NCBI GenBank assembly: GCA_043736295.1
Contig: JAYTCW010000164.1
Coordinates: 223 to 64,222 of the forward strand
Origin: Planctomycetota bacterium
GTDB taxonomy: Bacteria; Planctomycetota; Planctomycetia; Planctomycetales; Planctomycetaceae
Length of the DNA: 64,000 nt
Direction of reading: 5' to 3'
A program made the translations under genes and the position numbers. The notes beneath the pieces are model-generated. The model was not told where the DNA came from, did no database searches, and worked only from the letters and a program-made list of their open reading frames with translations. This document shows positions 1-64,000 of the stretch, piece by piece (position 1 is the stretch's first letter; every line of letters starts with the position of its first letter).

Positions 1-555
1 GCGCTGATGGCCCTGCACACCGCCCGCATGGCGAAGATCGATATTCCTCCGGAGACATTCCTGCTGGCGTCGAGCTTCCTCGACTCGGCCCAAGTCGACG
101 CAGCCGATGCCTCGCGCTACCGCTATCGCCCCGATGAGCCATCCCAAAAGGAGCAACTCTGGTCGATGAGTGCCGAGGGCCTGCTCTGCCGCCAGTGGCT
201 CGGCTGGCCCCGTAAGTACCCGGCCTTTGCGAAGGGGCAAGAGTTCCTCACCTCCGAGGTCAACCGACCCGTCTGGGAGGAGGGGCAGCGGAACGTCTAC
301 GCCTGGTACTACACCGCTCAAACCCTACACAACCTCGGCGGCGCCCCCTGGAAAACCTGGTTCACCGACACCCAGACTTTACTCCTCAAACACCAAGCCT
401 CCGGCGGCGGCAAGACCGGCGGCAGCTGGCACCCGTCAAAGCCGAGAGGAGCGTTCCTCGAATGGAGCGAAGGAGCCGGGCGGTTGTACTTCACCGTGAT
501 GTGCGTCCTGATCCTGGAGACCCCGGAGCGGCACGCTCCGATCTATGGGGAGTGA
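1..555 (+). CDS. C-terminal fragment of a prenyltransferase/squalene-oxidase-repeat-like (alpha/alpha toroid) protein; 5' end lies outside the window
   Basis: Frame 1 is open from nt 1 (gcg ctg atg ...) to the stop at 553-555. Motifs QWLGWP, NVYAWYYTAQTLHNLGG and GGSWHP resemble the terpenoid-cyclase-fold repeat proteins common in planctomycetes. Family call is from memory, not searched. Confidence 0.45.
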   Translation, partial: ALMALHTARMAKIDIPPETFLLASSFLDSAQVDAADASRYRYRPDEPSQKEQLWSMSAEGLLCRQWLGWPRKYPAFAKGQEFLTSEVNRPVWEEGQRNVYAWYYTAQTLHNLGGAPWKTWFTDTQTLLLKHQASGGGKTGGSWHPSKPRGAFLEWSEGAGRLYFTVMCVLILETPERHAPIYGE

Positions 556-569
556 TTTTCGAGATCCAA

Positions 570-929
570 TCACGGGGCAGGCAGTGGTCGGATTCTGATC
601 CGAGACTCCTCAATCACAAAGAGATGTCCGGTCCAATCGGCTCGCTCCGCCAGAATTTGGACAACTCGGTCACGAACGTATTCCGGGGATTGCATTTTCA
701 GGCGGAACAGGATGACCCCACACATGGCTGGCAGCCCCCAGCGAAAGGCGAGTTCGCCGAAGTCCTTATCAAAGGTCACAACCAGCCGCTGATCGTCTTG
801 GGACTTTTGCAGAATCACGTCGTCTGCGGCACCGGCCATGTCGGTGCGAGCCCACAACACGTCATATCCCGCGTCTCGCAGAGCGGTCACAGCCAACGAC
901 GGGAAGTTCTCGTTGGCCAACAATTTCAT
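570..929 (-). CDS. DUF5615-type PIN-like toxin of a type II toxin-antitoxin pair
   Basis: MKLLANENFP...VVTFDKDFGEL is typical of DUF5615/Mut7-C-like PIN proteins. I chose the ATG at 929-927, which overlaps the upstream stop by 4 nt (ATGA), not the ORF-track start at 992. Confidence 0.65.
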   Translation of the reverse strand: MKLLANENFPSLAVTALRDAGYDVLWARTDMAGAADDVILQKSQDDQRLVVTFDKDFGELAFRWGLPAMCGVILFRLKMQSPEYVRDRVVQILAERADWTGHLFVIEESRIRIRPLPAP

Positions 930-1162
930 GATGTCGCCAATGTCAGATAGATCCGCTCGGACTTGAGCATGTTCGTTGCATAATGCAGGCAAGCCGAAAT
1001 GTCGAGATGAGTCAGTCCAGGATAATTCTCCAAAATCTGCTGTTCAGACCAATTGTTCGCGAGCAGTTCCATGACGAACTCGACTGCGATTCGAGTCCCA
1101 CGAATCACCGGTTTTCCGACCAGCACTCGAGGATTGATCTCAATGTGATCTTCCCAGTTCAT
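926..1162 (-). CDS. DUF433 antitoxin-like protein
   Basis: 78-aa ORF with INPRVLVGKPVIRGTRIAVEFVMELL...ILENYPGLT, the classic DUF433 pattern. Its stop overlaps the DUF5615 start. Confidence 0.7.
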   Translation of the reverse strand: MNWEDHIEINPRVLVGKPVIRGTRIAVEFVMELLANNWSEQQILENYPGLTHLDISACLHYATNMLKSERIYLTLATS

Positions 1163-1345
1163 ACGTCACCTCCACTGGTGATGTTATCGAAAACGCTTGC
1201 ATTTTACAGCTCCTTTGGGATTGCGATCACCACATTCATCTTCCCGATAGCCTCCTTCGTCTGTGTTTTCATCGAGATCGGAAATCTCGCTCGCACTCCA
1301 CATGACGGCCAACCACTCTTCCCCCTATGATTCTGCCATCGTCCC

Positions 1346-3220
1346 GTGTCGTTACTGGTGTCGTTGGTGTCCGCTTCTTCTCCCGCTGTCTCTGTGCAGT
1401 CTGCTGCTCCATCAGGTGCCTCGCCGCCGTCGAACTGGGTGCTGCTGCGCCGGTTGATTGCGATTGGGTTCGAGTACCGGCGCGGGTGCTTCGAGATGAT
1501 CGCGATGCACCTGGGGCTGGTGACGCTGACCTTGAGCGGGCTGGGACTGACGGGGCTGGGGATTGATTACATTCGGTCGGTGATTGAGCCGGGGAGTGCG
1601 GCTCCGACATGGCCGCTGGGACTTCGGCCTCCCACAAGCTGGACTCCCATGCAGGTCGTCATCGCCATCGCAGCGGCGGTGATGGCCTCCGGGTTGTTGA
1701 CGGCACTACTGAGGTACTTCGCAGCTTTGGCAGCGGCACGGCTCACGCAGCGGATCTTGTTGCGGTTGCGGTCCGATGTGTATGCCAAGCTGCAGCGGCT
1801 CAACTTTCACTTCTACGATTCCGGCGAGAGCAGCTCGATCATCAACCGGGCGGCGGGAGACGTGAACTCAGTCCGCAGCTTCGTCGACGGGGTCATCATT
1901 AAGGTGCTGTCGGTGCTGCTGACCCTGGCGGTGTATCTGGCATACATGCTGCGCGTACACGTGCCGCTGACGGTGGTGTGCCTGTGTACGACTCCGCTGC
2001 TGTGGTTTGGGGCCAGCCGGTTCTCTCGCATTGTGCAGCCCGCGTATCGGCGGGCGAGCGAACTCGGCGATGCGATGGTACGGACGCTGGTCGAGAACTT
2101 GCAGGGCATCCACGTCGTCAAGGGTTTCGCCCGCGAGCCCGAGGAGATCGAACGCTTCCGCCAGGCCAACGACGCCATTCAACACGAGAAGGAGTCGATC
2201 TTCCGCCTACTCAGTACGTGGCAGCCGACCATCGGGTTCCTCACCCAGATCAACATGCTGATCTTGATCGGGTATGGCGGCTGGCTGGTGATCCAGGGGG
2301 AGATGGCACTCGGATCGGGTCTGTTCGTGTTCGCCAATCTGCTGCATGAGTTCGCCAATCAAGTCGGTCAAATCACAGCTGTGGCGAACACGATCCAGGC
2401 GAGTCTGGTGGGGGCGCAGCGGGTGTTCGAGGTACTCGATTCGCCGGTGCAGATCGTCAGCCCGCCGGACGCGGTGACCTTGCCACGGGCGAGGGGAGAG
2501 ATCGCCTTCGACCATGTCACGTTCGGGTACAAGCCCGAGAGTCCCGTACTACGCGATGTGACGTTCACGATCCAACCGGGGGAGTGCCTGGCCATTACGG
2601 GGGAAACCGGTTCGGGAAAAAGCACGCTGCTGAGCCTCATCATGCGGTTCTACGATGCAGATCAAGGAGCGGTTCGGGTCGATGGCCACGAAGTGCGGGC
2701 ACTGGAGATCGACTCGCTGCGGCGGAACATCGGGCTGGTGTTTCAGGAAGCGTTCCTGTTCAGTCACACGGTGGCGGCGAACATCGCCTTCGGTCGACCC
2801 GATGCCACGGATGAGGAGATCGCAAGAGCTGCGCGAATCGCGTGTGCGGATCGGTTCGTGGAAGAGATGCCGGAGCGGTACGACACCGTTGTGGGTGAAC
2901 ACGGAGCGAACCTCTCGGGCGGCCAGCGGCAACGCCTCTCGATCGCGCGAGCTCTACTCCTCGACCCGCCGATCTTGCTGTTCGATGACGCGACCGCCTC
3001 CGTCGACCCCGAGACCGAACACGAAATCCGCGAGGCCCTCGAATCCGCCATGCAGGGCCGGACCTCGATCGTCGTCTCGAATCGGCTGAGTACGCTCCGC
3101 CGCGCGGACCGAGTGTTGATCCTGGAGAACGGCCGCATCTCCGCTATCGGGACACACGTGGACCTGATGCAGACGAGTCCGTATTACCGCCGTTTGGCCG
3201 AACTGCAATTCGGGTTGTGA
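1346..3220 (+). CDS. ABC exporter, fused permease + ATPase (MsbA/ABCB-like half transporter), without a C39 peptidase domain
   Basis: Hydrophobic N-terminal half, then Walker A GETGSGKST, signature LSGGQRQRLSIARAL and Walker B ILLFDDATASVD. The ORF starts at GTG 1346; the exact start is uncertain. Confidence 0.9.
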   Translation: MSLLVSLVSASSPAVSVQSAAPSGASPPSNWVLLRRLIAIGFEYRRGCFEMIAMHLGLVTLTLSGLGLTGLGIDYIRSVIEPGSAAPTWPLGLRPPTSWTPMQVVIAIAAAVMASGLLTALLRYFAALAAARLTQRILLRLRSDVYAKLQRLNFHFYDSGESSSIINRAAGDVNSVRSFVDGVIIKVLSVLLTLAVYLAYMLRVHVPLTVVCLCTTPLLWFGASRFSRIVQPAYRRASELGDAMVRTLVENLQGIHVVKGFAREPEEIERFRQANDAIQHEKESIFRLLSTWQPTIGFLTQINMLILIGYGGWLVIQGEMALGSGLFVFANLLHEFANQVGQITAVANTIQASLVGAQRVFEVLDSPVQIVSPPDAVTLPRARGEIAFDHVTFGYKPESPVLRDVTFTIQPGECLAITGETGSGKSTLLSLIMRFYDADQGAVRVDGHEVRALEIDSLRRNIGLVFQEAFLFSHTVAANIAFGRPDATDEEIARAARIACADRFVEEMPERYDTVVGEHGANLSGGQRQRLSIARALLLDPPILLFDDATASVDPETEHEIREALESAMQGRTSIVVSNRLSTLRRADRVLILENGRISAIGTHVDLMQTSPYYRRLAELQFGL

Positions 3221-3324
3221 GCGGCACTGCGCTAGCCGCCGGTTCCCCGGGCCGTTGTTCGTTGGGGAACTCTGCGTTCTGGTGGCACAGCGGTTTGAAG
3301 AACCGGCGGCTCGCGCCTTGCCGC

Positions 3325-5457
3325 TCATTGCGGGTCGACCAGTGCGCGGGTCCAGTCTCGCACGGCACTGGTTAGTTGCTGGGCAATCGTGCGGCGTCCA
3401 CTGAGTGGGGCGGCGCTGGCTTGTTGACCGGCGAAGACGTTAGAAGAAGCGGCGGCATCGAGCTTCGCTCGTAGCAGGAATCGCGGTTCGCTGAGCTTCA
3501 CGCCCTCGTCATCAGCGTCCGCCGAACTGGCGACCACATCGACCTCGCCGCCATGCACTGCGGATAACGCCGGGTGAGGTAATCGCGTCGAAGCTCGTGG
3601 TTCGAGAGACAGACTCGCCGAAGCCGCTGGGCCGGTCCCTCGAATACGCAGGTCAGCTGAGTGGATGTCGGCGACCGAGAATGCTTCCAGGTCGCGCTGG
3701 TCGACACTGGCGAGCACCTCTTTACGAGCATCATCACCAATCACCAGCAATTCGGTTCCCTCCTTGAGATAGTTCCCGATCTGCTGGTCGAGTCGGCGGG
3801 CCAGCACGCGCCCCGCCACGGGGGCCTTGATCGACAGAGCGTCGGTCCGGAGGTACGCCTCGGCGAGCTGTTCCTTGAGGGCTTGCTGATTGCGAAGTTC
3901 GATCTGTGCCAGCGCCAGTTCCTTGCGGTTGACCTGGCCAATTCGCTTCGCTTCGGATTGCTGGATGGCCAGTTCAAGGTCCGTGACGCGGGCGTTGAGT
4001 TCCTGGTTGTGCAGGATGACCAGCTCGTCACCGGCCTCGACGGTCTGCCCGTTGGTCACGAGGATCTCTTGAACGAATCCCGCGGAGGAGACTCGGACGA
4101 CTTCGAGGTCCGCATAGTCGACGATCCCCGGTGCGTGTCGTTGAAACGGACTCGGCAAGTGAAACACCAATGCTCCCACACACACCGCTGTCAGCGATCC
4201 CAGCAGCACCGCGCGACTGGCACTCCACCGATCGCGACGCCAGCGCGTCACCAGCGAGACCAGCAAATCAATCACCGGCTTCACGTACCACAGCAGTATC
4301 GCCCCGATCGCAATCGCCAAACCCGCCCCGCGAAACATCACAGCGGCCCCGGCGAGCAGCGAGGCCGAGACGGTGACTCGCCACATGGAGGAGAGCAGGG
4401 CGTAGCTGCGAATGACAGCTCCCTGGAACCCCGAGGGGACGGGAACGGCGCGTAGCTCTCCGTAGAAGAACCGAGCATAGCGGGACTGGAGCCAGCGGCT
4501 GGCGGTCGTGCTCAGGTTCGAGATATCGAGCAGGTCTTCGAGAATGAAATAGCCGTCGAACCGCATCAGCGGATTGATGTTGAAGATCAATGTCGTCAGG
4601 CTCGCGCTGACGACGATGTTGTGCAGCAAATGCCGCGCAAAGGGGGTCGTCGCTTGCGTCCAGCAGAGCGCCGCGATGGCGGCAACCGTCAGCTCGACCA
4701 GGATTCCTCCAGCGGCCACGTGCATCCGCTGCCAGCGCGAGCGAAAGCCAAGCGATGAGGTCACATCGACATAGGCCATCGGGGCGAACAGGACGAAGAC
4801 GACCCCCATCTCGGTCACGCGGCCCCCGTGAGAGCGGCAGGCCAGCCCGTGTCCGATCTCGTGGACCACTTTGAGCGCGACCCAGACGATCGCCAGCAGC
4901 AGCCAGTTGTGAGAGGAGAAGACCTGCCGCGAGTCGGCCCAGAACGCTTCGGCATGTCCCGCCAGGACGACACCCGCCGCGATCCACAGAGCGGCCATTG
5001 CCATGATCGCCGGGCCGGTGAAGAGCCAGCGAGTCCACGGTAGTAACAGGTCTAGTAGTCGCTCGGGGCGGAGCAGCGGGAGCTTCATCCAGAACGGATT
5101 GAACAGCGAACTGAGCGAGGCGAGCTTCGTAGTCGTGGACTCGATCGAGCCCTCGGTCGGAGTCGCGAGTCGGGTCTCGACGAGCCACAGGCAGATACTC
5201 GTTGCTTCCGACTCCGAGAACGCTTCGTGGCCAAGTGTCCGCGATGCAATCGTCACGGCCTCCGCCAGCGAGGTCCGCCCATCGAGCAGCGAGATTAACA
5301 CATATTCGGCTCGCCCCACTCGGTAAAACCGGACAGCGACCGGGTCTTCGAGTTGATATGACACCCCATCGACGGTCGGCACCGGTCGGACGATCACATC
5401 GTCCCGGAGTTTGAGCCGGGTCCGGTCGAGTTCACGGGTGCTGAGGTTGAGTTGCAT
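3325..5457 (-). CDS. PqqD-like N-domain / M50 site-2-protease membrane domain / HlyD-type adaptor fusion protein
   Basis: N-terminus FYRVGRAEYVLISLLDGRTSLAEAV...ICLWLVETRLA resembles PqqD/RRE. HEIGH plus NINPLMRFDGY are the two S2P/M50 motifs, set within multiple TM segments. The C-terminal half has split lipoyl-like halves around a coiled coil (GFVQEILVTNGQTVEAGDELV ... IKAPVAGRVLARR), as in membrane-fusion proteins. Confidence 0.8.
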   Translation of the reverse strand: MQLNLSTRELDRTRLKLRDDVIVRPVPTVDGVSYQLEDPVAVRFYRVGRAEYVLISLLDGRTSLAEAVTIASRTLGHEAFSESEATSICLWLVETRLATPTEGSIESTTTKLASLSSLFNPFWMKLPLLRPERLLDLLLPWTRWLFTGPAIMAMAALWIAAGVVLAGHAEAFWADSRQVFSSHNWLLLAIVWVALKVVHEIGHGLACRSHGGRVTEMGVVFVLFAPMAYVDVTSSLGFRSRWQRMHVAAGGILVELTVAAIAALCWTQATTPFARHLLHNIVVSASLTTLIFNINPLMRFDGYFILEDLLDISNLSTTASRWLQSRYARFFYGELRAVPVPSGFQGAVIRSYALLSSMWRVTVSASLLAGAAVMFRGAGLAIAIGAILLWYVKPVIDLLVSLVTRWRRDRWSASRAVLLGSLTAVCVGALVFHLPSPFQRHAPGIVDYADLEVVRVSSAGFVQEILVTNGQTVEAGDELVILHNQELNARVTDLELAIQQSEAKRIGQVNRKELALAQIELRNQQALKEQLAEAYLRTDALSIKAPVAGRVLARRLDQQIGNYLKEGTELLVIGDDARKEVLASVDQRDLEAFSVADIHSADLRIRGTGPAASASLSLEPRASTRLPHPALSAVHGGEVDVVASSADADDEGVKLSEPRFLLRAKLDAAASSNVFAGQQASAAPLSGRRTIAQQLTSAVRDWTRALVDPQ

Positions 5458-5520
5458 AGGGGTAGGGCTAATTCACCACGGAGACACGGAGGAGCCATGC
5501 CTGCCACACGAGATACTCTG

Positions 5521-5622
5521 ATCTGTGCTGATCTGTGAAATCTGTATACGGCCACTTCCACATGAACTGCTGAGTGCAAAGTTCAGTGAATTGGTACACA
5601 GATTTCACAGATTGACACAGAT
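5521..5622. promoter_or_regulatory. Inverted array of phased ATCTGTG heptads in an AT-rich intercistronic spacer (operator array or RNA hairpin)
   Basis: Left arm ATCTGTGctgATCTGTGaaATCTGT (5521-5545); right arm ACAGATttCACAGATtgaCACAGAT (5598-5622). 22 of 25 positions are complementary and the heptads are spaced 9-10 nt. By hand count, 5521-5640 has 47/120 G+C, against about 63% in the flanking CDS. Confidence 0.6.
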
Positions 5623-5667
5623 TTATTTTTCTGATGGATTGAGTCTTCACGGAGGTTACGCCAAGCA

Positions 5668-7545
5668 TCACCAGCCAATCCAGAATCGCACTTGATCGAT
5701 GGCCTTGTGGAACAGGTTCCAGCCCAAGGGGTGTTTCGCGGTCTCGATTTTGGCCCGCCCCTTCATGCCAGGGCGGAGGAGGCTGAACTCGTTGGCGAAC
5801 TTCACTTCGGCGACGAAGACGTAGTCCTCGTCGACGAGTTCTGATCGCGGATGAATCCGCTCAATCGTCCCCATCCAAGTCCGGTCGGGCAGGGCGTTGA
5901 GGACCGCCTCGACCGACTGGCCCACCACGACATGCCCGATGTCCTCTTCGGGGATGCTGATCTCCAGCACCATCTCTTCCAACGGGGCGATCTCGAACAG
6001 CGTCTGTCCCGTGGTGAGTGGGGCTCCCTCGGCTTTGCGGAGGTCGCCGCTGATGATGACTCCAGCAACTGGGCTGCGGATTTCGAGTTGCTCGCTGCGC
6101 TGGCGGAGGACGGTCGCCTTGGCGGTCATGCGGGCCATTTCGAGTCGCGACACCTGGGCCGCGTTGATCTCTTTCTCCGCTAGGTGCCCGTCGCGCTCTT
6201 TCGCCGCCCGGTCGACCTCAGCTGTGGCTCCGGAGAGTTCCCAGCGGATCTCCTCGCCGTCGAGGCGGGCGAGGACTTGCCCAGCTGTGACCTCATCACC
6301 GGGCTCGACATCAGCGTGCAGCAGTCGGGCGTCGAAGGGGGCAGCGATGTACCGCAGCGACACCGGGTGGACCTCGCATCCGCCCCGGACCGAGTAGGGG
6401 AACGGGACGCACAGACCCGCCGCCAGCAAGAGGCATCCCAGCGCGATCAGTTGGCCCTTGCGTTGCCGCATTGATTGGGAGACATGGCTCCAGGTTCTGG
6501 CGATCCGCCCTTGCTCCCCACGCCGCAAAGTGCGAAGTGCTGCACCCATCAGCGGGGCCGCAGCCTGCATAAAGCCCGCCGTGGACGCAACTTGATCCGT
6601 GTTGCTGACGATGGCGATCCAGGCCCCGACGGTCTCTCCCTCATGAGTTCTCAGTGGCACCGAGACGACCGACTCGGCATTCCAGCGCAGGGCCAACTGC
6701 TTATGAGTCGCCAGCGAATGCCGTGTCGCTCCCGCAGGAGGAGGCCAGATTCCGATCTCGCCGCGTAACAGACACTCATCGAGAGTTGCTTCAAGAAACG
6801 AGTCACGCTTCTCGGGTGAGACGTTCCCTTCACTGCGACTGACGGCGGTGAGGCGACAGCCGGGCTGGCCGGGGCGAACCAGCGCCACGGCCATCTGTTG
6901 CACTCTCAGATGACGAGATGCCTCATCGCACAGCACCTGTCCAGCGGTCGTGACGTCCGTCGCAGATTGGACTCGCGCCGCGAGATCGACAATCGCGGCT
7001 GTGGCGGACACCTCGCGATCGAGAGTGATCGCCCCGGCTCGAAGATCGAACATCGCCACAGTCGACACCGCGAGTTCGACCACAGTGGTCAGCACATCGG
7101 GCGGAGCGGAGGGAGCCAAGAAGAGCGCGAGCAGCACCTCCGGCAGTGGGCCCGTGGTGATCGGCACACTCACCAGCAACTGAGTCGGAGGACGGCCAAT
7201 TCGACCGGCTCGTGTCTGGCGGTCCTGACAGGCCGCCATGGAAAACTCGCGAAAGCTTTTCGTCGTTAGCTCAGGTAATCCGGCAATCGGATGCAGGATT
7301 CCGTCGAGAGCCACTTGACCCTGCGCATCGGGGCGACCAATCACGAGAATGTCGGCCCGTACCGTGTCGGTCAGGACTCTCGCGATTCGTGCAATCAGGT
7401 CAGCACGACCCGTAGACTGGGATGCCGCCTCACTGAAGCGGGCTTGCAGTGTCCGCAGTCTCTCCGTGTCGGGGCGTCGCTGTACGGCTGCGGCCTCGGG
7501 TGGAGTGCTGGTAGGCACGGGAGTGACCGGCGACGAAGAACTCAT
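5668..7545 (-). CDS. GAF-domain-containing HlyD-family adaptor (cytoplasmic sensor region + TM + membrane-fusion-protein domain)
   Basis: About 360 N-terminal residues show two GAF-like modules, followed by the TM segment LIALGCLLLAAGLCVPFPY. The MFP part includes LLHADVEPGDEVTAGQVLARLDG ... IRSPVAGVIISGDL ... RPGMKGRAKI. The start ATG overlaps the upstream stop (ATGA at 7542-7545). Confidence 0.75.
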   Translation of the reverse strand: MSSSSPVTPVPTSTPPEAAAVQRRPDTERLRTLQARFSEAASQSTGRADLIARIARVLTDTVRADILVIGRPDAQGQVALDGILHPIAGLPELTTKSFREFSMAACQDRQTRAGRIGRPPTQLLVSVPITTGPLPEVLLALFLAPSAPPDVLTTVVELAVSTVAMFDLRAGAITLDREVSATAAIVDLAARVQSATDVTTAGQVLCDEASRHLRVQQMAVALVRPGQPGCRLTAVSRSEGNVSPEKRDSFLEATLDECLLRGEIGIWPPPAGATRHSLATHKQLALRWNAESVVSVPLRTHEGETVGAWIAIVSNTDQVASTAGFMQAAAPLMGAALRTLRRGEQGRIARTWSHVSQSMRQRKGQLIALGCLLLAAGLCVPFPYSVRGGCEVHPVSLRYIAAPFDARLLHADVEPGDEVTAGQVLARLDGEEIRWELSGATAEVDRAAKERDGHLAEKEINAAQVSRLEMARMTAKATVLRQRSEQLEIRSPVAGVIISGDLRKAEGAPLTTGQTLFEIAPLEEMVLEISIPEEDIGHVVVGQSVEAVLNALPDRTWMGTIERIHPRSELVDEDYVFVAEVKFANEFSLLRPGMKGRAKIETAKHPLGWNLFHKAIDQVRFWIGW

Positions 7546-8468
7546 CGAACCTTCCCGACTTCCAATCGGCTGGTCTTGATCGGTGGCTTAGCCGTAGGTG
7601 CGGGAGCGGTACCAGCCTTGGGCGGGCCAGCGGTCTCGGCCCTCGGCAGTTCACCATTCACCACCAGCAGGCACTTCTCGCCGCTGCGATAGATGTTCTT
7701 CGAGTTCGGAACTCGCACCTTGATGAGAATCGTTCCGCTCTGAGCATCGATGACGGGAGCGATGTAGTCGACGACTCCCTTGGCGGGGAGACGTGTCTCT
7801 CCGACGAGCATGCTGACCTCGACGTTGGCCTTGAGTTCGTGGCTCAACACGGAGGGCACCGAGTAGATCGCGATCAGCGGGTCGAGTTGAACGACGGTCG
7901 CGATCACCGGATCGTTCACCGAGACGAACTCACCCACATCCCGGTGGACCTTGACGACGACTCCATCAATCGGCGAACGCACATTGCGTTGTTCGAGCTG
8001 GACCTTGATTCGGTCGTACTCTAAGCCTCGAATGAGCAGCTCCTCCTGCACGGCCAACAACTGGGCTTCGGAGACTTCCTTCTCGACCAGACAGCGGTCG
8101 AACTCTTCCTGTGTGGCATGCTTGCGTTCGAGCAACATCTTGAGTTTCTCGCCGCGTTCGGTCCGCAGGCGAATGTCTGCCTGTGCAGAGTTCACTCGCC
8201 CCTTGGCGTTACGACTCCGATCGGCGATCTCGAGCGTCGCATTGAGCAGAGTCTGGTCGAGGGTGCCGAGAATCTGATCCTTTTGGACTCGATCCCCCTC
8301 CTTGACGTTGATCAGGGAGACGATCCCGATATCGGTCGAGGCAACATCAAGATCGCGAAACGGCTCCGTGAAGCCTTCGATCTCGGCTGCCGAGACTGAG
8401 CCCGCCAGCAGGCAAGCAGCGAGTGCCGCGCAGAAACTCATTCGATTCTTGGTCGGTGTCATGTTCAT
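7542..8468 (-). CDS. HlyD/membrane-fusion-protein family periplasmic adaptor with signal/anchor sequence
   Basis: I chose the start at MNMTPTKNRMSFCAALAACLLAGSVSA (ATG 8468-8466), which overlaps the SecA-like stop by ATGA. Lipoyl-like halves are VSLINVKEGDRVQKDQILGTLD and VRSPIDGVVVKVHRDVGEFV, around a coiled coil. Confidence 0.8.
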   Translation of the reverse strand: MNMTPTKNRMSFCAALAACLLAGSVSAAEIEGFTEPFRDLDVASTDIGIVSLINVKEGDRVQKDQILGTLDQTLLNATLEIADRSRNAKGRVNSAQADIRLRTERGEKLKMLLERKHATQEEFDRCLVEKEVSEAQLLAVQEELLIRGLEYDRIKVQLEQRNVRSPIDGVVVKVHRDVGEFVSVNDPVIATVVQLDPLIAIYSVPSVLSHELKANVEVSMLVGETRLPAKGVVDYIAPVIDAQSGTILIKVRVPNSKNIYRSGEKCLLVVNGELPRAETAGPPKAGTAPAPTAKPPIKTSRLEVGKVR

Positions 8469-10381
8469 TCTCCGAGGAATATGGCGAGGATGGTGTCTCG
8501 CTGCAGGTCTTGGTTCAACAGGCTGTTTCGTAGTTGCGAGGCTTGGCGTTCGGTTTCGGCCTGGAGTTGTCTCAGTGCCGATGTGAGGTCCGTTCGGCAC
8601 TCCTGATCGTGCCCTGCGAGCTTGATGATGCGTGCGGACAGAGTCGGTCCGTGTTCGATAAGGAGATCGTCCTCCGCGGAGACGAACATCTGGGCCGATC
8701 CCGGTTGACCTTGCCGGGCCCCGCGTCCGATCAGCTGTCGGTCGACTCGATGCGAGTCGTAGGGCTCAGAGCAGATGACATGCAGACCGCCCACCGCCAG
8801 AGTTGCGGGGGAGGGCTTGATGTCGGTCCCGCGTCCGGCCATGTGAGTGGCGATGGTGATGGCGCGGAGCTGGCCAGCGGCGGAGACGATTTCGGCTTCG
8901 TCTTTGTCTTGTCGCCCGTTGAGTAGTTCGAAGGGGAGCTTTCGCTCTCGCAGGAGTGCGGCCAATCTCTCGCTATTCGCGATGGAGCGCGTGCCCACCA
9001 GGATCGGCTGCCCGGTCAGGTGCCGAGAGGCGACCTCTTCGGCAATCGCATTCCATTTGGCCTGAGCCGTCGTGAAAAACCGCGTCGTCAAGATGTCTCG
9101 CTGAGTCGGAAGTCGCAGCGGGATTGGCTGGACATCGACTCGGTAGATCGACTGGAACTCACTCTCACCACCGGTCGCGGTTCCAGTCATCCCGCTGAGG
9201 GTGCGGTAGAGCCGCAGGAATCGCTGGCGAGTAATCCGAGCGAGCGAACTCGTGTCCGGTGTGATCCGCTGGCCCTCTTTAGCCAGGACGGCTTGGTGCA
9301 ATCCATCACTCCAGGTGCGGTCGGGCATGATGCGACCGGTGGAGCCGTCAACGATCTGCACCTCGTCGTCGTGGACGATGTACTCACGGTCACGCTGGAA
9401 GAGCAGGCGGGCCTTGAGCGCCGCTTCGACATACAGTGCCCAGGGACGGATGAGCACTTGAATGGGGATTTGATCGACCGCCGAGTGAGTCTTCTCGCGT
9501 CCTTGATGTGTCAGACGTACCAGCCCGCGTGACGGGTCGAACTCGTAGTCGAGCTGCGGTGCGAATTCATTCGCCAGTCGGAGGGCCACGCGATGTGCTT
9601 CCGCATCGGGAGCATCTCCCGGGGCCGCCTCGCTGATCAGCAACGGCGAGATGGCGTCGTCGAGCATGACGTGATCGGCTTCGTCGACTATTGCGAAGTG
9701 GAGTCCCCGCTGCATCGTGACACGCGGAGAGAGACCGCCCGTCAGTCGCTGCCGCACCAGTACTCCGAGAGCTGCGGCTTTCACTTGCCGCAGCGATATT
9801 TGGTCGCGGAGGTAGTCGAACCCAAACTCGAAGCCATTCCCGTAGACCACATCGCAATCGTACAGAGGCCGCTTGACCTCCGCCGGAGCTTGCTCAGGGA
9901 GGACTGCAACCGTGAGCCCCAGCATTTCAAAGACTGGACGCAGCTCTTCGCAGTCACGCTCGGCGAGGTAGCTGTTCGAGGTCATCACATGGACGCCGCG
10001 ACCGCTCAGGGCATGGACAAACGCGGGCGCCGCACCGGTCAGGGTCTTGCCTTCGCCGGTGGCCATTTCGGCAATGGCTCCTTGGGCCAAGACGAGTCCC
10101 CCCAGGAGTTGAGGATCGTGCAGCGTCTTCCCGGTGACACGGCGGATCGCTTCGAGTGTGAAGGCGAAACCCGATTCGAGAACCTCGGGAGACTGCATAT
10201 CTCCGCCGGACTCGACGTTCTCGCGGAGTTGGATGGCATAGCCTCGAAGTTGAGTATCACTCAATGAAGTGAGTCGCGAGGCAACTTCGCGGATGCGCGG
10301 AATCAGCGCAGCCAGATTCTCCGATCGCCCAGGGCGTCGTCTGACATGCGATCGGTCTGGGGTTTGTTGCTCCAGAACCAC
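8465..10381 (-). CDS. Truncated SecA-like ATPase (motor domains + preprotein-binding domain, no wing/two-helix-finger/C-terminal tail)
   Basis: Collinear with SecA: LGGLVLAQGAIAEMATGEGKTL (Walker A), VHVMTSNSYLAERD, LHFAIVDEADHVMLDDAISPLLIS, LSGMTGTA, GQPILVGTRSI, ITIATHMAGRGTDI and GGLHVICSEPYDSHRVDRQLIGRGARQGQPGS. The protein ends about 90 aa after the last motor motif, at 638 aa total. GTG start at 10381. Confidence 0.85.
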   Translation of the reverse strand: MVLEQQTPDRSHVRRRPGRSENLAALIPRIREVASRLTSLSDTQLRGYAIQLRENVESGGDMQSPEVLESGFAFTLEAIRRVTGKTLHDPQLLGGLVLAQGAIAEMATGEGKTLTGAAPAFVHALSGRGVHVMTSNSYLAERDCEELRPVFEMLGLTVAVLPEQAPAEVKRPLYDCDVVYGNGFEFGFDYLRDQISLRQVKAAALGVLVRQRLTGGLSPRVTMQRGLHFAIVDEADHVMLDDAISPLLISEAAPGDAPDAEAHRVALRLANEFAPQLDYEFDPSRGLVRLTHQGREKTHSAVDQIPIQVLIRPWALYVEAALKARLLFQRDREYIVHDDEVQIVDGSTGRIMPDRTWSDGLHQAVLAKEGQRITPDTSSLARITRQRFLRLYRTLSGMTGTATGGESEFQSIYRVDVQPIPLRLPTQRDILTTRFFTTAQAKWNAIAEEVASRHLTGQPILVGTRSIANSERLAALLRERKLPFELLNGRQDKDEAEIVSAAGQLRAITIATHMAGRGTDIKPSPATLAVGGLHVICSEPYDSHRVDRQLIGRGARQGQPGSAQMFVSAEDDLLIEHGPTLSARIIKLAGHDQECRTDLTSALRQLQAETERQASQLRNSLLNQDLQRDTILAIFLGE

Positions 10382-10506
10382 TCCAGCGACTCCGATCGGT
10401 ACTGCTGTGCCTCGACCGGCCTCCCTGCCTCATGACGGTACGACATCTCCGCCTTTACCTTCAGAATCCACTCCGGGAGTCTGGTGTCTCACTTCTTCCT
10501 TTCGTC

Positions 10507-10533
10507 TCTGTGGGACCACTTACACAGATTTAT
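10507..10533. promoter_or_regulatory. TCTGTG-N10-CACAGA palindrome sharing a 12-mer with the 5.5-kb heptad array
   Basis: TCTGTG (10507-10512) and CACAGA (10523-10528) lie in the 211-nt spacer between the TolC-like and SecA-like genes. ACACAGATTTAT at 10522-10533 is identical to 5615-5626. Confidence 0.45.
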
Positions 10534-10592
10534 CCGGGGCATGGGTCAGTTCCTCCCGGAACGGGGTGCCGGACTTTCCGAAGGTTCCGGTT

Positions 10593-12944
10593 TTACCAAC
10601 GTAGCCAGGAGCGACTCTTTGTGGGAGTCTCGCTGGTGCGCTGATCCTTCTTCTCTGGGGCCTTGGCCTTGGTGATCCCGGTCGACCGCGCGGGAACTTT
10701 GGGCTTGGTCAGCCCGGCCTGGGGAGGAATCAGTGTCTCCGCAGGAACCAGTGTCGGTTCGGGGTCAGAGGGAACCTCGACTTCGTATTTCAGCGGGTTC
10801 TCGAAAATCAACAGCGTGCCCATCGATCGCCGAACCCGAATCAACGCGATCGAGTACGACACCTGCGACTGGACGAACTCGCCTTCGGCATCGGCCAGCC
10901 GCTGCTGGGCATCGAGCAGATCTTCCAGCAGCAGGGTCGTCCCTCGGTCTGCACCGGGGAGCACCTTCCAGCGATCTTCGAGGTAACTCGACTCCGTCTC
11001 GGCGGCGATCAGTGCTTGGAATTTGCCGAGCATCTCGCGGTAGGAGGTCTCCGCCTCGCGGACAGAGAGTTCGACATCGGTTAGCCCGGTCTCCACAACC
11101 GTGCGGAAGTCGTAGACCGCTTTCGTCAATTCCCACTGCCGACGATCCTGGCGAGCTTTGGCCGCCCGGTTTCCGAGCGGCATCTCGAACTGCGTTCCCA
11201 CGGTGTAGCCCGGGCGACCGTCGGTATACTGGCTGCCGAGCGACTTTAGGATGTCATGATCGCCTTCCAGTCCCGCGACATAGGTGTTTAGCACCAGGTC
11301 GAGCTTGGGCAGGAGTTCGTTTTGAGACACACCGAGTCTCACTCCGGCCGCACGCAAGTCATGAACCGATTGCGAGATATCTGGGCGATACTGCAACGCA
11401 TTTTGAAGTGACCCCGCTAGCGACAAGGGCAGATGGTCGGTCCGCGGTGATTCGATGGGGACGAGTTCTGTCACTGAAAGATCGAGGTACTGAGGGGAGT
11501 TCACCAGCAGCCGCAAACGGGACTCGGCATTGCGAATCGCTGCTTGCGCTCGCACGATCTCCGAGCGACGACTGGCCACGGCTGCCTTCGCCCGATTCAC
11601 CTGTCGTTGCAAGGCGTCGATCTCTTCGCGACCACCAAGTGTTTCCAGGATGTACTGCGCACTGTCATAGACCTTGCGCCGCTGGAGATAGATTGCTCGC
11701 GAGCGGTAGAGGTCCCAGTACGTCTCGGTGACCTTCACTAAGTGATCTTGTAGCTCTTCCTGAACCACGTCAAACGACCTGTTGAGTTCGACTTGTGCCA
11801 GCACGATCCGTGCCTGGTTGTAGGCGACTCCTGATCCGTTCAGCAGTGGTTGGGTGTAGTTCAATTGGAGCCGACTGGTCCCTTGCGGGGCGGGAACGAA
11901 GAACTTGGAGTTGTTGTCCTGCCAACCCACCTTCTGCGAGATATCGAACTCGCCACCGTATTGATTCTTCCTACGGAGACCCGCTTGGACGGTGGCAATC
12001 TGTTCGACAAAACGGTTGGAATTATTCCCGGTCGTCAGCGTGTTCCCGACGGGGTCATTGAGATCACTCCATTTCGAATCGACAAACGTGGTCCAGTCGA
12101 AGGCAGCATTCTCCGCACTGAGAATGCTGTTGTTAATGTCGGGCTGGGTGCGGATTCCTAGAATCTGGGGAGAGTACTGCAGTGCCCCCGTCACGAGGGT
12201 GTCCACATCCACCGGGACTGTGGACTCGCTACGCCGGATCGGATTCGGCAATTCGTTGATCCACCACGGAACGTATCCGACCGGCAGCTGTGTCAGGTCA
12301 CCCGCTCGAACGTCCATGTCTTCTTCGACGGGAGACCGAGCCGCCCGGTCCTCGAACTCTGCTGTCCAGGGCAGTGCATCGGGATCTTGATTAGAGGGCA
12401 AGTACGGAGGGGCCAGTCCGGCAGCCTCCGACATCTCACTCGGCAGGTCACGGATCATGACCGGGACCACGCGAGCGTCAATCACTTCCCGAGGTGGCAA
12501 GGCCATCCGTTCCGGTTCTTGGTGACGGTCCCTCTTCTCAGTGGGGGGCAAACTCCGCTCGACTTTTTCGCTGGGCGGCGGCGGATCGTCCTCGTCGAGG
12601 CGTTCCACAACCGGCAGTTCCACTCGCTGGTCGTCCGAATCACTCGCCTGGGCGGGAAGTATTTCCGAGGTCTGCCTCGGGCGAACCGGAGGTCGCTTGG
12701 GAGCTGCACCGGTCCCCGGATACCCCAATCCGAGGGGGCGATTGGACGTGGCAGTCTTCCGACTGTGAGGTGTCGGAGCAGGAGCAGGTGCGTCGACCTC
12801 ATCCAAATCATCAAATACAGGTGCAAGTAACTGAATCACCGGCAGTTCTGGTGCCTGCGCTGGCTCACCCATCACGTGGGCTGCCATCCAGGCAGACGAC
12901 GTGATCGCGGCAGCAGTTGCAATCCATGCGTGGTGGCGTTCCAT
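10593..12944 (-). CDS. TolC-family outer-membrane efflux protein with a long Pro-rich N-terminal extension and a basic C-terminal tail
   Basis: Signal-like N-terminus MERHHAWIATAAAITSSAWMAAHVMG. About 200 aa are P/E/D-rich, followed by two OEP-type repeats (LQYSPQILGIRTQPD..., LQNALQYRPDISQSVHDLRAAGVRLGVSQNELLPKLDL...). Confidence 0.8.
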   Translation of the reverse strand: MERHHAWIATAAAITSSAWMAAHVMGEPAQAPELPVIQLLAPVFDDLDEVDAPAPAPTPHSRKTATSNRPLGLGYPGTGAAPKRPPVRPRQTSEILPAQASDSDDQRVELPVVERLDEDDPPPPSEKVERSLPPTEKRDRHQEPERMALPPREVIDARVVPVMIRDLPSEMSEAAGLAPPYLPSNQDPDALPWTAEFEDRAARSPVEEDMDVRAGDLTQLPVGYVPWWINELPNPIRRSESTVPVDVDTLVTGALQYSPQILGIRTQPDINNSILSAENAAFDWTTFVDSKWSDLNDPVGNTLTTGNNSNRFVEQIATVQAGLRRKNQYGGEFDISQKVGWQDNNSKFFVPAPQGTSRLQLNYTQPLLNGSGVAYNQARIVLAQVELNRSFDVVQEELQDHLVKVTETYWDLYRSRAIYLQRRKVYDSAQYILETLGGREEIDALQRQVNRAKAAVASRRSEIVRAQAAIRNAESRLRLLVNSPQYLDLSVTELVPIESPRTDHLPLSLAGSLQNALQYRPDISQSVHDLRAAGVRLGVSQNELLPKLDLVLNTYVAGLEGDHDILKSLGSQYTDGRPGYTVGTQFEMPLGNRAAKARQDRRQWELTKAVYDFRTVVETGLTDVELSVREAETSYREMLGKFQALIAAETESSYLEDRWKVLPGADRGTTLLLEDLLDAQQRLADAEGEFVQSQVSYSIALIRVRRSMGTLLIFENPLKYEVEVPSDPEPTLVPAETLIPPQAGLTKPKVPARSTGITKAKAPEKKDQRTSETPTKSRSWLRW

Positions 12945-13224
12945 GCCCGATGTGCCTTCCTTGGCCGGACCTCATCCGTCATCCATTGACGCGAGTTCTC
13001 AACGTTCCGTCCTTAGCTGCATCGACTTGATGATCGTCTGAAACCAGTCTCCGACGAGTCAAATCCTTTTTCAAGCTTTTGGCTGAGTTCGACGGTGTCA
13101 GGACTGTCAGAGTCGATGCGTTACCCATGATCGGGACACTGGGGAGACTCCGCACCGTCGATACAACCGCACCCCTGATACATCCGTTACGACACACAAG
13201 GTCACCCGCATTTGCCTCGCCACC

Positions 13225-16200
13225 ATGATCTGCAAACTAAGCTCTGTGCAGAACAGGCTTCCACTCGTCGATGGATCTCGCATGCTGACCGCATTACTTC
13301 GATGGATGAACCAATCTCGCAAGGATCAGCGAAAAACATCCGTCAACTCCTCGCGACTCCGTCAGTCGTCTGAGGAGTTGTACCGTCGCGCCTGTGACTT
13401 ACCACTTCCGCAGTCACTCCGGCAACTGTGGCAGGGAGAAATCCCTTCTCGTTCGTTACTCCTGGAATCGTTTGAAGATCGAGTGCTGTTCAGCGCAGCT
13501 CCTGCGCTGGCTCCCGCGCCGGTTGAGGTGGTGGTTGTGGCATCGCTTCAGGCCGTCGACTCAACGGCAGAACAAGTTCCAGCAATCATTCCCGAAACTG
13601 CTTCTGCCGCTGCAACAACGGACTCCATCGGAATACTGTCGAACACTTTAGACGCAGCTGATTCCGAGCAGACCGCAGCAGCGACACTCGTCGTCGTCGA
13701 CCCCAGCGTGCCGGATTACCAGTCGCTGCTCGACCAACTGCTGCTGCAGCAGTCTGGCCCGTTGGAGGTTCTGGTACTCGACTCGCAACGCGATGGACTG
13801 GAACAAATCGCCGAGCGACTGGCGCAGCTCGGCCAGACGCGGGCGATCCACATCTTGTCGCACGGCGATGAGGCTGGGCTGCATCTGGGCAGTAACTGGC
13901 TCAGTGCGGAGACCATCGCCATGCGAGCGAACACTCTCGCTCAGTGGCAGGGGTTGCTCACAGCGGATGCGGACGTGCTGTTCTACGGCTGTGATCTGGC
14001 GGCGAATTCGATGGGGCAGGAGTTCCTGCGGACGTTCGGCCAGCTGACCGGGGCCGATGTGGCAGCCAGCACCGACCCCACGGGAGCGGCCACACTGGGT
14101 GGGGATTGGAATCTGGAGTTCCAGTCTGGCTCGGTCGAGGCACGCTCCTTGGGCGAGTCGATGAACTTGTTCGAGTGGAACGGGCTGCTGACCACGAATA
14201 CTTATCAGCAGGGCGTGTCGAGCTACACGGGGACACAGGACACCACTATCAGTGCCTCAACACCGGGAACCGGTAATGGAGCATCGACCACCGTCACGAT
14301 CGGTGGAGCCTCGGCCAAAGCAGGCCTGATCCGATTTGACAGCTTGTTCGGGAATGGGCCAGGGCAGATTCCCCTCGGGTCGACGATCCACTCGGCCAGT
14401 CTCGGAGTCAACGTCACCACAGGAACGACGACGGAGTCCACGATCTCTCTGCATCGCGTACTCGCCAACTGGTCCGAAGCGTCGACGTGGACCAGCTTGG
14501 GAAGTGGGCTGTCTCGGGATGATGTCGAGGTCGCGACGGTGGCTGACTCGTTGGTGGAGAGTACCACCGCGACAGGGTTCCAGACGATCAAGGGACTGGA
14601 GGAATCGCTGCAAGCGTGGAGCGATGGCGAGGCCAACAGCGGCTGGGCTCTGTTTGGCGATAACGCCTCGGGTTGGACGTTCACCTCTTCCGAGGGAGCG
14701 ACATTGTCCCAGCGTCCGATGCTGATTGTGAACTACACTGCTCCCGTCGCCGTGGGCAGTCAAATCTCCACGACTGGTGAGGTGCGGGTCAACACGTCCA
14801 CGGCCAATACCCAATCGACAGCCACCAAGTCCCGCAACAGCCATGACGCCGTGGGCATTGACGCCCAGGGGAACACCGTCGTCGTCTGGACCAGCGACGC
14901 TCAGGACGGCAGCGGGGCCGGAGTCTACGCCCAGCGGTACAACGCGCGCGGCGTTCGCCTGGGGAGTGAGTTCCGGGTCAATGAGCAATCGGTCGATGAC
15001 CAGCACGGGGCTGCGGTGGCCATGAAGTCAGATGGCGGGTTCATCGTCACTTGGACCAGTGCCGGCCAGGACGGCAATGACCAGGGGATCTACGCCCGCA
15101 TCTTCGACTCACAGGGCAACTCTGCGAGTGAATTCCGCGTCAATCAAACGACCACCGGAGTTCAGCAGGCTCCCGCCATCGGTGTCGACAGCACCGGCAA
15201 CTTCGTGATTGCCTGGGAAGGGAATGGGGCTGGAGACAGTACCGGCATCTACGCCCGACGATTCCGAGCCAATGGCAACACGTTCGGCGGGGAGTTCTTA
15301 GTCAACACGGCAATGGCCAACACTCAAGCCGATGCGGCGATTGCTGTGGGCCAGGATGGCCAGTTCATGATCGTCTGGGATGACGCCATCGGGACACATG
15401 GTCGGAGATTCAACTCTTCCGGTGTGGCTCGGGATGCAAATGATCTCTTGTTGCACGCGGATTTCACCTCGGGGAACGCCGATGTCGCGACCAATGGAAC
15501 TGGGTCCTATCACATCGTCTGGAGAACAACTGGCAGCGGAGACGGGAGCGGCCGCGCTCTGTGGAAGATGGAACTGGGAGCCGTTGATACGATCCCCCCC
15601 CCCCCGGATCAGGTCACCACTTCAACGATTAACAGCCAGACTGAACCATCGATTACCAGTGATGGCAACGGCGATTTCCTCGTGACTTGGCAGGGGACCG
15701 GTCCGGGCGACACGGATGGCGTCTTCGCGAGGAAGTTCGATAGCGAAGGCACACCGCAAGGGGCCGAGTTCCGACTCAATGCCACGACCGCCGGGTCTCA
15801 GGTCTTCGTCTCGGCGGCGATGATCGATCTGGACAACTTCGTGGCGGTCTGGTCCGGCAATGGGACGGGGGATAACGCTGGGGTCTTTACGCGTGCCTAC
15901 GGCAACCTGACGACTGGCGACTCGCTGCTGTTCACGACGTGGAGTGATGTGAACTCGAGTGGGGCACCCGATCTGCAAAACTGGACCAAGGGGGATGTTG
16001 TCTCACTGGGCGATCCGAATCTCACCCTGGGCCCGAATGCCTCTGGCGCATTATCCATTGCGGGCAGCTTCAGTGCGATTGGGGACGGAGATGTGAAGCC
16101 GGAATCTCTGGATATCCTTCAGCATGACGTGCTGGTCGGAGCGGCGGGGAGTTCCGTACAACTCTACAAGGGCGATATCCTGTTTTCAGTCTTGGGCAAC

Positions 16201-19200
16201 GAGACCTTCGGAAGCCTCTCGGTGCAGACGGATGATGTCGTCGTCTTCCGTCCGGATGTCGTGGGGAGTTTCACCAGTGGGTCATTCTTCATCCTATTGG
16301 ACGGCCTCGAATCGATCGCGGGTGGGGCGATTGATTACCTGGCCGATGTCGACCTGATCGAGCAGACCACGCTCATCGGCGATGTCTTGTTACAGCCCGG
16401 CGACCTGGTGATCGCGGACATCGGCAATCTCGCCAGCTCGGTCGTCGTATTTCGCCCCACCAGCGTCGGGGCGGGAACGACCAGCGGGACCGTGACGACG
16501 TTGCTGAATGAGACCGAAATCCACCTCGATAAAGAAATCGTCGGAATTCAGGTGATCGAACGCGATACCGTGCTCGGGGGAGTCCAGCTGCGGCAGGGAA
16601 ACCTGATCGTGGCGGTCAACCTCAACAGCACTTTGGGAAGCAATGATCTCGCGGTCACGCTGCATGACGTGGCCCTGCTCGATGTGACCAAGACGAGCGT
16701 CAATGGTCCCGCGAACGTGACCGCCAGCATGCTGATCACCGGCTCTGATGTCTACCTCGATTCCGGCTCGGAAGCCGTTCGAAACCTGGCGCTGCTCTCC
16801 GTGCCGGGAGTCCCCCCGACCGTTCGCGATGAGACCTACACGCTGACCGAAGACGAGGTGTTCCACTCCGCGAATCAGTGGTACGACGCCAATTGGTCGT
16901 CGCGATTGCAACTGACGTTCGACAACTCGGCACGGGCGGAGAACCTGACCGACTTCCCGGTACTGGTGACCTTGGACTCGAATCGATTCGACTATGCCCT
17001 GGCTCAAAGCAATGGACAGGATCTGCGGTTCGTCGATGCCAATGGCCAGGTGCTTGCCTATGAGATTGAGACCTGGAACCCAGCCGGGCGCTCGGCGATC
17101 TGGGTCAAGGTGCCGCAGATTGATGCCAGCTCGAGTACCGATTCGATCTGGTTGTACTATGGCAATAGCTCCGCTCTGGCGGGCCAGAACCCGACCGCTG
17201 TCTGGTCGAATGGGTACGTGGGAGTCTGGCACCTGAATGGCGATCCATCGGGGACGCAGACGATCGCTGACTCGTCCTCCAGCAATGTCGATGGGACATC
17301 GATCGGAATGGATGCCACGAACCAGGTCAGCGGCCCCATCGGAGGGGCCTTGAAGTTCAACGGGGTGAACGAAGCGATTCGCGTGGCGACCACGTCGACC
17401 GATCCGACAGCTGTCGATCAGTCAGCACTGACGATCGAAGCCTGGGCGAACTCAACGGGCGACTCTGTGACAGCAGAGCGAATCATCAATCGTCGAAATA
17501 TAGTTTTCATCACGCCTTATGAATCGTATGGCTTGGCGACATCGTTCAGCGACCATACGCAAGTCGTCAACAGCACCGGGACACCAGATCTGACGGGTAC
17601 AACCGGTTCGCTCCCCGAAGACCGTTGGCGATACCTGACCGGTGTGCTTTCAGGTTCAACGTCCAGCCTCTACGTCGATGGGACGCTGAATGCGACCCAG
17701 ACAGGCGTGACCTCACTCGGGAGTAGTGACGACGATATCACCATTGGTGCCGGTGAGATGGGGTTCACGTCCACGCTCTCTCAATACTGGACCGGCGGCA
17801 TCGACGAGGTCCGACTCTCCAACGTCGCCCGCTCGGCGGCATGGACCGCCGCTCAATATGCGTCGATGACCGATACGCTGATTACCTATGGAGAGCGACA
17901 GACGGTCGCTGGGCTGCTGGACAATGATCAATCGGCGACCACGGGCGGCCTCGTTGTCACTAGCGTTGATCTCTCCGAGCTGACGGGAGTGGCCACAGCA
18001 CTGGTCCTCGACGATGGGCAGGTCTCATTCGTGCCTGGCGCGAGCTACCAGTCTCTCGCCGCAGGGCAGACTGTGTCGAAGGAGATCACCTATACCGCCA
18101 TCGACCAAAACGGAAACACGGACACCGCAACGGCCACGTTCGTGACTCACGGAGTCAATGATGCTCCAGTCATCAATACCGCAATCGGACCGCTGTCACT
18201 GTCCAGTGTGCTGGAGAACTCGACGAACCCACTCGGAAACACAGTCACGTCGATTCTGGCATCGGCAGGTGGCACGCTGATCACCGATGTCGACTCTGGA
18301 GCAGTGCGGGGGATTGCAATCACAGCTGTCGATACAGCAAACGGAACCTGGCAATACTCGCTCGATGGCACGACTTGGTCGAGCCTCACGGGAGTCAGCG
18401 ACACCAACGCGACTCTGCTCGACACCGCGTCTCGGCTGCGATTTGTCCCGACTGCTGGCTTCAGCGGAGCAGCGGGAGCAATCACGTTCCGAGCCTGGGA
18501 CCAGACCACTGGGACGAGCGCGCAGACCGGTGTCAATGTCTTAACAAATGGAGGCTCAACCGCCTTTAGCTCGCAAACCAGCACTGCGTCCATAACAGTC
18601 ACACCACTCAACACCCCTCCCGTAATCGTGACCAACTTCGGAATGACCGCTTTCGAAGGCAGTACAGCACTGTTAGGCAACACGCGACTGTCGGCGAGCG
18701 ATGTGGAGAACACCCCCACCCAACTGACCTATACGCTGACTGCATCGCCCACGAATGGCCGCATCGAACGAGTGGCAGCACCCGGCGTGGCGATCACGAC
18801 GTTCACACAGGCCGACTTGAACAGCAATGCGATCCGGTACATCCACGATGGCGGTGAAACCACCTCGGATGGTTTCAGCTTCTCGTTGAGCGATGGACTC
18901 GCTTCGGTCACCGGATCGTTCGCCATCACAGTCACTCCCGGAAACGACGCTCCGGTGGTTGCCGTGAATTCGAGCCTGACCGTCGTCGAAGGCGGGAACG
19001 GACTGCTGACGAATAGCAAGCTTTCGGCGAGCGATCCGGACAATACCGCTGCCCAACTCACGTACACGGTCAGCACGATCCCCGTGAATGGTCGCGTCGA
19101 GCGTGTCGCCGCACCGGGAATCACCATCACGTCATTCACGCAGGCCGAGATCAACAGCAATGCCATTCGCTACGTCCACAACGGTGGCGAGACCACTTCG

Positions 19201-22200
19201 GACAGCTTCGGCTACTCACTGGATGATGGAACAGCAACCGTCACAGGCTCGTTTGCGATTTCCGTCGCACCCGTGAACGATGCACCGGTCATCTCCGTGA
19301 ATACGGGGCTGACTGTCGCCGAGGGCGGGGACGGACTGCTCGAAAATACCAAACTCTCGGCCAGCGATTCCGACAATACCGACGCACAACTCACGTACAC
19401 GATCACGACTTCTCTATTGAATGGTCGTCTGGAACGTGTCGCGACACCAAGCGTTGCGATCACGACGTTCACAAATGCCGATCTGAACAGCAATGCCATT
19501 CGGTACGTCCACAATGGCACTGAGACAGCCTTGGATGGATTCAGTTTCTCGCTCAGCGATGGAGCAGCAACGGTCACGGGTACGTTCTCCATCACAGTCA
19601 CTCCGATCAACGATGCTCCTGTCGTCTCCACAAATACCGGATTGACTTTGGGGGAGGGAGCCACCGCCACCATTGGCAATGCCAAGCTGTCGGCGAGTGA
19701 CCCCGACAACACCGCCGCCCAGCGAGTCTTAACAGTCACCGTCAGTCCAACACACGGGCGACTCGAGAAATCCAGCAGTCCCGGCGTGGCGATCACTTCT
19801 TTCACTCAGGCCAACATCAACAGTGGGATCATCCGCTACGTCCACGACGGAGGAGAGACAACCTCGGATTCATTCAGCTTCACGCTGTCTGACGGAACGG
19901 CCAGCGTGACCGGCTCGTTCTCGTACACGATCACAGCGGTGAATGATGCACCGGTCATGGCGACGAACCTGGGAGTGACTCTCTTGGAGGGCGGCAGCCA
20001 GCTCATCGGCAGCACTCGATTGGAAGCCACTGATGCCGATAACAGTTCTTCCCAACTGGTCTACACGGTCTTGACCTCACCCACTAACGGCCGTCTGGAG
20101 CAAACCACTGCGCCCGGAGTCGCAATCACGACGTTTACGCAGTCTGACCTCAACGGCAACACGATCCGCTATGTACACAACGGGGACGAGACAACCTCGG
20201 ATGGGTTGAGCTACTCGCTCAGTGATGGAGCAGCCACAGTCACTGGATCATTCTCGATCACGATCACTCCAGTCAACGATACGCCAGTCATGGTTGTGAA
20301 TACGGGGCTGACAGCTGCAGAAGGTGGGAGCACCGTACTCTCCAATACTCAGTTGCTCACGAGTGATGTGGACAACACGCCTTCACAGCTCGTTTACACC
20401 CTGATCACATCGCCCACGAATGGACGGCTGGAGCGAGTCGTTGCTCCCGGAACGGCGATCACGTCGTTCACGCAGTCTGAGATTAACAGTGGTGCCATTC
20501 GGTACGTGCATGACGGGAGTGAGACGACCTCGGACTCGTTCAGTTTTTCACTCAGCGACGGGACAGCCACGATCAGCAGTTCGCTGTCGATCACTGTCAC
20601 GCCCGTGAACAACGCTCCCTCGCTCGTCACGAATCAAATGACAATCACCGAAGGGCAGTCACTGACGTTCTCGTCATCGGTCCTGTTGACCACGGACACT
20701 GACACCTTGCCAGCGTCGTTGACCTACACGGTCACAGCAGCCACGAACGGGCGATTCGAGTTCGTGGCCTCCCCGGGGGTCGCCATCACGACGTTCACTC
20801 AGGACGACATCAACAGCTCGCAGGTGCAATTTGTGCATTACGGAGGAGAAGCTGCTCCCACCGCCAACATCTCGGTCATCGACGGCACAGCCAGCGTCGG
20901 TCCGACTTCGATGCTGGTGGCCTTCACCAATATCAATGATCCACCCAGTGTCTCCGCAAATACCGGTTTGACATTAAAAGAGGGAGCGGCCGCGACCATT
21001 GTCAACACCAAGCTGGCTGCCAGCGACCCAGATAATACACCGGCTCAGCGAGTTTTCACGGTGACCAGTAATCCGACTCATGGTCGCCTGGAGACATCGA
21101 CGACTCCCGGCGTCGCGATCACCTCGTTTACGCAGGCTCAGATCAACAGCGGGATCATTCGCTACGTTCATGATGGGGGGGAGACGACGACCGACTCCTT
21201 CAACTTCTCGCTGTCCGATGGAACGGCGAGCGTCACTGGTGCGTTTGCACTGACGATCACACCTGCGAACGATTCTCCAGCTCTGTCGACCAACACCGGT
21301 GTCACATTGACCGAGGGTGGTGTCGGAGTACTGGAGAACGCTCAACTCGCTGCCAGCGACCCAGACAACACTCCCACCGAACTGGTTTATACCGTCATCG
21401 CTGCACCAGTGAGCGGACGGCTTGAGCGAGTCGCCGCTCCGGGATCAGCGATCACGACGTTCACGCAAGCCGATCTAAACAGCAATGCGATCCGCTATGT
21501 CCATGATGGCAGTGAGACAACTTCCGACGGGTTCGACTTCTCTCTGAGCGACGGCAACACGACTGTGACCGGTTCGTTCGCGATCACCGTCACGCCAGTC
21601 AATGACGCGCCGCTGATCTCCGTGAACACCGGCCTCACAGTGGCGGAAGGAGGCCATGGACTTCTGGCGAACGCCAAGCTGGCTGCCAGCGATCCTGATA
21701 ATGACGCCGCTCAGCTGGTCTATACGGTCTCTACTTCTCTGTGGAATGGTCGCCTGGAACGAGTGGCCACTCCGGGACTCGCGATTACAACGTTTACCCA
21801 GACGGAAGTGAACAGCGGTGCGATCCGCTACGTCCACAATGGTGGCGAGACGACATCGGATGCGTTCGCGTTCTCGATCAGCGACGGCGGGGCCACAGCC
21901 AGCGGATCGTTCGCCATCAACGTCACGCCGGTCAACGATGCCCCAGTGATCACGACGAATGTCGGATTGGTCGTCGTCGAAGGGGGAACGGCCTCCCTCT
22001 CATCGGCTGATATCCAGTCGACCGATGCTGAAACTGGACCGGCTGGATTGACCTATACCGTGACAGGGGGACTAGGCTTTGGGCATGTGGCTCTGGCATC
22101 CGCTCCGGAGACCTCGATCACGTCGTTCACTCAAGCCCAGATCAATGGCAATCAGATCGTGTATGTCCATGAGGGGGCCGAGAGTACCGCCGACTATTTC

Positions 22201-24291
22201 ACGTTCTCCGTCAACGATGGAACATTGGCTTCCACGGGGACGATGTCGATCTCGATTACCGCCGTGAATGACGCCCCGGCGTTCGACGCTTATCGGATGA
22301 CGTTGACAGAGGGACAGTCGCTGACGCTCTCAAATTACAACTTGCTCACGAACGACAACGACACCCCAGCGACCGCACTGATCTACACGGTGAACTCGGT
22401 GACGAACGGGCGGTTTGAGACGGCATCGGCTCCGGGAGTCGCGATCACCTCGTTCAGCCAGGACGATGTAAATCACTCACGTGTGGTATTCGTCCACAAC
22501 GGAAGCGAAGTCACTCCCACGGCAACACTGATTGTCACAGACGGAGTGAACTCCGTCGGCCCAAACCCCCTGCTGATGACCTTCAGCAATGTGAATGATC
22601 CCCCGACGATCACGACCAATGCGGGAGTGACTCTTGATGAGGGAGCGACTTCGACCATCGGCAGTTCCCGGCTCACCGCCAGCGACCCGGACAACATACC
22701 GGCCCAACGAGTCTTCACTGTCACCACTAGCCCTGCCCATGGGAGATTAGAGAAGTCGAACAACGCCGGAGTCGCGATCACGTCGTTTACTCAGTCTGAC
22801 ATCAACGGCGAACTCATTCGCTATGTGCATGATGGCAGCGAGACGACCTCCGATAGATTCGATTTTTCAGTCAGCGACGGAGTAGCAACGGTCACCGGAA
22901 CGTTTGGCATTGCGGTCACTCCGTCCAACGATTCACCGACTCTCACGGCGTCCGCAATTACCGTCAGCGAAGGCCAGGTCGTGACGCTCACACTGGCAGA
23001 CCTGAATGCCATCGACGTGGATTCGGGAAGCCTGACCTTCAACGTCACCGGGATCAGTCGCGGTCAATTCATGGACGCCACAACGGGATCGAATGTCACG
23101 TCGTTTACTCGTGCTCAGGTCCAATCGGGCCAGATTCGCTTTCAGCACAACGGAAGCGAGAGTCCCCCTACGGCTGCCGTGTCGGTCTCGGATAGGGTGT
23201 CAACGACGACACCTATTGCTATTGGATTCGCCTTCAGCAATGTCAACGATCCACCGATTGCCGAGGCGGACACCATCGCCACATCGATCGCCTCAAACAT
23301 TGTCCTGAGTCCTTCAATCCTGCTCGCGAACGATTCTGATGTCGAACGAGATCCATTGACAATTGCGATCACTCGTGCGCCGAATCACGGGACTCTCGCG
23401 ATCAATCTCGACGGAACTTACACCTACCGTCCTGGCGCTGGCTACTCGGGTAGCGACAGCTTTGAATATGTCGTCTCGGACGGGACTGCTTCCAGCTCGG
23501 CAGCTGTCGTGTCGTTGAATATCTCTGTGGTGGCTCCAGCCGCATTGGGCAATTTGAGTACGACGACTTCCAGCTTGAATTCCACCTCGAATGGATCAGG
23601 AGCGGCAGACGTAGGTTCGAAGACCACAAGCCAGGCGTCCAATGGAAAGTCTTCGGGCTCAACGTCATTGACTACTGGTGGCAGCCTGATCGCTCCGTCG
23701 CCCGGTGGATCGCTCTCCGGGTCTAACTCGCACGGTTCGGATACTGAGAACATTGCCTTCCACTTAAACACTCATGACGAGGATGGCATCGGCTTGTTCT
23801 TGGCTCGGCAGGGGCACGGTGTCGACGAGGTCACTCGCACCGCCCGAACTCCTCAATCGCTGGACGCAACTCGGCTAAGCTCGCGGTCTGGCGAGGTGGC
23901 GCTTGGATCATTGGACAGCCTGTTGACTGGCGGTCAATTGGCTCAGCTCAACGATCCGGCATCAAGCACGTTGACCCAGTTTCGAGTGATTCTGGCGTCG
24001 GAGGCGAATCAGAATGCGTTCGCCGAAGTGACACAATCGCTGCGGTCAGACTTTACCAATGAGCTGATTTTCGAGATCCCTGCGTTGGCGGGAGCATCTC
24101 TGACGGTCGGATATGTTGTGTGGATGCTGCGGGGCGGTCTGCTGATTACCAGTTTGCTGGCACAGGTGCCTGCGTGGAGTATCGTTGATCCGTTGGCGGT
24201 TCTGGACTCACTCGACAAGAGTGACGAAGACAATGAATCGATCGGATCGTTGGTGGAACAAGGTCAGTCAGAACTCGAACCCGTGATGTGA
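13225..24291 (+). CDS. Giant (3,688 aa) DUF4347 / DNRLRE-like / beta-propeller-repeat / DUF2341-LamG / cadherin(CSPG)-like-repeat surface protein with a C-terminal membrane anchor
   Basis: Single 11,067-nt ORF with no hydrophobic N-terminal signal peptide but an LLLESFEDRVLFSAAP motif. DUF4347-like block: LVVVDPSVPDYQSLL..HILSHGDEAGLHLG..LFYGCDLAAN..GADVAASTDPTG..GGDWNLEF. It also has GVYAQRYN/GIYARRF repeats, DUF2341 (LQLTFDNS..FPVLVTLDS..WLYYGN) plus a LamG-like block, 14 x 111-aa repeats, and an S/T-rich spacer. The C-terminus has the hydrophobic segment LAGASLTVGYVVWMLRGGLLITSLLAQVPAW and an acidic tail. The start codon is uncertain (alternative Met codons at 13282 and 13306). Confidence 0.9.
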   Translation: MICKLSSVQNRLPLVDGSRMLTALLRWMNQSRKDQRKTSVNSSRLRQSSEELYRRACDLPLPQSLRQLWQGEIPSRSLLLESFEDRVLFSAAPALAPAPVEVVVVASLQAVDSTAEQVPAIIPETASAAATTDSIGILSNTLDAADSEQTAAATLVVVDPSVPDYQSLLDQLLLQQSGPLEVLVLDSQRDGLEQIAERLAQLGQTRAIHILSHGDEAGLHLGSNWLSAETIAMRANTLAQWQGLLTADADVLFYGCDLAANSMGQEFLRTFGQLTGADVAASTDPTGAATLGGDWNLEFQSGSVEARSLGESMNLFEWNGLLTTNTYQQGVSSYTGTQDTTISASTPGTGNGASTTVTIGGASAKAGLIRFDSLFGNGPGQIPLGSTIHSASLGVNVTTGTTTESTISLHRVLANWSEASTWTSLGSGLSRDDVEVATVADSLVESTTATGFQTIKGLEESLQAWSDGEANSGWALFGDNASGWTFTSSEGATLSQRPMLIVNYTAPVAVGSQISTTGEVRVNTSTANTQSTATKSRNSHDAVGIDAQGNTVVVWTSDAQDGSGAGVYAQRYNARGVRLGSEFRVNEQSVDDQHGAAVAMKSDGGFIVTWTSAGQDGNDQGIYARIFDSQGNSASEFRVNQTTTGVQQAPAIGVDSTGNFVIAWEGNGAGDSTGIYARRFRANGNTFGGEFLVNTAMANTQADAAIAVGQDGQFMIVWDDAIGTHGRRFNSSGVARDANDLLLHADFTSGNADVATNGTGSYHIVWRTTGSGDGSGRALWKMELGAVDTIPPPPDQVTTSTINSQTEPSITSDGNGDFLVTWQGTGPGDTDGVFARKFDSEGTPQGAEFRLNATTAGSQVFVSAAMIDLDNFVAVWSGNGTGDNAGVFTRAYGNLTTGDSLLFTTWSDVNSSGAPDLQNWTKGDVVSLGDPNLTLGPNASGALSIAGSFSAIGDGDVKPESLDILQHDVLVGAAGSSVQLYKGDILFSVLGNETFGSLSVQTDDVVVFRPDVVGSFTSGSFFILLDGLESIAGGAIDYLADVDLIEQTTLIGDVLLQPGDLVIADIGNLASSVVVFRPTSVGAGTTSGTVTTLLNETEIHLDKEIVGIQVIERDTVLGGVQLRQGNLIVAVNLNSTLGSNDLAVTLHDVALLDVTKTSVNGPANVTASMLITGSDVYLDSGSEAVRNLALLSVPGVPPTVRDETYTLTEDEVFHSANQWYDANWSSRLQLTFDNSARAENLTDFPVLVTLDSNRFDYALAQSNGQDLRFVDANGQVLAYEIETWNPAGRSAIWVKVPQIDASSSTDSIWLYYGNSSALAGQNPTAVWSNGYVGVWHLNGDPSGTQTIADSSSSNVDGTSIGMDATNQVSGPIGGALKFNGVNEAIRVATTSTDPTAVDQSALTIEAWANSTGDSVTAERIINRRNIVFITPYESYGLATSFSDHTQVVNSTGTPDLTGTTGSLPEDRWRYLTGVLSGSTSSLYVDGTLNATQTGVTSLGSSDDDITIGAGEMGFTSTLSQYWTGGIDEVRLSNVARSAAWTAAQYASMTDTLITYGERQTVAGLLDNDQSATTGGLVVTSVDLSELTGVATALVLDDGQVSFVPGASYQSLAAGQTVSKEITYTAIDQNGNTDTATATFVTHGVNDAPVINTAIGPLSLSSVLENSTNPLGNTVTSILASAGGTLITDVDSGAVRGIAITAVDTANGTWQYSLDGTTWSSLTGVSDTNATLLDTASRLRFVPTAGFSGAAGAITFRAWDQTTGTSAQTGVNVLTNGGSTAFSSQTSTASITVTPLNTPPVIVTNFGMTAFEGSTALLGNTRLSASDVENTPTQLTYTLTASPTNGRIERVAAPGVAITTFTQADLNSNAIRYIHDGGETTSDGFSFSLSDGLASVTGSFAITVTPGNDAPVVAVNSSLTVVEGGNGLLTNSKLSASDPDNTAAQLTYTVSTIPVNGRVERVAAPGITITSFTQAEINSNAIRYVHNGGETTSDSFGYSLDDGTATVTGSFAISVAPVNDAPVISVNTGLTVAEGGDGLLENTKLSASDSDNTDAQLTYTITTSLLNGRLERVATPSVAITTFTNADLNSNAIRYVHNGTETALDGFSFSLSDGAATVTGTFSITVTPINDAPVVSTNTGLTLGEGATATIGNAKLSASDPDNTAAQRVLTVTVSPTHGRLEKSSSPGVAITSFTQANINSGIIRYVHDGGETTSDSFSFTLSDGTASVTGSFSYTITAVNDAPVMATNLGVTLLEGGSQLIGSTRLEATDADNSSSQLVYTVLTSPTNGRLEQTTAPGVAITTFTQSDLNGNTIRYVHNGDETTSDGLSYSLSDGAATVTGSFSITITPVNDTPVMVVNTGLTAAEGGSTVLSNTQLLTSDVDNTPSQLVYTLITSPTNGRLERVVAPGTAITSFTQSEINSGAIRYVHDGSETTSDSFSFSLSDGTATISSSLSITVTPVNNAPSLVTNQMTITEGQSLTFSSSVLLTTDTDTLPASLTYTVTAATNGRFEFVASPGVAITTFTQDDINSSQVQFVHYGGEAAPTANISVIDGTASVGPTSMLVAFTNINDPPSVSANTGLTLKEGAAATIVNTKLAASDPDNTPAQRVFTVTSNPTHGRLETSTTPGVAITSFTQAQINSGIIRYVHDGGETTTDSFNFSLSDGTASVTGAFALTITPANDSPALSTNTGVTLTEGGVGVLENAQLAASDPDNTPTELVYTVIAAPVSGRLERVAAPGSAITTFTQADLNSNAIRYVHDGSETTSDGFDFSLSDGNTTVTGSFAITVTPVNDAPLISVNTGLTVAEGGHGLLANAKLAASDPDNDAAQLVYTVSTSLWNGRLERVATPGLAITTFTQTEVNSGAIRYVHNGGETTSDAFAFSISDGGATASGSFAINVTPVNDAPVITTNVGLVVVEGGTASLSSADIQSTDAETGPAGLTYTVTGGLGFGHVALASAPETSITSFTQAQINGNQIVYVHEGAESTADYFTFSVNDGTLASTGTMSISITAVNDAPAFDAYRMTLTEGQSLTLSNYNLLTNDNDTPATALIYTVNSVTNGRFETASAPGVAITSFSQDDVNHSRVVFVHNGSEVTPTATLIVTDGVNSVGPNPLLMTFSNVNDPPTITTNAGVTLDEGATSTIGSSRLTASDPDNIPAQRVFTVTTSPAHGRLEKSNNAGVAITSFTQSDINGELIRYVHDGSETTSDRFDFSVSDGVATVTGTFGIAVTPSNDSPTLTASAITVSEGQVVTLTLADLNAIDVDSGSLTFNVTGISRGQFMDATTGSNVTSFTRAQVQSGQIRFQHNGSESPPTAAVSVSDRVSTTTPIAIGFAFSNVNDPPIAEADTIATSIASNIVLSPSILLANDSDVERDPLTIAITRAPNHGTLAINLDGTYTYRPGAGYSGSDSFEYVVSDGTASSSAAVVSLNISVVAPAALGNLSTTTSSLNSTSNGSGAADVGSKTTSQASNGKSSGSTSLTTGGSLIAPSPGGSLSGSNSHGSDTENIAFHLNTHDEDGIGLFLARQGHGVDEVTRTARTPQSLDATRLSSRSGEVALGSLDSLLTGGQLAQLNDPASSTLTQFRVILASEANQNAFAEVTQSLRSDFTNELIFEIPALAGASLTVGYVVWMLRGGLLITSLLAQVPAWSIVDPLAVLDSLDKSDEDNESIGSLVEQGQSELEPVM
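15594..15605 (+). repeat. 12-nt homopolymeric C tract inside the giant adhesin ORF (encodes PPPP)
   Basis: atc ccc ccc ccc ccg gives 12 consecutive C at 15594-15605, by hand count. Confidence 0.9.
18601..23250 (+). repeat. In-frame tandem array of 14 x ~333-nt (111-aa) cadherin/CSPG-like repeats
   Basis: Each unit reads ...NDAPV..N.GLT..EGG...L.N..L.ASDPDNT..QL.YT....P.NGRLERVA.PG.AIT.FTQ.DLNS.AIRYVH.G.ETTSD.F.FSLSDG.A.VTGSF.I.V. Three units are a divergent type B (..TNGRFE...F.H.G.E..PTA..). Confidence 0.85.
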
Positions 24292-26936
24292 TGTCACTCT
24301 GCAAGGAAGCCGAGAAAAGTGGAGCCCCCCCCATGTCGTTCTTCAAAAACATCAGCGTGCGAACACGTCTGTCACTGGCACTCACATGCATCGTGACGAC
24401 TGCGATGACGCTGGCCATGATCCTCGGCGTTCTGCCTTCTGCGGAACAAGAGACGCTCAAAGGCCGCGCGAGTCTCGCTCAGACTCTCGGGTACGCGGCG
24501 TTGTTGCAGCTGAGCCAAGATCAAGCGCATGGGATCGAGGTGTTTCAAGAGTTGGTGGAGAAGACCGTCGAGCGCAATCCCGACCTGCTGTCTGCCGGAT
24601 TTCGCCAGAATGACACATTGATCATGTCGGTCGGCGAACACCAGCTGTGGAAGTTGCTCGCAAACCAAAAGACTTCCACCGAGAGCCAGATTCAATTGCC
24701 ACTGACCATGTCGAGCAACGAGATCTACGGGGTCATTGAACTGCGATTCCAGCCGATTCGCCGCGAAGGGCTGCTGGGAGTCATCTGGAATGCCTGGACG
24801 CCGATGATCCTGTTTATGGGAACGACCTGTTTCAGCCTGTTTTCGTATCTCCTCAAGAAGGTGTTGACGCAACTTGACTCCTCTCAAGCAGCAGTTCCTG
24901 GTCGCGTGCGTGAGGCGCTCGACTCCCTGGCGGAAGGTCTGCTCGTCATCAATCGACAGGGGCGAATCGCTCTGGCCAACAGCTCCTTTTCTGCGTTCGT
25001 CGGGAAGACACCGGAGAGCCTGCTCGGTGTCTCGGCGTCGAAGCTGCAATGGTTGACCGGTGGAGATGGCCCGTGGGTTCTGCCGTGGCAAGCAGCTCTG
25101 CAACAGGAGAAGCCACAAGCCAACGTGATGTTGCAGATGCGGGATCAGCAAGGCTCCGTTCGAACATTCATGGTCAACTGTTCTCCAGTCCTCGGGAACG
25201 GCGGCACTTACCGCGGTGTACTGGCGAGTTTTGACGACGTGACATTGCTGGAAGAGAAGAAGCGAGAGCTACATATCGCGAAAGAAGCGGCCGAGTCGGC
25301 CAACCAGGCGAAGAGCGATTTCCTGGCCAACATGAGCCACGAGATCCGTACGCCGATGAACGCCGTGCTAGGTTTCACAGATGTGTTGCGGCGCGGGATG
25401 GTGTCCTCGGTCGAACAACGGGATCGCTATCTGGACACCATTCATACGAATGGAACCCACCTGCTCGGACTGATCAACGACATCCTCGACCTGTCGAAGG
25501 TTGAAGCGGGTCACTTGGACCTGGAGTCGACCGAGACGCCGCTGCACAAGATGGCGTTCGAGGTCGTGGAGGTGCTGGGCGTCAAGGCTCGCGAGAAGGG
25601 GATCACGCTCAACTACGAGTCCGCTGGCAAGGTGCCGGACTTGATCCTCAGTGATCCGACCCGCTTGCGACAGATTCTGACCAACCTGCTCGGAAATGCG
25701 ATCAAGTTTACGTCTCACGGAGGTGTTCGCCTGGTCTCGCGTGTCGTCAAGAATCGCAACCATCAGACTCTAGTGATCGACATCATCGACACCGGGATCG
25801 GCATGAAGCCGGAAACGCTCGGGCGGCTGTTTAACGCCTTCGTCCAGGCCGACAGCAGTACCACCCGCAAGTTTGGCGGGACCGGTCTCGGACTCGCCAT
25901 CAGCCGCAAGTTCGCACTCGCGATGGAAGGTGACATCACCGTATGTAGCGAACTCGGGCAGGGCACGACGTTCACTGTCATGGTCCCGCTGCTCCCAGCG
26001 AAGGACGCCCGCTGGATCGATGCCGAGGCCGCTGGTCAGGAGTTCCGCAAGAACCGAGCCGCACGCGGCATCGATCCGTCTCAGCTGCGGTTGAAGGCAG
26101 CGAGAGTTCTCGTCGTGGATGATGGCGAGCCGAACCGTGAACTCATCTGTCTGGTCCTACGACGAGCCGGCCTCACCGTAGATGAGGCGGGCAACGGAGC
26201 CGAGGCACTCACAGCCATTGCGAAAGCCAAGTACGATGTTGTCCTGATGGATATGCAGATGCCCGTTAAGGACGGCTACACGGCGACAACAGAGCTGCGA
26301 GAGCAAGGCCATTCCATACCGGTCATCGCACTGACGGGTCACGCCATGAAGGGCGACGAAGAGAAGTGCCGAGCAGCCGGGTGTTCGGGATACCTGACCA
26401 AGCCCGTGAACATTGATGAGTTGCTGCAAACCGTGGCAGCCATTGTGGGGCGAGATGTGACTCGTCCGTTGCCAACTGGGGCAGCGACCGGACATCAGGC
26501 GGCGTCTCCCACAACGCCCGCCATCGGCGTATCGCTAACCTCTGGTCCGATCGATCGCATCGTCAACGCGGTTCGCGTGGTCCCGGTGAATGTCGCGCCA
26601 TCTGTGCGTCACGAGGAAGCTTGCCCACTGGTCTCGACACTCCCGATGAACGACGCCGAGTTCCGGGAGATCGTCGTCCGGTTTATTGATCGACTCGACG
26701 TTCAGATTGAAAAGATGCGGGCCGCGCTGGCGGATAAAGATGCTCAAGAGCTGGCAAACCTGGCGCACTGGCTCAAGGGGGCGGGTGGAACCGTCGGCTT
26801 CGGTCTGCTCAGCACAGTGGGGAAAGATCTGGAAGTAACCGTAAAGTCCCGCGACTGGGCCGGTTCGGGCGACCTGCTCGATCAGCTGGAAGCACACGCG
26901 CGGCGAATCGTCGTGCCCGAGTTGTCCCTGGTGTGA
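24288..26936 (+). CDS. Hybrid sensor histidine kinase (TM/PAS - HisKA - HATPase - REC - Hpt)
   Basis: HisKA H-box [16 protein letters not shown]; HATPase motifs LLGNAIKFT and [12 protein letters not shown]; [15 protein letters not shown]...[15 protein letters not shown]; C-terminal Hpt-like [14 protein letters not shown]. The ORF-track start GTG 24288 overlaps the adhesin stop. ATG 24291 or ATG 24333 (MSFFKNISV, followed by a TM segment) are alternatives. Confidence 0.9.
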
Positions 26937-27078
26937 AGCAGGGATTCGTCATGACCGGGAATCTCGGGACGAAACGTCGCGAAATCGCCACATGCCACAC
27001 ATTCACTATCCCGACCAGAACTCCTTGAGCTACATCTGATGTACAGGGCTTCAGCAGGAGCCTCGACTGGAGTCAAAC

Positions 27079-28314
27079 ATGATCACCGCGAATACCAGCC
27101 CCGCTCCCGTTTCGCACTCGACTTCCAGTCCGAAGGTCCGACCGTCGGGGGCCTCGCTGCAACGAGTTCTCGACACGAACGCGGCGAAGCGTTTGTCAGA
27201 GACGAAAAGCTCCCGCATCCTCATCGTCGATGACGAAGAGTTGAACGTGCGCATTGTGCGCAAGTACCTCACCGATGCGGGGTACACCAATTTTGTCACG
27301 ACCTCCGACTCGACCGAGGCGATTGATCTGATTCGAAAAGAGCGACCCGATTTGGTCCTGCTCGATGTCATGATGCCCGAGGTCAGCGGCATCGACATCC
27401 TGCACCTGATGCACCTGGATGACCGCCTGCACCATATTCCCGTCGTGGTCCTGTCGGCGGCGACCGATCGCGACGTGAAGCACATCTGCCTGGAACTGGG
27501 AGTCTCCGACTTCCTGAGCAAGCCGATCGATCCGATTGAGTTATTGCCTCGCGTCCGCAACACCCTTCAGAACAAACAGTATCGCGATCAACTCGCCGTC
27601 CATGCTGAGAAGCTGGAGGACCAGGTCCGGCAGCGGACCGCCGAGCTAGCCGCCAGTCGCGAAGAGATCGTCCACTGTCTGGCCCGAGCGGCGGAGTACC
27701 GCGACGACGACACCGGGCACCACGTGATGCGAGTCGGCAAGTACGTGGGCGTCATCGCTCGCGAAATGAACTTCAACGAGTCGCGCGTTGAAGTCCTCGA
27801 ACTCGCTGCCCAGCTGCACGACATTGGCAAGATCGGGATTCCCGACGCCGTCCTGCACAAGCCCGGCAAGCTCGATGACGAGGAACGAGCGACGATCAAT
27901 ACTCACTGTGCGATCGGCAAACAGATCATCCAGCCGCTGACTCCGCATGAGTGGGCGATTCTCAAGAGCCATACTCGCCTCGGCTCCAATCTGCTGCATG
28001 TCTCCAGTTCACCGCTGTTGATGCTTGCCTCGCGGATCGCGCAGACTCATCACGAACGTTACGACGGAACTGGCTACCCGCTCGGACTGAAGGGCGAGGA
28101 CATCCCCATTGAAGGTCGCATGACAGCTGTCGCTGACGTGTACGATGCGCTGAGTACGAAGCGGGTGTACAAGCCCGCGTTCCCGCGAGAGAAGTGTTTC
28201 GAGATCATGACTGAGGGGCGCGGTACGCACTTCGATCCAGTGATCCTGGATGCGTTCTTCAGGCGTGCCGATGAGATCATCCGGGTGCAGATGGAATATA
28301 TGGACCCGCACTGA
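27079..28314 (+). CDS. Response regulator with HD-GYP output domain (RpfG-like, c-di-GMP phosphodiesterase type)
   Basis: REC motifs ILIVDDEELNVR...DLVLLDVMMPEVSG...SKP. HD-GYP motifs LHDIGKIGIPD and HHERYDGTGYPLGL. Confidence 0.9.
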   Translation: MITANTSPAPVSHSTSSPKVRPSGASLQRVLDTNAAKRLSETKSSRILIVDDEELNVRIVRKYLTDAGYTNFVTTSDSTEAIDLIRKERPDLVLLDVMMPEVSGIDILHLMHLDDRLHHIPVVVLSAATDRDVKHICLELGVSDFLSKPIDPIELLPRVRNTLQNKQYRDQLAVHAEKLEDQVRQRTAELAASREEIVHCLARAAEYRDDDTGHHVMRVGKYVGVIAREMNFNESRVEVLELAAQLHDIGKIGIPDAVLHKPGKLDDEERATINTHCAIGKQIIQPLTPHEWAILKSHTRLGSNLLHVSSSPLLMLASRIAQTHHERYDGTGYPLGLKGEDIPIEGRMTAVADVYDALSTKRVYKPAFPREKCFEIMTEGRGTHFDPVILDAFFRRADEIIRVQMEYMDPH

Positions 28315-28338
28315 ATGGCAATGTCGCGGGATTCGCAG

Positions 28339-28366
28339 AAGCCCAGTGGTTGCAACCACTGGGCTT
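28339..28366. terminator. Perfect palindromic hairpin AAGCCCAGTGGTTGCAACCACTGGGCTT between convergent genes (bidirectional terminator candidate)
   Basis: 13-bp arms. It lies 25 nt after the HD-GYP stop and 9 nt after the stop of the minus-strand gene, followed by TTGT. It belongs to the GGTTGCAACC hairpin family. Confidence 0.6.
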
Positions 28367-28374
28367 TTGTCATT

Positions 28375-31300
28375 TCACTCTTTCGCATTCTGTTGCTTCG
28401 CGTTCTCGAGCAAATACCGCATCAGATCGCGCGTGTCGGTCTCGTTCAGGAGTTCGCCAAAGTTCGCGGGCATGAGCGAAGTCTGCGACACAGTCTGCGA
28501 CTCAATCTCGCTCTTGCTCAGCGAGAACTCCTTGCCCGCGCGGTCGGCAAAGAAGAACGTCTCCCCCTCGGTGCGGCGCGGCAATCCGAGCAGCACGAGC
28601 CCCTCAGTTGTCACAATCGTGGCCGAGCGAAACGCGGCGTCGACGTTGCGGTTGGGGGCCAGCATGTCCTCGAGCAGGCGGTCGAGTCCCCGCACGCCGA
28701 TCCCGTCCAGTTGCGGCCCGATCTTCTGACCCTCGCCGCGCATCTGGTGGCAGGCGATGCAGTGCTTCTTAAACAGCTCCAGCCCGCGTGCCGACTGACC
28801 CGTGTTCGACACGCAGTCGGCCTTGCGAGCCGCGATCAGTTTGGCGGTGGCTTCGTCCTCGGACGGGAGGTTCTTGGTCAGCTCAGCGACAGCGGTGTTG
28901 AGTTCCGGGCTGTTGAGGGCCATCAGTCGCTGGGCAATCTCTGGACGGCGGAGCAGGTGGGCCGAGATGATCCCGCGCCGCACGAAGTCGATGCAAAGGG
29001 CTGCTCCGTCGGGCTGTTGGCAAAGCTGGGCCGCGAGGGCCGCTTGACCCGATTGAGGCACGCCGCGCAGGACGACTTCCAAATCCTCGGCATAGGTCTT
29101 GGCCTCGCCGGAAACGAGCGAGGCGAACAATCGTTCGCGCCGCGTGGCATCCCACAAGGCACTGGCCGCAGACGCCGCGAGTATCGACACACGCGGGTCT
29201 GAGGCACCCACTGCCATCGCGACTGCCGCTTGAGTCCGCGTCGAGAGACTCGCCGCCGGATCGCGGATGACAGTTCCCAACTGATCCGCTGCGGCGGTCA
29301 CTTGATAACGACGAACCAGCTGGGCGATGGCAGCGAACGAGTTCTTGTCAGGGCGAGGGTTGAGTCCCACGATCGAGAATCGTCCGACCGCCAGCCAGGC
29401 GAACGAACCACGGTCATCGCCGTCGATGATCTCGATGTATCCGCGTCGGCCTTTCAGGTCTTCGAGTTTCCACTCCACGCGCTGAGCCAGGTCATTGCGA
29501 GGCGGCAGCGTCTCTCGCAGGATCTCGTTCGTCCCAGCGTCGCGCAGCCGCACCAGATTATTCGGCGGTGCAGGGCGGTCGGGCAGATCGTTGTGTCCGG
29601 CGATGAAGAAGCTGAGCGACTCGGGCAGGTCGAACGCATCGGACTGAATCACTCCGGTCTTCTGTTCGCCATGCGGCAAGCTGCCGAAGAACGGACTGGA
29701 CTGGTCTCCATCGGCTGAAGGTCGTTGCTGATTCACGAAGACTTCTTCGGTGTCTAGTGACACGCCTCCCAAGGGGCGACTGAGCCAGCCGAGTTGGTTG
29801 CTGGGTAGCGATTTGAGCGTGGCGATACAGACATCGCTCACCCAGTCGCGCATGACAGCTGGCGGTTCGATCCCTCGCGCTCGCAAGCCTTCATCGAGTG
29901 CAGACAGTTCCGTCAGCGAATCAGTCGGTTTTTTTTGTGAGCGCTCTCGCAGCTGAGTGATCCAACCCGCCAGCTTCGGCTCGGGCAGCCGCTGGGCGAT
30001 GAAGGTGGCGATCTTGAGCCGCTCGGCATCACTTGGCAGCGAGGTGGTATCGAGCGACACCAACAGTTCGGCCCCGGCATTGCTGCCGGTCGCCATGATG
30101 ATTGGTAGAAACTCAGAGGGGTGAGCGATCACAAGAGCAGCGACACTCGGGTCAGTGGCCACGGACTCGACCGCCAAATGATTGCGGAGAGCGATCCGGA
30201 CCGTGTGAACCAGCTGGGTGTCACGGGGGGCGGCCCTCTCCCAGACCTTCCAGAGAGGCTCCACGGACTTGGGGTCGGTGGGGTGCCGTCCCAGTGCATC
30301 CGCAGCGGCGCGACGCACCATCGCATGTTCATCGGTGAGGAGTTTCAGAACGGCGTCAGATTCGGAAGTTCGCCACCGAGTGCGTTCCGCGATCAGCCGC
30401 GCCAAATGGGTTCTCACTACAGGCGAGGGATCGTGCGTCAGGCGATCGCGAAGCGAATCGTCGAGGCCACCGCTCCGTTCCAACACCCACATTCCGCAGA
30501 CTCGCAGTTCCGGAGACTCCGACTTCTTCATCGCGGATTGAACCGGACCGATGACCTCGCTGAACAACCGGAAGCGATCCGTGATCTCGTGCGTCGCTAA
30601 GGTGCGAACCGTAATGTTCGGGTTGGCAAGTGACTCAATGAGTGCGGGTAGCGTCGCGGTTCGCAAGTTCACCGGATTCGGCGGCAAGGCTCCCTCACCG
30701 GTGTAGACGATGCGCCACACGCGACCCTTCTCCCGGTCGCGACGCGGATTGTTGAGCGGAACCTCATAGTGGCCAATCACCGCGTTGTAGAAGTCGGCCA
30801 CATACAGCGCTCCGTCCGGGCCCAGCTTCACATCGACAGGGCGGAACCAGCCATCATCGCAGGTGATGAAGTCGGGTTGGGAATTCACGAGCAGTGTTGA
30901 TCCGTGCGTGTCGAGCTTGTCGCGGTGGACTTGCCCATTGACCGGGTTGCACAGGTACAAGCACTCTTGATACTCCGCTGGGAACTGAGGGGCCTGATAC
31001 CACGCGACACCGCAGATGCCGGTCGAGCCGTGGCTGTGGTCGATCATGTCGGGGCCGTAGCCGAGGCCATCGTGCGGCTTACCGAAGCTGGAGTAATAGG
31101 CCCCCTTCAGCAGCATCGTCAGCGGCATCGAGTGGCAGTCGGCGTCGAACGCATTTCCCCAATGATCGAAACAGAGGCCGAACGGATTCACCTGGCCCCA
31201 AGTGAACTGCTGGATCGCGGAGCCGTCCGCCTTGAAGCGAAAGGTATTCCCGGAGTTCAGGATCAACGACTGTCCATTGCGTCCCGTGATGTTCGAAGTA

Positions 31301-31908
31301 TTACGAAAGCCGTGGGTCGCATAGACCCAGCCATCGATCCACCTCGTAAACGACGAGGCCATCCCGTGGGTATCGAGGTTCCCGATCTTGCCATACAGCA
31401 CCTCCTGGTCATCGGACTGACCATCGCCGTTGCGGTCATAGTACCGCACGATGTTCGGAATGCTGAAGACGATGGCACCATCCCTGGTCGGCACATTTCC
31501 GATCGGGATGTTCAGTCCGCCGACGAAGGTCGACACCTTCGAGGGCTTGCCGTCCGGCCCGATCCCCTCGACGACAGCCAGCGTGTCGCGCGGTGCAGGC
31601 GAAGAGGGTCCGTCGAATCGCTCTTCACGAGGCTCGACGCCATCGCCTTGCGCGGGGTAGGGGTACTCCACCGAACTCGTAATATAGAGCCGCCCCGCCG
31701 CATCGAAGTTCAGATTCATCGGCTGCCCAATGAGTGGCTCCGAGACAACCAGTTGGATCTCAAATCCCGGTGGCAAGTGGAACATGGCCCGCTGCTGCTC
31801 GGGGGGCAGCGGGTCGGTTTCGACAACGAGAGGAGTCGCCTGCGCCACTTCGGCCAAGAGCAAGAAACAGCTGCCGAGAATCCAAACAGATCGGGCCAAT
31901 GATTGCAT
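28375..31908 (-). CDS. PVC-type heme-binding protein: beta-propeller dehydrogenase-like domain + HEAT repeats + C-terminal cytochrome c (CxxCH)
   Basis: I chose the start at MQSLARSVWILGSCFLLLAEVAQA (ATG 31908-31906). N-terminal region LVVSEPLIGQPMNLNFDAAGRLYI...ALYVADFYN is sorbosone-dehydrogenase-like. HEAT-like repeats are present. The C-terminus has CIACHQMRGEGQKIGPQLDGIG. Confidence 0.8.
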   Translation of the reverse strand: MQSLARSVWILGSCFLLLAEVAQATPLVVETDPLPPEQQRAMFHLPPGFEIQLVVSEPLIGQPMNLNFDAAGRLYITSSVEYPYPAQGDGVEPREERFDGPSSPAPRDTLAVVEGIGPDGKPSKVSTFVGGLNIPIGNVPTRDGAIVFSIPNIVRYYDRNGDGQSDDQEVLYGKIGNLDTHGMASSFTRWIDGWVYATHGFRNTSNITGRNGQSLILNSGNTFRFKADGSAIQQFTWGQVNPFGLCFDHWGNAFDADCHSMPLTMLLKGAYYSSFGKPHDGLGYGPDMIDHSHGSTGICGVAWYQAPQFPAEYQECLYLCNPVNGQVHRDKLDTHGSTLLVNSQPDFITCDDGWFRPVDVKLGPDGALYVADFYNAVIGHYEVPLNNPRRDREKGRVWRIVYTGEGALPPNPVNLRTATLPALIESLANPNITVRTLATHEITDRFRLFSEVIGPVQSAMKKSESPELRVCGMWVLERSGGLDDSLRDRLTHDPSPVVRTHLARLIAERTRWRTSESDAVLKLLTDEHAMVRRAAADALGRHPTDPKSVEPLWKVWERAAPRDTQLVHTVRIALRNHLAVESVATDPSVAALVIAHPSEFLPIIMATGSNAGAELLVSLDTTSLPSDAERLKIATFIAQRLPEPKLAGWITQLRERSQKKPTDSLTELSALDEGLRARGIEPPAVMRDWVSDVCIATLKSLPSNQLGWLSRPLGGVSLDTEEVFVNQQRPSADGDQSSPFFGSLPHGEQKTGVIQSDAFDLPESLSFFIAGHNDLPDRPAPPNNLVRLRDAGTNEILRETLPPRNDLAQRVEWKLEDLKGRRGYIEIIDGDDRGSFAWLAVGRFSIVGLNPRPDKNSFAAIAQLVRRYQVTAAADQLGTVIRDPAASLSTRTQAAVAMAVGASDPRVSILAASAASALWDATRRERLFASLVSGEAKTYAEDLEVVLRGVPQSGQAALAAQLCQQPDGAALCIDFVRRGIISAHLLRRPEIAQRLMALNSPELNTAVAELTKNLPSEDEATAKLIAARKADCVSNTGQSARGLELFKKHCIACHQMRGEGQKIGPQLDGIGVRGLDRLLEDMLAPNRNVDAAFRSATIVTTEGLVLLGLPRRTEGETFFFADRAGKEFSLSKSEIESQTVSQTSLMPANFGELLNETDTRDLMRYLLENAKQQNAKE

Positions 31909-32198
31909 CGCGTACGTTCCCCGAGGGTTGAAGCTGGAAATCGGACAGGTAAAACACAGCGTAACAGGCTGCGGCGAGACGGTCGACCTCACGCGGATCT
32001 GTAAGTGACGGAGCCTCCCAGTGCGTGTCAATCTTACCTAGTGTGACAAAGCCATCAGACTTGCCTGATGGCCCAGATTGTTCTTGTTTGTTGGTTTCTC
32101 ACGGGTAACATGGGCCACGTGAAGTGGTTTCGGAGAGAGTGTTTGAAATTCTCGCCTGACTGGCTTCGTTCAAGTTTTTTCGTGAAGACACGGAGGTT

Positions 32199-32558
32199 AT
32201 GATGGTGCAACACTCAACTGTTGGAGTTCCTGAAGGGTTTGAAGCCCAAATGGAAGATGACTGCCAGTACGCGGAACCGGGTTATAGTTTGTGTCCGCCG
32301 TATTTTGTGGAGTCCGAGGTGTCCCAGACCTTGCGAGGCACACCGGGAGTGCATGTCGAATCGTTGTCGGTTCACCGCATCGACGGCGGTGTCTGCTTGC
32401 ACGGCGTGATTGAAATCGACGACCCTTCGACCGATGTCGAAGATGTGATCCGTCGAGCGTTGTCGATCGAGCATGTGATGAACCGCATGGTGGTCAAGTA
32501 TGGCCCCTCAGCCGTGTGCCCGATCAGTGAATCGGATTCATCGTTCATGTGGGGGTAG
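32199..32558 (+). CDS. Small BON-domain-like protein (hypothetical)
   Basis: 119-aa ORF preceded by ACGGAGG. LRGTPGVHVESLSVHRIDGGVCLHGVIE...ALSIEHVMNRMVV loosely fits the BON pattern. Confidence 0.4.
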   Translation: MMVQHSTVGVPEGFEAQMEDDCQYAEPGYSLCPPYFVESEVSQTLRGTPGVHVESLSVHRIDGGVCLHGVIEIDDPSTDVEDVIRRALSIEHVMNRMVVKYGPSAVCPISESDSSFMWG

Positions 32559-32570
32559 AGGCAGGATTCA

Positions 32571-33977
32571 TCACGTGTGGATATCGACGGGGAGTGATGC
32601 GGACGGTTGAGTCGTCTCCTCGGACACGTACGCCACATGGGGATGACTCTTTCGATACCACATGATGAACGGGTAAATCAACGGTCCTGTGGCCATCATG
32701 CACAGGGGGATTCCCAAAACCTTCCAGGCGGCACCGTCTAATACCTGGAAGGTCAGGTTGGTTCCGATGCACAGCAGTGGCAGACTCGCCAACACAATGG
32801 CCACGCCCCAGCCGCCGGGGATCTTGAACGGCCTCTCAAGATCGGGCTCGCGCCACCTCAGCACGAGAAACGAAATCAGTTCCATCGAGACCTTGCCGGT
32901 GTACAACGTCACGTCGGCTTTGGCGACCTCTTCGAAGTCATTAAAAATCATTACGATGATCGAGTAGATCACCCCGCACACCAGCAACGACACCACGGGA
33001 GCTCCGTGAATGTTGAGCCGGGTCATCGCCTGTGGCAGGTAGCCATCGCGGGACATCACGAAGGGGACGCGGCTGTAGACGAGGACCAACCCGGAGTACA
33101 AACCGATTCCAGTCAGCATTCCCATCGCACTCAGCGGATATGCCAACCACGGGCCGACCAGTTTATTAGCCATTACGCTCCACGCCCCAGTGGTCCACTC
33201 GATCCCCTGACTGCCAAAATAAAGCAATCCGACGAGTGCGGGCAGACCATAGACAGCTGTGATCAGAACGATGGCGAAGAAAAGGGCGCGCGGGTAATCC
33301 CGCTTTGGATTGTGCATCTCTCCCGCACATGTCGAGACGGCATCCCACCCTTGATAGTTCCACAGAATGATCGGGAGAGACAAGGCCAGAGCCGAGACCA
33401 GGGTAGTCCCCTCATTCAGAAAGGGACTGACCGCGCTGTGGGGAAACCCCTGAGTCAGCCCGCAAAAAAGTCCCCATCCCACGAGAATCGCGAAGGGAGA
33501 CAGAATGAGCACTGCGAGTCCCTTCGCGAAGTTCCCGATCGTGCGCGCCCCACGCAGGTTCAGCAATACAAAGGCCCAGATCATCGTCAGCATGACCACT
33601 TTGCGCGCCCAGAAGCTACCGCCTTCCCCTTTATCGAAGATCGGGAAGAAAAACGACAAGTAATCACAAAATAGAGCTGGGCAGATGCCGACATCGACAA
33701 AGGTAAACATCCACGCCCACCACCCCTGGCAGAAGGCCGGGAACTGGCCGAGTGCCCGTTTCGACCAGACGTAATATCCGCCCTCTTCGGGAATCGCGGT
33801 GCCCAGCTCAGCTGCAACAAACGCCACCGGAGCGCTGTACAGCAGCGGGATGATCAAGACCAGCAGCATCGCCAGTCCTGGCCCATCCGCGAGAACCGAC
33901 TCCAGCCCATAAGGCCCGCCCGAGACGTTAAAGAAAATGATGCTGACGATCGCCGTGAGAGTCAGGGAGCGTTTCAC
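32571..33977 (-). CDS. APC-superfamily amino acid permease
   Basis: About 12 hydrophobic segments, with LTAIVSIIFFNVSGGPYGLE near the N-terminus. I chose GTG 33977 (AAGGAA upstream). The ORF track extends to a TTG at 34064. Confidence 0.75.
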   Translation of the reverse strand: MKRSLTLTAIVSIIFFNVSGGPYGLESVLADGPGLAMLLVLIIPLLYSAPVAFVAAELGTAIPEEGGYYVWSKRALGQFPAFCQGWWAWMFTFVDVGICPALFCDYLSFFFPIFDKGEGGSFWARKVVMLTMIWAFVLLNLRGARTIGNFAKGLAVLILSPFAILVGWGLFCGLTQGFPHSAVSPFLNEGTTLVSALALSLPIILWNYQGWDAVSTCAGEMHNPKRDYPRALFFAIVLITAVYGLPALVGLLYFGSQGIEWTTGAWSVMANKLVGPWLAYPLSAMGMLTGIGLYSGLVLVYSRVPFVMSRDGYLPQAMTRLNIHGAPVVSLLVCGVIYSIIVMIFNDFEEVAKADVTLYTGKVSMELISFLVLRWREPDLERPFKIPGGWGVAIVLASLPLLCIGTNLTFQVLDGAAWKVLGIPLCMMATGPLIYPFIMWYRKSHPHVAYVSEETTQPSASLPVDIHT

Positions 33978-34087
33978 GAGCGGGGATTCCTTCCAGGACG
34001 GCGTGTATTTTGAGACGTGCCTCGGGGTGAGCCAGTAAGCTTGCGAGCCGGATTTTGATCTCAAACGCCGTCGGATGCAACCGGTCG

Positions 34088-34199
34088 CGCTCCGCTTCGA
34101 AGACTCCGCGTCGCGGCCAAACGGTTTTGAACTTGTGCGAAAGTTCTGATAGTGTCACTTCCGCGTTTAGCCGCGACGCGCAGTCTTCGAAGCGGAGCG
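34088..34199. repeat. Inverted pair of REP-like 35-nt repeats (BIME-like) upstream of the RayT-type transposase gene
   Basis: 34088-34124 reads CGCTCCGCTTCGAAGACTCCGCGTCGCGGCCAAACGG. 34161-34199 is the reverse complement of CGCTCCGCTTCGAAGACTGCGCGTCGCGGCTAAACGCGG. Confidence 0.85.
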
Positions 34200-34225
34200 A
34201 TGTGCGAGAATTCCCGGAGCGTCCC

Positions 34226-34813
34226 ATGATTGCCGGATACCACATCATCTTCGGGATGTACGGTGTCTGGCTTCCAAACGATCCACGCGGCTCGTGGTCC
34301 GATTTCGTCGGATCGTGGGAACTCGCTCGATTCGGTCCGGCCACGAAGACCACTGAAACACGGTCTGTCGCGTACCGCCCGCATGACCATGCACTGCGGC
34401 TGGCCGCCAAGAATGCTCTTCAACGCCCGGCGGTGAAACTCAGCGGGCTTCAGGCTCGCGCGGTGGGACGGGGATTTGCGACGTACGTTCAAAAATCGGG
34501 GTTGGCAGTGTGGGCGTGTGCGATACTGCCCGACCATGTGCATCTGGTCGTAGGGCGACTTGAGATGAAGGTTGAGTCGCTGGTGATTCAACTGAAAGGA
34601 AGTGCCAGCGAACAACTGGTCAAGGAGGAACTTCATCCGTTTCAGGCTCAGCGGGACGATCAAGGGCGACCGCACAAATGCTTTGCACGCGGGGAATGGA
34701 AGGTCTATCTCGGCGTGGATGATGTTCCGCGAGCGATACGATACGTCGAATTGAATCCGGAGAAGGAACGCTTGCCGCGTCAGAAGTGGGGCTTTGTGAG
34801 TGCGGTGTATTGA
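34226..34813 (+). CDS. IS200/IS605-type Y1 (HUH) transposase-like protein, REP-associated (RayT-like)
   Basis: MIAGYHIIFGMYGVWLPNDPRGSWS... with HUH motif LPDHVHLVV. I chose the start at ATG 34226; the upstream part of the ORF is a translation of the REP repeats. REP copies flank the gene on both sides. Confidence 0.75.
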   Translation: MIAGYHIIFGMYGVWLPNDPRGSWSDFVGSWELARFGPATKTTETRSVAYRPHDHALRLAAKNALQRPAVKLSGLQARAVGRGFATYVQKSGLAVWACAILPDHVHLVVGRLEMKVESLVIQLKGSASEQLVKEELHPFQAQRDDQGRPHKCFARGEWKVYLGVDDVPRAIRYVELNPEKERLPRQKWGFVSAVY

Positions 34814-34820
34814 CGCACAG

Positions 34821-34855
34821 CGCTCCGCTTCGAAGACTACGCGTCGCGGCTAAAC
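34821..34855 (+). repeat. REP-like repeat copy 3
   Basis: CGCTCCGCTTCGAAGACTACGCGTCGCGGCTAAAC, directly after the RayT stop (34811-34813). Confidence 0.85.
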
Positions 34856-34856
34856 A

Positions 34857-36182
34857 TCACATCAGTTCGCGGATCGGCAGCGGATCACTGACGAGATGCG
34901 TCGGTCGGCCGAGCGGGGTGTAGAGGATTTGATCGGGGTCGATGCCGAGTTTGGTATAGACTGTCGAGACGAAATTCTCGGGCGATAGCACGCGGTCCAC
35001 AGCTGAGTAGCCCGCGCGGTCGGTGGCTCCGACGATGGTCCCGCCGGGTGTTCCCGCTCCGGCCATCATCACGCTCATCGCGTTGGCCCAGTGGTCGCGA
35101 CCTGCGCCGGGGTTGATCTTGGGCGTGCGGCCGAACTCGCCGAGGACCAGCACCAGCGTGCTGTCGAGCATGCCGCGTTGCTCCAGATCCTCGATCAACG
35201 TGGCGATCGAATTCTCAAACTTTGGTAACCGGTTCCGCAGAGCGTTAAACAGGTCGCCGTGGTGGTCCCAGCCGCCTTCATTCAGCGTAATGAACGGAAC
35301 GCCCGCTTCTACCAACCGACGAGCCAGCAGCACGCGCTGGCCGAATGAATCGCGGCCATAGCGGTCGCGCGTGGCGGCGTCTTCGGCATGGATGTCGAAC
35401 GCCTTTTGTGCGAGTGGCGAGGAGACGAGGTCGTAGCCCTGCTGATAATACTCATCGAGTGTCACTGCCGGGTCAGCTGCGGATTTTTCGTGGATGCGAG
35501 GCAGGCGGTCGATCTGGGTGCGGAGTTCGCGGCGGTGGGCAAAGCGGTCGTCCTTGATCGCGGAGGGCAGGGCGACATCGCGGACGCGGAAGCCCCCACT
35601 GTTGGGGTCATCGGGTACGACGAACGGAGCGTACTGCGCCCCGAGAAAATTCGGCCCACCGGAGCGCGTCATGGACGGCATGGAGAAGTAAGCAGGCAAT
35701 CCGTCTTGATTCCCCCGGACGTAGGACGTCACCGCCCCCATACTGGGATGAAAGCTGACAAACGCACCGCAGCCGACCGGGATGCGCGGTGGAGCGCCGG
35801 TCATCATGTAGTGGTTACCCGCCCCGTGGTTTCCCTGCTCATGGCGGATCGAGCGGATGACGGCGAACTTGTCCGAGATGCTCGCCAGCCGGGTCATGTG
35901 TTCCGAGAACTGCACGCCGGGGACCTTGGTCGCGATGGCATTGAACTCGCCGCGGACCTCGCTGGGGGAGTCGGGCTTGGGGTCGAAGGTCTCGTAATGC
36001 GTCGGGCCACCGTCCAGCCAGATCAGAATACAGCTCTTCGCTTTCGCCCCCGCCGCGACCGCATCGCCCGCGAACGCCCGCATCTGGAGCAGCTGGGAAA
36101 AGCTCGCTCCGACGAACCCCGCAATGCCGAGTTGTAGGCAAGAGCGGCGCGAGAGGCCGTTGCAGTTCGCGTATGTCATCAT
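34857..36182 (-). CDS. DUF1501 (sulfatase-like) protein with twin-arginine signal
   Basis: I chose the start at MMTYANCNGLSRRSCLQLGIAGFVGASF (ATG 36182); the longer ORF-track N-terminus is a translation of a hairpin. WLDGGPTHYETFDPKP and GEFGRTPKIN..GRDHW are typical DUF1501 motifs. Confidence 0.85.
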   Translation of the reverse strand: MMTYANCNGLSRRSCLQLGIAGFVGASFSQLLQMRAFAGDAVAAGAKAKSCILIWLDGGPTHYETFDPKPDSPSEVRGEFNAIATKVPGVQFSEHMTRLASISDKFAVIRSIRHEQGNHGAGNHYMMTGAPPRIPVGCGAFVSFHPSMGAVTSYVRGNQDGLPAYFSMPSMTRSGGPNFLGAQYAPFVVPDDPNSGGFRVRDVALPSAIKDDRFAHRRELRTQIDRLPRIHEKSAADPAVTLDEYYQQGYDLVSSPLAQKAFDIHAEDAATRDRYGRDSFGQRVLLARRLVEAGVPFITLNEGGWDHHGDLFNALRNRLPKFENSIATLIEDLEQRGMLDSTLVLVLGEFGRTPKINPGAGRDHWANAMSVMMAGAGTPGGTIVGATDRAGYSAVDRVLSPENFVSTVYTKLGIDPDQILYTPLGRPTHLVSDPLPIRELM

Positions 36183-36207
36183 GATTCGCTCTCGTTGGTT
36201 GCGTTCA

Positions 36208-36236
36208 AAGCCCCGGGGTTGCAACCCCGGGGCTTT
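36208..36236. terminator. Palindromic hairpin AAAGCCCCGGGGTTGCAACCCCGGGGCTTT between the co-directional DUF1553 and DUF1501 genes (attenuator/terminator candidate)
   Basis: Perfect palindrome located between the stop at 36249 and the start at 36182 on the minus strand. Confidence 0.5.
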
Positions 36237-36248
36237 CATGTGGCGTGT

Positions 36249-38660
36249 TCAATCCTTGAACACGAACTCCGGTGTGTTCAACAGTGCCCACAGCAGGTCT
36301 TCGCCGGCTCCGCGCCGATTGGCGATCTTCTCGAACAGTTCCACGCCGATGCGGGTCTCCTCGGCATCGGGCAGGCGGCTGTAGCAGGCGAGGTACAACT
36401 CCTCGACGATCTGGGGCGGCGTGAGCATGCTCTCGGCCATGACGTGTGGCAGACTGCCATCGCTCATTAGCTTGTTGGCGATCTGATTCGAGTTCATCAG
36501 GTGCAGAGCCTGGACCACGGTGGTCTCACTGGTCCGCTCGCAGGGAGGATCTTGATTCGGGTCAGGGCGTCCAAACGTGTCGAGTGACAGCGAATCGATG
36601 CGGTGAGTCCAGATCTCCTTGGAGAGAGAACCGGGGGCCATCGCCTCGAAATTGTCGGGCTGCCTGGAGAGACGGGAGACCGAGTCAACGAGTACCTCCC
36701 CCCGCAGTCGCTGACGATAATGCCGGGAGAAGTTACGAGTATCGGCGATGTTACGGTCGGTCGGGACGGAACTGAGTCCGTACGCCGACGAGGTCGCGAT
36801 GCGGCGGATCAGCTGTTTGACGTTGAAGCCATTGTCCGCAAAGTCTTGTCCCAGAGCGGCGAGCAGCGCGGGATTCGAGGCGGGATTGGTGGCCCGCAAG
36901 TCGTCGACCGGTTCGACGAGCCCGCGTCCCATCAGATCGGCCCACACGCGGTTCGACATCGTCTGAGCGAAGAAGGGATTCTCTTTCGAGGTGATCCAAG
37001 CGGCCAGTGAGACGCGCGGGTCGCCGCCTTCGGGAATCGCGGGTGCGGTGCCGAACAGCGGCTTCGGTGGCAGTACCTCGCCGGTGATCGGATGCGTGAC
37101 CTGCCCGCTGGTGCCCGTGAAGATGAACTCCTCCGAACCCGAGATTGGGGCCGAGATGCCGGTCCCCTTGCGACCGATCTTGGCGAAGTACGCTCCGAAG
37201 CTGTAGTAGTCGGCCTGGCTGTACGACTCGAACGGGTGCTGGTGGCACTTGGCACACTCCAGCCGAATCCCGAGGAACAGCTGGCTGGTGATGGTGGTCA
37301 GCTCGTCGGGCTGACGGCGATCTCGATAATAAGTGGTATTGCCGTTGCGGAAGGTGCTGCCCTGAGCGGTCAGCAACTCGCGGACGAACTGGTCGTACGG
37401 CTTATTCTTGCGGAAGTTGTCGCGAATCCACAGATCATAATTCCGCGTGGCCTTGATCCCGACATGGTAGGGGTTGGGACGCAGCAGATCGGCCCACTTG
37501 TTGGCCCAATTCTCGGCGTACTCGGGTCGGGCGAGGAGTTCGTCAACGAGTCGATCCCGTTTGTCGGCAGAGGCATCGTTGAGGAATCGCCGGGCCTCGT
37601 CCACCGTCGGCAACTGGCCGATGATGTCGACATAGACCCGCCGCAGATACTTCTCGTCGGAAGCCAAGGCGGACGGAGTCACACGCAGCCGCTCCCAGCC
37701 GGAAGCGACATGGTCATCGATAAAGTTCCGGCGGGGGAATGCGGCGACCAAGGCGGGGTCGAAGTCACCGGTCAGCGGAACAGCAACACGGTGGACGGCG
37801 AACCGTCCTTGATAGCGGGCCATGATGGCCGCCTCGCCCATGATCCCGGTCGCGGTGGTCAGACCGCGCGGGTCGACCCCAATGACGCCCGCTTCGTTGC
37901 TTTGATACGTCGAGAGTGCGGTTACGTCTCGCGTTGTGCCATCGGCATAGTGAGCAGTCACTGCCAGTTGCTGCGAGGTTCCACCGGTCATAATCCGGCC
38001 AGCGGGTTCGACGGTCACGTTGGTCAGGGCTGGGGATTCAGGCTGGCGGCGAGGAGTGCCAGCTGTGATCCAATCTCGCAGTAACTGATACTCCGGCCCC
38101 GTTGTTGCCAGTCGCACGCCGCCACCATGTGGCACCTGCCCGGCAGGTTTGCGGAGCAGCAGGCTAGCCGCCGGATTACTGGGAACCAAGCGTCGACCGC
38201 GAGCCTCCTTGGTCAGTGAATCGAAATCGAAGTCCGAATCGAAACCGAGCAGCGACAGCTGGAACCCATTCTGCCCACGCGCCTTTCCGTGACAAGGCCC
38301 CGTGTTGCAGCCCGAGTGGTTGAGAATCGGCTGGATGTCGCGCTGGAAGTCGATCGGGCGGGGAGCGAGGTCGCCGACCTCCACGAGTTGGGTGGTGCGT
38401 TGGTCGCCGACCTGAACCGAGATATTCGCCCGTCCCGTGCCGGTCGCCGTGACCACTCCCCGGTCGTTGACGGTTGCGATCCCCAGATTGTCGGAGGAGT
38501 AGTTGGCCGCGCGGGTCTCGTCCTGAATCTGCCCGGTTGTTTCGAGTGAGACAAGCAGTTGTTGTCTCTGCCGGTCGGCGTTCAGCGACACCGTCTCGGG
38601 CCAGATGTGCAGTCCGTCAGCGGCCTGAGCGTGCGTGCCGCCCAGCAAAAGGGTCACCAA
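36249..38660 (-). CDS. DUF1549 (PSCyt2) / DUF1553 (PSD1) protein with N-terminal Ig-like domain
   Basis: CNTGPCHGKARGQNGFQLSLLGFD (PSCyt-like); ECAKCHQHPFESYSQADYYSF; C-terminal ALLNTPEFVFKD. It has the canonical pairing with the downstream DUF1501 gene. The start is problematic (see findings). Confidence 0.85.
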   Translation of the reverse strand: MVTLLLGGTHAQAADGLHIWPETVSLNADRQRQQLLVSLETTGQIQDETRAANYSSDNLGIATVNDRGVVTATGTGRANISVQVGDQRTTQLVEVGDLAPRPIDFQRDIQPILNHSGCNTGPCHGKARGQNGFQLSLLGFDSDFDFDSLTKEARGRRLVPSNPAASLLLRKPAGQVPHGGGVRLATTGPEYQLLRDWITAGTPRRQPESPALTNVTVEPAGRIMTGGTSQQLAVTAHYADGTTRDVTALSTYQSNEAGVIGVDPRGLTTATGIMGEAAIMARYQGRFAVHRVAVPLTGDFDPALVAAFPRRNFIDDHVASGWERLRVTPSALASDEKYLRRVYVDIIGQLPTVDEARRFLNDASADKRDRLVDELLARPEYAENWANKWADLLRPNPYHVGIKATRNYDLWIRDNFRKNKPYDQFVRELLTAQGSTFRNGNTTYYRDRRQPDELTTITSQLFLGIRLECAKCHQHPFESYSQADYYSFGAYFAKIGRKGTGISAPISGSEEFIFTGTSGQVTHPITGEVLPPKPLFGTAPAIPEGGDPRVSLAAWITSKENPFFAQTMSNRVWADLMGRGLVEPVDDLRATNPASNPALLAALGQDFADNGFNVKQLIRRIATSSAYGLSSVPTDRNIADTRNFSRHYRQRLRGEVLVDSVSRLSRQPDNFEAMAPGSLSKEIWTHRIDSLSLDTFGRPDPNQDPPCERTSETTVVQALHLMNSNQIANKLMSDGSLPHVMAESMLTPPQIVEELYLACYSRLPDAEETRIGVELFEKIANRRGAGEDLLWALLNTPEFVFKD

Positions 38661-38861
38661 AATGGCGAGGGACCAGCGAATGGGCAGGGCCTTTCGGGAG
38701 CGGACGAGCGCCAGGGCTGTCAGGCGGCAGGTGGGCGAATCGGTGGGATCGACGACACATTAGTTTAGCTTGATCGGTTCAGCGGAGGCAATCTCGCTGG
38801 GGAAAGTACGAGAGAAATGCGGGATGCGCTTTGAAACTGAGTCGTGTGCGTTGCAGAGACT

Positions 38862-38896
38862 CGCTCCGCTGCGAAGACTCCGCGTCGCGGCTAAAC
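38862..38896 (+). repeat. REP-like repeat copy 4
   Basis: CGCTCCGCTGCGAAGACTCCGCGTCGCGGCTAAAC, between the DUF1553 start and the EamA-like stop. Confidence 0.8.
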
Positions 38897-38919
38897 GGGG
38901 GTTTATTGCGAGACTCGCG

Positions 38920-39906
38920 TTACGGCTCTTCGGTGCCCAGAACGACCAGACTGGATATCGTCGTGAGTGTTCCGGCGAGCAGCCACCAGGTCGGCGGCTC
39001 GTGGAACATGAGGACGCCCATCAGTCCGCCCATGGCGGCCTGGCTCGCGTTGATGAGGTTCACCCGCACCACGGGCAGGTGACGCAGTGCCTCGGACACA
39101 GCGAAGAACCCGATGGCGTTCAAGATCCCCGCTGTCAATAAGGAGGCATAGCCCCCTCGGTCCAGCACCTGTGTCAGTGGCACCCAACCTTGATGAGCAA
39201 TCGCGATGAGAACCGGGCACATCCCGACCGTGGCCGAATAGCCGAGGACCACCGAGATCGGAATGCCGTGCCGGATCGAGCGCCTCACCACGACTCCCGA
39301 GATCGCAAAGCCGATCCCGCTCCCCAAGGCTGCAGCTGCGCCGAGGGCGGTGTCCTGCCAGCTCATCTGTGAGGACGCCGAGGCGGCGCGCGTCCCCTGA
39401 CTGAGCAACACCACTGCCAGCATCAGTAGTCCCATCGCAATGACCATGCGAGGGCGAATTGGGTCGCGCAAGACGATCCGTCCGAGGACCGCACTGGCGG
39501 AGATCAGCGACGCGAAGCAGAGCGGCACCGACAGTGCCAAGCCGGCCCGGCTGAGCCCGTACTGGAACAGCACGTTGCCGCAGAATTGCATCAACAATCC
39601 ATTGGCGATCAGCGTGAGCAGGATATCGCGCGGCGGCACGACCGAGACGCCGCGCCGCGCGAGATTGAGCATCAAAAAGCATCCCGCGACCGCCGTCGGC
39701 ATGACCTTCCACGAGGCGACCCACATGGCCCAATCGAGGTCGGTCCGCACCGCGACCTGCCGCAGACCCACGTTGGTGAAGCTGTAGCAGAGAGCGGCAA
39801 AGCTGCCGAGGAGCAGGCCCTGGTAAGCCGGGGGATAGGCCGCCCACCGCTCGCGCCAGCTCATCGGGCGAGGCTCGGCGGTTCCCGAACCCGGGGTGTC
39901 GGTCAT
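38920..39906 (-). CDS. DMT-superfamily (EamA-like) membrane transporter
   Basis: 328-aa ORF with about 10 hydrophobic segments and a two-halves architecture. I preferred it to the overlapping R/P/G-rich 351-aa frame. Confidence 0.7.
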   Translation of the reverse strand: MTDTPGSGTAEPRPMSWRERWAAYPPAYQGLLLGSFAALCYSFTNVGLRQVAVRTDLDWAMWVASWKVMPTAVAGCFLMLNLARRGVSVVPPRDILLTLIANGLLMQFCGNVLFQYGLSRAGLALSVPLCFASLISASAVLGRIVLRDPIRPRMVIAMGLLMLAVVLLSQGTRAASASSQMSWQDTALGAAAALGSGIGFAISGVVVRRSIRHGIPISVVLGYSATVGMCPVLIAIAHQGWVPLTQVLDRGGYASLLTAGILNAIGFFAVSEALRHLPVVRVNLINASQAAMGGLMGVLMFHEPPTWWLLAGTLTTISSLVVLGTEEP

Positions 39907-39979
39907 GCGTCCGCCTTGGTGAAATTCGGGAGGTGGGCCGAACCTCCGTGGCGATCACGACCGAGCAGCGTGCGAGTCA

Positions 39980-40564
39980 CTAGAAAAAGTCTCCGTCGAA
40001 CTGGAGATCGTCTTCCGTCAGCATCTCCATCCCCTTCTGTTTCAGGACGGTGATCGCCTGGTCGATGTTGTCCGCGTGGATGGCCACCGCGCGGCGTCCA
40101 CTGCGAACCTGCGGGATGCTGTAGATGTAGTGTACGTTGATTTCGGCACTCATCAGCGTTTGCAGGACTTCTGTGAACGGCTGGCTGGTTTCTGGCAGCT
40201 GAACACCGATGATATCGGTTTCCGTGAACGAGTGGCCACCCAGGGTGAGTACCTCTCGCGCGTGATCGACATGGTCAACCAGCAGCCGGGCAACGGCGAA
40301 ATCGACGGAGTCGACGACACTCAGGCTAGCCACTCGCAGGTCGTGCCGCTCCAGCTTCCGCAGCAGTTCATGCAGCTTGCCGACGCGGTTGGCCATGAAG
40401 ACGCAGAACTGATGCAGGCAGGGCCATTCCTGGCCACGCATCGTCTGCGGCTCGATGTTGTTCTCGTCATTGTCGCTGAATCCGTCTGGCATCCGTTTCC
40501 CTCCCGAGGCATCCGTGGTAGCTTCCGTTCTCGCGCGGGTGGGTCGCGGGATGCCTTGCCGCAT
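39980..40564 (-). CDS. ACT-domain-containing protein (two ACT-like modules)
   Basis: LHQFCVFMANRVGKLHELLRKLERHDLRVASLSV.. and FTEVLQTLMSAEINVHYIYS.. show beta-alpha-beta-beta-alpha-beta ACT-like patterns. The start may instead be ATG 40492. Confidence 0.5.
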   Translation of the reverse strand: MRQGIPRPTRARTEATTDASGGKRMPDGFSDNDENNIEPQTMRGQEWPCLHQFCVFMANRVGKLHELLRKLERHDLRVASLSVVDSVDFAVARLLVDHVDHAREVLTLGGHSFTETDIIGVQLPETSQPFTEVLQTLMSAEINVHYIYSIPQVRSGRRAVAIHADNIDQAITVLKQKGMEMLTEDDLQFDGDFF

Positions 40565-40758
40565 CTCTTCGCACCGCCAGCGTCATCTGAGTCTTGGATT
40601 ACCTGGCACGTAGTGTAGGGCATGGAGAATCCGAGGGTCAAACTGAGTTTCCGAGAGACCGCCAGAGGCGGGCGAGCCAGAGGGTGTCAGCCCCTGGACT
40701 CATTCGACATCCGCCAGACTCCGGGGGCTGACGCCGCCCGGCTCGCCAGAAGACAACA

Positions 40759-41364
40759 ATGATCCGCACGTTTTTGTTCGACATGGGCAATGTTCTGACC
40801 CGGTTCTCGCATGCCACGATGTGCCAGCAGATTGGCCTATTGTGCGATTTGAGCGGCGAGGCGACTCACGCGCTGCTGATCGATTCGGGCCTGCAATGGG
40901 AATTTGAACGCGGTCGAATCACCGAGGAGGAGTTCCGGGACCAGCTTTCGGAACTGGTGAGGAAGCCGCTCGACCTGGATGGGTTGAGGCGGGCCTCATC
41001 CGATATCTTCGATCCGATCACGGAGATGAAGCCGATCATTCGCAGCCTGAAGGAGCAAGGGTATCGGCTGGTGCTGTTGTCCAACACGACGGTGTCGCAC
41101 TTCGACTGGATCCAGGGGCGGTACGACTTTCTGCTCCCGTTCGATCATTGCATCGTGTCGTTCGAGGCCGGGGCCATGAAGCCCGATCCGCCGATCTACG
41201 AGGCAGCGCTGCAGGCGATCCACTGCGACCCCGGCGAGGCGTTCTACACCGACGACATTCCCGAGTACGTGGTGAAGGGGCGCGAGTACGGGTTCCAGGC
41301 GGAAGTATTCACCGGCCCGGAGGATTTGCTGCGGCACTTGGCCGCACGCGGGATTCGAGTGTAG
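40759..41364 (+). CDS. HAD-superfamily hydrolase (subfamily IA-like)
   Basis: FLFDMGNVL (motif I variant), LLSNT (motif II), and ...KPDPPIYEAAL...FYTDD (motifs III/IV). Confidence 0.75.
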   Translation: MIRTFLFDMGNVLTRFSHATMCQQIGLLCDLSGEATHALLIDSGLQWEFERGRITEEEFRDQLSELVRKPLDLDGLRRASSDIFDPITEMKPIIRSLKEQGYRLVLLSNTTVSHFDWIQGRYDFLLPFDHCIVSFEAGAMKPDPPIYEAALQAIHCDPGEAFYTDDIPEYVVKGREYGFQAEVFTGPEDLLRHLAARGIRV

Positions 41365-41386
41365 CGGGAGAGAACGCTCTCCGTGA

Positions 41387-41648
41387 GGCACGTTTCCGAC
41401 GTGCCCGTGCTTCGATGCGTGGCGAGATTCCCCGAGGAGGAAGGCCGCAAAAAACTCAAAAAACGCAAAAGGGGGACTCTTCCTTTTGCGTTTCTTGAGT
41501 TTTTTGCGGCCATCACTCCTCGACAACCTCGTCCTGGCTGCGGAACACAAGTCGCGGAGCGATGTCACCTACGAACTGCGAAGACCAGCCGGTACTCAGG
41601 ACACTCGCCCCTCGGTTGGCTGGGGCATGGGCACGTCGGAAACGTGCC
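41387..41648. repeat. Composite palindromic intergenic element: two inverted 19-nt mini-hairpins flanking a 30-bp-stem hairpin
   Basis: GGCACGTTTCCGACGTGCC (41387-41405) and its reverse complement GGCACGTCGGAAACGTGCC (41630-41648). The central hairpin is GGCCGCAAAAAACTCAAAAAACGCAAAAGG ... CCTTTTGCGTTTCTTGAGTTTTTTGCGGCC (41443-41511), with 29/30 positions paired. Confidence 0.8.
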
Positions 41649-41718
41649 CCACGTTGAACGGACTGGCCACTCGTTCGCCATCTCCGCTAGGATTCACTCG
41701 ACGGAATCGGGCACCACA

Positions 41719-42330
41719 ATGACCTCAGCGTCTGGGAGGGAGAGCGGCATGTCGAAAGCCTGGTACTACGAAGTCATGGGATCGGAACTCGGGCCGATCA
41801 GCTCCGCCGATCTGATCGATAGAGCCAAGCGTGGGCAGATTCAGCCCGACACGCGGGTCCGCTCCGGTCCCGAGGGGAAGTGGCAGTTTGCCGAGCGCGT
41901 GAAGGGGTTATTCCCGGCTCCGCCCGCTCCCGCGAAGCCGGTGGTTGTGCAAGTCCCACCGCCGCCAGTTCCACGCTCTGAGACGATTCCCTTGGCAGGC
42001 AGTCGGGACCATACCGGGGATAATGACAGAACCTACCACTTCACCGGAGACTCCTCGCACAGCCCGGCATCCCTATTTGCACCGAAAGCAGATCCCGAGG
42101 CCGAAGAGTACGACTTCTTCCAGTTCATCGGTTTCAGTCAAGCCATCACGCCCCAGCTCCATGACGTATTGCTGGCCTATGCCCGAACACACCAGCTGAG
42201 CCTGACGCAAGTCACCCGGCGGGCCTTAGCCGAGTTTCTGGGACGCAAGGACCTGGCGGAAGAGGCTCCCACCCCAGAGAAACCGCCCAACTCGGTCTCC
42301 GTCGACCACAACGCATCGCTTAGTGGATAG
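41719..42330 (+). CDS. GYF_2 (DUF4339) domain protein
   Basis: WYYEVMGSELGPISSADLIDRAKRGQIQPDTRVRSGPEGKWQFAERV is the GYF_2 pattern. Start is ATG 41719 or 41749. The ORF-track N-terminal extension is a translation of the repeat element. Confidence 0.55.
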   Translation: MTSASGRESGMSKAWYYEVMGSELGPISSADLIDRAKRGQIQPDTRVRSGPEGKWQFAERVKGLFPAPPAPAKPVVVQVPPPPVPRSETIPLAGSRDHTGDNDRTYHFTGDSSHSPASLFAPKADPEAEEYDFFQFIGFSQAITPQLHDVLLAYARTHQLSLTQVTRRALAEFLGRKDLAEEAPTPEKPPNSVSVDHNASLSG

Positions 42331-42437
42331 TACTTCACGCGAACTGGAATGAGTCATAGATGCCCCTCGCCAGAGGGCGGACACGCGAGCTGATTCGCCC
42401 ACTTTCTGGCGAAATGTGGCTACGTCGGTGAGGCCGA

Positions 42438-43850
42438 TCAGTGAGCGTTCCCGTGGAAGATGGTTCGGTTGATCCAGTCATTCCGGAACACTCGCTGCGG
42501 ATCAAGCGACTGGCACACCTGGCGGAACTCGGGCAGACGGGGATAAAGATCGACGACCTGCTCGGGTGTCAGCGGACAATGCTTTCCCCAGTGCGGGCGG
42601 CCACCAAACATCGCTGACAGGCAGTTCGACAGGCACTTTGCAAACCAGAAGAACCCCTCGCGCTGCGTCGGGTGGGCATAGCTGGTGAAACTGATGGCGT
42701 AATACGGTTCGTCATCACTGCTGGCCATGGAGAGCAGGGTGTCGTCCGGCAGAACCTTGCGGATGCAGACGAGATAGTTATAGATGAACTTCCCTGCTCC
42801 GGATTCGAGTTCCGCCAGCAATCCGAGCGATGACAAGCGGCTGCGGGTGGTTTCGCTCAAGGCGGCCGCCTCCCCGGCGAAATGCCTCAACAGCTCTTGC
42901 GAGAAGGCCAGCGACTCGGCCAGCACGGAGCGCTTCACGAACACTTCGATCTCGATATGCCGAAACAGCTCGTGTTCCATGACGAGTATTCTGTCGGACT
43001 GATCGACGACCTTCCAGCCGCGAATCACCGTCCAAGGGAGCAGGTGTCGGAAGAAGGTCCGGATCGCCCAGCGGCGATGAAGCACCCGCTCCATCAGCAA
43101 AATCACAAGGTGCATCCCGATGTCGAATGCCAGAAAGCAATACAAGCCATACAGCCAGGCGAGAGCGCTACGGGGAGCGTCCACTTCCCGACGATGCTGG
43201 CCCAGATAGTTCCACGACCACGGCAGTAGATAGAACTGTTGCAGAGGCGTGTTGACCTCTGCTCGCAAAACCTCCTCGAGTGTGGCGTGGCGAGCGAAAC
43301 ACTCTTCGACGTGGTATTGCGGTCGCGCCCAGAACCCGACGCTGAGAATCACTCCGACCGAACCCAGTGAGCAGCGAGCCGCCCGCAGTTCCGGTCCCTC
43401 GTTGATCGTGCGGATCATGGGTTCGCCAGTGACCGGGTCGTAGATCGCGATCCGCACTTCGTCCATGTAATGCGACAAGCTGTGCCTGCCCGATCCGTGA
43501 GTCCCCGTGGAGACGGCCCCGGCGATGGCCTGCTCGGTGATCAATCCCAGGGAAGGCGTCGTGAGGCCCTTCTGTTCTAAGTCCACTAATAGCTTCTTGA
43601 TCTGGCAACCGGCACCGGCGCGAGCCCAGACGCGGTCTTGCCGCTGCTCAGTGTCGACTTGGTTGAGGTGCCGCAGATCCAGCAACACCTCATCACTGCG
43701 GGCCACCTCGCTCCACGAGTGCAAACGACCGACCACCTTGATCCGCTGTCCCCGATGCCGAGAGAGGATCTCCAGGACTTCCGCCTCGGAGTGTGGGGTG
43801 TACTGGTGCGTAGGTTGAAAGGTGAGGTTGCCTCCGAAGTTCTGGATCAT
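42438..43850 (-). CDS. FAD-linked oxidase, D-arabinono-1,4-lactone / L-gulonolactone oxidase-like
   Basis: PCMH-type FAD-binding N-terminus (PHSEAEVLEILSRHRGQRIKVVGRLHSWS, TGTHGSG). ALO-like C-terminus (GGRPHWGK...DPQRVFRNDW). Confidence 0.75.
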   Translation of the reverse strand: MIQNFGGNLTFQPTHQYTPHSEAEVLEILSRHRGQRIKVVGRLHSWSEVARSDEVLLDLRHLNQVDTEQRQDRVWARAGAGCQIKKLLVDLEQKGLTTPSLGLITEQAIAGAVSTGTHGSGRHSLSHYMDEVRIAIYDPVTGEPMIRTINEGPELRAARCSLGSVGVILSVGFWARPQYHVEECFARHATLEEVLRAEVNTPLQQFYLLPWSWNYLGQHRREVDAPRSALAWLYGLYCFLAFDIGMHLVILLMERVLHRRWAIRTFFRHLLPWTVIRGWKVVDQSDRILVMEHELFRHIEIEVFVKRSVLAESLAFSQELLRHFAGEAAALSETTRSRLSSLGLLAELESGAGKFIYNYLVCIRKVLPDDTLLSMASSDDEPYYAISFTSYAHPTQREGFFWFAKCLSNCLSAMFGGRPHWGKHCPLTPEQVVDLYPRLPEFRQVCQSLDPQRVFRNDWINRTIFHGNAH

Positions 43851-43887
43851 GAGTTGCTCCTTGCTCGGAAATCACCACCTGCCCGAG

Positions 43888-43917
43888 AAAGCCCACCGGT
43901 TGCAACCGGTGGGCTTT
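43888..43917. terminator. Palindromic hairpin AAAGCCCACCGGTTGCAACCGGTGGGCTTT
   Basis: Lies between the stop at 43933 and the start at 43850 of two minus-strand genes. Same family as 28339 and 36208. Confidence 0.55.
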
Positions 43918-43932
43918 TGGGACTGTCACCCC

Positions 43933-44925
43933 TCAATTCACCACATTCCTCGCGGGCTTGCCGAGCAGTACGCCTCGGCAGTTCTGGCTGCCCTTGATCC
44001 GCATATCGTCGAGGCCCTCCTCCGCGTAGAAGGCCGAGTGCGGGTTGAGGATGATGCGGTCGTGGGCCAGAGTGCCGGGGGTCCGCCACGCGGCGATGAG
44101 CGGATCATTCTCGGCGGGCGGTTCCACTTCGAGAACATCGATCGCCGCCCCGCGCAGGTGTTCCGATTCGATGGCTGCCTGGACCGCATAGACATCGACG
44201 CAGCCGCCTCGCGCGGTGTTCACGAGGTACGCCCCCTTGGGCAGCATGGCGATCGTCTTGGCGTTGAGGATGTGCTGCGTCTCAGCGGTCCGGGGGCAGT
44301 GGACGCTGACAGCTGTCACGCGGGGCAGCATCTCTTCCAGTGTGTCACAGCGGGTGATGCCGATGGCCTTGTCCGTCCCGTCCGCAGCGTAGGGGTCGTA
44401 GAACAAGACGTTCAGTCCCAAAGCCTTGGCACGCAGAGCGGTCGCGGTGCCGATGCGGCCCAAGCCGATCAGCCCGATCGTCTGGCCACGCAGCCGGTGC
44501 AGCGGGCGGACCTGCTCGTAAATCCATGAGCCCTGCTCGTGTTGCAGGCGACTGTTCATGTAGTGAACGCCACGCATCAGCGTCAGCAGCATGGCGATGG
44601 CCGAGTCGGCGACCTCTTCGGTCCCATAGTCAGGGACGTTCGCGACCGCGATGCCCCGCTCCCGCGCTGCGGCTCGGTCGACGTTGTCGAAACCGACCCC
44701 GCAGCGGACGATCAGTTTGCACTTGTTGAGGCGTTCGATCGTTTGTCGCGTGATCGAGATGAAGTGGTAGAGCATGATCGCATCCGCCTCTTCGATTTTG
44801 CCGACGAGGTCTGCTTCACTGAAGGCATTGAGCGCGACCACATCAGCGATGTCCCCGAGGATTCGCTCTTCGTGGGTGAGAGGCGGATGGATGAAATCGG
44901 TGACGACAACGAGCGGACGCGACAT
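43933..44925 (-). CDS. D-isomer-specific 2-hydroxyacid dehydrogenase family protein (CtBP-like)
   Basis: Rossmann motif GLIGLGRIGTATALRAKALGLNVLFYDPY, plus a catalytic-region pattern ..NTARGG.VD... Confidence 0.75.
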   Translation of the reverse strand: MSRPLVVVTDFIHPPLTHEERILGDIADVVALNAFSEADLVGKIEEADAIMLYHFISITRQTIERLNKCKLIVRCGVGFDNVDRAAARERGIAVANVPDYGTEEVADSAIAMLLTLMRGVHYMNSRLQHEQGSWIYEQVRPLHRLRGQTIGLIGLGRIGTATALRAKALGLNVLFYDPYAADGTDKAIGITRCDTLEEMLPRVTAVSVHCPRTAETQHILNAKTIAMLPKGAYLVNTARGGCVDVYAVQAAIESEHLRGAAIDVLEVEPPAENDPLIAAWRTPGTLAHDRIILNPHSAFYAEEGLDDMRIKGSQNCRGVLLGKPARNVVN

Positions 44926-45160
44926 GGCGGGTGGGTCCAGGGTGGCTCAAGATTTCGGTGGAACGCATGGAGTCAGACAAGTGGCTCCGCAGACGACAGA
45001 CTCGGAGGTTCCAGGAACCGCGTCAAGCGTAACGCCTGCCCTTCTCTCATTCTGGAGAGCGACCTCGCCAGCCGCACTTGTTGGTGAGTTGTGATTCTGG
45101 AATACTCTATAACCACTCTTGTGGGCTCTTCGGCCAGCTGTGCATGAGGCAGGAGAACCG

Positions 45161-46285
45161 ATGGCGAATGACGACACTGTGGGGCAGCGAATCGTGCCTG
45201 ATGGACAACGCCCGAGGGCGAATCAACAGGTCTTGTGGTGGAGCCGCTCCGGGCGAGACTACTCGCGAGATCGTATTCTGCGGCAAGCCTTCACTCAGTT
45301 GGGCTGGCAGATTCAGGATTTTTCTCCGTTCCTGAGTTTTGCTGGCGACTGGCAAGCGTGGCTTCAGAGAATTGAGAAGCCGGATGTCGTCTGGGTTCCC
45401 TGCTTTCGCCATCGTGACGCAGCGGCAGCGGCTCGCTGGGCGAAATATCGGCAGGTTCCTATCGTGTTTGACCCGCTGATTAGTGCTTATGACAAAGTCG
45501 TGCATGAGCAGGAACGCGTGGAGAAGGATTCCAAAGTGGCGCGCCGGATGCTGGCCCGAGAATCCGCTCTGATGCAATGCTTCGATGTCGTAGTGGCCGA
45601 TACGCAGTGCCATGCCGATTACTTTTCGAACGACTTTGGACTGAATCCGGATAGGGTCGGTGTCATTCCCGTGGGTGCCGAACCGGGGCTGTTTGTCCCG
45701 CAGCCGTGGGGGCCAGTGTCGTCACGGATTCGTGTGTTATTCTACGGGAGCTTTATTGGATTGCAGGGGCCCGAGATTATTGCGGCAGCTGCGAGACTGG
45801 TTCCAGAGGTGGATTGGCATTTCATTGGGGACGGCCCCCTGAAGCCTCAGTGCCAGGAGTTATGCAGCGGTCTCCATCATGTGACATTCACTCCGTGGAT
45901 TCCTTATGAGCAGTTGCCGTCTCAGATCGGTGCAGCTGACATCTTGTTAGGAGTCTTTGGAACCTCCCAGAAGGCCAGCCGGGTGATTCCGAATAAGGTC
46001 TATCAGTCGCTCGCGTGTGGCCGGGTGGTGGTGACTCGGGTGTCGGATGCTTATCCGGAGGCACTCCTCACTGCGACAGCTCCAGCGACGGGTATGCAAT
46101 TCATTCCTGCGGGGTCTGCCGAGGCTCTGGCGGACGTTGTTCGCCGGTTGGCGAGCGCGCGGTCAGAGTTGCCGAAGTGGGGGAGTCTGGCGAGGCAAAG
46201 TTATGAACAGTATTTTAATCCAGATTCAATTGTCTGTTGCCTGAATGCTCTTCTCGCTCGCGTGATGTCGAAGCCCGGTGGTTGA
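45161..46285 (+). CDS. GT-B fold glycosyltransferase (family 4/1-like)
   Basis: AGGAGA lies 4 nt before ATG 45161. The C-terminal half RVLFYGSFIGLQGPE...ADILLGVFGTS..RVIPNKVYQSLACGRVVVT is typical of Glycos_transf_1. Confidence 0.7.
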   Translation: MANDDTVGQRIVPDGQRPRANQQVLWWSRSGRDYSRDRILRQAFTQLGWQIQDFSPFLSFAGDWQAWLQRIEKPDVVWVPCFRHRDAAAAARWAKYRQVPIVFDPLISAYDKVVHEQERVEKDSKVARRMLARESALMQCFDVVVADTQCHADYFSNDFGLNPDRVGVIPVGAEPGLFVPQPWGPVSSRIRVLFYGSFIGLQGPEIIAAAARLVPEVDWHFIGDGPLKPQCQELCSGLHHVTFTPWIPYEQLPSQIGAADILLGVFGTSQKASRVIPNKVYQSLACGRVVVTRVSDAYPEALLTATAPATGMQFIPAGSAEALADVVRRLASARSELPKWGSLARQSYEQYFNPDSIVCCLNALLARVMSKPGG

Positions 46286-46339
46286 GGCTGCGGCAGTATC
46301 GACACCGCAGGATTGCGGAGTGGAGGGCATCCAAGATGG

Positions 46340-46606
46340 GGCAAGCCGTGAAGGATTTTCACGAGGCGTTTCTCCAGGTTCTGCCCCCTCTCCCCCACAC
46401 TCGGCGACCCTTTCAGTGAGGACTCCACTGAGGGGAGAGGGCCGGGGGTGAGGGGGCTTGAACGAGCGATGTGGCCCCCTCACCCCAACCCTCTCCCCCG
46501 CAAAACGCACTGTCCGAAAGTCACGTCGCTCGCGGGGGAGAGGGGGCCGGAAGCGCGCTGGCTGCCTCGCGAGCGTGATCCCTGAGAAATCCTTCACGGC
46601 CTTGCC
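46340..46606. repeat. Nested G/C-rich palindromic element (three concentric inverted-repeat pairs)
   Basis: Pairs: 46340-46358 / 46587-46606 (GGCAAGCCGTGAAGGATTT vs AAATCCTTCACGGCCTTGCC); 46383-46396 / 46544-46557 (GCCCCCTCTCCCCC vs GGGGGAGAGGGGGC, perfect); 46432-46457 / 46474-46499 (GGGGAGAGGGCCGGGGGTGAGGGGGC vs GCCCCCTCACCCCAACCCTCTCCCCC). All are centred near 46466-46472. Confidence 0.8.
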
Positions 46607-46653
46607 GTAGGAGGCAGCAGGAAAGGCTAATGCCGGGACTCCAGCCCGGCATC

Positions 46654-47418
46654 TCACCTCTTGCGTTTTCCGTGCTTGAGTTCTAACTCGTAGAGCTTGG
46701 CCTCTTTGAGGAACGCATATAAGGCGTTAATTGTGCTCCCGATGAACCCTCGGATACCGTTGCAGAAGCTGCGCCTTAGAATATAGGACCGTAAGAACGT
46801 TAATGGGAATGCCATTAATAATGCGATGAGTGAAAAGCGGCGACCGCCGTCGAAACGCTCCTGAGCCTTGAGGGTGGAATAGGTGTCGTTCTTGAGCAAC
46901 TTTGTCGAGATGCTGCTCTCGCCATAATGAATAATGTTGCCTTTCCCATCGCGCACGGGACCGGTGAGGTGGACGCCTTCGTGAACGTATTCGTCCCCAA
47001 AGTGACCTCGGGACTTTCGCCAGAAACGCACCTTGGCGTTCTTTCGAATCCAAGGTGAATTGGGCAAACTGAGGAATCGATCGTCAAACGGAATGCACAG
47101 ACCAGAGAGTGCCTGATCAGGTAACGCCGCACGAATGTCGTTTAATAGTTCGGGAGTCGCCTCCTCATCGGCATCCAGCTTGAGTACCCAGTCGTGTTGG
47201 CACATTTCCGCTGCCAGGTCGGACATGCGCGACCAGCCAAGCCAGGGCTTGACGTAGACACGGTCGGTGAATTTTCGGGCCAGTTCGACGGTGTTGTCGG
47301 TACTGCCGGAATCCAGAACCACGATGTCTTCGAAGTCTCGGACGCTAGTCAGGACGCGCTCGATGTTGTGGGCTTCATTCTTGGTCAGGATGAACACGCT
47401 GGCGGGGATGGGGCTCAC
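46654..47418 (-). CDS. Family 2 glycosyltransferase
   Basis: ASVFILTKNEAHNIERVLTSV..IVVLDSGSTDNT...LDADE. I chose the GTG start at 47418-47416, which overlaps the upstream TGA (GTGA). The 137-aa ORF-track extension is R/P/G-rich and overlaps the deacetylase gene. Confidence 0.75.
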   Translation of the reverse strand: MSPIPASVFILTKNEAHNIERVLTSVRDFEDIVVLDSGSTDNTVELARKFTDRVYVKPWLGWSRMSDLAAEMCQHDWVLKLDADEEATPELLNDIRAALPDQALSGLCIPFDDRFLSLPNSPWIRKNAKVRFWRKSRGHFGDEYVHEGVHLTGPVRDGKGNIIHYGESSISTKLLKNDTYSTLKAQERFDGGRRFSLIALLMAFPLTFLRSYILRRSFCNGIRGFIGSTINALYAFLKEAKLYELELKHGKRKR

Positions 47419-48203
47419 AGTCGATATCTCCCACGGGTCAGGGCGATGTGGAATTGTAGGAGATCCGCGCGTCCGTGGATTCCGATCCGAGGTATCTCGT
47501 GGAGATTGCCCAGCGGTTCGATGGCCTTGCGGACGGAGACAGCTGAGGTGAAGCCCGCGGCTTTGACGATCGCCACATGGTCCGGAGTATATCGCCCATA
47601 GGGATAGGAGAAGCTCTGGCAGGGGAGCCCCGCGAGTTGCTCGACTGCGGCCTTGGACTGGAGGATCTCGGTCTGTGCCAGGTCGATGTCCGCGCTCAGT
47701 AGAGCGAGGTGAGTCATGGTATGCGCGCCGAATTCGACGAGTCCGCTGGCGGCCATCTCCCGGATCTGAGCCGGTGTGAGCCTGTGGATGCCCGCGATCT
47801 CCGGGGCCAGATAGATCGTGGCTTTGCATCGGTACTTCTGCAGCAACGGAAACAGCTGTTCGTAGTTGTTGGCAAACCCATCATCGAAAGTCAGGGCGAC
47901 CGTGGGACGCATGCAAGGACCGGGGTTGTTGATTAACTCGCTGATGGTGCAGGTCTGATATCCGCGCTGCTTCAAAAAGGCGAGCTGTTGCTCGAACTTG
48001 GCGGGAGGGATATTCATCCCCGTGCCCGTGCCGTGTTCGACACTGTGGTACATCAGGATGCGCGGCCGATCCAGCGATTGGATGGGTCTCCAGAAGTGAT
48101 AACGTGCCAGCCCCCCCAGCAGGCTGATGACCACTCCGGCAGTTCCCCCCACAATCCAGCCCAGCACAATTCGTCCTCTGTGTCGTACTGCATTGAAGTC
48201 CAT
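47415..48203 (-). CDS. Polysaccharide deacetylase (NodB homology) with N-terminal TM anchor
   Basis: ILMYHSV...LTFDDGFANNYE...ATIYL...GAHTMTHLAL...FSYPYG are NodB motifs. Start chosen at MDFNAV (ATG 48203). Confidence 0.8.
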   Translation of the reverse strand: MDFNAVRHRGRIVLGWIVGGTAGVVISLLGGLARYHFWRPIQSLDRPRILMYHSVEHGTGTGMNIPPAKFEQQLAFLKQRGYQTCTISELINNPGPCMRPTVALTFDDGFANNYEQLFPLLQKYRCKATIYLAPEIAGIHRLTPAQIREMAASGLVEFGAHTMTHLALLSADIDLAQTEILQSKAAVEQLAGLPCQSFSYPYGRYTPDHVAIVKAAGFTSAVSVRKAIEPLGNLHEIPRIGIHGRADLLQFHIALTRGRYRL

Positions 48204-48237
48204 CGTGCCTGACTGGCGGGGGATGGGATGCCACTTA

Positions 48238-49083
48238 TCAGGCGGCCTGACGCTGTGCATCGGTGGCTGGTGTGCGGCGTTCGAAATACAGCACGATCCC
48301 GTTGGACCAGTTGAGCGACAGCCAGAAGCCGCGCTGAATCAGGTTCTCGATCAGGCGACCAGACTGCTCGTCTCCGATGATGGCTGGATGCACCTCAATG
48401 CAAATGCGTTCCACGGACGAGAGGTCGACCTCGGGGGCCAGCAGTTCGAGTTCACCGCCCTCGATGTCCACCACAAGAAAGGTCGGTTGAATCTGCTGGA
48501 GCACTTGCTGCAAGGAGACAGTCGGCACCGTGGTACTCTCGGACTTCGCGCGGGAAGCCTGCGCGGCCGATTCGTACCGGCTGGAGAGCAGGAACTTGTC
48601 CGAGACATGAAACTCCTCGGTCCCAGCTGCGCTGGAGATCATGGCCATCTGGAGATGTGGCGTGACTCCATTCAGTTCGAAGTTACGCCTCAGCGTCGGC
48701 TCCATCTGAGGATTGGCTTCGAAGGTATGGACTCGCTCACTCCCTGCGATCTGACAGCAGGTAATCGTGACGATTCCCATGCCCGAGCCGAGTTCCAGGA
48801 CGATGTCATCGGGCCTCAAGCGCTGCTCGATGATCTGGCGCTCGGTGGCTTCATGACGGTCATAATACAGATCGCGGGCTTGCTTGGTGGATGTCCACTC
48901 GCGCATGTCGATCCGCACACTTCCATTCTGAATCTGCTTCGGTCGGAAGAGCTTGCGGGTCAGTTTGGTCCAGCGGGAAACGGTCATGAAGCCTCCGAGG
49001 TGATGCGGTCGGGCGAGCAGGATCTGTCGCCTCGATTGTGTGGGTGTAGGGGTGTTGTCGAATTCCGCTGCCGATGGGCTCAC
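48238..49083 (-). CDS. FkbM-family SAM-dependent methyltransferase
   Basis: VLELGSGMGIVT (SAM motif I) and LVVDIEGGELELL (FkbM hallmark). The GTG start at 49083 overlaps the upstream TGA; the start is uncertain. Confidence 0.65.
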   Translation of the reverse strand: MSPSAAEFDNTPTPTQSRRQILLARPHHLGGFMTVSRWTKLTRKLFRPKQIQNGSVRIDMREWTSTKQARDLYYDRHEATERQIIEQRLRPDDIVLELGSGMGIVTITCCQIAGSERVHTFEANPQMEPTLRRNFELNGVTPHLQMAMISSAAGTEEFHVSDKFLLSSRYESAAQASRAKSESTTVPTVSLQQVLQQIQPTFLVVDIEGGELELLAPEVDLSSVERICIEVHPAIIGDEQSGRLIENLIQRGFWLSLNWSNGIVLYFERRTPATDAQRQAA

Positions 49084-50003
49084 TTGTGAATGATGGGAGC
49101 TGGGGTGTTGAACTCCCAGTGCCCGAAGCGTGAATGCAGCGTCTCGCCCGTGAAGAGATCATCGAGCGCGTAGTGGTCGTGAACCACCTTGTTGAAGATT
49201 CCCATGTCGCAATCCACCGTTTGACAATCGAGCGAGTCGATTTCTGTTGTCAGGGACTCCAGGAGTTCGAGGACACGAACTCGACTTCCTCCGATGATCC
49301 CGGGATTGAAGACTGGCCGATCGAGGTGATGTGTGCGGTGGTATGCCGCCTGCATCTTCTTCAGAACGTGCTTGTTCTCTCGGACGGGTATGCCCTCTGT
49401 TCCCAGAGCGAGCTGTGGGGCGTGGCCTCGCAGCACTTCAAACGGATCGCGACGGAACGCCACATCACGCCCATCGGTGATGAGGACGTATTCGTCCGAG
49501 ATCTGTTTCAGATAGTCACGCACCGCGAAGTGTCGTTCCAGGAACAGGTGACGAGTGCCGATGGAGGCCGGGACCAGGTCAATCGTCGGATACTGATTCC
49601 GGACACTGGTCAGGTCACACGGTCCGGCATGGAGTAGCGTGCCACACAGCCCCACCCGCTCGACGGAACGCAGCCAGGGCTTGAGGAACTCGGCCAGATC
49701 CAGAGTCCGACCAGGCAGCACGGCCACGAGAGTGATTACGCGTCCGGACTTTGTGGTCGCGGGACTCGTGTCGATCTCCATCAGCTGTTCGAGTTGTTGC
49801 TGCTTCCAAAGCTCAACGGCGGCTCGGCGGTGCCCCTTCAAAGGGTATCTGACCCATAAGGGGAGATAGGGGCACAGAGACGTGGAAGTACGGGTTTGCT
49901 GAGACGGGTGTCGTCTGAAAAAACGATCAATGAGTCGCATGAACACCCTCCTTGGCTGCGGGTCGTAAAGATAGATGTGATCAGGATCTCTGTCAATACC
50001 CAT
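49080..50003 (-). CDS. Hypothetical protein, possibly a nucleotide-diphospho-sugar transferase fold
   Basis: VLITDGRDVAFRRDPF (DxD-like) and FNPGIIGG resemble GT-A-type transferases. This is a weak call from memory. The start may be the internal Met at 49940. Confidence 0.35.
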   Translation of the reverse strand: MGIDRDPDHIYLYDPQPRRVFMRLIDRFFRRHPSQQTRTSTSLCPYLPLWVRYPLKGHRRAAVELWKQQQLEQLMEIDTSPATTKSGRVITLVAVLPGRTLDLAEFLKPWLRSVERVGLCGTLLHAGPCDLTSVRNQYPTIDLVPASIGTRHLFLERHFAVRDYLKQISDEYVLITDGRDVAFRRDPFEVLRGHAPQLALGTEGIPVRENKHVLKKMQAAYHRTHHLDRPVFNPGIIGGSRVRVLELLESLTTEIDSLDCQTVDCDMGIFNKVVHDHYALDDLFTGETLHSRFGHWEFNTPAPIIHK

Positions 50004-50214
50004 CGATCAGTGCATCCGTAAGCCGCCTGGGGACTTGGGAACTCATGCTCGACGACCGATTGGTGGTCAGAAATACGCCATTGACGCAAAATCCGGAGGG
50101 GGATACAAGCTGCTGGCCATTAAGCTTAGAGGTCAAAAACCAGAGGGGTGATGTCTTCGTGGCCCTTTGGGCGAGCGCCATTCCCACTTCTGATCCCGCG
50201 TTGCAGGCTCTCTC

Positions 50215-51267
50215 ATGAATTCGTCCAATGACTATCGCGGTATTCGCGTGGTGCATGCCGCGAACTACCAATTGGAAAAGGACGGGCTCGTCTTTTCTAA
50301 TTGCGACATTAAGATGGGGCAAGGACTGATTCAAAACGGCTGTTACGTTTACCCCTTCAGTATTAACGACCGCGCACGGATGTTGTCGTTTCTCGGCAGT
50401 AAAACTTGGGGCAAGGGGAAGGCCAATCGGGCGTTGATTCAGACCTGTGTCAACGTCGCTCCCGACGTGCTGGTTCTGGGGCATGCTCAGTACATCACTC
50501 GTGACACGTTGCTCGAAATCCGCAGGCTGCTACCCGACATTAAAATTGCGTTGTGGTACGTCGATGCGCTGTGGGATCCCAAGAACATCGAGCACATCCA
50601 TCAGCGAACCGACACGCTAGACTCGGTCGTCGTCACGAGCAGCGGTCCGTTATTAAAGGCGATTAGTCGACCGAACTGCCCGGCAGGTTATATGCCCAAT
50701 CCGGTGGAACCTTCCGTCGAGCGACTGCGCGCGTTCGAGAATCCGAAGCCCGAGTACGACCTCGTGTTCTTCGGCTCTGAAAAGTATGCAGCCGATCGGA
50801 TTGTCTTTCTGGAGCGACTGGTCGCCGCCCTACCCGAGTTGCGAATCGGCATCTTTGGGAGTTTGGGCCACCCCAAGGTCTTCGGGAGCCAAAAGGACAA
50901 GATTCTGGCTTCCAGCCGGATGGCACTCAATCTGAATCGACGCAACGATGTGGAGCTGTATTCGTCAGACCGCATCGCACAGCTGACCGGAAACGGGCTG
51001 TTGACACTGACTCATCACGGTGCGGGATTCGAGCAGCTGTTCACTCCAAGTGAAGTGGGGTACTTCGACACGGTGGAGGATCTGATCACCACGGTGAAGC
51101 GCTTCAAGCAGAACGATGCGGAGGCCAGAAGGGTGGCCGAGAATGGCTGGCGGAGAGCACATGCCGATTACTCTGCGGAGCGGGTCGCGCAGTTCATGCT
51201 CGACCTGACCTTTCGCAATGAGAGATACCTGACCGCTCCGTGGTCGAGTCACGTTTTTTGGGGGTGA
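50215..51267 (+). CDS. CgeB-like glycosyltransferase (Glyco_trans_1_2 type)
   Basis: YDLVFFGSEKYAADRIVFLERL...LNLNRRNDVELYSSDRIAQLTGNGLLTL...FDTVEDLITTVKRF fits the CgeB/DUF3880-type family. Confidence 0.5.
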   Translation: MNSSNDYRGIRVVHAANYQLEKDGLVFSNCDIKMGQGLIQNGCYVYPFSINDRARMLSFLGSKTWGKGKANRALIQTCVNVAPDVLVLGHAQYITRDTLLEIRRLLPDIKIALWYVDALWDPKNIEHIHQRTDTLDSVVVTSSGPLLKAISRPNCPAGYMPNPVEPSVERLRAFENPKPEYDLVFFGSEKYAADRIVFLERLVAALPELRIGIFGSLGHPKVFGSQKDKILASSRMALNLNRRNDVELYSSDRIAQLTGNGLLTLTHHGAGFEQLFTPSEVGYFDTVEDLITTVKRFKQNDAEARRVAENGWRRAHADYSAERVAQFMLDLTFRNERYLTAPWSSHVFWG

Positions 51268-51312
51268 ACACTGTTGTGTTCTCAATGGACTGAAACGATC
51301 CTCGACGGACTG

Positions 51313-52164
51313 CTATGCAGGGGGCGGGGAGAGCGACAGGGGAGTGGGATCCGCTGGAGCTTCCTCACTACGCGGCAGCGGCGGCAGGACGCGGATCTCC
51401 CCGTAGAGACCCTCCTGAATCGCTCGATAGCCGTGGTGGCGGATCAGCTCCAGAATTGCCAGGAACATCCCTACGATTCGCGACCGGATCGTTTCGTGGT
51501 CGAACAGCTGGGTGAAAAGGACTTCGCCCTCGGCTAGGACGCGGGAGCCGATCTGTTCGACATAGACCTCGATCGGGGTGTCGTCGTAGCGAATACGGCC
51601 CTCGGTTTGCACGTCGTTCTTCTTGAGGACGCGCCCGAGGGCGCTGACGAGATCCCAGAGTTCGACCTCCTTGATGCGGTCAGCTGCGGGGGTCTTGCCG
51701 ACGACGGGGCGTTCCTCGGAGAGGCGGGGGTAGCGGGACTGCCACTCGATGGCATGGATTTCCAGAGCGTGGGCAGCGTCTCGAAAGCGGCGGTACTCGA
51801 GCATCTTGCGGATGATCTCGCTGGCGGGACCATCGCTGGCTTGGACCTCCTCGGGCTCGGCTTCGGTCACTCCCTCGGAGGGCAACACGTCACGACTCTT
51901 CATCTCGACGAGTGTGCTGGCGACGACCACGAACTCCGACACGAGTTCCAGGTCGATGAACTCCAAGACCGACAGGAATTCCAGGAACTGCGAGGTCATC
52001 CGCGACAGCTGGAGATCGCGGGTGTCGAGTTCGTTCCGGCGGACTAGAAATAGCAGCAGGTCGAGCGGCCCGGTGAAGTGCTCGAGCGACACGCGGAAGG
52101 TCGGGAGTGAGGGGGCCTGGTTCATGGCTCGACGATGTGGTGAGGCGAGGTTGATGCTCGCCAA
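51313..52164 (-). CDS. scpA: Segregation and condensation protein A (kleisin)
   Basis: FRVSLEHFTGPLDLLLFLVRRNELDTRDLQLSRMTSQFLEFL is the conserved ScpA N-terminus. The winged-helix C-terminus is MFLAILELIRH. Confidence 0.8.
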   Translation of the reverse strand: MASINLASPHRRAMNQAPSLPTFRVSLEHFTGPLDLLLFLVRRNELDTRDLQLSRMTSQFLEFLSVLEFIDLELVSEFVVVASTLVEMKSRDVLPSEGVTEAEPEEVQASDGPASEIIRKMLEYRRFRDAAHALEIHAIEWQSRYPRLSEERPVVGKTPAADRIKEVELWDLVSALGRVLKKNDVQTEGRIRYDDTPIEVYVEQIGSRVLAEGEVLFTQLFDHETIRSRIVGMFLAILELIRHHGYRAIQEGLYGEIRVLPPLPRSEEAPADPTPLSLSPPPA

Positions 52165-52635
52165 GAGTGTCCAATGATCTCAATTCTGAGATTGTAGCAG
52201 TCTGCGTCGAATTGCTTCGACGGCAAACACTCTCCACGGAAACCGGATGTCCGGGTCGATTCGGGATCGTGGAACGAGGCATCGATCCGCTGATCTCGGT
52301 CATGCTCAGTCACTTTGCCGGTTGTGTCGAAGACGGGGGACTGCGTGTTCCGCGTGGAGAAAGCCTGTTGTTCGGACCGAAACGTACTCTGTGTGTCCCG
52401 GTGAATGGATCGACTCTCACTTCCCGTTGAAGTCTCCGGTCTCCCGCACACGCTGAAATCGTCCAGACGGCCCTCCTGCTCCAGCGGATTCTGCCGATGG
52501 CGATTTCTCGCCCCAATCGTTCAGCCCCCTCTCAAAGTTGCCCGTCCTGCGACAATCCCCTATCCTTCCAGCAAGGGTCACTACTCCAGTATTACTGGGG
52601 ATGGGGAATTTCCCGAACGGGATGGAGTCTCGCAC

Positions 52636-54447
52636 ATGAAGATGTCTTGGATTCGCGCAGCAGCGCTCTGCGCGGCAGCAGGAATTGGTTCGACGGCGTG
52701 GGCGGAAGAGCCCGCCAAGTTGCAGGCGGGAATGCGGAGTGCCAAGGGACTGATTCAGGACATGGAGTACCTGACCGTCAAGCTCGCCAAGCAACAGGCC
52801 GTGTACGACAAGGATATCTTTCCGAATATCGATGTATTCCTAGTCGGGGTAAATCCCGAGTTGCCAGTGGGTGGGTCTCTGCTGTTTTCGAGTGACAGCA
52901 AGACTGGGCAGCGGAAGATGTTGCAAGTTCCAGTCGATGTGCTGAAACTTGACTTCATTGACGGGAATCTGGATCCCATCGGGATCGTTGCCGAGAAGGA
53001 TCGGAAAGACAAAACACTTTATGAACTCACCGATAATTACGAAGGCTGGATGCGGGCCAAGGGGAACAAGAGCTACGCCAGCATCTCGGAGTTCAAGGCA
53101 GACGTTCCCGTCGAGGTCGCTACTCCCGATGTGACCCTCAACGCGTTGTTCACCAAGGGGTACGACTTCGTCGTCTACAGCCTGAATACCGAGGCGGAAG
53201 CCAAGGTTCGGGCTACGGCCATGCTGAAGGTTAAGGAGACCAAGCTCGCTGATCTGAAGAAGAAGACCGACGAGACCCAAGAGGCATTCGATCTCCGCAA
53301 GCTGCTTCTCTCACAGCGGTCCGACAAGCTGGGGCAGTTGTTCGCCGAATCCCTGTTGCTCGAAGCGGGCTGGACCACGGACGAGACGAAGCATCTGGCG
53401 TTGGGGCAGTCGCATTGGACAGCGCTGCCCAATACGAATCTCGCCAAGTGGATCGCTCAGGTGGAATCGTCCAAGAGTCATTTCGCGAGCTTGAGTGGCA
53501 GCGACAAGTCGGTCTTGACAGCTCGCGTCCTGATTCCCACCTACGGCGATAACGCGACCTTGATGAAAGAGGTCTACAAGCAGACGCCGGTGGTGCTGAA
53601 GCAGCAGATCGAAGCCAACAAAGATCTGAATGCGGAGGAAAAAGCCGCCCGCATCGGGGCGACAGAGGTCGGTATCGCGGCCCTGTCCCAAAGCCTGGAT
53701 ACCGGTGTGTTGGATCTGTTTGTGGACATCGCTCCCTCGGAAGGCAAGTTCCACAGCTTCGTGTTGGGGGCGCGTTCAGCGGATGTCCGGGCCTCGATGG
53801 AAACGCTGGTTGGCCATCTGGGCAAGGTCCGTACGGGCTGGTCGAGCAAGCTCAACATCGAGACGGTCGGCGAGACAAAGTTCCACTCGTTCACGGTCTC
53901 CAAGATGCCGCAGGCGATGCTCGATTTCTACGGTGGCGACGGCACGGTCTATGTGGCTGCGGGGCCCGACTTCGTGGGCTTCGCCACTGGGGTCGGCAGT
54001 CTGGATGTGCTGAAGAACTTGGCAGTGCAGGCCACTTCCGGCGAGAAGAAGTCACTGGAGTCCTTCGTCGATGTGCGATTCCATGCCCGTGAAACCCTGG
54101 ATCTGGCTCACGCCTTCCTGCAAGAGAAGGATTTTGATCTGCTCAACTTGATGCAGAACATCGGAGTTCAGCGGGGAACCCCCGAACTCAAGGAGAAGGA
54201 CGCTCCCAAGGGAAAGAAGCCAGCGGGTAAAGCCGGGAAGAACGACGCGATGAGTACCCTCAAGAACTTCGAATGGCAAAAAACAGCCATTGAGGCGATG
54301 CTGGGCACGGACGATCTGGTCACCCTTCAGTTGAAGCTGGCCCAGGGGGCTGTCGATGGCGAGACCAAGGTCGGCGAAGGCGTGTTGACCGGACTGGGAG
54401 CCGTGATCGCCAAGTTCGCCAAGGAGAACTTCGGCGGCGGCAAGTAG
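52636..54447 (+). CDS. Secreted hypothetical protein
   Basis: I chose the start at MKMSWIRAAALCAAAGIGSTAWAEEP (signal peptide). I recognise no family. It is followed by a canonical terminator. Confidence 0.6.
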   Translation: MKMSWIRAAALCAAAGIGSTAWAEEPAKLQAGMRSAKGLIQDMEYLTVKLAKQQAVYDKDIFPNIDVFLVGVNPELPVGGSLLFSSDSKTGQRKMLQVPVDVLKLDFIDGNLDPIGIVAEKDRKDKTLYELTDNYEGWMRAKGNKSYASISEFKADVPVEVATPDVTLNALFTKGYDFVVYSLNTEAEAKVRATAMLKVKETKLADLKKKTDETQEAFDLRKLLLSQRSDKLGQLFAESLLLEAGWTTDETKHLALGQSHWTALPNTNLAKWIAQVESSKSHFASLSGSDKSVLTARVLIPTYGDNATLMKEVYKQTPVVLKQQIEANKDLNAEEKAARIGATEVGIAALSQSLDTGVLDLFVDIAPSEGKFHSFVLGARSADVRASMETLVGHLGKVRTGWSSKLNIETVGETKFHSFTVSKMPQAMLDFYGGDGTVYVAAGPDFVGFATGVGSLDVLKNLAVQATSGEKKSLESFVDVRFHARETLDLAHAFLQEKDFDLLNLMQNIGVQRGTPELKEKDAPKGKKPAGKAGKNDAMSTLKNFEWQKTAIEAMLGTDDLVTLQLKLAQGAVDGETKVGEGVLTGLGAVIAKFAKENFGGGK

Positions 54448-54475
54448 TCGCTCGCCCAGACGTGGACTGATTCGG

Positions 54476-54508
54476 AAAGCCCAAGGGTGGCCACCCTTGG
54501 GCTTTTTT
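54476..54508 (+). terminator. Rho-independent terminator AAAGCCCAAGGGTGGCCACCCTTGGGCTTTTTT
   Basis: 15-bp perfect palindrome followed by a T-run, 29 nt after the stop at 54447. Confidence 0.8.
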
Positions 54509-54533
54509 GTGTTTCCTGCATGCTCGTCTCTCC

Positions 54534-55217
54534 ATGAACTACCTCGCCCACGGCATTCGCTTCCTCGACCGCCCCTACTTCATGGCGGGCACAGCTGTGC
54601 CCGATATGTTGTCAGTGGTGGATCGCCGGGTGCGGATGCGGACGAAGCGGATCGAGCCGCTCTTGCCTGAGTGGCCAACGGGGTCTCCCGAGCACGAAGT
54701 CGCGCTGGGGATCTTGCAGCACCTCTCCGATGACGACTGGTTCCATACCACCCTGGGATTTAGTGACATCACTGGACGGATGGCTGGGCTGTTTCGCGCG
54801 GCATTGCCGGACGACCGATTCCTCAATGGGTTCCTGGGGCATATCGTCACGGAGTTGCTGATCGATGCCGAACTGTCTGAGCGACACCCTTTGCATTTGG
54901 AGAGGTACTATCACGCCATGCAGACCGTCGACCCGCAGGTGGTACAACGAGTCGTCAACGCCTGCTCACGCGAATCGACTGACCAGCTGGCCGGGTTCAT
55001 CCCGCTGTTCATTGCTGAGGGGTTTCTGCGGGATTACCGCGACTCGGCGAAACTCCTGCGCCGACTGAATCAGGTGATGAAACGAGTCAAGCTGGAGAGT
55101 CTGCCCACAGGCACGATCGAGGTTCTGGATGCGGGAAGGGCTTTAGTCGCCTCTCATTTGGCCGACCTGTTGCCTCCTGATCGGTTTGAGTGGGCTGAGT
55201 GGAGAATCGTCCGATGA
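54534..55217 (+). CDS. Acyl carrier protein phosphodiesterase (AcpH)-like protein
   Basis: The N-terminus MNYLAHGIRFL... with later LQHLSDDDWFH and GHIVTELLID matches the AcpH (DUF479) pattern as I remember it. Confidence 0.5.
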   Translation: MNYLAHGIRFLDRPYFMAGTAVPDMLSVVDRRVRMRTKRIEPLLPEWPTGSPEHEVALGILQHLSDDDWFHTTLGFSDITGRMAGLFRAALPDDRFLNGFLGHIVTELLIDAELSERHPLHLERYYHAMQTVDPQVVQRVVNACSRESTDQLAGFIPLFIAEGFLRDYRDSAKLLRRLNQVMKRVKLESLPTGTIEVLDAGRALVASHLADLLPPDRFEWAEWRIVR

Positions 55218-55501
55218 GCAGCCCCCAATTCGTAGGTATCCATCAATTATCGGAGTCGAGTTTGCAGAGTTCGGCGAGCTCCCGGCGTGAGCCGGGATGT
55301 TCGGGCGAGAGTACATCCGCTGGCCAGAGTGGAAGGTGGCGACCTGATTGACCGCAACACACTTGATTCCAGGGGCGACGAGGTTGGGCTTGAACACCCC
55401 GGCTCACGCCAGGGGCTCGCCGGAGTGTCTCATTCCACGCCACGCGGAGTATAGTGAGCTGATGAAACCGATGCTCCGAAGCAATCCAGGAGTGGACCCC
55501 C

Positions 55502-56968
55502 ATGCACATCACCTGTCCCGAATGCCGAGCGACCTTGGAACCGGACGAGATCGATCGCGATCTTCGCAAGTGCCCGCTCTGTTCGGCTTCGCTGGCTGAT
55601 GTCGACTTGTCAGCTGTGGAAGATCAGCTGGGGAGCGAGGACGAGGCCATCGCCGGGAACCCGCTGCCTGCGGAGACTGATTCTTACTCCGAGAACAGCG
55701 TCGCGGCCACGGGGCGGCAGGTGGAGATCATCGAACGATCAGCCACCCGGCTGGTGGCACATCTGCCACCGTCGGCCAGTGGGTCGGGCGGGCTGGGGTT
55801 CTTTGTGATCCTGTGGAACGGGTTCATGGTGATATTCACGGGGGTCGGTGGGGCAATCCTGCGACACAAGGGGGGCGGTATCGAGTTGCTGCCGCTGATT
55901 TTTGTGGGGGTCTTCTGGCTGGTCGGGATCGGAATAGCGATTGCATGGGTCAAGGTGCGATTCACGCGGCTCTATCTGTTGCTGGAGCGGGACCGGCTGG
56001 TTGTGCAGCGGAAGTTGTTCCGGACGACTAATCATGAACTGTTACTCGGACCGGAGTCGCAAGCCTCGCTGGAGGAGAGCTATGCGATGAACGATGTCCC
56101 GGTCTATGCCGTCACGATTCAGGGAGCGAGTCGTAAGGAATCGTTTGGCACTGGACTCCAGCCTTCTGACAAGGAGTTCCTGGCCCGCGAGATCAACCAG
56201 TTTCTGGGGGTCGAAAAGCCAATCCTGATCGCTTCTCCTGCGGATACGGTCTGTCCGGGTTGTGGGGTTGTTCGTCCCGGGTCGCGAGATTCTTCCCCGT
56301 CCGAATCAGCGTTCTGCGCTGTCTGTCAACTGAAGGCTGAGCAGTCGGGCACACAGTCCCTGTGGCCTCCTCTGCGGGCGAATAGCTCGGAAGAACTGCC
56401 TGCCGAGCTGGAGGTTGATGAGACAGATCCAGACCGAGTGGTGATTACGTGGCCATTGATACCGCCCAGCGGATTCCAGCGCGTGGCGTCCACCATCGTC
56501 ACGATGTTCGCACTGCTGTGGTCGGGCATGGTGTTGTGGATCACCATTCAGTCTGTGATGCAGGCAGGTGGAGTGCAACAAGCCTCGACGGTTCTCATGG
56601 GACTCGCCTTTTTGATACCAGTCCTGTTGATCGTGGGAGTGATTCACGCTTTGAAACGGGGGCTGATTACGATTTCGTTGAGCCCAGAACTCGTCCGCAT
56701 GAGTTGGGGCTGGGGGCCAGTGACGATTCGCAAGCAGTTCCTGCCCGAGACGATCACCGCCTGCTGCATGATTGGCAGCAAATCAAGCGGAGAAGCGAGC
56801 CGCCCAGAGCGCAGGACGAATGCCTCCCCCGTGGCGTTTCCCGCACTCCAAGCGGGCGGCACGCCGTACCCGTTGATCACAATCCACGGGGCCGCCTACG
56901 GGCAGAAGGTGATTCGACTGGTGCGGACTTATCTGGAGCAGGTGACGGGCCGCACTCTGCCGGACTGA
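55502..56968 (+). CDS. Membrane protein with two zinc-ribbon + 2-TM modules (hypothetical)
   Basis: CPEC..(N17)..CPLC, then two TM segments. A second CPGC...CAVC is followed by two more TM segments, suggesting an internal duplication. Confidence 0.5.
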   Translation: MHITCPECRATLEPDEIDRDLRKCPLCSASLADVDLSAVEDQLGSEDEAIAGNPLPAETDSYSENSVAATGRQVEIIERSATRLVAHLPPSASGSGGLGFFVILWNGFMVIFTGVGGAILRHKGGGIELLPLIFVGVFWLVGIGIAIAWVKVRFTRLYLLLERDRLVVQRKLFRTTNHELLLGPESQASLEESYAMNDVPVYAVTIQGASRKESFGTGLQPSDKEFLAREINQFLGVEKPILIASPADTVCPGCGVVRPGSRDSSPSESAFCAVCQLKAEQSGTQSLWPPLRANSSEELPAELEVDETDPDRVVITWPLIPPSGFQRVASTIVTMFALLWSGMVLWITIQSVMQAGGVQQASTVLMGLAFLIPVLLIVGVIHALKRGLITISLSPELVRMSWGWGPVTIRKQFLPETITACCMIGSKSSGEASRPERRTNASPVAFPALQAGGTPYPLITIHGAAYGQKVIRLVRTYLEQVTGRTLPD

Positions 56969-57245
56969 GGCAAATTGGCTAGCCTCGGCCCTCTTCAGCC
57001 AGCGTTCTCCGAGTCGGTCGGCCCCCTAGAGAGGTCAGAGTCGCCACCCCGACGAGCAGGATGGCAGAGAGACCATGATCGCCCTCCATTCTGAGTCGCC
57101 GTTGGCATTTCGTCTCACTGTGCAGAACAGTTGTGTCCTGGTGACACACTCTGGCACACAGTCTTTTTGTTGACGCCTCGCACTCGGCTTTGTGATAGGA
57201 TGCCCCCGCGCTCGCTGGTTGTCGGATATCGAAAGTCAAACTGTC

Positions 57246-58058
57246 ATGTGGATTCGTGTCGGGTATGAAGTCGTCCTTCTGTTCGAGAAGCCGACGCCTC
57301 TGTTGGTGGTGGGATCCATTCACCCCACCGCGGCGCACTGCATCCGGAAGCCTGAATGTCTGGTTGTCGAACCGCGGGTTCCGATCTCGGAATACCTCGA
57401 TAGTTTTGGCAATCGCTGTTCGCGCCTGGTAGCTCCCGCAGGGCGAGTCGTCTTCAAGAACGACGCCACAATCGAGAATTCCGGTCAGCCAGATGTGCAG
57501 GTGGTCAACGCCCACCAGCACGCGGTGGAGGATCTCCCGGACGATGTCTTGGTCTTCCTGTTGGCGAGTCGCTACTGCGAGGTCGACAGCGAACTCCGCG
57601 ATATCGCCTGGAACCAGTTTGGCCATCTGCCCGCCGGGTGGTCGCTGGTGCAGGCGGTCTGCAATTTCGTCCACCGCCATATTCGCTTCGACTATCAGCT
57701 GGCTCGGGCCAATCGCACGGCCCATGAAGTGTTTCGCGAGCAGGTCGGTGTGTGCCGCGATTTCATGCACCTGGCGATTACATTCTGTCGCAGCTTGAAC
57801 ATCCCGGCCCGCTATTGCACCGGTTATCTCGGCGACATCGGTGTGCCGCCCGTAGCGTGTCCCATGGATTTCAGCGCGTGGTTCGAGGTCTATCTGGGGG
57901 GTGCGTGGTACACCTTCGATGCGCGGAACAACATCCCGCGCATCGGGCGGGTGCTGATGGCTCGCGGTCGCGACGCCGCCGACGTGGCTCTGACCACCAC
58001 GTTTGGCAGAAATCAACTGCAGACGTTCAAGGTCTGGACCGATCCCGTGCGGGCGTGA
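57246..58058 (+). CDS. Transglutaminase-like cysteine protease family protein
   Basis: GVCRDFMHLAITFCRSLNIPARYCTGYL...WFEVYLGGAWYTFDARN carries the transglutaminase core Cys/His/Asp motifs. I preferred it to the antisense 362-aa ORF. Confidence 0.8.
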   Translation: MWIRVGYEVVLLFEKPTPLLVVGSIHPTAAHCIRKPECLVVEPRVPISEYLDSFGNRCSRLVAPAGRVVFKNDATIENSGQPDVQVVNAHQHAVEDLPDDVLVFLLASRYCEVDSELRDIAWNQFGHLPAGWSLVQAVCNFVHRHIRFDYQLARANRTAHEVFREQVGVCRDFMHLAITFCRSLNIPARYCTGYLGDIGVPPVACPMDFSAWFEVYLGGAWYTFDARNNIPRIGRVLMARGRDAADVALTTTFGRNQLQTFKVWTDPVRA

Positions 58059-58211
58059 CGCCTTCAAGCCTCGCGCGAGGTCTTGACATCGGGGTGAAAG
58101 ACTTCTCTGATTTTCTCGCCCCCCACTGGCGTCTGGTCCAGAGGCGACATAACCTTGCTAGCTTGGTTCTGCGCTCTCGGTGCGCGCGGAGCAACCAGCC
58201 AGGGGGACGCT

Positions 58212-61200
58212 ATGTTTGATGTTCGACCGGCGACTTGTGTCGCTCGCTCTGCGGTGATCCGTGTCGCCCTTCTGCTGAGTTTGACTGCTCTCTCCGCATT
58301 CGTCCTAGTTGCGGTTCACGCTGGACTGATGGCAGCTGACCTCCCTCCGGAAACCGGGCATCCGACGGGGTTTCATCCGCGAGTGGTGGCCATTCAGGGG
58401 GCGAAGCTGGTGACGGCTCCCGGCCAGGTCATCGAAGGCGGGACGCTGGTCATCCGTGACGGAATGATCGTCGCGGTCGGCAAGGATGTCGTCATCCCGG
58501 CGGGGGCGGAGATCATTCCCGGTGCGGGCTTGGTGGTCTATCCAGGGTTCATCGATGCGGCGGGAGAGGCCAAGCTCAAGCCGACTTCTCCCGGCCCCAA
58601 TGCCGGTCGAACGGTTCACTTTGACGAGAACCTGCTGGCCGCCACCCCTACGGACAACCGACGTGGGATGACTCCGGAGCTGCAAGTCGGCGAGCACGCC
58701 CTCCGTGACGCCGAGTTCCAAGCGGCCCGCCGCAAGGCCGGAATCACCGATGTTCATCTCGTTCACTTCGCCCCCATTGCGGGCGGACAGACCGCACTCG
58801 TGAGCCTCTCCGGATTACCCGCTCGCGAGTCGGTTCTCTGGTCGGGGGGCATGTCCTCATTCCAGTTGGCTGCTCCAGCGGAGCAGGGGGACTCGCACCT
58901 TTCGTACCCGCTCACTCTGATGGGAGCCACGTCGCATCTGCGGCAGGCCCTCCTCGATGCTGCCCATTACCGCGAGCATCTGGCACTCGCCGAAAAGTTC
59001 CCGGCACAGATCTCGCACCCGCATGAAGATCCGGTACTGAGCGCGCTGTCGCAGGTGTTGGCCAATGAGACATCGCCGCTGTTCCTCGTCCCTCACTCTG
59101 CGGGCCGCGACGAACTCGACCGGGCGCTCGACTTCAGCGAGGAGTTCAAGCTCGATCCCGTCCTCTGCATGGGCACCGAACCGTTCGCAACTGTCGACCG
59201 CATCGTGGCCACCAGGTGCGACGTGATTCTGTCGCTCGATCTGGGCGAGAAGCCGAAGTTCGCTGTGAAGGACAAGCACAAAGACAAGGACCACGAGCAG
59301 AAGGTCTCGAAGGTCGATGGTCTGCGTGTCGAGGTCGAACCGCCCCAGCGCTACCAGGACGACCGGCTGGCCCACTGGAAGAAGCGGGCCGCGCTGCCGG
59401 GCCAGTTGGCCGCGAAGGGGGTTCGCATCGCGTTCTCGTCCAAGGGGCTCAAGCAGCCCAGCGACTGGCTGGAGCAGGTAAGGCTGCATATGGAACACGG
59501 GCTGACCGAGGACCAGGCGGTGGCGGGACTCACTCGCGATGCCGCCGAGATACTGGGTGTCGAGTCGCAACTCGGCACGCTGGAGTCGGGCAAGCGGGGG
59601 CACGTGGTCGTCCTCAGTGGACCGCTGGCGGACAAGGGGGCCAAGGTCCGGTACGTGCTGCTGGACGGCCTGACATACGAGTTCAATAAGCCCAAGGCCA
59701 GCGACGACAAAGATGCCGCTCCACCCGCCGCTCAATTGACCGGGCACTGGGACATGAAGATCGAGTCCGGTAAGCAGCCGACCGAAGCCACGCTGGACCT
59801 GGCCCAGGACGGGAATCGCCTCACCGGAACTCTGAGCAGTGAGTCCGGCGAGGGGCGCATCGCCAGCGGCTCGATCAGCGGCAAGGACGTGAAGTTCACC
59901 GTCGAGATCGGGGCCGGGGACAAGACGATCGAACTCAAGTTCGTCGGCACCGTCGATGAGAAGACCCAGCTGAGCGGGACGCTGGAGTCGGCGTTCGGGG
60001 CACCGGCGAAGTGGTCGGCGACTCGGGTGGGAGCCGTCGAAGAGAAGCCGAAGTCGGATGCTGACAAGCCGGGGGAGAAGTCCTCGGACGCCGCCGCAGT
60101 CATCCAGTTGAAACTCGACGAAACGGAACCAGAGACTCCGACCGACACGCCGAAAGAAGCCAACGGCCCGAAGACCGACGACCAGGCGAAGACCGATCCG
60201 ATCAAGGAGGACGACGAGTCGAAATCTTCCACCAAGTCCCCTTCCGGAAAAGACGACAAGGACAAGTACGGCAAGGATCGAGGCAAGATCGTTCCCGAGT
60301 ATCCGACCGAACTGGAGAGCGACCGCCTACCGAAAGCGGACCCGAACGGCGGCAATGTCCTCATTCGCGGCGGCACGATCTTCACCGGCACCGGCGAGGT
60401 GTTGGAAAACGCTTCGGTCCTGATCGAGCACGGGAAGATCAAAGCCATCGGCCCCGACCTTGCCGCCCCCGAAGGGGTTCGCGTCATCGAAGCCAAGGGC
60501 CGGTTCATCATCCCCGGCCTGATCGACACGCACAGCCACATCATGATTGAGGGCGGCGTCAACGAGCATTCGCAGTCGGTGGTCTGCGAGGTGCGTATTA
60601 AGGACACCATCCGCTCCAACGATGTGCAGGAGTACCGCGCGCTCGCGGGCGGCCTGACCACCGCGAGGCTCTTGCACGGGTCGGCGAACACCATCGGTGG
60701 GCAAGATGCCGTGGTGAAGATGAAGGTCGGGCAGACTGCTCGCGAGCACCTGTTTGAGGCCGGTCCCCAGGGGGTGAAGTTTGCCCTTGGTGAGAACGTC
60801 AAGCGGAAGGGCGGGCGGTTCCCGAACACGCGATTGGGTGTCGAGGCGGTCTTGCAACGGGCATTCTTCGAGGCCCTCGACTATCGCCGCCAGTGGATGG
60901 ATTACGACCGCGAGAAGAAGGCCAAGGGGGATCAAGCGGGCGTCCTCTCTCCGCGCCGCGACCTGCGGCTCGATGAACTCGTCGACATCCTCGAACATCG
61001 CACTCTGATCCACAGCCACTGCTACCGGGCCGACGAAATCCTCATGCTGCTACGCACCGCAGAAGGGCACGGCATCCGCGTCCAGTCGTTGCAACATGTA
61101 CTGGAGGGATACAAGATCGCCCCCGAGATTGCCAAGCACGGGGCCAGCTGCAGTACCTTCGCTGACTGGTGGGCGTATAAGATTGAAGCCTACGACGCGA

Positions 61201-62846
61201 CACCGTTCAACACGTCGATGCTGCGTGACGCCGGGGTCAACACGGTGGTGAAGAGCGATGACGCGGAACTGATCCGGCAGATGAATCTGGAGGCGGCCAA
61301 GTCGCTCAAGTACGGCAACATGCCGGTGCAGGACGCCTTGCAAATGGTCACGCGGAACCCCGCCCGCGAGTTGGGAATTCAGAGCCGGATTGGCACGCTC
61401 GAAGTCGGCAAGGACGGCGATGTGGCGATCTATAACGGCCATCCGTTCAGCCCGTTCTCGCGCGTCGAGATGACTCTCATCGAAGGGGAGGTTCGGTTCC
61501 AGCGCGACCGGCACCCGACCGCGATGACGGCCAAGGGGCAAGAGCGGACCGCCAAGGTGGCTCCGTTTGAACTGGCCGCTCCCGAGGTCCGCGCGAAGAA
61601 GCTGGAGATTCGGGAGTCGCTGATGCGGCTGCCTGGGGAGTTGCTCGATCGCGGGGATGATCGCGGATTGCGAGCCCCCTCGACTCACCTCCCCTACGCG
61701 ATCATCGGAGCCACGATCCACCCGGTCGACAAGCCCGACATTATCGGCGGCACAGTGGTCGTACGAAACGGGAAGATCGATTTAATTCTGGAAGGCCCCG
61801 GAGCGCCAGCCGATGTGCAGATCATCAACGCGAGCGGTCTGCATCTCTATCCCGGACTGATCGACGCGGGCACCACACTGGGCATTGCGGAAATCGAACT
61901 GGTCGAGGTCACGCAGGACGCCGCCGAGATCGGGCGGTTCCAACCCGACCTCCGCGCGGGGATCGCCGTCAATGTCGAGAGCGAACTCGTCGAGGTCGCC
62001 AGGGCCGGGGGGATCACCTCCGCGTTTCTGCGGCCCCAAGGCGGCATCATCGGCGGGCAATGCTCGCTGATTCAGACCGCGGGCTGGACCCCCGAAGAGA
62101 TGGTCCGCAACTACACCGCTGGGCTATCACTCAACTGGCCCGAGGACGACGAGAGGCAACAGCGGCTGGCCCGGTTCCTCAAGGAGTGCCGCTTGTACGA
62201 TGCCGCCCGCTCGAACAAAGAGACGGCGAACACCGTACTGAAAGACCCCCGCTACGAGGCCATGCGCCCCTACGTCACCGGTAAGAAACGCATCTTCGTC
62301 GAAGCCCACAGCCGCCAGCAGATCGCCGGGGCGCTGATCTGGGCCGAGGAAGAGAAACTCAAGATCGTCATCACCGGCGGGACCGAAGCCTGGAAGCTGG
62401 GGCGCGCCCTCAAGGCTCGTAACGTGCCAGTCATCATCGGCCCAGTGATGCGGGCCCCGATGGAAAGCTGGGATCCGTACGACGCCCCGTATGCGAATCC
62501 CGGTCGACTGTTCGAAGCGGGCGTCCAGTTCTGCATCCGCTCCGACAACGCGAGCAATAGCCGCAACGCCCCCCTCGAAGCCGCGCGAGCTGTAGCGTTC
62601 GGACTACCGGAGTCCGAGGCTCTCAAGTCGGTCACGCTGCACGCCGCCCGCATCCTCGGGATCGACAAGGAGTGCGGCTCGATCACCGTCGGTAAACGCG
62701 CCGACCTGATCCTGACCGACGGCTCACCGCTCCAGACCACGACCCAGATCAAGGGCACCATCGCCGGCGGGCAACCCTTCGCCCCCGAGAGCCGCCAGAC
62801 CCGACTCTACGAGAAGTACCGCGCGAGGCTGACGCCGAAGGAGTAG
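58212..62846 (+). CDS. Fused triple amidohydrolase-fold protein (one intact, two degenerate metal sites) with signal/anchor and a K/D/E-rich linker
   Basis: I chose the start at MFDVRPATC.. (AGGGGGA upstream). Module 1 has VYPGFIDAAGE (no HxH), module 2 has IIPGLIDTHSHIMIEG (HxH intact), and module 3 has LYPGLIDAGTTLG (no HxH). The C-terminus VGKRADLILTDG is typical of the amidohydrolase fold. Confidence 0.8.
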   Translation: MFDVRPATCVARSAVIRVALLLSLTALSAFVLVAVHAGLMAADLPPETGHPTGFHPRVVAIQGAKLVTAPGQVIEGGTLVIRDGMIVAVGKDVVIPAGAEIIPGAGLVVYPGFIDAAGEAKLKPTSPGPNAGRTVHFDENLLAATPTDNRRGMTPELQVGEHALRDAEFQAARRKAGITDVHLVHFAPIAGGQTALVSLSGLPARESVLWSGGMSSFQLAAPAEQGDSHLSYPLTLMGATSHLRQALLDAAHYREHLALAEKFPAQISHPHEDPVLSALSQVLANETSPLFLVPHSAGRDELDRALDFSEEFKLDPVLCMGTEPFATVDRIVATRCDVILSLDLGEKPKFAVKDKHKDKDHEQKVSKVDGLRVEVEPPQRYQDDRLAHWKKRAALPGQLAAKGVRIAFSSKGLKQPSDWLEQVRLHMEHGLTEDQAVAGLTRDAAEILGVESQLGTLESGKRGHVVVLSGPLADKGAKVRYVLLDGLTYEFNKPKASDDKDAAPPAAQLTGHWDMKIESGKQPTEATLDLAQDGNRLTGTLSSESGEGRIASGSISGKDVKFTVEIGAGDKTIELKFVGTVDEKTQLSGTLESAFGAPAKWSATRVGAVEEKPKSDADKPGEKSSDAAAVIQLKLDETEPETPTDTPKEANGPKTDDQAKTDPIKEDDESKSSTKSPSGKDDKDKYGKDRGKIVPEYPTELESDRLPKADPNGGNVLIRGGTIFTGTGEVLENASVLIEHGKIKAIGPDLAAPEGVRVIEAKGRFIIPGLIDTHSHIMIEGGVNEHSQSVVCEVRIKDTIRSNDVQEYRALAGGLTTARLLHGSANTIGGQDAVVKMKVGQTAREHLFEAGPQGVKFALGENVKRKGGRFPNTRLGVEAVLQRAFFEALDYRRQWMDYDREKKAKGDQAGVLSPRRDLRLDELVDILEHRTLIHSHCYRADEILMLLRTAEGHGIRVQSLQHVLEGYKIAPEIAKHGASCSTFADWWAYKIEAYDATPFNTSMLRDAGVNTVVKSDDAELIRQMNLEAAKSLKYGNMPVQDALQMVTRNPARELGIQSRIGTLEVGKDGDVAIYNGHPFSPFSRVEMTLIEGEVRFQRDRHPTAMTAKGQERTAKVAPFELAAPEVRAKKLEIRESLMRLPGELLDRGDDRGLRAPSTHLPYAIIGATIHPVDKPDIIGGTVVVRNGKIDLILEGPGAPADVQIINASGLHLYPGLIDAGTTLGIAEIELVEVTQDAAEIGRFQPDLRAGIAVNVESELVEVARAGGITSAFLRPQGGIIGGQCSLIQTAGWTPEEMVRNYTAGLSLNWPEDDERQQRLARFLKECRLYDAARSNKETANTVLKDPRYEAMRPYVTGKKRIFVEAHSRQQIAGALIWAEEEKLKIVITGGTEAWKLGRALKARNVPVIIGPVMRAPMESWDPYDAPYANPGRLFEAGVQFCIRSDNASNSRNAPLEAARAVAFGLPESEALKSVTLHAARILGIDKECGSITVGKRADLILTDGSPLQTTTQIKGTIAGGQPFAPESRQTRLYEKYRARLTPKE

Positions 62847-63034
62847 GGCGTTACGATTAAGAAGTCCTCGGCAGGGTGGCCTAGACATCGCTTTGGATGT
62901 CTGGGTGACGTAGAAACAGGAGGGAAAAATGGCAAGCGTCTTCTCCGTTGCCTCTTGTTGTTGCACAACCCAAACGCTCAAAGCAGCGTCTGGGCCACCC
63001 CGCCAATGGATCGGTTGTCGCAAAGGAGTGTCAG

Positions 63035-64000
63035 ATGCACTGGAAGCTGTTATTTGTTGTTGCATTGGGCTGCATGCTGGTCTGCCCTGCGCCCGCCGAG
63101 GATCGCATTGAGAGTTGGTTGTCAGCGATTGATGGCAGCGATGAGGAAACGCGAGTCGCGGCCATCGATCGACTGGGCTCTCACAATTGGAGTACTGAGA
63201 GTCCTCAAGCGGCAGCGGTTCGTGCGCGGCTGGAGCCACTGCTTCAGGATGCCGACCCCAAGGTCTGTCAGGCCGCAACCTATGCGTACATGGCGATGGG
63301 GGGGCGACCGGAACTCGTTGAACCGTTGCTTCAGCACTCTGACATGAGAGTCGCCACCAGCGCTGCGAAAGCTCTTCTGGCTTACACCGACCGCGTCGAA
63401 CAACCCGTCGCCACCCTGGTGAAGGCGTATGCTCAACCTCACTTTGAAGCAATGACTGCATTTGGGCAGTTGTCCCCCGCGCTCACCCTGCCTGTGATGC
63501 ATGAACTGCTGTCACTCGCGGAGAAAGACCCCGACGAACACGAACCGGTCGATGAATTGCCACTCCGGCAGGTTCCCTGGATTATTCTCAGTACATATTT
63601 TGTCATGGATGCCGCGCATGCTCCTCGGTTGCTGATATTGTCGGAGAGTACCAATCGCTTTCATGTCATGATGGCAACGATGCTGATGGGAGGAGACCTG
63701 GCCCAGTTGCCGGAAGTTCAAGTTGCCTTCGCTCGTTTATTGAATCATTCGGACAAAGAAGTACGCCAGTTGGCAGCTATAGGACTGCTCACGACCCAGC
63801 CAAGTGACATACGTGCCTGGAGCGTGATTCGTGAACAGCTGCGAAGTTCAGACGATGAAGTGTCCCTTTCAGCGGCCATTGCATTAGGGGATTCGGGGGT
63901 GAATGGCCGACCCGTTCTGGCGGAGCTATTCCACGGCCTGCTGCATGAAGACCGGCAATACCGTGTCTACTTTCGCGATCCACTGGAGAATGTGGGCCCC
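63035..64000 (+). CDS. Secreted HEAT-repeat protein, N-terminal fragment (3' end outside the window; not in the supplied ORF track)
   Basis: AAAGGAG lies 7 nt upstream of ATG 63035. My manual translation is open for all 322 codons to nt 64000. Signal peptide MHWKLLFVVALGCMLVCPAPA. HEAT-like repeats DPKVCQAATYAY, SDMRVATSAAKAL, SDKEVRQLAAIGL and SDDEVSLSAAIALG. Confidence 0.7.
   Translation, partial: MHWKLLFVVALGCMLVCPAPAEDRIESWLSAIDGSDEETRVAAIDRLGSHNWSTESPQAAAVRARLEPLLQDADPKVCQAATYAYMAMGGRPELVEPLLQHSDMRVATSAAKALLAYTDRVEQPVATLVKAYAQPHFEAMTAFGQLSPALTLPVMHELLSLAEKDPDEHEPVDELPLRQVPWIILSTYFVMDAAHAPRLLILSESTNRFHVMMATMLMGGDLAQLPEVQVAFARLLNHSDKEVRQLAAIGLLTTQPSDIRAWSVIREQLRSSDDEVSLSAAIALGDSGVNGRPVLAELFHGLLHEDRQYRVYFRDPLENVGP

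What the first reader, a model, noticed from the sequence alone, without database searches (positions are those of the whole stretch)
3325..12944. Operon joining a TolC-like channel, a truncated SecA-like ATPase and three different HlyD-type adaptors: candidate undescribed envelope-spanning export machine
Seen: five co-directional minus-strand genes run from 12944 to 3325. They are a TolC-like OMP (10593-12944), a SecA-like ATPase (8465-10381), an HlyD adaptor (7542-8468), a GAF-HlyD (5668-7545) and a PqqD-like/M50/HlyD fusion (3325-5457). The SecA-like/HlyD and HlyD/GAF-HlyD junctions are 4-nt ATGA stop/start overlaps (8465-8468 and 7542-7545), which suggests translational coupling. Established: tripartite exporters (T1SS, MacAB- and RND-type pumps) combine one membrane-fusion protein with an ABC, RND or MFS energiser and TolC. 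SecA works with SecYEG, and I know of no described SecA-MFP-TolC assembly. Inference: the only ATPase inside this operon is the SecA paralogue. It may therefore energise a HlyD/TolC conduit or thread substrate into it. The divergently encoded giant adhesin, which lacks a Sec signal peptide, is the obvious cargo candidate. The ABC exporter at 1346-3220 is convergent, so whether it belongs to the system is open.
Basis: partly seen in the sequence, partly recalled or inferred. Interest (0 to 1): 0.85.

Follow-up and report, generated by a model that had tools for sequence, protein, structure and literature searches.

The report
SecA-like-powered giant adhesin export module
This planctomycete locus encodes a TolC-like channel, a wing-less SecA-type ATPase and three different periplasmic adaptors; the gene set was described by comparative genomics in 2015 but never tested, and here it proves to sit almost always beside a giant surface protein with its own N- and C-terminal tags, its likely cargo.

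Summary
Five co-directional minus-strand genes (OEP, truncated SecA, HlyD, GAF-HlyD, PqqD-like/M50/HlyD) lie at the stated coordinates, and both ATGA overlaps are real.

The claim that the assembly is undescribed is wrong. Kamneva, Poudel and Ward (PLoS One 2015, PMC4452313) reported this module, a secondary SecA_DEAD protein with HlyD, GAF-HlyD, M50-HlyD and sometimes OEP. They proposed the same idea: the SecA-like protein replaces the ABC ATPase. No experimental follow-up turned up in the searched library.

New here:
- The ABC exporter is not part of the system (0 of 33 fully flanked loci).
- The conserved neighbour is the giant protein (14 of 15 SecA-containing loci, 19 of 20 OEP-containing loci), sometimes in one operon with the module.
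- These giants share a LEPR-XLL-like N-terminal leader, usually DUF4347, and a hydrophobic C-terminal domain with no Pfam-A or NCBIfam model (3,550 representative clusters).
- DUF4347 giants with RTX C-termini lack both tags; two of the four (tandem genes in L157) sit 2.5 kb from an ABC fragment.
- M50 catalytic motifs and SecA ATPase motifs are conserved. The N-terminal domain folds like a RiPP leader-recognition element.
- c-di-GMP regulators travel with the cargo gene.

Verdict: a new member of a known but uncharacterised kind, most likely an ABC-independent, type-I-like export machine for giant adhesins.

The parts
10593..12944 (-). TolC-like outer-membrane factor (783 aa) with a ~240-aa Pro/charge-rich N-terminal extension
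   Evidence: Pfam OEP E 2e-19 in two stretches. TIGR01844/TIGR01845 match well below their cut-offs. An OEP gene is present in 20 of 33 fully flanked related loci.
8465..10381 (-). Truncated SecA-like ATPase (638 aa): NBD1, PPXD, NBD2 and the start of the scaffold helix. It lacks the wing domain, two-helix finger and C-terminal tail.
   Evidence: SecA_DEAD, SecA_PP_bind and P-loop_SecA hits, no SecA_SW. It scores below every NCBIfam SecA/SecA2 cut-off. It aligns to B. subtilis SecA residues 20-583. All 33 relatives are 632-720 aa, end at the same point and keep the Walker A, DExD, GTA, AGRGTDI and GRxxRQG motifs.
7542..8468 (-). Short periplasmic adaptor (308 aa) with an N-terminal signal or anchor. 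Its start overlaps the SecA-like stop (ATGA).
   Evidence: RND_mfp TIGR01730 at 116.8 bits, above its 94.9 cut-off; HlyD_3/HlyD_D23. Hydrophobic segment at aa 10-28. Overlap read.
5668..7545 (-). GAF-TM-adaptor (625 aa): cytoplasmic N-terminal region with a weak GAF_2 match (aa 195-337), one TM helix (aa 366-384) and a periplasmic HlyD-type domain. Its start overlaps the previous stop (ATGA).
   Evidence: The same family was found next to the short adaptor in 31 of 33 fully flanked loci.
3325..5457 (-). RRE(PqqD-like)-M50-adaptor fusion (710 aa). Leader-recognition-like domain at aa 11-102 (nt 5152-5427); about 8-helix M50 membrane domain at aa 131-433 (nt 4159-5067) with HEIGH at aa 199-203 (nt 4849-4863) and NINPLMRFDG at aa 293-302; periplasmic adaptor at aa 442-707.
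   Evidence: Peptidase_M50 above its cut-off. The daptide intramembrane metalloprotease model NF041824 matches at E 7e-45, below its cut-off. HExxH and NxNPLMxFDG are invariant in 24 homologues. AF2 model pLDDT 83. Foldseek matches AcrA/MexA/MacA for the C-terminal part and TbiB1, lasso B1, TruD and PqqD for the N-terminal part.
13225..24291 (+). Candidate cargo: 3,688-aa cadherin-like surface protein, transcribed divergently from the OEP gene
   Evidence: DUF4347, 14 Cadherin_3 repeats, Cadherin_4, Big_9 and Laminin_G_3. No RTX motif. A giant gene of this class lies next to the module in 21 of 33 fully flanked loci, in 14 of 15 with SecA-like and in 19 of 20 with OEP.
13471..13503 (+). LEPR-XLL-like N-terminal motif of the giant protein (FEDRVLFSAAP, aa 83-93)
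   Evidence: NF012209 at 13.6 bits against a cut-off of 17. The same motif occurs in 37 neighbouring giants. Relatives in co-directional operons pass the cut-off with 21.1 and 28.5 bits.
13687..14190 (+). DUF4347 domain (aa 155-322) with invariant His/His/Asp/Cys ('HilSHG', 'DiLxYGCdlA')
   Evidence: Pfam E 1e-50. Alignment A2 gives the invariant residues. PDB 9qpe_G keeps the same motifs.
24034..24288 (+). Conserved C-terminal domain of the giant protein: hydrophobic 'TVGYVVWMLRGGLLITSLLAQVPAWSIVDPL' followed by an acidic tail
   Evidence: A profile finds 3,550 representative clusters, and in all 150 listed hits the match lies at or near the C-end. No Pfam-A or NCBIfam model matches it.
24288..26936 (+). 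Hybrid histidine kinase (PAS-HisKA-HATPase-REC-Hpt). Its start overlaps the giant gene's stop by 4 nt.
   Evidence: A kinase with this architecture follows the giant gene in L003, L169, L170 and L172. ORFs matching the window kinase follow it in L068, L097, L109, L110 and L151.
27079..28314 (+). REC-HD-GYP response regulator (putative c-di-GMP phosphodiesterase)
   Evidence: Response_reg plus HD_5/HD. REC-HD-GYP or REC-GGDEF-EAL, and in some loci PilZ, recur beside the cargo gene or module.
1346..3220 (+). MsbA/HlyB-type ABC exporter, convergent. Judged NOT to be part of the system.
   Evidence: ABC_membrane plus ABC_tran. A comparable ABC gene appears near the module only in the window's close relatives and in L003. 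It is absent from all 33 fully flanked loci.

Best explanation
The locus encodes a dedicated, type-I-like but ABC-independent envelope-spanning machine. It exports, and probably anchors, the neighbouring giant cadherin-like protein.

Proposed working (only the anatomy is shown; every step is inferred):
1. Three different membrane-fusion proteins build the periplasmic tunnel that docks onto the TolC-like channel. One is a soluble or anchored adaptor, one has a cytoplasmic GAF sensor and one TM helix, and one is fused to an eight-helix M50 domain.
2. The M50 membrane domain, with the adaptors' TM helices, provides the inner-membrane platform.
3. The wing-less SecA-like protein keeps its ATPase motor and its polypeptide-binding clamp (PPXD) but has lost the parts that couple SecA to SecY. 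It supplies ATP-driven threading of the unfolded giant polypeptide.
4. The cargo is recognised through two tags: an N-terminal leader (basic stretch plus LE[DEP]R[IV]L[FLMY]SA) and/or a hydrophobic C-terminal domain with an acidic tail. The cytoplasmic PqqD/RRE-like domain of the M50 fusion is the likely leader receptor. The catalytically intact M50 protease is the likely leader or anchor peptidase.
5. The GAF domain, and the hybrid kinase plus HD-GYP regulator co-transcribed with the cargo, place export or retention under second-messenger (c-di-GMP-type) control. This parallels the Lap adhesin system.
For: Module conservation:
- The same gene order recurs around homologues of the SecA-like protein.
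- It also recurs around 80 genome loci fetched with the M50-adaptor alone.
- In 33 loci with both flanks of at least 9 kb, the counts are: short adaptor 30, second adaptor 31, OEP 20, SecA-like 15, giant 21, ABC 0.
- All-against-all clustering finds no other conserved ATPase or transporter.

Cargo link:
- 14 of 15 SecA-containing loci and 19 of 20 OEP-containing loci also hold a LEPR/DUF4347 giant.
- In the reverse test, loci were fetched by DUF4347 alone. Of 30 with at least 6 kb upstream, 12 hold adaptors, 11 hold M50 and 10 hold SecA-like.
- In L087 the five genes, ending with the giant, are co-directional with gaps of 3, -58, 2 and 9 nt.
- The cultured Stieleria varia has SecA-like, adaptor, adaptor, M50-adaptor and a 6,975-aa DUF4347 protein in a row.

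Tag swap:
- Of 13 module-adjacent giants with a complete C-end, 10 carry the C-terminal domain.
- Complete DUF4347 giants with RTX repeats lack both the leader and that domain; the two tandem L157 genes lie 2.5 kb downstream of an ABC fragment.

Competence of the parts:
- SecA ATPase motifs are conserved and the truncation is uniform.
- M50 HExxH and NxxPxxxxDG are invariant.
- The N-terminal domain matches leader-binding RRE/PqqD structures.
- The adaptor domain matches AcrA, MexA and MacA.

Literature:
- Kamneva et al. 2015 proposed the same module and ATPase substitution.
- Giant Omnitrophota and Actinobacteria proteins carry a fused SecA_DEAD plus PPXD without wing or scaffold, proposed to serve self-export. 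This is a domain-fusion argument for the link.
Against: - There are no experimental data for any member.
- In M. extorquens AM1 only the GAF gene was expressed in exponential phase.
- About half of the M50-adaptor loci have no SecA-like gene within 10 kb. The trio may work without it or share one in trans. L031 and L055 lack it, while the same MAGs have it at L024 and L060.
- No inner-membrane channel is demonstrated. 'M50 as conduit' is a guess.
- In the window the cargo gene is divergent, not in the same operon, and two 210-nt gaps split the five genes.
- A Vibrio giant protein combines LEPR-XLL with RTX, so the N-terminal motif is not exclusive to this system.
- 3 of 13 module-adjacent complete giants lack the C-terminal domain.
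- The Foldseek E-values for the RRE fold are modest (2e-3 to 2e-2).
- The GAF match is below Pfam's threshold.
Confidence: 0.6

Rival explanations
1. Two-step route. The SecA-like protein acts like a mycobacterial SecA2 and feeds the giant protein's N-terminal leader into the housekeeping SecYEG channel. The M50 protease then removes the signal-anchor, as RseP-type signal-peptide peptidases do. The adaptor trio and the TolC-like channel handle only the periplasm-to-surface step.
For: - The protein is a true SecA homologue with an intact motor and PPXD.
- SecA2-only systems use SecYEG (established knowledge; summarised in PMC4452313).
- The cargo N-terminus has a basic stretch followed by a moderately hydrophobic segment.
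- From established knowledge, S2P-type proteases cleave N-in signal-like helices, and MacAB-TolC accepts periplasmic substrates.
Against: - The whole family lacks the helical wing domain and the two-helix finger that insert SecA into SecY.
- No SecY, SecE or SecG paralogue is conserved nearby.
- The leader is not a canonical Sec signal peptide.
- In Omnitrophota the equivalent SecA domains are fused to the cargo itself.
Confidence: 0.2
2. Ordinary type I secretion. The adjacent ABC exporter (1346-3220), one adaptor and the TolC-like protein secrete the giant adhesin. The SecA-like protein is only a cytoplasmic holdase or accessory.
For: - An ABC exporter of the MsbA/HlyB type lies 104 nt from the M50-adaptor gene.
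- L003 also has an ABC exporter near its module.
- From established knowledge, giant adhesins such as LapA and SiiE are classical type I cargo.
Against: - No ABC gene appears in any of the 33 fully flanked loci.
- The window's ABC gene is convergent. It scores 349 bits against the HlyB-type cut-off of 725.
- The cargo has no RTX repeats or type-I C-terminal signal.
- In these data, RTX-type DUF4347 giants are the ones seen with an ABC fragment nearby (L157), and they lack this cargo's tags.
Confidence: 0.08
3. Peptide (RiPP or bacteriocin-like) or small-molecule exporter. The RRE plus M50 unit processes a leader-bearing small peptide that leaves through the adaptors and TolC. The giant gene is merely a neighbour.
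For: - The RRE-like fold matches lasso-peptide, cyanobactin, sactipeptide and PQQ leader-binding domains.
- The M50 domain's best NCBIfam matches are RiPP leader peptidases: daptide at E 7e-45 and YydH/LiaK at E 6e-7.
- JGI names the family 'putative peptide zinc metalloprotease'.
Against: - No conserved small ORF exists in or around the loci.
- No conserved modifying enzyme exists there either.
- The only conserved non-machine neighbour is the giant protein, and it carries a short conserved N-terminal motif that could itself be the 'leader'.
- A PPXD-bearing SecA motor implies a polypeptide substrate.
Confidence: 0.07
4. Signalling or release device rather than transporter. The M50 protease performs regulated intramembrane proteolysis of the giant protein's C-terminal anchor, or of an anti-sigma-like factor. 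This happens under GAF and c-di-GMP control and releases or remodels the adhesin, which is exported by another route.
For: - Catalytic M50 motifs are invariant.
- The cargo has a conserved C-terminal hydrophobic helix with a cytoplasmic-looking acidic tail.
- A GAF domain, a hybrid kinase, HD-GYP or GGDEF-EAL regulators and PilZ genes accompany the system.
- The Lap system offers a precedent for protease-controlled adhesin release (established knowledge).
Against: - It does not explain the conserved TolC-like channel, the three adaptors and a SecA motor.
- From established knowledge, S2P proteases usually cut N-in/C-out helices. The C-terminal anchor would have the opposite orientation.
Confidence: 0.05

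Closest known systems
Conserved 'secondary SecA_DEAD / type-I-related' genomic module of Kamneva, Poudel and Ward 2015 (PLoS One 10:e0129066)
   Same: - The protein set is the same: a SecA_DEAD protein without wing/scaffold, an HlyD-only protein, a GAF+HlyD protein, an M50-like+HlyD protein and an occasional OEP.
- Planctomycetes are among the phyla it was described in.
- The hypothesis is the same: the SecA-like protein substitutes for the ABC ATPase, and M50 is the membrane component.
- The M. extorquens order GAF, M50, SecA, HlyD equals the co-directional arrangement seen here in L087 and L136.
   Different: The paper named no cargo. It did not report the PqqD/RRE-like domain, conservation of the M50 catalytic motif, the LEPR/DUF4347/C-terminal-domain signature of the neighbouring giant, or the c-di-GMP regulators (zero mentions of adhesin, cadherin, cargo or DUF4347).
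Type I secretion systems and tripartite efflux pumps (HlyBD-TolC, LapBCE, MacAB-TolC, TriABC-OpmH)
   Same: - It has a TolC-family channel and AcrA/MacA-like adaptors.
- The giant repeat adhesin cargo has no Sec signal, as with LapA or SiiE.
- Hetero-adaptor pumps exist (TriA/TriB, PDB 6vej, appeared among the hits).
- A c-di-GMP regulatory context recalls LapD/LapG.
   Different: - No ABC, RND or MFS energiser is conserved.
- There are three distinct adaptors, two of them fused to cytoplasmic or membrane modules.
- The cargo lacks RTX repeats and a type-I C-terminal signal. It carries a hydrophobic C-terminal domain instead.
Accessory SecA2 systems of Actinobacteria and Firmicutes
   Same: It is a second, non-housekeeping SecA paralogue dedicated to a subset of cargo. 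Mycobacterial SecA2 also has a reduced wing domain (established knowledge; one search places the clades as relatives).
   Different: - It scores far below all SecA2 model cut-offs.
- It loses the entire region after the first scaffold helix, including the two-helix finger.
- It is encoded with TolC and adaptor genes in diderm bacteria, not with SecY2/Asp genes.
RiPP leader peptidases of the M50 family with RRE domains (daptide protease NF041824; YydH/LiaK NF058609) and PqqD-type RiPP recognition elements
   Same: It has the same HExxH intramembrane protease family and an N-terminal leader-binding-type winged-helix domain.
   Different: - It is fused to a periplasmic adaptor.
- It scores below the family cut-offs (153.7 against 300).
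- No precursor peptide or modifying enzymes are present.
- The presumed 'leader' sits on a multi-thousand-residue protein.
Giant Omnitrophota/Actinobacteria proteins with fused SecA_DEAD domains (West-Roberts et al. 2023, bioRxiv 10.1101/2023.11.21.568195)
   Same: A SecA motor plus preprotein-binding domain without scaffold or wing is associated with a giant surface protein that has C-terminal membrane anchors. The authors proposed that it exports the giant protein itself.
   Different: There the motor is fused in cis, and no TolC, adaptor or M50 module is reported. Here the motor is a separate 638-aa protein in a tripartite-pump-like operon.

Membership tests
Secondary SecA_DEAD / type-I-related module (Kamneva et al. 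2015) | SecA_DEAD protein lacking all or most of the SecA_SW (wing/scaffold) domain | tested here: met
   SecA_DEAD, SecA_PP_bind and P-loop_SecA hits with no SecA_SW. The protein ends within the first scaffold helix, as do 33 relatives.
Secondary SecA_DEAD / type-I-related module (Kamneva et al. 2015) | Neighbouring proteins of three clusters: HlyD-only, GAF+HlyD, M50-like+HlyD | tested here: met
   GAF is only a sub-threshold Pfam match (21.9 against 28.6 bits). M50 is above its threshold.
Secondary SecA_DEAD / type-I-related module (Kamneva et al. 2015) | The protein is secondary, meaning a canonical full-length SecA exists in the same genome | not testable with these tools
   Only the 64-kb window is available and no second SecA lies in it. 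Indirect evidence: some genomes or loci carry two copies of the truncated form (L084; Stieleria marina L047 and L051), and it fails the SecA equivalog cut-offs.
Type I secretion system (ABC-MFP-OMF) | Dedicated ABC transporter as energiser and inner-membrane channel | tested here: not met
   An ABC gene is adjacent in the window, but it is convergent and absent from all 33 fully flanked related loci. It scores 349 bits against a cut-off of 725 for TIGR01846.
Type I secretion system (ABC-MFP-OMF) | Membrane-fusion protein and TolC-family outer-membrane factor | tested here: met
   Pfam and NCBIfam hits. Structural match to AcrA, MexA and MacA.
Type I secretion system (ABC-MFP-OMF) | Cargo with a C-terminal secretion signal, usually preceded by RTX GGxGxD repeats | tested here: not met
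   The 3,688-aa protein has no GGxGxD. Its C-end is a hydrophobic domain plus an acidic tail. RTX-type DUF4347 relatives exist but lack this cargo's tags.
Housekeeping SecA (TIGR00963 / NF009538) | Full domain set including scaffold, wing and two-helix finger, with a score above the equivalog cut-off | tested here: not met
   543 bits against 800 and 541 against 814. The alignment to B. subtilis SecA stops at about residue 583-611 of 841.
Accessory SecA2 (TIGR03714, TIGR04221, TIGR04397, NF012136) | Score above the family cut-off; SecY2/Asp or Gram-positive context | tested here: not met
   444 against 930, 416 against 725, 534 against 1085 and 386 against 1100. The context is TolC and adaptors.
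Peptidase M50 / site-2 protease | HExxH in one TM helix and NxxPxxxxDG in another; Pfam score above gathering | tested here: met
   31.4 bits against 27.2. H199, E200, H203 and N293...D301-G302 are invariant in 24 homologues. Activity itself is untested.
PqqD / RiPP recognition element | Three-stranded sheet plus three-helix winged-helix fold that binds a leader peptide | tested here: inconclusive
   No Pfam hit and no PDB sequence hit. The AF2 model has pLDDT above 90 for aa 11-100. Its best small-domain Foldseek matches are TbiB1 (TMt 0.69), lasso B1 and PqqD 5sxy (TMt 0.66, rmsd 2.9), plus TruD, TbtB, CteB and SuiB, but E-values are only 2e-3 to 2e-2. Peptide binding is untested.
LEPR-XLL domain proteins (NCBIfam NF012209) | N-terminal LEPRxLL motif scoring at least 17 bits | tested here: inconclusive
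   The window protein scores 13.6 bits, E 0.04. Giants next to the module in L115 and L109 score 21.1 and 28.5 bits. The motif is aligned across 27 of these neighbouring giants.

The most novel reading that the evidence does not exclude
The SecA-like / M50-adaptor / GAF-adaptor / adaptor / TolC set is a distinct, ABC-independent protein secretion system of diderm bacteria. It is specialised for giant surface proteins marked by a LEPR-XLL-type N-terminal leader and a so far unmodelled hydrophobic C-terminal domain (thousands of family members). A wing-less SecA serves as the motor, an RRE-M50 fusion serves as leader receptor and peptidase, and c-di-GMP-linked control governs export or retention. 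This would explain how many planctomycetal giant proteins reach the cell surface.
Probability: 0.45. Interest if true: 0.85.

Novelty: new member of a known kind. Interest (0 to 1): 0.58.

Why it matters
Every textbook tripartite exporter uses an ABC, RND or MFS energiser. A SecA-derived motor working with membrane-fusion proteins and TolC would be a further class of secretion machine.

The module has sat in the literature since 2015 without a cargo or an experiment. The 2021 Chemical Reviews survey of tripartite and type I systems does not mention it in the part held in the library, and neither does the 2025 review of Planctomycetota.

Tying the module to a definable cargo class turns it into a testable system. 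The class has an N-terminal leader, usually DUF4347, and a C-terminal domain with about 3,550 representative clusters.

It also bears on how planctomycetes and relatives export their many giant proteins. A parallel exists in Omnitrophota, where the same kind of truncated SecA is fused to the giant proteins themselves.

Tried and rejected
- ABC exporter as a system component: rejected. It is present only in the window's near relatives and L003, and in none of 33 fully flanked loci.
- RiPP precursor: no conserved small ORF of 30-119 aa in 170 loci, and no conserved modifying enzyme.
- Word-indexed protein search with the cargo's C-terminal 153 aa: only 4 fragments came back, so it was uninformative. 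The exhaustive profile search was needed.
- PDB sequence searches: the M50 and N-terminal parts gave nothing beyond adaptor hits. The DUF4347 profile gave spurious de-novo TIM-barrel hits plus a marginal match to 9qpe_G.
- Foldseek on the whole 710-aa model returned only adaptor structures. A separate model of aa 1-135 was needed to test the PqqD-like claim.
- Promoter and terminator scan of 3000-13400: not above shuffled expectation.
- Rfam: no match in the window.
- Literature searches for follow-ups found none besides Kamneva 2015 and the Omnitrophota preprint.
- Presence of a full-length secA in this genome could not be checked.

Full report
**1. Observation**

The ORF list and domain scans confirm five co-directional minus-strand genes:
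- OEP/TolC-like, 10593-12944, 783 aa.
- SecA-like, 8465-10381, 638 aa.
- A short HlyD-type adaptor, 7542-8468.
- An adaptor with a long cytoplasmic N-terminal region and a weak GAF_2 match, 5668-7545.
- A 710-aa fusion of an N-terminal domain, Peptidase_M50 and an HlyD-type adaptor, 3325-5457.

Both ATGA overlaps were read directly from the sequence. Two gaps of about 210 nt (10382-10592 and 5458-5667) interrupt the row, so a single transcript is not established. The promoter and terminator scan was uninformative. The rest of the window carries typical planctomycete genes such as PSCyt2/PSD1 and DUF1501.

**2. Prior description**

A full-text search found Kamneva, Poudel and Ward 2015 (PMC4452313).
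- They reported 'secondary SecA_DEAD domain proteins' that lack all or most of the wing/scaffold domain.
- They sit in a conserved neighbourhood with three protein clusters: HlyD-only, GAF+HlyD and M50-like+HlyD, sometimes with OEP.
- The authors proposed that the SecA_DEAD protein supplies the ATPase activity of a type-I-like system and that the M50 protein supplies the membrane part.

The paper names no cargo. I found no experimental follow-up. The large 2021 review of tripartite and type I systems does not mention the module in the part held in the library, and neither does the 2025 Planctomycetota review.

**3. Membership and conservation**

- The 120 best homologues of the SecA-like protein are all 578-685 aa, apart from two short fragments (P0025, P0027), and share its domain set.
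- Four homologues of about 47-50% identity, chosen for long contigs, gave these neighbourhoods: one with the full layout (OEP, SecA-like, three adaptors including M50, L003); one with the same layout but the M50 protein split and unannotated (L002); one where the genes upstream of SecA-like have no Pfam annotation, though weak OEP matches were found later (L004); and one with only OEP and SecA-like (L001).
- To avoid flooding by housekeeping SecA, I scanned one genome per species with an alignment of the M50-adaptor. At least 578 relatives were found and 80 loci returned. Most are Planctomycetota, but Chthoniobacteraceae, Arenicella, Beggiatoa, Thiotrichales, Ca. Venteria and Desulfobulbus also appear.
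- I annotated six-frame ORFs with the window's proteins. In the 33 loci with at least 9 kb on both sides, the short adaptor is present in 30, the second adaptor in 31, OEP in 20, SecA-like in 15 and a comparable ABC exporter in none.
- All-against-all clustering shows no further conserved family except a sensor-kinase-related cluster. The ABC exporter is therefore not part of the system, and no alternative energiser is conserved.

About half of the trio loci lack a SecA-like gene within 10 kb. In two such cases (L031, L055) the same MAG has a SecA-containing module elsewhere (L024, L060). L001 shows an OEP plus SecA-like pair without the trio. The parts can evidently be scattered.

**4. The parts**

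*SecA-like protein*
- It aligns to B. subtilis SecA residues 20-583.
- Thirty-three relatives all stop within the first scaffold helix. They keep Walker A (TGEGKT), DExD, GTA, AGRGTDI and the arginine-finger region.
- It fails every NCBIfam SecA and SecA2 cut-off.
- It is therefore a motor plus polypeptide clamp that has lost the wing domain and the two-helix finger, the parts that couple SecA to SecY. The domain assignment rests on established knowledge.

*M50 fusion*
- HExxH and NxNPLMxFDG are invariant in 24 homologues of 37-88% identity. The protease is probably active.
- The AF2 model (pLDDT 83) shows an N-terminal alpha/beta domain, about eight membrane helices and a C-terminal adaptor that matches AcrA, MexA and MacA.
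- Modelled alone, the N-terminal domain best matches leader-peptide-binding RRE domains: TbiB1 with its leader, lasso B1, TruD, PqqD, TbtB, CteB and SuiB. TM-scores are 0.65-0.70 on the small targets, but E-values are modest.
- The M50 domain's nearest curated families are RiPP leader peptidases.

*Other adaptors*
- The GAF-adaptor has one TM helix between its cytoplasmic region and its periplasmic region.
- The short adaptor has a signal-like N-terminus.

**5. The cargo**

The one conserved non-machine neighbour is a giant protein.
- It is present in 21 of the 33 fully flanked loci, in 14 of 15 with SecA-like and in 19 of 20 with OEP.
- Three arrangements recur:
  - The giant is divergent from OEP, SecA-like and the trio, as in the window.
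  - SecA-like, trio and OEP precede the giant.
  - GAF-adaptor, M50-adaptor, SecA-like, short adaptor and giant are all co-directional. In L087 the gaps are 3, -58, 2 and 9 nt. M. extorquens has the same module order.
- The cultured Stieleria varia has SecA-like, adaptor, adaptor, M50-adaptor and a 6,975-aa DUF4347 protein in a row.
- In a reverse test, 80 metagenome loci were fetched by DUF4347 alone. Of 30 with at least 6 kb upstream, 12 hold adaptors, 11 hold M50, 10 hold SecA-like and 2 hold an ABC.

**6. A cargo signature**

*N-terminal leader*
- The neighbouring giants share an N-terminal motif, L-E-[DEPS]-R-[IVL]-[LM]-[FLMY]-[SD]-A. It was found in 37 ORFs and is FEDRVLFSAAP in the window.
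- It is preceded by a short basic stretch where the start is unambiguous.
- It corresponds to NCBIfam's LEPR-XLL domain. The window protein scores below the cut-off, while relatives score above it.
- Most of these giants then have DUF4347.

*C-terminal domain*
- Those whose C-terminus lies inside a locus mostly end with a conserved hydrophobic domain, 'T[VA]GY[VI]xWx[LIM]RGG...S..[LV]...P.W...DP[LI]', followed by an acidic tail.
- Overall 14 of 24 complete giants carry it, and 10 of 13 that are module-adjacent.
- A profile of this domain finds 3,550 representative clusters (1,215 at E of 1e-10 or better). In all 150 listed hits the match lies at or near the C-end, on proteins of up to 4,705 aa.
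- Of 47 long representatives, 26 also have the leader and 31 have DUF4347.
- Neither Pfam-A nor NCBIfam matches the domain.
- Giants chosen only by this domain again sit next to the module or its OEP in two of four look-ups.

*Tag swap*
- The complete DUF4347 giants that lack the domain include four with RTX repeats and a type-I-style C-end.
- Two of these lie 2.5 kb downstream of an ABC fragment, and all four start directly with DUF4347 without the leader.
- In this admittedly small sample, the leader and the C-terminal domain travel with the SecA-like/M50 module, and RTX travels with ABC.
- One counter-example for the leader comes from the literature: a Vibrio protein of about 8,000 aa with LEPR-XLL and RTX.

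**7. Regulation**

- In the window the giant gene's stop overlaps the start of a hybrid histidine kinase (24288-26936), which is followed by a REC-HD-GYP regulator (27079-28314).
- The same kinase follows the giant gene in many loci. REC-HD-GYP or REC-GGDEF-EAL regulators and PilZ genes recur.
- Together with the GAF-adaptor, this suggests second-messenger control. The comparison with LapD/LapG control of LapA is an analogy only.

**8. Mechanism**

The best-supported reading is an ABC-independent, type-I-like machine dedicated to the giant protein.
- The three adaptors and the TolC-like protein form the conduit.
- The M50 fusion is the inner-membrane platform, leader receptor and peptidase.
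- The truncated SecA is the motor.
- GAF and c-di-GMP inputs gate export or retention.

Shown: gene conservation, motif conservation, fold similarities, and the cargo association with its tag swap.

Inferred: every physical interaction, the identity of the inner-membrane pore, which end of the cargo enters first, and what the M50 cleaves.

The N-in orientation expected of the leader fits S2P-type cleavage better than the C-terminal anchor does (established knowledge). The tag-swap logic, however, does not tell the two tags apart.

An independent line of support comes from Omnitrophota and Actinobacteria. Their giant proteins carry fused SecA_DEAD plus PPXD domains without wing or scaffold, located after C-terminal membrane anchors and proposed to serve self-export.

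The main rival keeps SecYEG as the inner-membrane channel. Classical type I secretion through the nearby ABC, a RiPP exporter, and a pure signalling protease are less likely (see the rival explanations).

**9. Verdict**

The finding is real and biologically interesting, but it is not undescribed. It is a new member of the module reported in 2015. What this analysis adds is:
- exclusion of the ABC exporter;
- evidence that the protease and the motor are catalytically competent;
- the RRE-like domain;
- a defined cargo class with a previously unmodelled C-terminal domain.

Interest is moderate to high because the system remains experimentally untouched and is now directly testable.

Noticed in passing
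window 24034-24288 (aa 3604-3688 of the giant protein); also L003, L008, L028, L068, L081, L089, L097, L110, L151: A conserved C-terminal domain ('TVGYVxWxLRGG...P.W..DPLP' plus an acidic tail) has no Pfam-A or NCBIfam model. It is found in 3,550 representative clusters (50% identity). In all 150 listed hits the match lies at or near the C-end, on proteins of up to 4,705 aa. It looks like an undescribed C-terminal sorting or anchor signal.
   Followed up: yes
window 24288-26936 and 27079-28314: A hybrid histidine kinase (PAS-HisKA-HATPase-REC-Hpt) starts 4 nt inside the giant gene's stop and is followed by a REC-HD-GYP regulator. The kinase plus an HD-GYP or GGDEF-EAL regulator follows giants of this class in several loci (for example L169, L170, L172). 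PilZ genes sit beside the SecA-like gene in L001 and L002 and about 7.5 kb downstream of the giant gene in L170. This suggests c-di-GMP control.
   Followed up: partly
window 13687-14190 (DUF4347, aa 155-322): DUF4347 has invariant His, His, Asp and Cys in 'HilSHG' and 'DiLxYGCdlA'. The pattern is reminiscent of a His/Cys catalytic dyad. The same motifs are kept in PDB 9qpe chain G, a 201-aa 'DUF4347 domain-containing protein'. It may be related to P. aeruginosa PA0256, a DUF4347 protein reported as a putative T6SS toxin in PMC8262886. The domain's function is unknown.
   Followed up: partly
window 5521-5622 (gap between the GAF-adaptor and M50-adaptor genes) and 10523-10531: An inverted repeat with 29-nt arms (86% complementary, 44 nt apart) is built from three ATCTGTG heptads per arm. 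One further AAATCTGTG copy lies in the OEP/SecA-like gap. That makes 3 exact copies in the window against 0.34 expected. It is a possible operator, attenuator or small mobile element. No Rfam family matches.
   Followed up: partly
L157 4040-9424 and 9857-17848; L152 9989-14461; L161 381-6056: A second flavour of DUF4347 giant protein has RTX GGxGxD repeats and a type-I-style C-end. It starts directly with DUF4347 and has no LEPR-like leader. In L157, two such genes lie in tandem 2.5 kb downstream of an ABC-transporter fragment.
   Followed up: partly
L084 4752-6869 and 12509-14566; Stieleria marina L047 and L051; Mariniblastus L055 and L060: Some loci carry two truncated SecA genes flanking one module, and some genomes carry two complete modules, each with its own giant gene. 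This suggests one machine per cargo and repeated duplication.
   Followed up: no
window 12225-12944 (aa 1-240 of the OEP): The TolC-like protein has a ~240-aa N-terminal extension rich in Pro and charged residues, with no domain match. OEP homologues in related loci vary from about 600 to about 1,070 aa.
   Followed up: no
window 28375-32031, 34857-36239, 36249-38660: Typical planctomycete gene content: a DUF7133/HEAT/cytochrome c protein, and a PSCyt2-PSD1 protein (DUF1549/DUF1553) adjacent to a DUF1501 protein. This supports a Planctomycetota (Pirellulales-like) origin. The closest named genome match is a Planctomycetota MAG (L005, 90% identity for the M50-adaptor).
   Followed up: no

What the first reader, a model, noticed from the sequence alone, without database searches (positions are those of the whole stretch)
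3325..5457. Triple fusion: PqqD/RRE-like domain + intact M50 site-2 protease + HlyD adaptor in one polypeptide
Seen: residues ~20-95 (LKLRDDVIVRPVP..VSYQLEDPVAVRFYRVGRAEYVLISLLDGRTSLAEAV...ICLWLVETRLA) follow the PqqD-type winged-helix pattern. A polytopic region follows with both S2P catalytic motifs intact (HEIGH, NINPLMRFDGY). The C-terminal ~270 aa form a lipoyl/coiled-coil/lipoyl membrane-fusion module. Established: PqqD-like RREs bind leader peptides in RiPP pathways. M50 proteases cleave within or near membranes. T1SS-type peptide exporters usually remove leaders with a C39 domain on the ABC protein, and that domain is absent from the ABC gene at 1346-3220. Inference: this protein could recognise and clip an N-terminal leader while handing the substrate to the channel. 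The leader could belong to a small peptide, or be the ~90-aa N-terminal region of the giant adhesin ending in LESFEDRVLFSAAP.
Basis: partly seen in the sequence, partly recalled or inferred. Interest (0 to 1): 0.65.

Follow-up and report, generated by a model that had tools for sequence, protein, structure and literature searches.

The report
Leader-reading protease fused to secretion adaptor
One membrane protein combines a leader-peptide-binding domain, an intact membrane-embedded protease and a periplasmic secretion adaptor, and it probably recognises and trims the N-terminal "LEPR-XLL" leader of the neighbouring giant adhesin as a SecA-like/TolC-type machine exports it.

Summary
The ORF at 3325-5457 lies on the minus strand and encodes 710 aa.

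- **Residues 13-100:** these fold as a RiPP-recognition-element (RRE) winged helix. Foldseek's best hits are lasso-peptide B1 proteins bound to their leaders.
- **Residues 132-434:** a 7-TM M50/S2P core. HEIGH and NINPLMRFDG are invariant in 42 homologues.
- **Residues 435-710:** a MexA/MacA-type membrane-fusion module.

Pfam PqqD and other sequence-profile searches do not detect the RRE. The best family hit is the daptide "RRE-dependent intramembrane peptidase" MpaP. It scores 154 bits against a cutoff of 300, so this protein is a relative, not a member.

The fusion is not new. It is the Peptidase_M50/HlyD component of the SecA_DEAD + HlyD + GAF-HlyD + OEP module described by Kamneva et al. 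in 2015. All of those genes lie upstream here.

What I found new concerns the substrate:

- In 38 of 84 sequences searched, exactly one ORF carries R-x-L-x-L-x-x-L-E-[DE]-R-[VI]-L-[FMY]-[SD]-A-x-P.
- The motif always sits 14-99 aa from the start of a long ORF, nearly always right beside the module, usually a DUF4347 giant.
- The motif matches NCBIfam's LEPR-XLL domain.
- Its variable positions covary preferentially with RRE columns.

The likely function is leader recognition and cleavage of the giant adhesin, coupled to export. This is inferred and not demonstrated.

The parts
3325..5457 (-). RRE-M50-HlyD fusion gene (710 aa)
   Evidence: ORF list. Pfam and NCBIfam hits. At least 480 full-length homologues and at least 589 genome hits, mostly Planctomycetota.
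5158..5421 (-). N-terminal RRE-like winged-helix domain (residues 13-100), predicted cytoplasmic
   Evidence: AlphaFold2 pLDDT around 90 or above. Foldseek top hits are RREs bound to leader peptides. The domain adds 8-20 bits to the NF041824 score. Invariant residues are P25, G48, Y52, S56, D59, G60, A67 and W91. Sequence translated.
4156..5064 (-). Seven-TM M50/site-2-protease core (residues 132-434) with a membrane-reentrant beta-hairpin at residues 217-230
   Evidence: Pfam PF02163. NF041824 at E 7e-45 and NF058609. Helices from the AlphaFold2 model. K+R count is 14 in the inside loops and 3 in the outside loops.
4849..4863 (-). HEIGH zinc-binding and catalytic motif (residues 199-203), at the cytoplasmic end of TM2
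   Evidence: Translation. Invariant in 42 of 42 homologues.
4552..4581 (-). NINPLMRFDG motif (residues 293-302), carrying the third zinc ligand D301
   Evidence: Translation. N293, N295, P296, D301 and G302 are invariant.
3325..4155 (-). Periplasmic membrane-fusion (HlyD/MFP) module, residues 435-710: barrel-sandwich, alpha-hairpin (485-510 and 514-539) and beta-barrel
   Evidence: Pfam HlyD_D23 and HlyD_3. Foldseek hits to MexA, AcrA and MacA. PDB profile hits to MacA, MexJ and LipC.
5668..7545 (-). GAF-TM-HlyD protein (625 aa), a second adaptor with a cytoplasmic sensor domain
   Evidence: HlyD domains. GAF_2 at E 2e-4 over residues 195-337. TM segment at 366-384. Present in 57 of 60 related loci. 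ATGA overlap with the upstream gene.
7542..8468 (-). HlyD/RND_mfp-type adaptor. The likely start is the ATG at 8468 (308 aa, N-terminal signal-anchor); the mechanical ORF runs to 8600.
   Evidence: TIGR01730 at 116.8 bits, above its cutoff. ATGA overlap with the SecA-like stop codon. Present in 56 of 60 loci.
8465..10381 (-). Truncated SecA-like ATPase (638 aa): DEAD motor, preprotein cross-linking domain and NBD2, without the C-terminal scaffold and wing part
   Evidence: Pfam SecA_DEAD, SecA_PP_bind and P-loop_SecA. It matches profile positions 17-601 of 789 in PRK09200. Present in 33 of 60 loci. Described by Kamneva 2015.
10593..12944 (-). TolC-like outer-membrane factor (783 aa)
   Evidence: Pfam OEP with two stretches. 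TIGR01844 and TIGR01845. Present in 40 of 60 loci.
13225..24291 (+). Giant cadherin-repeat adhesin (3688 aa) with DUF4347, the candidate substrate; transcribed divergently from the module
   Evidence: Pfam DUF4347 at residues 155-322, Cadherin_3 x14, Cadherin_4 x12, Laminin_G_3 and DUF2341. A DUF4347 ORF lies beside the module in 31 of 60 loci.
13225..13539 (+). About 95-105 aa N-terminal leader of the giant protein: a basic region, the LEPR-XLL motif, then a short hydrophobic stretch
   Evidence: Translation. No Sec-type hydrophobic region lies before the motif. Leaders in 38 loci have the same layout.
13456..13521 (+). LEPR-XLL motif LLLESFEDRVLFSAAPALAPAP (residues 78-99), the proposed RRE recognition and M50 processing site
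   Evidence: NF012209 scores 18.3 bits against a cutoff of 17. Translation. In the motif logo P(+9) is kept in 36 of 38 although it was not in the search pattern. Covariation with RRE columns.

Best explanation
The 710-aa protein is the substrate-recognition and processing subunit, and also one of three periplasmic adaptors, of a tripartite envelope-spanning secretion module. The module comprises a TolC-like channel, a truncated SecA-like ATPase, an HlyD adaptor, a GAF-HlyD adaptor and this RRE-M50-HlyD protein. It appears dedicated to the adjacent giant DUF4347/cadherin adhesin.

Proposed mechanism:
1. The cytoplasmic RRE winged helix binds the LEPR-XLL leader motif (R-x-L-x-L-x-x-L-E-[DE]-R-[VI]-L-[FMY]-[SD]-A-x-P) near the N-terminus of the giant protein. 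By analogy with other RREs, the leader would bind as an added beta-strand.
2. This places the following A-x-P/hydrophobic stretch at the M50 active site. That site opens to the cytoplasmic leaflet (HEIGH at the inner end of TM2, D301 after TM4, next to a reentrant beta-hairpin). The leader is cut off there.
3. The SecA-like motor, which has a DEAD core and a preprotein clamp but no scaffold/wing region, drives the unfolded polypeptide outward.
4. The three HlyD-family proteins bridge to the TolC-like channel.

In function this parallels the C39 peptidase domain of bacteriocin ABC exporters and the RRE-dependent intramembrane peptidase MpaP of daptide pathways. Here the function is fused to the adaptor instead, and applied to a 3,688-aa protein.

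Shown: the domain anatomy, the intact catalytic motifs, the N-in/C-out topology prediction, the conserved gene neighbourhood, the conserved leader motif restricted to one ORF per locus, and the RRE-leader covariation.

Inferred: binding, cleavage and its position, the direction of transport, and what forms the inner-membrane pore.
For: Anatomy:
- Pfam and NCBIfam assign M50 and HlyD.
- The catalytic residues are invariant.
- The N-domain has an RRE fold.
- It extends the alignment colinearly into the N-terminal part of the daptide protease model, adding 8-20 bits in 4 of 4 proteins.

Topology:
- The AlphaFold2 model shows 7 TM helices.
- K+R is 14 in the inside loops and 3 in the outside loops.
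- This puts the RRE and the active site on the cytoplasmic side and the HlyD module in the periplasm.

Context:
- Of 60 related loci with at least 7 kb upstream, GAF-HlyD is present in 57, HlyD in 56, TolC in 40, SecA-like in 33, DUF4347 in 31 and ABC in 3.
- In Stieleria varia the order is SecA_DEAD, HlyD, HlyD, M50-HlyD, then a 6975-aa DUF4347 protein.

Leader:
- The motif regex gives 38 hits in 1.48 Mb of six-frame translation, one per locus.
- Every hit lies 14-99 aa after the first Met of a long ORF. The motif starts within about 2.3 kb of the module's edge in 35 of the 37 related loci (7.6 kb in L017, 3.8 kb in L043).
- The reversed-sequence control gives 0 hits.
- Positions outside the regex are also conserved: P+9 in 36 of 38, L-4, L-6 and R-8.
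- The motif hits NF012209 LEPR-XLL in the window and in 8 of 10 other leaders, 5 of those above the model's cutoff.

Covariation:
- Leader positions covary more with RRE columns than with HlyD columns at p<0.001 in 5 of 17 leader columns.
- The same holds for only 6 of 141 DUF4347 control columns (Fisher p = 0.0025).

Other:
- The giant protein has no ordinary N-terminal Sec signal peptide.
Against: - No experiment bears on binding or cleavage.
- Sequence-profile tests for PqqD/RRE are not significant. The best Foldseek E-value is only 1.6e-3.
- The NF041824 score of 154 bits is far below its 300-bit cutoff.
- 13 of 38 loci with at least 9 kb on both sides show no motif-bearing ORF, and 11 of those 38 lack both SecA-like and the motif. 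In at least one of these (L025) the giant gene is present but its N-terminus lies outside the fetched stretch.
- In Thiotrichales the fusion gene occurs without the rest of the module, so the protein may have other clients.
- The covariation test uses 33 related pairs and is only partly controlled for phylogeny.
- No inner-membrane translocation pore is identified.
- The M50 domain showed no significant covariation with the leader.
Confidence: 0.55

Rival explanations
1. The substrate is a small ribosomal peptide (a RiPP or bacteriocin), as in daptide or epipeptide pathways. On this reading the RRE-M50 part removes the peptide's leader and the HlyD part hands it to an exporter, and the giant adhesin is merely a neighbour.
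For: The closest characterised relatives, daptide MpaP (NF041824) and YydH/LiaK (NF058609), act on short precursors (PMC10028931). All structurally characterised RREs among the Foldseek hits bind short precursor peptides.
Against: - The motif search over 1.48 Mb hit only long ORFs, never a short one.
- The intergenic regions around the module hold only mechanical small ORFs without the motif.
- None of the module genes or genes next to them that I scanned (1346-28314) has a modifying-enzyme domain.
- The conserved partners are secretion components and a DUF4347 giant.
Confidence: 0.07
2. The RRE-M50 part is a regulatory or release device, not an obligatory maturation step. One version: the N-terminal leader tethers the adhesin to the machine, in the manner of the LapA retention module, and regulated intramembrane cleavage releases it or clears a jammed channel. 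Control could come from the GAF domain and from the neighbouring histidine kinase and response-regulator-HD proteins.
For: - A GAF sensor is fused to the second adaptor.
- A hybrid histidine kinase and a Response_reg-HD_5 protein lie directly downstream of the giant gene.
- A Response_reg-HD_5 gene also sits next to the Stieleria module.
- Classical S2P proteases act in regulated proteolysis (established knowledge).
- The giant protein has a conserved C-terminal hydrophobic motif that could be the true anchor or signal.
Against: - The predicted topology puts the RRE and the active site on the cytoplasmic side. That suits pre-export or co-export processing better than release of a surface-exposed protein.
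- No anti-sigma or sigma pair lies nearby.
- The regulator genes were not surveyed systematically across loci.
Confidence: 0.2
3. The M50 domain serves mainly as the inner-membrane scaffold or pore of the machine, as Kamneva et al. proposed. On this reading the RRE is only a docking receptor, and the substrate is not cleaved by this protein.
For: No ABC, RND or MFS transporter is conserved in the module, so some component must span the inner membrane. Kamneva et al. 2015 proposed the M50 protein as the pore candidate. The leader showed no significant covariation with M50 columns.
Against: All zinc-binding and catalytic residues are invariant across 42 homologues down to 37% identity. That is not expected for a purely structural role. 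The invariant Pro at +9 and the small residues before it fit the helix-breaking requirement of S2P substrates (established knowledge).
Confidence: 0.15

Closest known systems
Daptide leader peptidase MpaP (NCBIfam NF041824, 'daptide biosynthesis intramembrane metalloprotease'; Ren et al. 2023, PMC10028931)
   Same: An N-terminal RRE is fused to an intramembrane site-2-type HExxH protease. It is the best family hit (E 7e-45), and the alignment is colinear from the RRE through the protease core. In both systems a leader motif contains LE and ends in A-(x)-P: ELExMEAP in daptides, LE[DE]R[VI]L[FM][SD]AxP here.
   Different: The score of 154 bits is well below the 300-bit cutoff. This protein has three extra TM helices and a 270-aa periplasmic HlyD module. 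I found no daptide biosynthetic genes and no short Thr-terminated precursors. The candidate substrate is a protein of 3,688 aa or more. The organism is a planctomycete, not Actinomycetota or Bacillota.
SecA_DEAD / Peptidase_M50-HlyD / HlyD / GAF-HlyD / OEP module of Kamneva, Poudel & Ward 2015 (PMC4452313)
   Same: The gene set and domain compositions are identical, and the phyla match. This window holds a member of that module.
   Different: In the passages I searched, that paper does not describe an RRE, a substrate, or the LEPR-XLL/DUF4347 link. It suggests the M50 protein might act as the pore.
Peptidase-containing ABC transporters (PCATs, C39-ABC bacteriocin exporters) and classical type I secretion
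   Same: Both use a tripartite architecture of HlyD-family adaptor and TolC-family channel. In both, an N-terminal leader would be removed by a protease that is physically part of the export machine (established knowledge).
   Different: No ABC transporter is conserved with the module. The ATPase is SecA-like. The protease is a zinc intramembrane enzyme fused to the adaptor, not a cytosolic cysteine protease fused to the transporter. The leader is LEPR-XLL, not double-glycine. The substrate has no RTX or C-terminal T1SS signal domains.
PqqD / lasso-peptide B1 RiPP recognition elements (PF05402; PDB 6jx3, 5v1v)
   Same: The three-strand plus three-helix winged-helix fold is shared (target TM 0.68-0.70). 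hhalign aligns the a1-turn-a2 motif xxLLDGxxSxxE in register with PqqD.
   Different: There is no significant Pfam or profile hit. The model shows two extra short strands, at 59-63 and 98-102. The domain is fused to a membrane protein and is apparently used for a giant secreted protein.
SecA-like DEAD + preprotein-binding domains lacking scaffold/wing in Omnitrophota giant proteins (West-Roberts et al. 2023, bioRxiv 10.1101/2023.11.21.568195)
   Same: A truncated SecA motor without the scaffold/wing region is associated with export of giant surface proteins.
   Different: In Omnitrophota the SecA-like domain is embedded in the giant protein itself. Here it is a separate 638-aa protein in an operon with the adaptors.

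Membership tests
RiPP recognition element (PqqD-like RRE) | Winged helix-turn-helix fold with a three-stranded sheet followed by three helices | tested here: met
   The AlphaFold2 model has strands at 22-28, 31-38 and 43-47 and helices at 49-56, 64-78 and 82-94, with pLDDT around 90 or above. Foldseek's best hits are RREs: TfuB1, TbiB1, TigE, CteB, SuiB and MadB.
RiPP recognition element (PqqD-like RRE) | Significant match to a PqqD/RRE sequence profile (PF05402 or equivalent) | tested here: not met
   No Pfam hit for the query at E<=10. Only 1 of 37 homologues hits, at E 0.074. hhalign against a real PqqD alignment gives probability 3.6% and P 0.012. The RRE-Finder custom models were not available.
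RiPP recognition element (PqqD-like RRE) | Binds a conserved recognition sequence in the N-terminal leader of a co-encoded substrate | tested here: inconclusive
   A conserved leader motif exists on the neighbouring ORF and covaries preferentially with RRE columns (Fisher p 0.0025). Physical binding could not be tested.
Peptidase M50 / site-2 protease | HExxH in a transmembrane helix plus a downstream NxxPxxxxDG (LDG-type) motif supplying the third zinc ligand | tested here: met
   HEIGH at 199-203 and NINPLMRFDG at 293-302, invariant in 42 of 42 homologues.
Peptidase M50 / site-2 protease | Pfam PF02163 at or above its gathering score, and a polytopic membrane core | tested here: met
   31.4 bits against 27.2, as a partial match to profile positions 3-100. 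The AlphaFold2 model shows 7 TM helices and a reentrant hairpin.
Peptidase M50 / site-2 protease | Zinc-dependent intramembrane proteolysis of a substrate | not testable with these tools
   This needs a biochemical assay.
Daptide MpaP equivalog (NF041824) | Score at or above the curated cutoff of 300 bits | tested here: not met
   153.7-155.1 bits. Homologues score 160-179 bits.
Daptide MpaP equivalog (NF041824) | Daptide gene-cluster context: short Thr-terminated precursors, an oxidoreductase, an aminotransferase and a methyltransferase | tested here: not met
   The neighbours are a SecA-like ATPase, HlyD proteins, a TolC-like protein, an ABC gene, the giant adhesin, a histidine kinase and a response-regulator-HD protein. 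No short motif-bearing ORFs were found.
Membrane fusion protein (HlyD/MFP family) | Barrel-sandwich (lipoyl), alpha-helical hairpin and beta-barrel domains following a membrane anchor | tested here: met
   Pfam HlyD_D23 and HlyD_3. The alpha-hairpin lies at 485-510 and 514-539. Foldseek matches MexA, AcrA and MacA at E 1e-11. The profile matches MacA, MexJ and LipC.
Membrane fusion protein (HlyD/MFP family) | Works with a co-encoded ABC, RND or MFS inner-membrane transporter and a TolC-family channel | tested here: inconclusive
   A TolC-like gene is present here and in 40 of 60 loci. No conserved transporter was found: ABC appears in 3 of 60 loci, and the one here is convergent. A SecA-like ATPase is present in 33 of 60 loci.
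Kamneva 2015 SecA_DEAD-associated T1SS-like module | Co-located genes for a secondary SecA_DEAD protein, a Peptidase_M50/HlyD protein, an HlyD protein and a GAF/HlyD protein (with or without OEP) | tested here: met
   All five genes lie on the minus strand at 3325-12944.
LEPR-XLL domain proteins (NCBIfam NF012209), for the candidate substrate | Short N-terminal LEPR-XLL motif scoring at or above 17 bits | tested here: met
   18.3 bits at giant-protein residues 78-99. 8 of 10 leaders from other loci hit the model, 5 of them above the cutoff.
Classical type I secretion system | ABC transporter energiser and a C-terminal, uncleaved secretion signal (often with RTX repeats) on the substrate | tested here: not met
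   No conserved ABC gene. The giant protein has no RTX/HemolysinCabind domains and carries an N-terminal conserved leader instead.

The most novel reading that the evidence does not exclude
This module is a distinct protein-secretion pathway. An RRE, a domain so far known only from small-peptide natural-product biosynthesis, serves as the signal receptor for an N-terminal LEPR-XLL leader on giant adhesins of thousands of residues. An adaptor-fused site-2 protease acts as the dedicated leader peptidase. A scaffold-less SecA paralogue replaces the ABC transporter as the motor of a TolC-type tripartite conduit. LEPR-XLL would then be a new class of cleavable secretion signal.
Probability: 0.4. 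Interest if true: 0.85.

Novelty: new variant of a known kind. Interest (0 to 1): 0.68.

Why it matters
- **A testable secretion route for giant adhesins.** How Planctomycetes and related bacteria export surface proteins of 3,000-7,000 aa or more that lack ordinary signal peptides is unknown. The SecA_DEAD/HlyD/M50 module has had no proposed substrate or recognition mechanism since 2015. Linking its M50-HlyD subunit to an RRE, and to the LEPR-XLL leader of the adjacent DUF4347 giants, yields a concrete hypothesis: signal, receptor, peptidase, motor and conduit.
- **A wider role for RREs.** It would move RRE domains beyond RiPP chemistry into protein secretion.
- **A function for an orphan motif.** The LEPR-XLL motif would gain a function, which would allow substrates of this pathway to be predicted from genomes.
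- **If cleavage does not occur.** The locus would still be a well-defined example of a published but uncharacterised module.

Tried and rejected
1. Pfam and NCBIfam scans of the N-domain alone, for the query, two homologues and all 37 alignment members, gave no significant PqqD/RRE hit.
2. The N-domain profile against PDB sequences gave only a chance capsid hit at E 0.64.
3. hhalign of the N-domain alignment against a genuine PqqD alignment gave probability 3.6%. The PqqD set was retrieved with a recalled Klebsiella PqqD sequence as bait, and all hits carry PF05402. The set is narrow (at least 73% identity), so this is a weak test.
4. phmmer of the whole protein against PDB found nothing. The full-length profile against PDB found only MFPs and no S2P structure.
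5. Foldseek with the full-length model was dominated by MFP hits, so it gave no structural comparison for the M50 core.
6. The ABC gene as partner was rejected on orientation and lack of conservation.
7. A small-peptide precursor was rejected.
8. Rfam found no families in 1-30000. Promoter and terminator scans were at shuffle level.
9. The N-domain profile search of 1.84 billion representatives gave the family size (984 hits at E<=1e-3). The top 150 hits were all the same architecture or fragments of it, so it did not bridge to other RRE families.
10. Covariation of leader positions with M50 columns was not significant. My first covariation run had an off-by-one index error in the leader positions; it was redone.
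11. Literature searches for LEPR-XLL, for DUF4347 with secretion, for RRE-Finder with M50, and for follow-ups to Kamneva 2015 found no functional study.


Full report
**1. What is at the coordinates**

The ORF at 3325..5457 is real, starts with ATG and encodes 710 aa. It lies on the minus strand. It is therefore convergent with the ABC gene at 1346..3220 (+). It is the last gene of a minus-strand array:
- TolC-like, 10593..12944.
- SecA-like, 8465..10381.
- HlyD, about 7542..8468.
- GAF-HlyD, 5668..7545.
- The fusion gene, 3325..5457.

The SecA-like/HlyD and HlyD/GAF-HlyD junctions are ATGA stop/start overlaps. The array is transcribed divergently from a 3,688-aa ORF at 13225..24291.

**2. The two uncontroversial domains**

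*M50 protease.* Pfam Peptidase_M50 scores 31.4 bits against a gathering score of 27.2. The match is partial, covering residues 189-266. HEIGH (nt 4849-4863) and NINPLMRFDG (nt 4552-4581) are present. In an alignment of 42 full-length homologues that share 37-80% identity with the query, H199, E200, H203, N293, N295, P296, D301 and G302 are invariant. The protease is therefore almost certainly active.

*HlyD adaptor.* HlyD_D23 and HlyD_3 cover residues 443-597. The full-length AlphaFold2 model has mean pLDDT 82.8. It shows a barrel-sandwich, a two-helix hairpin (485-510 and 514-539) and a beta-barrel. Foldseek matches it to MexA, AcrA, MacA and EmrA at E about 1e-11. A profile of the family matches MacA, MexJ and the T1SS adaptor LipC in PDB.

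**3. The N-terminal domain**

This was the uncertain part of the finding. Ordinary sequence-profile tests fail:
- No Pfam hit for residues 1-138 at E<=10.
- Only 1 of 37 homologous N-domains touches PF05402, at E 0.074.
- Nothing in NCBIfam for the N-domain alone.
- No RRE among PDB sequences with the N-domain profile.
- hhalign against an alignment of genuine PqqD proteins gives probability 3.6% and P 0.012. The 25 aligned columns do pair AEYVLISLLDGRTSLAEAV with the PqqD a1-turn-a2 motif ETAAAILELVDGRRDVAAII.

Structure and family-level evidence are positive:
- AlphaFold2 on a 37-sequence alignment gives a confident domain, with pLDDT around 90 or above over residues 11-100. Its order is strand-strand-strand-helix-helix-helix.
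- Its best PDB neighbours are RiPP recognition elements. These are TfuB1 bound to its leader (6jx3_B, E 1.6e-3, target TM 0.68), TbiB1 bound to leaders (5v1v and 5v1u, TM 0.70), and the RRE-containing TigE, CteB, SuiB and MadB.
- The best family match of the whole protein is NCBIfam NF041824, the daptide intramembrane metalloprotease (E 7e-45). That alignment starts at residue 42 of the query, inside the N-domain.
- Removing the N-domain lowers the NF041824 score by 13.0, 8.1, 11.6 and 20.4 bits in four family members. It also truncates the alignment from profile positions 13-26 to positions 84-94.

I conclude that the domain is an RRE-type winged helix, homologous to the one in MpaP-type peptidases. 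It is too divergent for PF05402.

**4. Topology**

The model has seven TM helices: 148-167, 182-209, 247-267, 277-295, 346-368, 377-400 and 416-434. A reentrant beta-hairpin lies at 217-230. Loops assigned to the inside hold 14 Lys+Arg, and outside loops hold 3. This places the RRE in the cytoplasm. HEIGH and D301 sit at the cytoplasmic ends of TM2 and TM4, and the HlyD module is in the periplasm. That arrangement is what a device needs if it reads a leader in the cytoplasm and bridges to an outer-membrane channel.

**5. The fusion is widespread and already published as a gene family**

- At least 480 full-length homologues of about 710-750 aa were found.
- At least 589 hits were found in species-representative genomes.
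- The N-domain profile found 984 representative clusters at E<=1e-3.
- Most are Planctomycetota. Some are Verrucomicrobiota, Brocadiia and Thiotrichales.
- Sources name them "putative peptide zinc metalloprotease protein" or "efflux RND transporter periplasmic adaptor subunit".

Kamneva, Poudel & Ward (2015, PMC4452313) described exactly this neighbourhood. It comprises a secondary SecA_DEAD protein plus three HlyD-domain proteins, one with weak Peptidase_M50 similarity and one with GAF, and sometimes an OEP protein. They noted the absence of an ABC transporter. In the passages I retrieved they name no RRE and no substrate.

**6. Context statistics**

Among 60 related loci with at least 7 kb upstream of the fusion gene:

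| Neighbour | Loci with it (of 60) |
|---|---|
| GAF-HlyD | 57 |
| HlyD | 56 |
| TolC-like | 40 |
| SecA-like | 33 |
| DUF4347 | 31 |
| ABC | 3 |

The ABC gene of this window is conserved only in an 88%-identical relative, L006. It is therefore not part of the system.

The SecA-like protein has the DEAD motor, the preprotein cross-linking domain and NBD2. It stops at about profile position 601 of 789, so it lacks the C-terminal part of SecA where the scaffold and wing domains lie. The same kind of truncation is reported for SecA-like domains embedded in Omnitrophota giant proteins (bioRxiv 10.1101/2023.11.21.568195).

**7. The candidate substrate**

The divergent 3,688-aa ORF has DUF4347 (residues 155-322), DUF2341, Laminin_G_3 and 26 cadherin-like repeats. 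I found no Sec-type hydrophobic region before residue 87. Its residues 78-99, LLLESFEDRVLFSAAPALAPAP, match NCBIfam NF012209, the "LEPR-XLL domain", at 18.3 bits against a cutoff of 17.

In Stieleria varia a 6,975-aa DUF4347 protein directly follows the fusion gene. It carries LQLESRVLMSASP about 40 aa from its start.

A pattern built from such leaders was searched in six frames over 1.48 Mb, comprising 83 related loci plus the window:
- It hit 38 times, once per locus.
- Every hit lies 14-99 aa after the first Met of a long ORF. The motif starts within about 2.3 kb of the module's edge in 35 of the 37 related loci.
- Reversed sequences gave no hits.
- Positions not in the pattern are also conserved: P at +9 in 36 of 38, L at -1 in 33, L at -4 and at -6 in 22 each, and R at -8 in 18.
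- 8 of 10 leaders from other loci hit NF012209.

After the motif come about 6-10 small or hydrophobic residues, then an acidic linker, then DUF4347. The daptide leader motif ELExMEAP also contains LE and ends in A-P. I treat that only as a suggestive resemblance.

**8. Covariation**

For 33 locus pairs, I computed mutual-information z-scores between each variable leader position and every column of the fusion protein. I then compared RRE and M50 columns with HlyD columns, using the periplasmic HlyD module as an internal control.
- RRE columns exceed HlyD columns at p<0.001 for 5 of 17 leader columns.
- The same holds for only 6 of 141 columns in the DUF4347 domain of the same proteins (Fisher p = 0.0025).
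- M50 columns show no significant excess.

With 33 related pairs this is suggestive, not proof. It is the pattern expected if the RRE reads the leader.

**9. Mechanism**

Best-supported reading (confidence about 0.55): the RRE docks the LEPR-XLL leader in the cytoplasm. The adjacent M50 site removes it. The SecA-like ATPase drives the unfolded giant protein. Three HlyD-family proteins connect to the TolC-like channel. One of these carries a cytoplasmic GAF sensor, and one is this protein.

This parallels C39-ABC bacteriocin exporters and MpaP. The differences are that the peptidase is fused to the adaptor, the motor is SecA-like, and the client is thousands of residues long.

Not shown: binding, cleavage and its site, the direction of threading, and the identity of the inner-membrane pore.

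Rivals:
- A regulatory or release role, about 0.2. The GAF domain, the adjacent hybrid kinase and the response-regulator-HD protein favour it.
- A scaffold or pore role without cleavage, about 0.15. Invariant catalytic residues argue against it.
- A small-peptide substrate, about 0.07. No precursor ORFs or tailoring enzymes were found.

**10. Exceptions and caveats**

- 13 of 38 loci with long flanks on both sides lack a detectable motif ORF. In at least one (L025) the giant gene is present but its N-terminus lies beyond the fetched DNA.
- Some genomes carry two modules.
- In Thiotrichales the fusion gene stands without the other module genes.
- The Foldseek E-values for the RRE are modest.

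**11. Novelty**

Three elements are already known:
- The gene family and its module (2015).
- RRE-S2P fusions (2023).
- An NCBIfam model for the LEPR-XLL motif.

I could not find the following combination in the searchable literature:
- An RRE in the M50-HlyD subunit of the SecA-like module.
- The LEPR-XLL leader of DUF4347 giants as its cognate signal.

I class it as a new variant of a known kind. It would be of fairly high interest to secretion and RiPP specialists if confirmed.

Noticed in passing
window 24060-24230 (+), C-terminus of the giant ORF; also L010 12671-12781, L025 4491-4709, L028 3998-4171, L070 19902-20042: The giant protein ends in a conserved hydrophobic motif, SL(S/T)VGYV(I/V)WxLRGGxLLxSxxSxxPxWxSxDPLP(I/V)L, followed by an acidic tail. 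The motif looks like two TM segments. It has no Pfam or NCBIfam match and could be a C-terminal anchor or a second sorting signal.
   Followed up: partly
window 24288-26936 (+) and 27079-28314 (+); L001 3491-4942: The giant gene's stop codon overlaps the start of a hybrid histidine kinase (PAS-HisKA-HATPase-REC-Hpt). A Response_reg-HD/HD_5 protein follows it. A Response_reg-HD_5 gene also flanks the Stieleria module, which hints at a conserved signalling input, possibly cyclic-nucleotide based. I did not survey this across loci.
   Followed up: partly
window 8465-8468 and 7542-7545 (-): ATGA stop/start overlaps couple SecA-like to HlyD and HlyD to GAF-HlyD. The mechanical GTG start at 8600 for the HlyD ORF is probably wrong. 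The ATG at 8468 gives a 308-aa protein with an N-terminal signal-anchor (MSFCAALAACLLAGSVSAA).
   Followed up: yes
window 8465-10381 (-): The SecA paralogue aligns to only about the first 600 of 789 positions of full-length SecA models, so it lacks the C-terminal part where the scaffold and wing domains lie. The same kind of truncation is reported for SecA-like domains inside Omnitrophota giant proteins.
   Followed up: partly
window 1346-3220 (+): This MsbA/HepA-like ABC exporter has no C39 domain. It is convergent with the fusion gene across a 104-nt gap. It is conserved in that position only in the 88%-identical relative L006. Its role is unknown.
   Followed up: partly
L077 9965-12121 and L083 9932-12130 (Thiotrichales): The RRE-M50-HlyD gene occurs without SecA-like, the other HlyD genes or a motif-bearing ORF. 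Its neighbours there are a glycosyltransferase-like ORF or a 1552-aa membrane protein. The family may therefore serve other clients outside Planctomycetota.
   Followed up: no
loci pairs L058/L063, L033/L040, L021/L027, L032/L066, L006/L079: Two paralogous modules occur in the same genome assembly. In the Mariniblastus case they lie on the same contig, which suggests one module per giant substrate.
   Followed up: no
window 28375-32031 (-), 36249-38660 (-), 58155-62846 (+): Other large ORFs in the window (1218, 803 and 1563 aa) were not examined. None carries the LEPR-XLL-type motif near its N-terminus.
   Followed up: no

Follow-up and report, generated by a model that had tools for sequence, protein, structure and literature searches.

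A 638-residue SecA-like protein encoded by a Planctomycetota bacterium is a genuine, conserved short form of the SecA export motor. It retains both RecA-like motor domains together with the polypeptide clamp, and it has lost the SecY-coupling wing domain, two-helix finger and C-terminal tail. Its gene lies in an operon with genes for three adaptor-type proteins, one of which carries a fused intramembrane protease, and for an outer-membrane channel. The ATPase and protease motifs are intact, and genomic surveys started from either side link the system to genes for giant proteins. We lean, by a modest measure, toward a view in which the giant protein is exported by a type-I-like apparatus that spans the envelope and has the short SecA as its ATPase. 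The features discussed here, all located in the 64,000-nucleotide stretch that was analyzed (the window), are the following.

1346..3220, plus strand: MsbA/HlyB-like half-size ABC exporter (ABC_membrane and ABC_tran), convergent with the M50-HlyD gene
3325..5457, minus strand: M50 (site-2-protease-like) intramembrane metalloprotease fused to a periplasmic HlyD-type adaptor (Peptidase_M50 and HlyD), hereafter M50-HlyD
5668..7545, minus strand: inner-membrane GAF-HlyD adaptor, with a cytoplasmic GAF-like N-terminal region, a transmembrane segment at residues 366-384 and a periplasmic HlyD part
7542..8468, minus strand: periplasmic adaptor (membrane-fusion protein; Pfam HlyD_3 and HlyD_D23)
8465..10381, minus strand: SecA-like ATPase, 638 residues, with NBD1, the preprotein cross-linking (clamp) domain and NBD2, without wing domain, two-helix finger or C-terminal tail
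8468..8584, minus strand: terminal long helix and end of the SecA-like protein (residues 600-638), in the place of the first scaffold helix of SecA
10593..12944, minus strand: TolC/OEP-family outer-membrane channel, 783 residues, encoded at the head of the operon (two stretches matching Pfam OEP, E 2e-19)
13225..24291, plus strand: candidate cargo, a 3688-residue repeat protein divergent from the operon (Pfam DUF4347, DUF2341, Laminin_G_3, 14 Cadherin_3 stretches and Big_9)
13456..13521, plus strand: LEPR-XLL-type N-terminal motif of the candidate cargo, SLLLESFEDRVLFSAAP (NCBIfam NF012209)
13687..14190, plus strand: DUF4347 domain of the candidate cargo (Pfam DUF4347, E 1e-50)
24040..24288, plus strand: conserved C-terminal hydrophobic block of the candidate cargo, SLTVGYVVWMLRGGLLITSLLAQVPAWSIVDP, then an acidic tail, without a Pfam or NCBIfam model
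24288..26936, plus strand: hybrid histidine kinase, PAS-HisKA-HATPase-REC-Hpt (Pfam), directly downstream of the candidate cargo gene
27079..28314, plus strand: response regulator with an HD-GYP domain of the c-di-GMP phosphodiesterase type (Response_reg and HD_5; HHERYDGTGYP in the translation)

Architecture and conservation of the short SecA

The minus-strand ORF at 8465..10381 encodes 638 residues, and its translation contains every motif string quoted in the first-pass annotation of this DNA. That annotation had proposed that the motor and the clamp are kept; Pfam scanning matched SecA_DEAD at residues 21-410 (E 4e-84), SecA_PP_bind at residues 263-365 (E 7e-25) and P-loop_SecA (E 3e-46), all three above cut-off. 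SecA_SW (PF07516) had no match over the whole protein at E<=0.01, nor in the last 94 residues scanned separately at E<=10, where the tail of P-loop_SecA was the sole match. Alignment to the NCBIfam SecA model PRK09200 brought residues 23-624 onto model positions 17-601 of 789, and thus about 190 model positions are absent from the protein. NBD1 carries an insertion of about 20 residues relative to canonical SecA, at about residues 200-222.

The AlphaFold2 model of the protein has a mean pLDDT of 89.1. Among solved SecA structures, Foldseek matched it best to the SecA chains of the SecA-SecY complexes 5eul and 6itc (TM 0.85-0.86). The model terminates in one helix at residues 600-635 (DSSP), in agreement with the proposed absence of the wing domain, two-helix finger and C-terminal tail. 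The annotation's single scaffold-like helix before the stop is present, but the distance given to the stop needs correction, as the protein ends 76 residues past '...RQGQPGS' and not about 90. The overlap by which an HlyD gene was said to start at this stop can be read directly in the sequence: the TGA codon shares an ATGA with the ATG of the next gene ('gaATGAacatg'), whose product begins with a lipoprotein-type signal peptide.

Shortness is a trait of the family. Among the 120 matches listed, PF07516 is absent and nearly all homologues have about 600-685 residues, four being shorter fragments; the closest homologues in that set share 45-97% identity and are all short, while canonical SecA shares about 37%. 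In the surveyed loci, which span several phyla, 35 of the 36 SecA-like ORFs stop 1-19 residues beyond the last position of the family profile; the remaining one (L025) appears frameshifted. The GEGKT, DExD and GRGTD motifs and arginines 553 and 556 are invariant in 61 family members, as are Q607 and R618 of the terminal helix in 61 sequences. Judged from its sequence, the short SecA probably retains ATPase activity and has probably lost its coupling to SecY.

The operon and the divergent giant gene

The OEP-family protein carries an N-terminal extension of roughly 250 residues that is rich in Pro and Ala by composition, and it also matched the TolC and NodT subfamily models of NCBIfam below cut-off. 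The periplasmic adaptor scored above the cut-off of the NCBIfam RND_mfp model (116.8 bits versus 94.9), and its signal peptide (...AALAAC) indicates that it is probably a lipoprotein. The GAF-HlyD adaptor has HlyD_D23 and HlyD_3 matches in Pfam, a single transmembrane segment in the scan for such segments, and a weak GAF_2 match at residues 195-337 (E 2e-4, below cut-off). Its gene adjoins that of M50-HlyD in 82 of the 85 M50-HlyD-positive loci (86 surveyed). In M50-HlyD, the HExxH motif (H199, E200 and H203) and NxNPLMxFDG (residues 293-302) are invariant in 60 sequences, and the periplasmic half matches MexA, AcrA, MacA and EmrA.

Downstream of the giant gene, the hybrid histidine kinase and the HD-GYP response regulator are possible regulators of the system, the membership of both being uncertain. 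A hybrid histidine kinase of like kind also follows the candidate cargo gene in locus L004, and PilZ genes lie near the system in L002 and L005.

The association with giant genes was surveyed in both directions. The forward survey started from M50-HlyD and yielded 86 loci from 185,579 species genomes. The short SecA is present in 35 of them, and its operon arrangement recurs in these loci; 28 of the 35 also contain an OEP gene and a large ORF bearing DUF4347, the LEPR motif or both, and of the seven that do not, at least three (L025, L057 and L064) are cut by a contig end. A regular expression for the LEPR motif gave 37 matches in 1.51 million residues of six-frame ORFs, all at the N terminus of an operon-adjacent large ORF and mostly 250-860 bp from the OEP gene, and 0 matches on reversed sequences. 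The M50-HlyD/GAF-HlyD pair alone was found in 38 loci. In another 13, the cargo marker is present and the SecA-like gene is absent from the stretch examined; at least four of the SecA-less loci (L032, L043, L054 and L063) hold the complete OEP, adaptor, GAF-HlyD and M50-HlyD set, showing that the ATPase is not obligatorily linked. Loci of both kinds, L025 with SecA and L032 without it, occur in one metagenome-assembled genome. The short SecA may act in trans for SecA-less loci, or it may be dispensable.

The reverse survey used DUF4347 alone as its start and covered 31 loci of metagenome contigs with at least 8 kb upstream. The short SecA was present in 14 and system parts in 18; in many of these loci, the SecA-like gene immediately precedes the giant gene in the same orientation. 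Within 10 kb, the other 13 well-flanked loci lacked system parts; five of them represent one contig recovered from different samples. In an Arenicella locus (Gammaproteobacteria; L060), the short SecA adjoins a DUF4347 protein with the motif LLLNLESRMMFDGAAP, and the link thus reaches past Planctomycetota.

The divergent giant cadherin-repeat protein is probably the cargo of the short-SecA operon. Its LEPR-XLL motif, at residues 78-99, scored 18.4 bits against the NF012209 cut-off of 17; the same model matched eight of 10 other cargo N termini, three of them above cut-off. No classical hydrophobic signal peptide was found upstream of the motif in this protein or in the cargo N termini inspected. 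Its DUF4347 domain contains SHG and YGC motifs, with H63-G64 and Y104-G105-C106 invariant in 11 sequences. The C-terminal hydrophobic block, which has no family match in Pfam or NCBIfam, recurs in five of the six other surveyed neighbor ORFs whose C terminus lies inside the locus (L004, L009, L029, L069 and L082), with no match in that of L067. It was found in 3105 representative proteins at E<=1e-3 and lies at the extreme C terminus in all of the 150 matches listed, many of these proteins being giant. The candidate cargo gave no RTX matches.

Relation to known systems

The 638-residue protein belongs to the secondary SecA_DEAD family, a class first described by genome comparisons (Kamneva, Poudel & Ward 2015, PLoS One, PMC4452313), and the locus fits the published description in full. 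The class is defined by the presence of SecA_DEAD with SecA_SW absent or reduced to a small fragment, and its genes, which lack the wing and scaffold, stand alongside HlyD, M50-HlyD, GAF-HlyD and, often, OEP genes (PMC4452313). Likewise, SecA_DEAD is present here, SecA_SW is absent, and HlyD, M50, GAF-HlyD and OEP genes share the operon. The label "secondary" refers to a genome that also encodes a canonical full-length SecA, as reported for cultured relatives (PMC4452313); the 64-kb window contains no second SecA. Domain content, neighbors and phylum are the same and the SecA-like protein shows no difference; this architecture and its HlyD/M50/GAF/OEP neighborhood were published in 2015. In the proposal of that study, too, the SecA-like protein takes the place of an ABC ATPase, with the M50 protein contributing the membrane part. 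A term search of PMC4452313 found no mention of a substrate, cadherin-type giant genes, DUF4347 or the LEPR motif, and we found neither a published candidate cargo for short-SecA systems nor experimental work on the family in the literature. The link of the module to giant LEPR/DUF4347 genes comes from the present analysis.

With canonical SecA (TIGR00963/PRK12904; 1M6N, 3DIN, 5EUL and 6ITC), the short SecA shares NBD1, the PPXD clamp, NBD2 and all ATPase motifs, with about 37% identity to Bacillus subtilis SecA over residues 21-611. In contrast, it lacks most of the scaffold, the wing domain, the two-helix finger and the C-terminal tail, and it is encoded in an adaptor/TolC operon. Its scores lie below every NCBIfam SecA cut-off (543.0 bits versus 800 for TIGR00963, 541.0 versus 814 for PRK12904). 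The accessory SecA2 proteins of Gram-positive bacteria (structures 4UAQ and 6SXH), which are dedicated to special substrates, resemble it as non-housekeeping SecA-type ATPases and share 32-37% identity with it. It also scores below all four SecA2 cut-offs (TIGR04221, 415.7 versus 725; TIGR03714, 444.1 versus 930; TIGR04397, 534.2 versus 1085; NF012136, 385.6 versus 1100), and the operon, which sets OEP, adaptor, GAF-HlyD and M50-HlyD genes beside the short SecA, has no SecY2/Asp partner genes. SecA2 proteins have about 760-790 residues and retain the scaffold and the two-helix finger; the chains compared have 778-786 residues, versus 638 for the short SecA.

SecA-N68 of Escherichia coli is a deregulated ATPase that is unable to translocate. 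Its domain content is near-identical to that of the short SecA, comprising motor and clamp without the C-terminal third that serves regulation and SecY coupling (PDB 5K9T; Foldseek TMt 0.67), but it is an engineered laboratory truncation, whereas the short SecA is encoded by a conserved natural gene and has partners of its own. Giant proteins of Omnitrophota contain fused SecA_DEAD and PP_bind modules without wing or scaffold, a normal SecA co-existing, and these modules have been suggested to aid export of the giant protein that carries them (West-Roberts et al., bioRxiv 10.1101/2023.11.21.568195). In that case the motor forms part of the giant protein itself, adjoining transmembrane regions, whereas here it is a separate 638-residue protein, encoded in an adaptor/TolC operon beside a giant gene.

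Type I secretion of giant adhesins (LapA with LapBCE under LapD/LapG control; HlyBD-TolC) shares with this locus a periplasmic HlyD/MFP adaptor and a TolC-family outer-membrane channel beside a giant repeat adhesin. LapA-type systems and this locus also have in common a dedicated protease and second-messenger genes (here the GAF domain and HD-GYP; PilZ in L002 and L005). They differ in that the ATPase of the adaptor operon is of the SecA type with no ABC transporter, the MsbA-like exporter being adjacent on the other strand. Moreover, the candidate cargo has a putative N-terminal signal (LEPR-XLL) and a C-terminal hydrophobic block instead of an uncleaved C-terminal RTX/GG signal, and three distinct adaptor-type proteins are present, one fused to an M50 intramembrane protease.

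A possible export mechanism and its alternatives

The suggestion that the short SecA has a repurposed role with its operon partners finds agreement in the domain scans, in the structure model and in the conservation of the operon. As the ATPase of a type-I-like apparatus, it would be the cytoplasmic motor, and the TolC-like channel, lipoprotein adaptor, GAF-HlyD and M50-HlyD of the same operon would form the apparatus. The short SecA would bind the non-classical N-terminal leader of the cargo and clamp the unfolded chain. ATP cycles would then drive the chain, N to C, into an inner-membrane portal made of M50-HlyD and GAF-HlyD subunits, from which it would transit the adaptor tunnel and the TolC-like channel, and the intact M50 active site would cleave the leader or the C-terminal hydrophobic block. 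We infer the docking of the short SecA on the HlyD-fusion proteins instead of SecY, as we do the direction of transport, the identity of the cargo and the M50 substrate. Given its C-terminal hydrophobic block, the cargo could equally be anchored in the inner membrane rather than secreted.

Alternatively, the short SecA might deliver the giant protein to the housekeeping SecYEG, alone or with canonical SecA, as actinobacterial SecA2 does, and the HlyD/TolC parts would then carry the cargo outward from the periplasm or inner membrane, as MacAB-TolC carries periplasmic substrates. We consider this two-step route unlikely. The two-helix finger, wing domain and scaffold make much of the SecY contact in SecA-SecY structures, and the first two and most of the third are missing here. 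In addition, the gene is embedded among adaptor genes and translationally coupled, no secY2-like gene lies near the operon, and the cargo lacks a classical signal peptide. The route would nevertheless account for a clamp and NBDs that are wholly SecA-like and superpose best on SecY-bound SecA, for operon versions without SecA, and for operon proteins among which the Pfam scan revealed no obvious candidate for a protein-conducting inner-membrane channel; the 2015 phylogeny, too, placed the secondary SecA_DEAD clade beside actinobacterial SecA2 (PMC4452313).

Less probable still is that the short SecA translocates nothing, its clamp and ATPase keeping the long nascent cargo unfolded or targeting it to the membrane complex while an ABC exporter or the proton-motive force powers transport. 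The MsbA/HlyB-like exporter, which scores below every NCBIfam cut-off and adjoins the operon here and in the close relatives L004 and L086-L088, could be the real energizer at this locus, and both the loss of the SecY-coupling elements and the lack of a SecA-like gene in some operons are consistent with this. However, an ABC exporter was found near the system in only 4 of the 86 surveyed loci and is thus no conserved partner, and the sole ATPase gene that recurs inside the operon is the SecA-like one.

We regard as quite improbable that the substrate matured and exported by the system is a small ribosomal peptide or another molecule that is not giant, with M50 acting as leader peptidase as in YydH/daptide systems and the giant gene being a mere frequent neighbor. 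The idea is favored by the M50 part, which is closest to the daptide intramembrane metalloprotease model (daptide_HExxH, E 7e-45) and also matched YydH/LiaK, and by the small cytoplasmic N-terminal domain of M50-HlyD (AlphaFold2 pLDDT 84.2), whose beta-beta-beta-alpha-alpha-alpha layout resembles leader-peptide-binding domains. Both NCBIfam matches are far under cut-off, however (153.7 bits versus 300 for the daptide model), that domain and PqqD/RRE proteins are not similar in sequence, the operon contains no conserved small precursor gene or modification enzyme, and the link to giant LEPR-XLL/DUF4347 genes is specific and bidirectional. Finally, a sequencing or assembly error at the stop codon (8465-8467) or a recent truncation of a full-length secA is refuted by more than 100 homologues of about 640 residues without SecA_SW, by the end point shared within 19 residues by 35 of 36 copies from several phyla, by the invariant ATPase motifs, by the start of the next gene at the stop codon, and by the identical coding of the adjacent M50-HlyD protein on five contigs from separate samples.

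If the short SecA is indeed the motor of an export apparatus, it might define a distinct pathway for giant surface proteins in which a SecA motor replaces the type I ABC transporter, a proposal that we put forward as tentative. In such a pathway, LEPR-XLL would be recognized, the chain threaded N to C across both membranes and tethered by its C-terminal block, and M50 would release or mature it under the control of GAF and c-di-GMP genes (HD-GYP and PilZ). With M50 acting on a tethered cargo and these genes in control, the pathway would be a functional mirror image of LapA/LapG/LapD. If this is true, SecA-type motors would represent a general route for giant-protein export, considering that more than 3000 protein clusters contain the C-terminal block and that Omnitrophota giants contain a SecA without SW.

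Domain architecture and conserved end point of the short SecA

Translation of the ORF at 8465..10381 (minus strand) gives a 638-residue product, as stated in the first-pass annotation, and contains every SecA motif string quoted there. The claim that this short SecA keeps the motor and preprotein clamp was borne out by Pfam searches, in which three models scored above threshold:

Residues 21-410, SecA_DEAD (E 4e-84)
Residues 263-365, SecA_PP_bind, nested inside SecA_DEAD (E 7e-25)
P-loop_SecA, which corresponds to the second nucleotide-binding domain, NBD2 (E 3e-46)

As had been anticipated, SecA_SW (PF07516), the wing/scaffold model that includes the two-helix finger, had no Pfam match in the short SecA; nor was it found by Pfam in any of the operon partners. 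When the final 94 residues were scanned by themselves, even E≤10 retrieved only the tail of the NBD2 model, and a SecA_SW remnant in the C-terminal helix was rejected. On the NCBIfam model PRK09200, residues 23-624 fall on positions 17-601 of 789, and residues 21-611 align with residues 20-583 of the about 780-840 of Bacillus subtilis SecA in solved structures. The protein does stop after the 'RQGQPGS' motif, but the distance is 76 residues rather than the proposed 90 or so.

AlphaFold2, supplied with 61 family sequences, produced a confident model (mean pLDDT 89.1, pTM 0.85) that ends with a helix at residues 600-635, the single scaffold-like helix predicted from the sequence. The model fell on SecA structures in Foldseek searches; it superposed best on the SecA of substrate-engaged SecA-SecY complexes (5EUL and 6ITC; TM 0.85-0.86, rmsd 3.2-3.4 Å) and also matched SecA-N68, an engineered truncation of the Escherichia coli protein. 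Relative to B. subtilis SecA, NBD1 carries an insertion of about 20 residues (product residues about 197-222, LRQVKAAALGVLVRQRLTGGLSPRVTMQRG) that is helical in the model, with L205-G206 nearly invariant in the family. This insertion could be a family-specific docking surface.

The early end is shared by relatives. A search of 5.8 billion clustered proteins yielded, among the matches listed, 120 short-SecA homologues with 45-97% identity, almost all about 600-685 residues long apart from four shorter fragments. SecA_DEAD and SecA_PP_bind were present in all 120 and P-loop_SecA in nearly all, and PF07516 in none. Invariant positions in 61 aligned family members include the Walker A GEGKT, DExD, GRGTD, and arginines 553 and 556. 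Of 36 SecA-like ORFs in the locus survey, a set that includes Brocadiia copies and one gammaproteobacterial copy, 35 stop 1-19 residues past the end of the family profile; the sole exception, in locus L025, looks frameshifted. In the window, the gene that follows has its ATG overlapping the stop codon ('gaATGAacatg'), as first noted, and the adjoining M50-HlyD protein is identical on the five contigs read, from separate samples. Because the end point is conserved family-wide and the next gene begins at the stop codon, we rejected the frameshift or assembly truncation at 8465 that the first-pass annotation wished to see excluded, and the chance that the short SecA is an artefact is practically nil. 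The family is a conserved SecA-type motor and clamp with intact ATPase motifs, lacking the SecY-coupling third.

The operon and its published family

The short SecA gene belongs to a minus-strand operon that encodes three adaptor-type proteins and a TolC-like channel:

10593..12944 (-), TolC/OEP-family protein whose N-terminal extension, about 250 residues long, is rich in Pro and Ala
8465..10381 (-), short SecA, second in operon order after the OEP gene
7542..8468 (-), lipoprotein-type periplasmic adaptor, above the NCBIfam RND_mfp cut-off
5668..7545 (-), GAF-HlyD protein of 625 residues, in which a single TM segment joins a cytoplasmic N-terminal region to a periplasmic HlyD part
3325..5457 (-), M50-HlyD protein of 710 residues, an M50 intramembrane metalloprotease fused to an HlyD-type adaptor

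Residues 1-250 of the OEP protein, ahead of the OEP repeats, are rich in Pro, Ala and Glu (15% Pro), and its C-terminal tail is rich in Lys and Pro; in related loci, OEP-like ORFs are about 580 to 1070 residues long. The adaptor starts with a lipoprotein-type signal peptide. The GAF_2 match in the cytoplasmic region of the 625-residue protein is weak (E 2e-4, below cut-off). In a Pirellulaceae locus (L085), SecA-like genes (4599-6866 and 12494-14563) lie on either side of one GAF-HlyD/M50-HlyD pair.

HExxH and NxNPLMxFDG are invariant among 60 M50-HlyD homologues, and the protease site therefore looks intact. The AlphaFold2 model of this protein (pLDDT 84.2) has three parts, a small cytoplasmic domain (residues 14-100), a helical membrane core (residues 132-433) and a periplasmic part that matches MexA, AcrA, MacA and EmrA in Foldseek. 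The latter are adaptors that dock on TolC-type channels. The cytoplasmic domain has the predicted order beta-beta-beta-alpha-alpha-alpha, which would fit a PqqD/RRE-type leader-binding domain, but this identity was unsupported: Pfam and a profile search of PDB sequences gave nothing significant for the domain, and a whole-chain Foldseek search returned adaptor proteins only.

A half-size ABC exporter of the MsbA/HlyB type (1346-3220, plus strand) is convergent with the M50-HlyD gene and has no family match in its N-terminal 100 residues. It adjoins the operon in the window and in close relatives (L004 and L086-L088). We did not treat it as a core component, because just 4 of the 86 loci were found to have it near the system. 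Second-messenger signaling genes also recur beside the system:

Window 24288-26936, hybrid histidine kinase, after the candidate cargo gene, as in L004
Window 27079-28314, response regulator with HD-GYP (HHERYDGTGYP)
L002 11910-12587 and L005 12471-13139, PilZ-domain genes adjoining the SecA-like gene
L002 16041-18353, HD/GGDEF response regulator

This recurrence hints at c-di-GMP control of the system.

The truncated SecA itself is not news, because a comparative-genomic study of 2015 had already defined its family (Kamneva, Poudel & Ward, PLoS One; PMC4452313). That study placed the family in a clade separate from canonical SecA and adjoining actinobacterial SecA2, encoded with HlyD, Peptidase_M50-like HlyD, GAF-HlyD and often OEP proteins. 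It also names a Methylobacterium extorquens AM1 locus (META1p2399-2402). Its authors proposed that the SecA-like protein is the ATPase of a type-I-like system with the M50 protein as the membrane part, and called the biological role unknown. The window locus has every element of that description. The first-pass observation is thus real and correctly read, and its interpretation of a repurposed SecA is supported, for a member of a kind already known. Our literature search for later work on the family found only the 2015 paper and a preprint on Omnitrophota, with no experimental follow-up, and no function or substrate is reported in the searchable literature. The preprint (bioRxiv 10.1101/2023.11.21.568195) describes SecA_DEAD and PP_bind modules fused inside giant proteins, likewise without wing/scaffold, and suggests that they help export their own giant proteins.

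Giant proteins encoded beside the system

A candidate cargo gene stands 280 bp upstream of the OEP gene and points away from the operon:

13225..24291 (+), protein of 3688 residues

Its domains comprise DUF4347 (residues 155-322), DUF2341, Laminin_G_3, 14 Cadherin_3 stretches and Big_9. It has no classical hydrophobic signal peptide. The only Pfam or NCBIfam match in the N-terminal region is at residues 78-99 (SLLLESFEDRVLFSAAP), which match NF012209, the LEPR-XLL domain (18.4 bits; cut-off 17). In DUF4347 (window 13687-14190), 'SHG' and 'YGC' are invariant across an alignment of 11 diverse sequences, where they stand amid alternating strands and helices. The arrangement recalls the His/Cys dyad known from caspase-like (clan-CD) cysteine proteases, and DUF4347 might therefore be a self-processing protease.

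The chain ends in a conserved hydrophobic block, SLTVGYVVWMLRGGLLITSLLAQVPAWSIVDP, and then an acidic tail (window 24040-24288, last 83 residues; pattern GYVxWxxRGGxLxxSxxxxxPxWxxxDPLP). No Pfam or NCBIfam model matches this block. Six other large neighbours have their C terminus inside the locus; five of them carry the block (L004, L009, L029, L069 and L082), and the sixth, L067, gave no match. Among 1.84 billion representative proteins searched, 3105 have it at E≤1e-3; in all 150 proteins listed it sits at the extreme C terminus, often of chains of 2000-4700 residues, one of which, at 4116 residues, equals the L001 neighbour in length. The block resembles a C-terminal domain for anchoring or sorting, of a kind not yet described.

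The first five contigs with short-SecA homologues (L001-L005) all have a large neighbour carrying the same N-terminal motif, and DUF4347 occurs in three of them. In L002 (1-7245) and L005 (4803-6449) the motif-bearing neighbour is a DUF7948/SBBP/pentaxin/cadherin giant instead; the motif, not DUF4347, is therefore the common denominator. L003 comes from a eukaryote-labelled assembly, and its gene call does not yield the query on translation; by six-frame analysis it has the full operon and cargo.

We then surveyed 10 kb on each side of M50-HlyD relatives in one genome per species (185,579 species). The 80 loci returned were mostly from Planctomycetota, including the cultured Stieleria marina (two loci), Rubripirellula obstinata and Rhodopirellula maiorica; other hosts were Arenicella, Beggiatoa, Thiotrichales, Ca. 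Venteria, a Chthoniobacteraceae MAG and a Desulfobulbus MAG. Together with earlier loci and the window, 86 loci were scored by comparing six-frame ORFs with family profiles. A short SecA was present in 35. In 28 of these it is accompanied by an OEP gene together with a large ORF bearing the LEPR-type motif, DUF4347 or both; a contig end interrupts at least three of the seven exceptions (L025, L057 and L064). The locus of the gammaproteobacterium Arenicella likewise has this set, its short SecA being followed by a DUF4347 protein containing 'LLLNLESRMMFDGAAP'. A regular expression for the motif matched 37 times in 1.51 million residues of six-frame ORFs, always in the first 130 residues of the operon's large neighbour ORF and for the most part 250-860 bp away from the OEP gene, and never in the reversed sequences. 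NF012209 matched 8 of 10 further cargo N termini, three above cut-off.

Conversely, 80 metagenome loci were fetched from DUF4347 alone. System parts occur in 18, and a short SecA in 14, of the 31 loci in which 8 kb or more precede the DUF4347 ORF; the short SecA is found in 27 of all 80. In a second common layout it immediately precedes the giant gene, both on one strand. System parts are absent from 13 of the 31 well-flanked loci, five of which are one contig from different samples. A short SecA occurs only once or twice per genome, and by a rough estimate a random stretch of 10-20 kb would include one in well under 1% of cases; the association is therefore strong in both directions. The genomic link to giants with LEPR-XLL, DUF4347 and the C-terminal block is specific and two-way.

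The link also has variants. In the forward set, 38 further loci hold the M50-HlyD/GAF-HlyD pair only, and 13 have a cargo marker and no SecA-like gene in the fetched stretch. At least four of these 13 (L032, L043, L054 and L063) contain the giant gene, OEP, adaptor, GAF-HlyD and M50-HlyD, and no ATPase gene. Since one MAG (MFD09964.bin.2.83) holds both the SecA-containing L025 and the SecA-less L032, the motor may act in trans.

Proposed role of the short SecA

We think it somewhat probable that the short SecA is the ATPase of the apparatus. It would recognize the N-terminal leader of the giant cargo and feed the unfolded chain, N to C, into an inner-membrane portal made by M50-HlyD and GAF-HlyD. 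The chain would pass onward through the adaptor tunnel and then the TolC-like channel, and the M50 site would process the cargo leader or the C-terminal block.

A SecA2-like helper still working through SecYEG would suit the neighboring SecA2 clade and the superposition on SecY-bound SecA; set against the missing two-helix finger, we consider it unlikely. Still less likely is a role in the cytoplasm as unfoldase or targeting factor while transport draws on a different source of energy, although operon variants without an ATPase gene are consistent with it. A peptide-export system with the giant gene a mere bystander is less likely again, given the two-way association.

What is new here is a concrete, testable candidate cargo class, the giants that combine a LEPR-XLL motif and DUF4347 with a conserved block at the C terminus. 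Should the link prove functional, it would mean that a SecA motor needs neither a two-helix finger nor SecY to work, that a non-ABC ATPase can power a type-I-like tunnel, and that the LEPR-XLL N-terminal motif, shared by the surveyed neighbour genes, is an export signal. Experiments are feasible, because cultured S. marina, R. obstinata and R. maiorica carry the locus. The remaining value of the finding lies in the function of the short-SecA system, which this cargo class makes directly testable.
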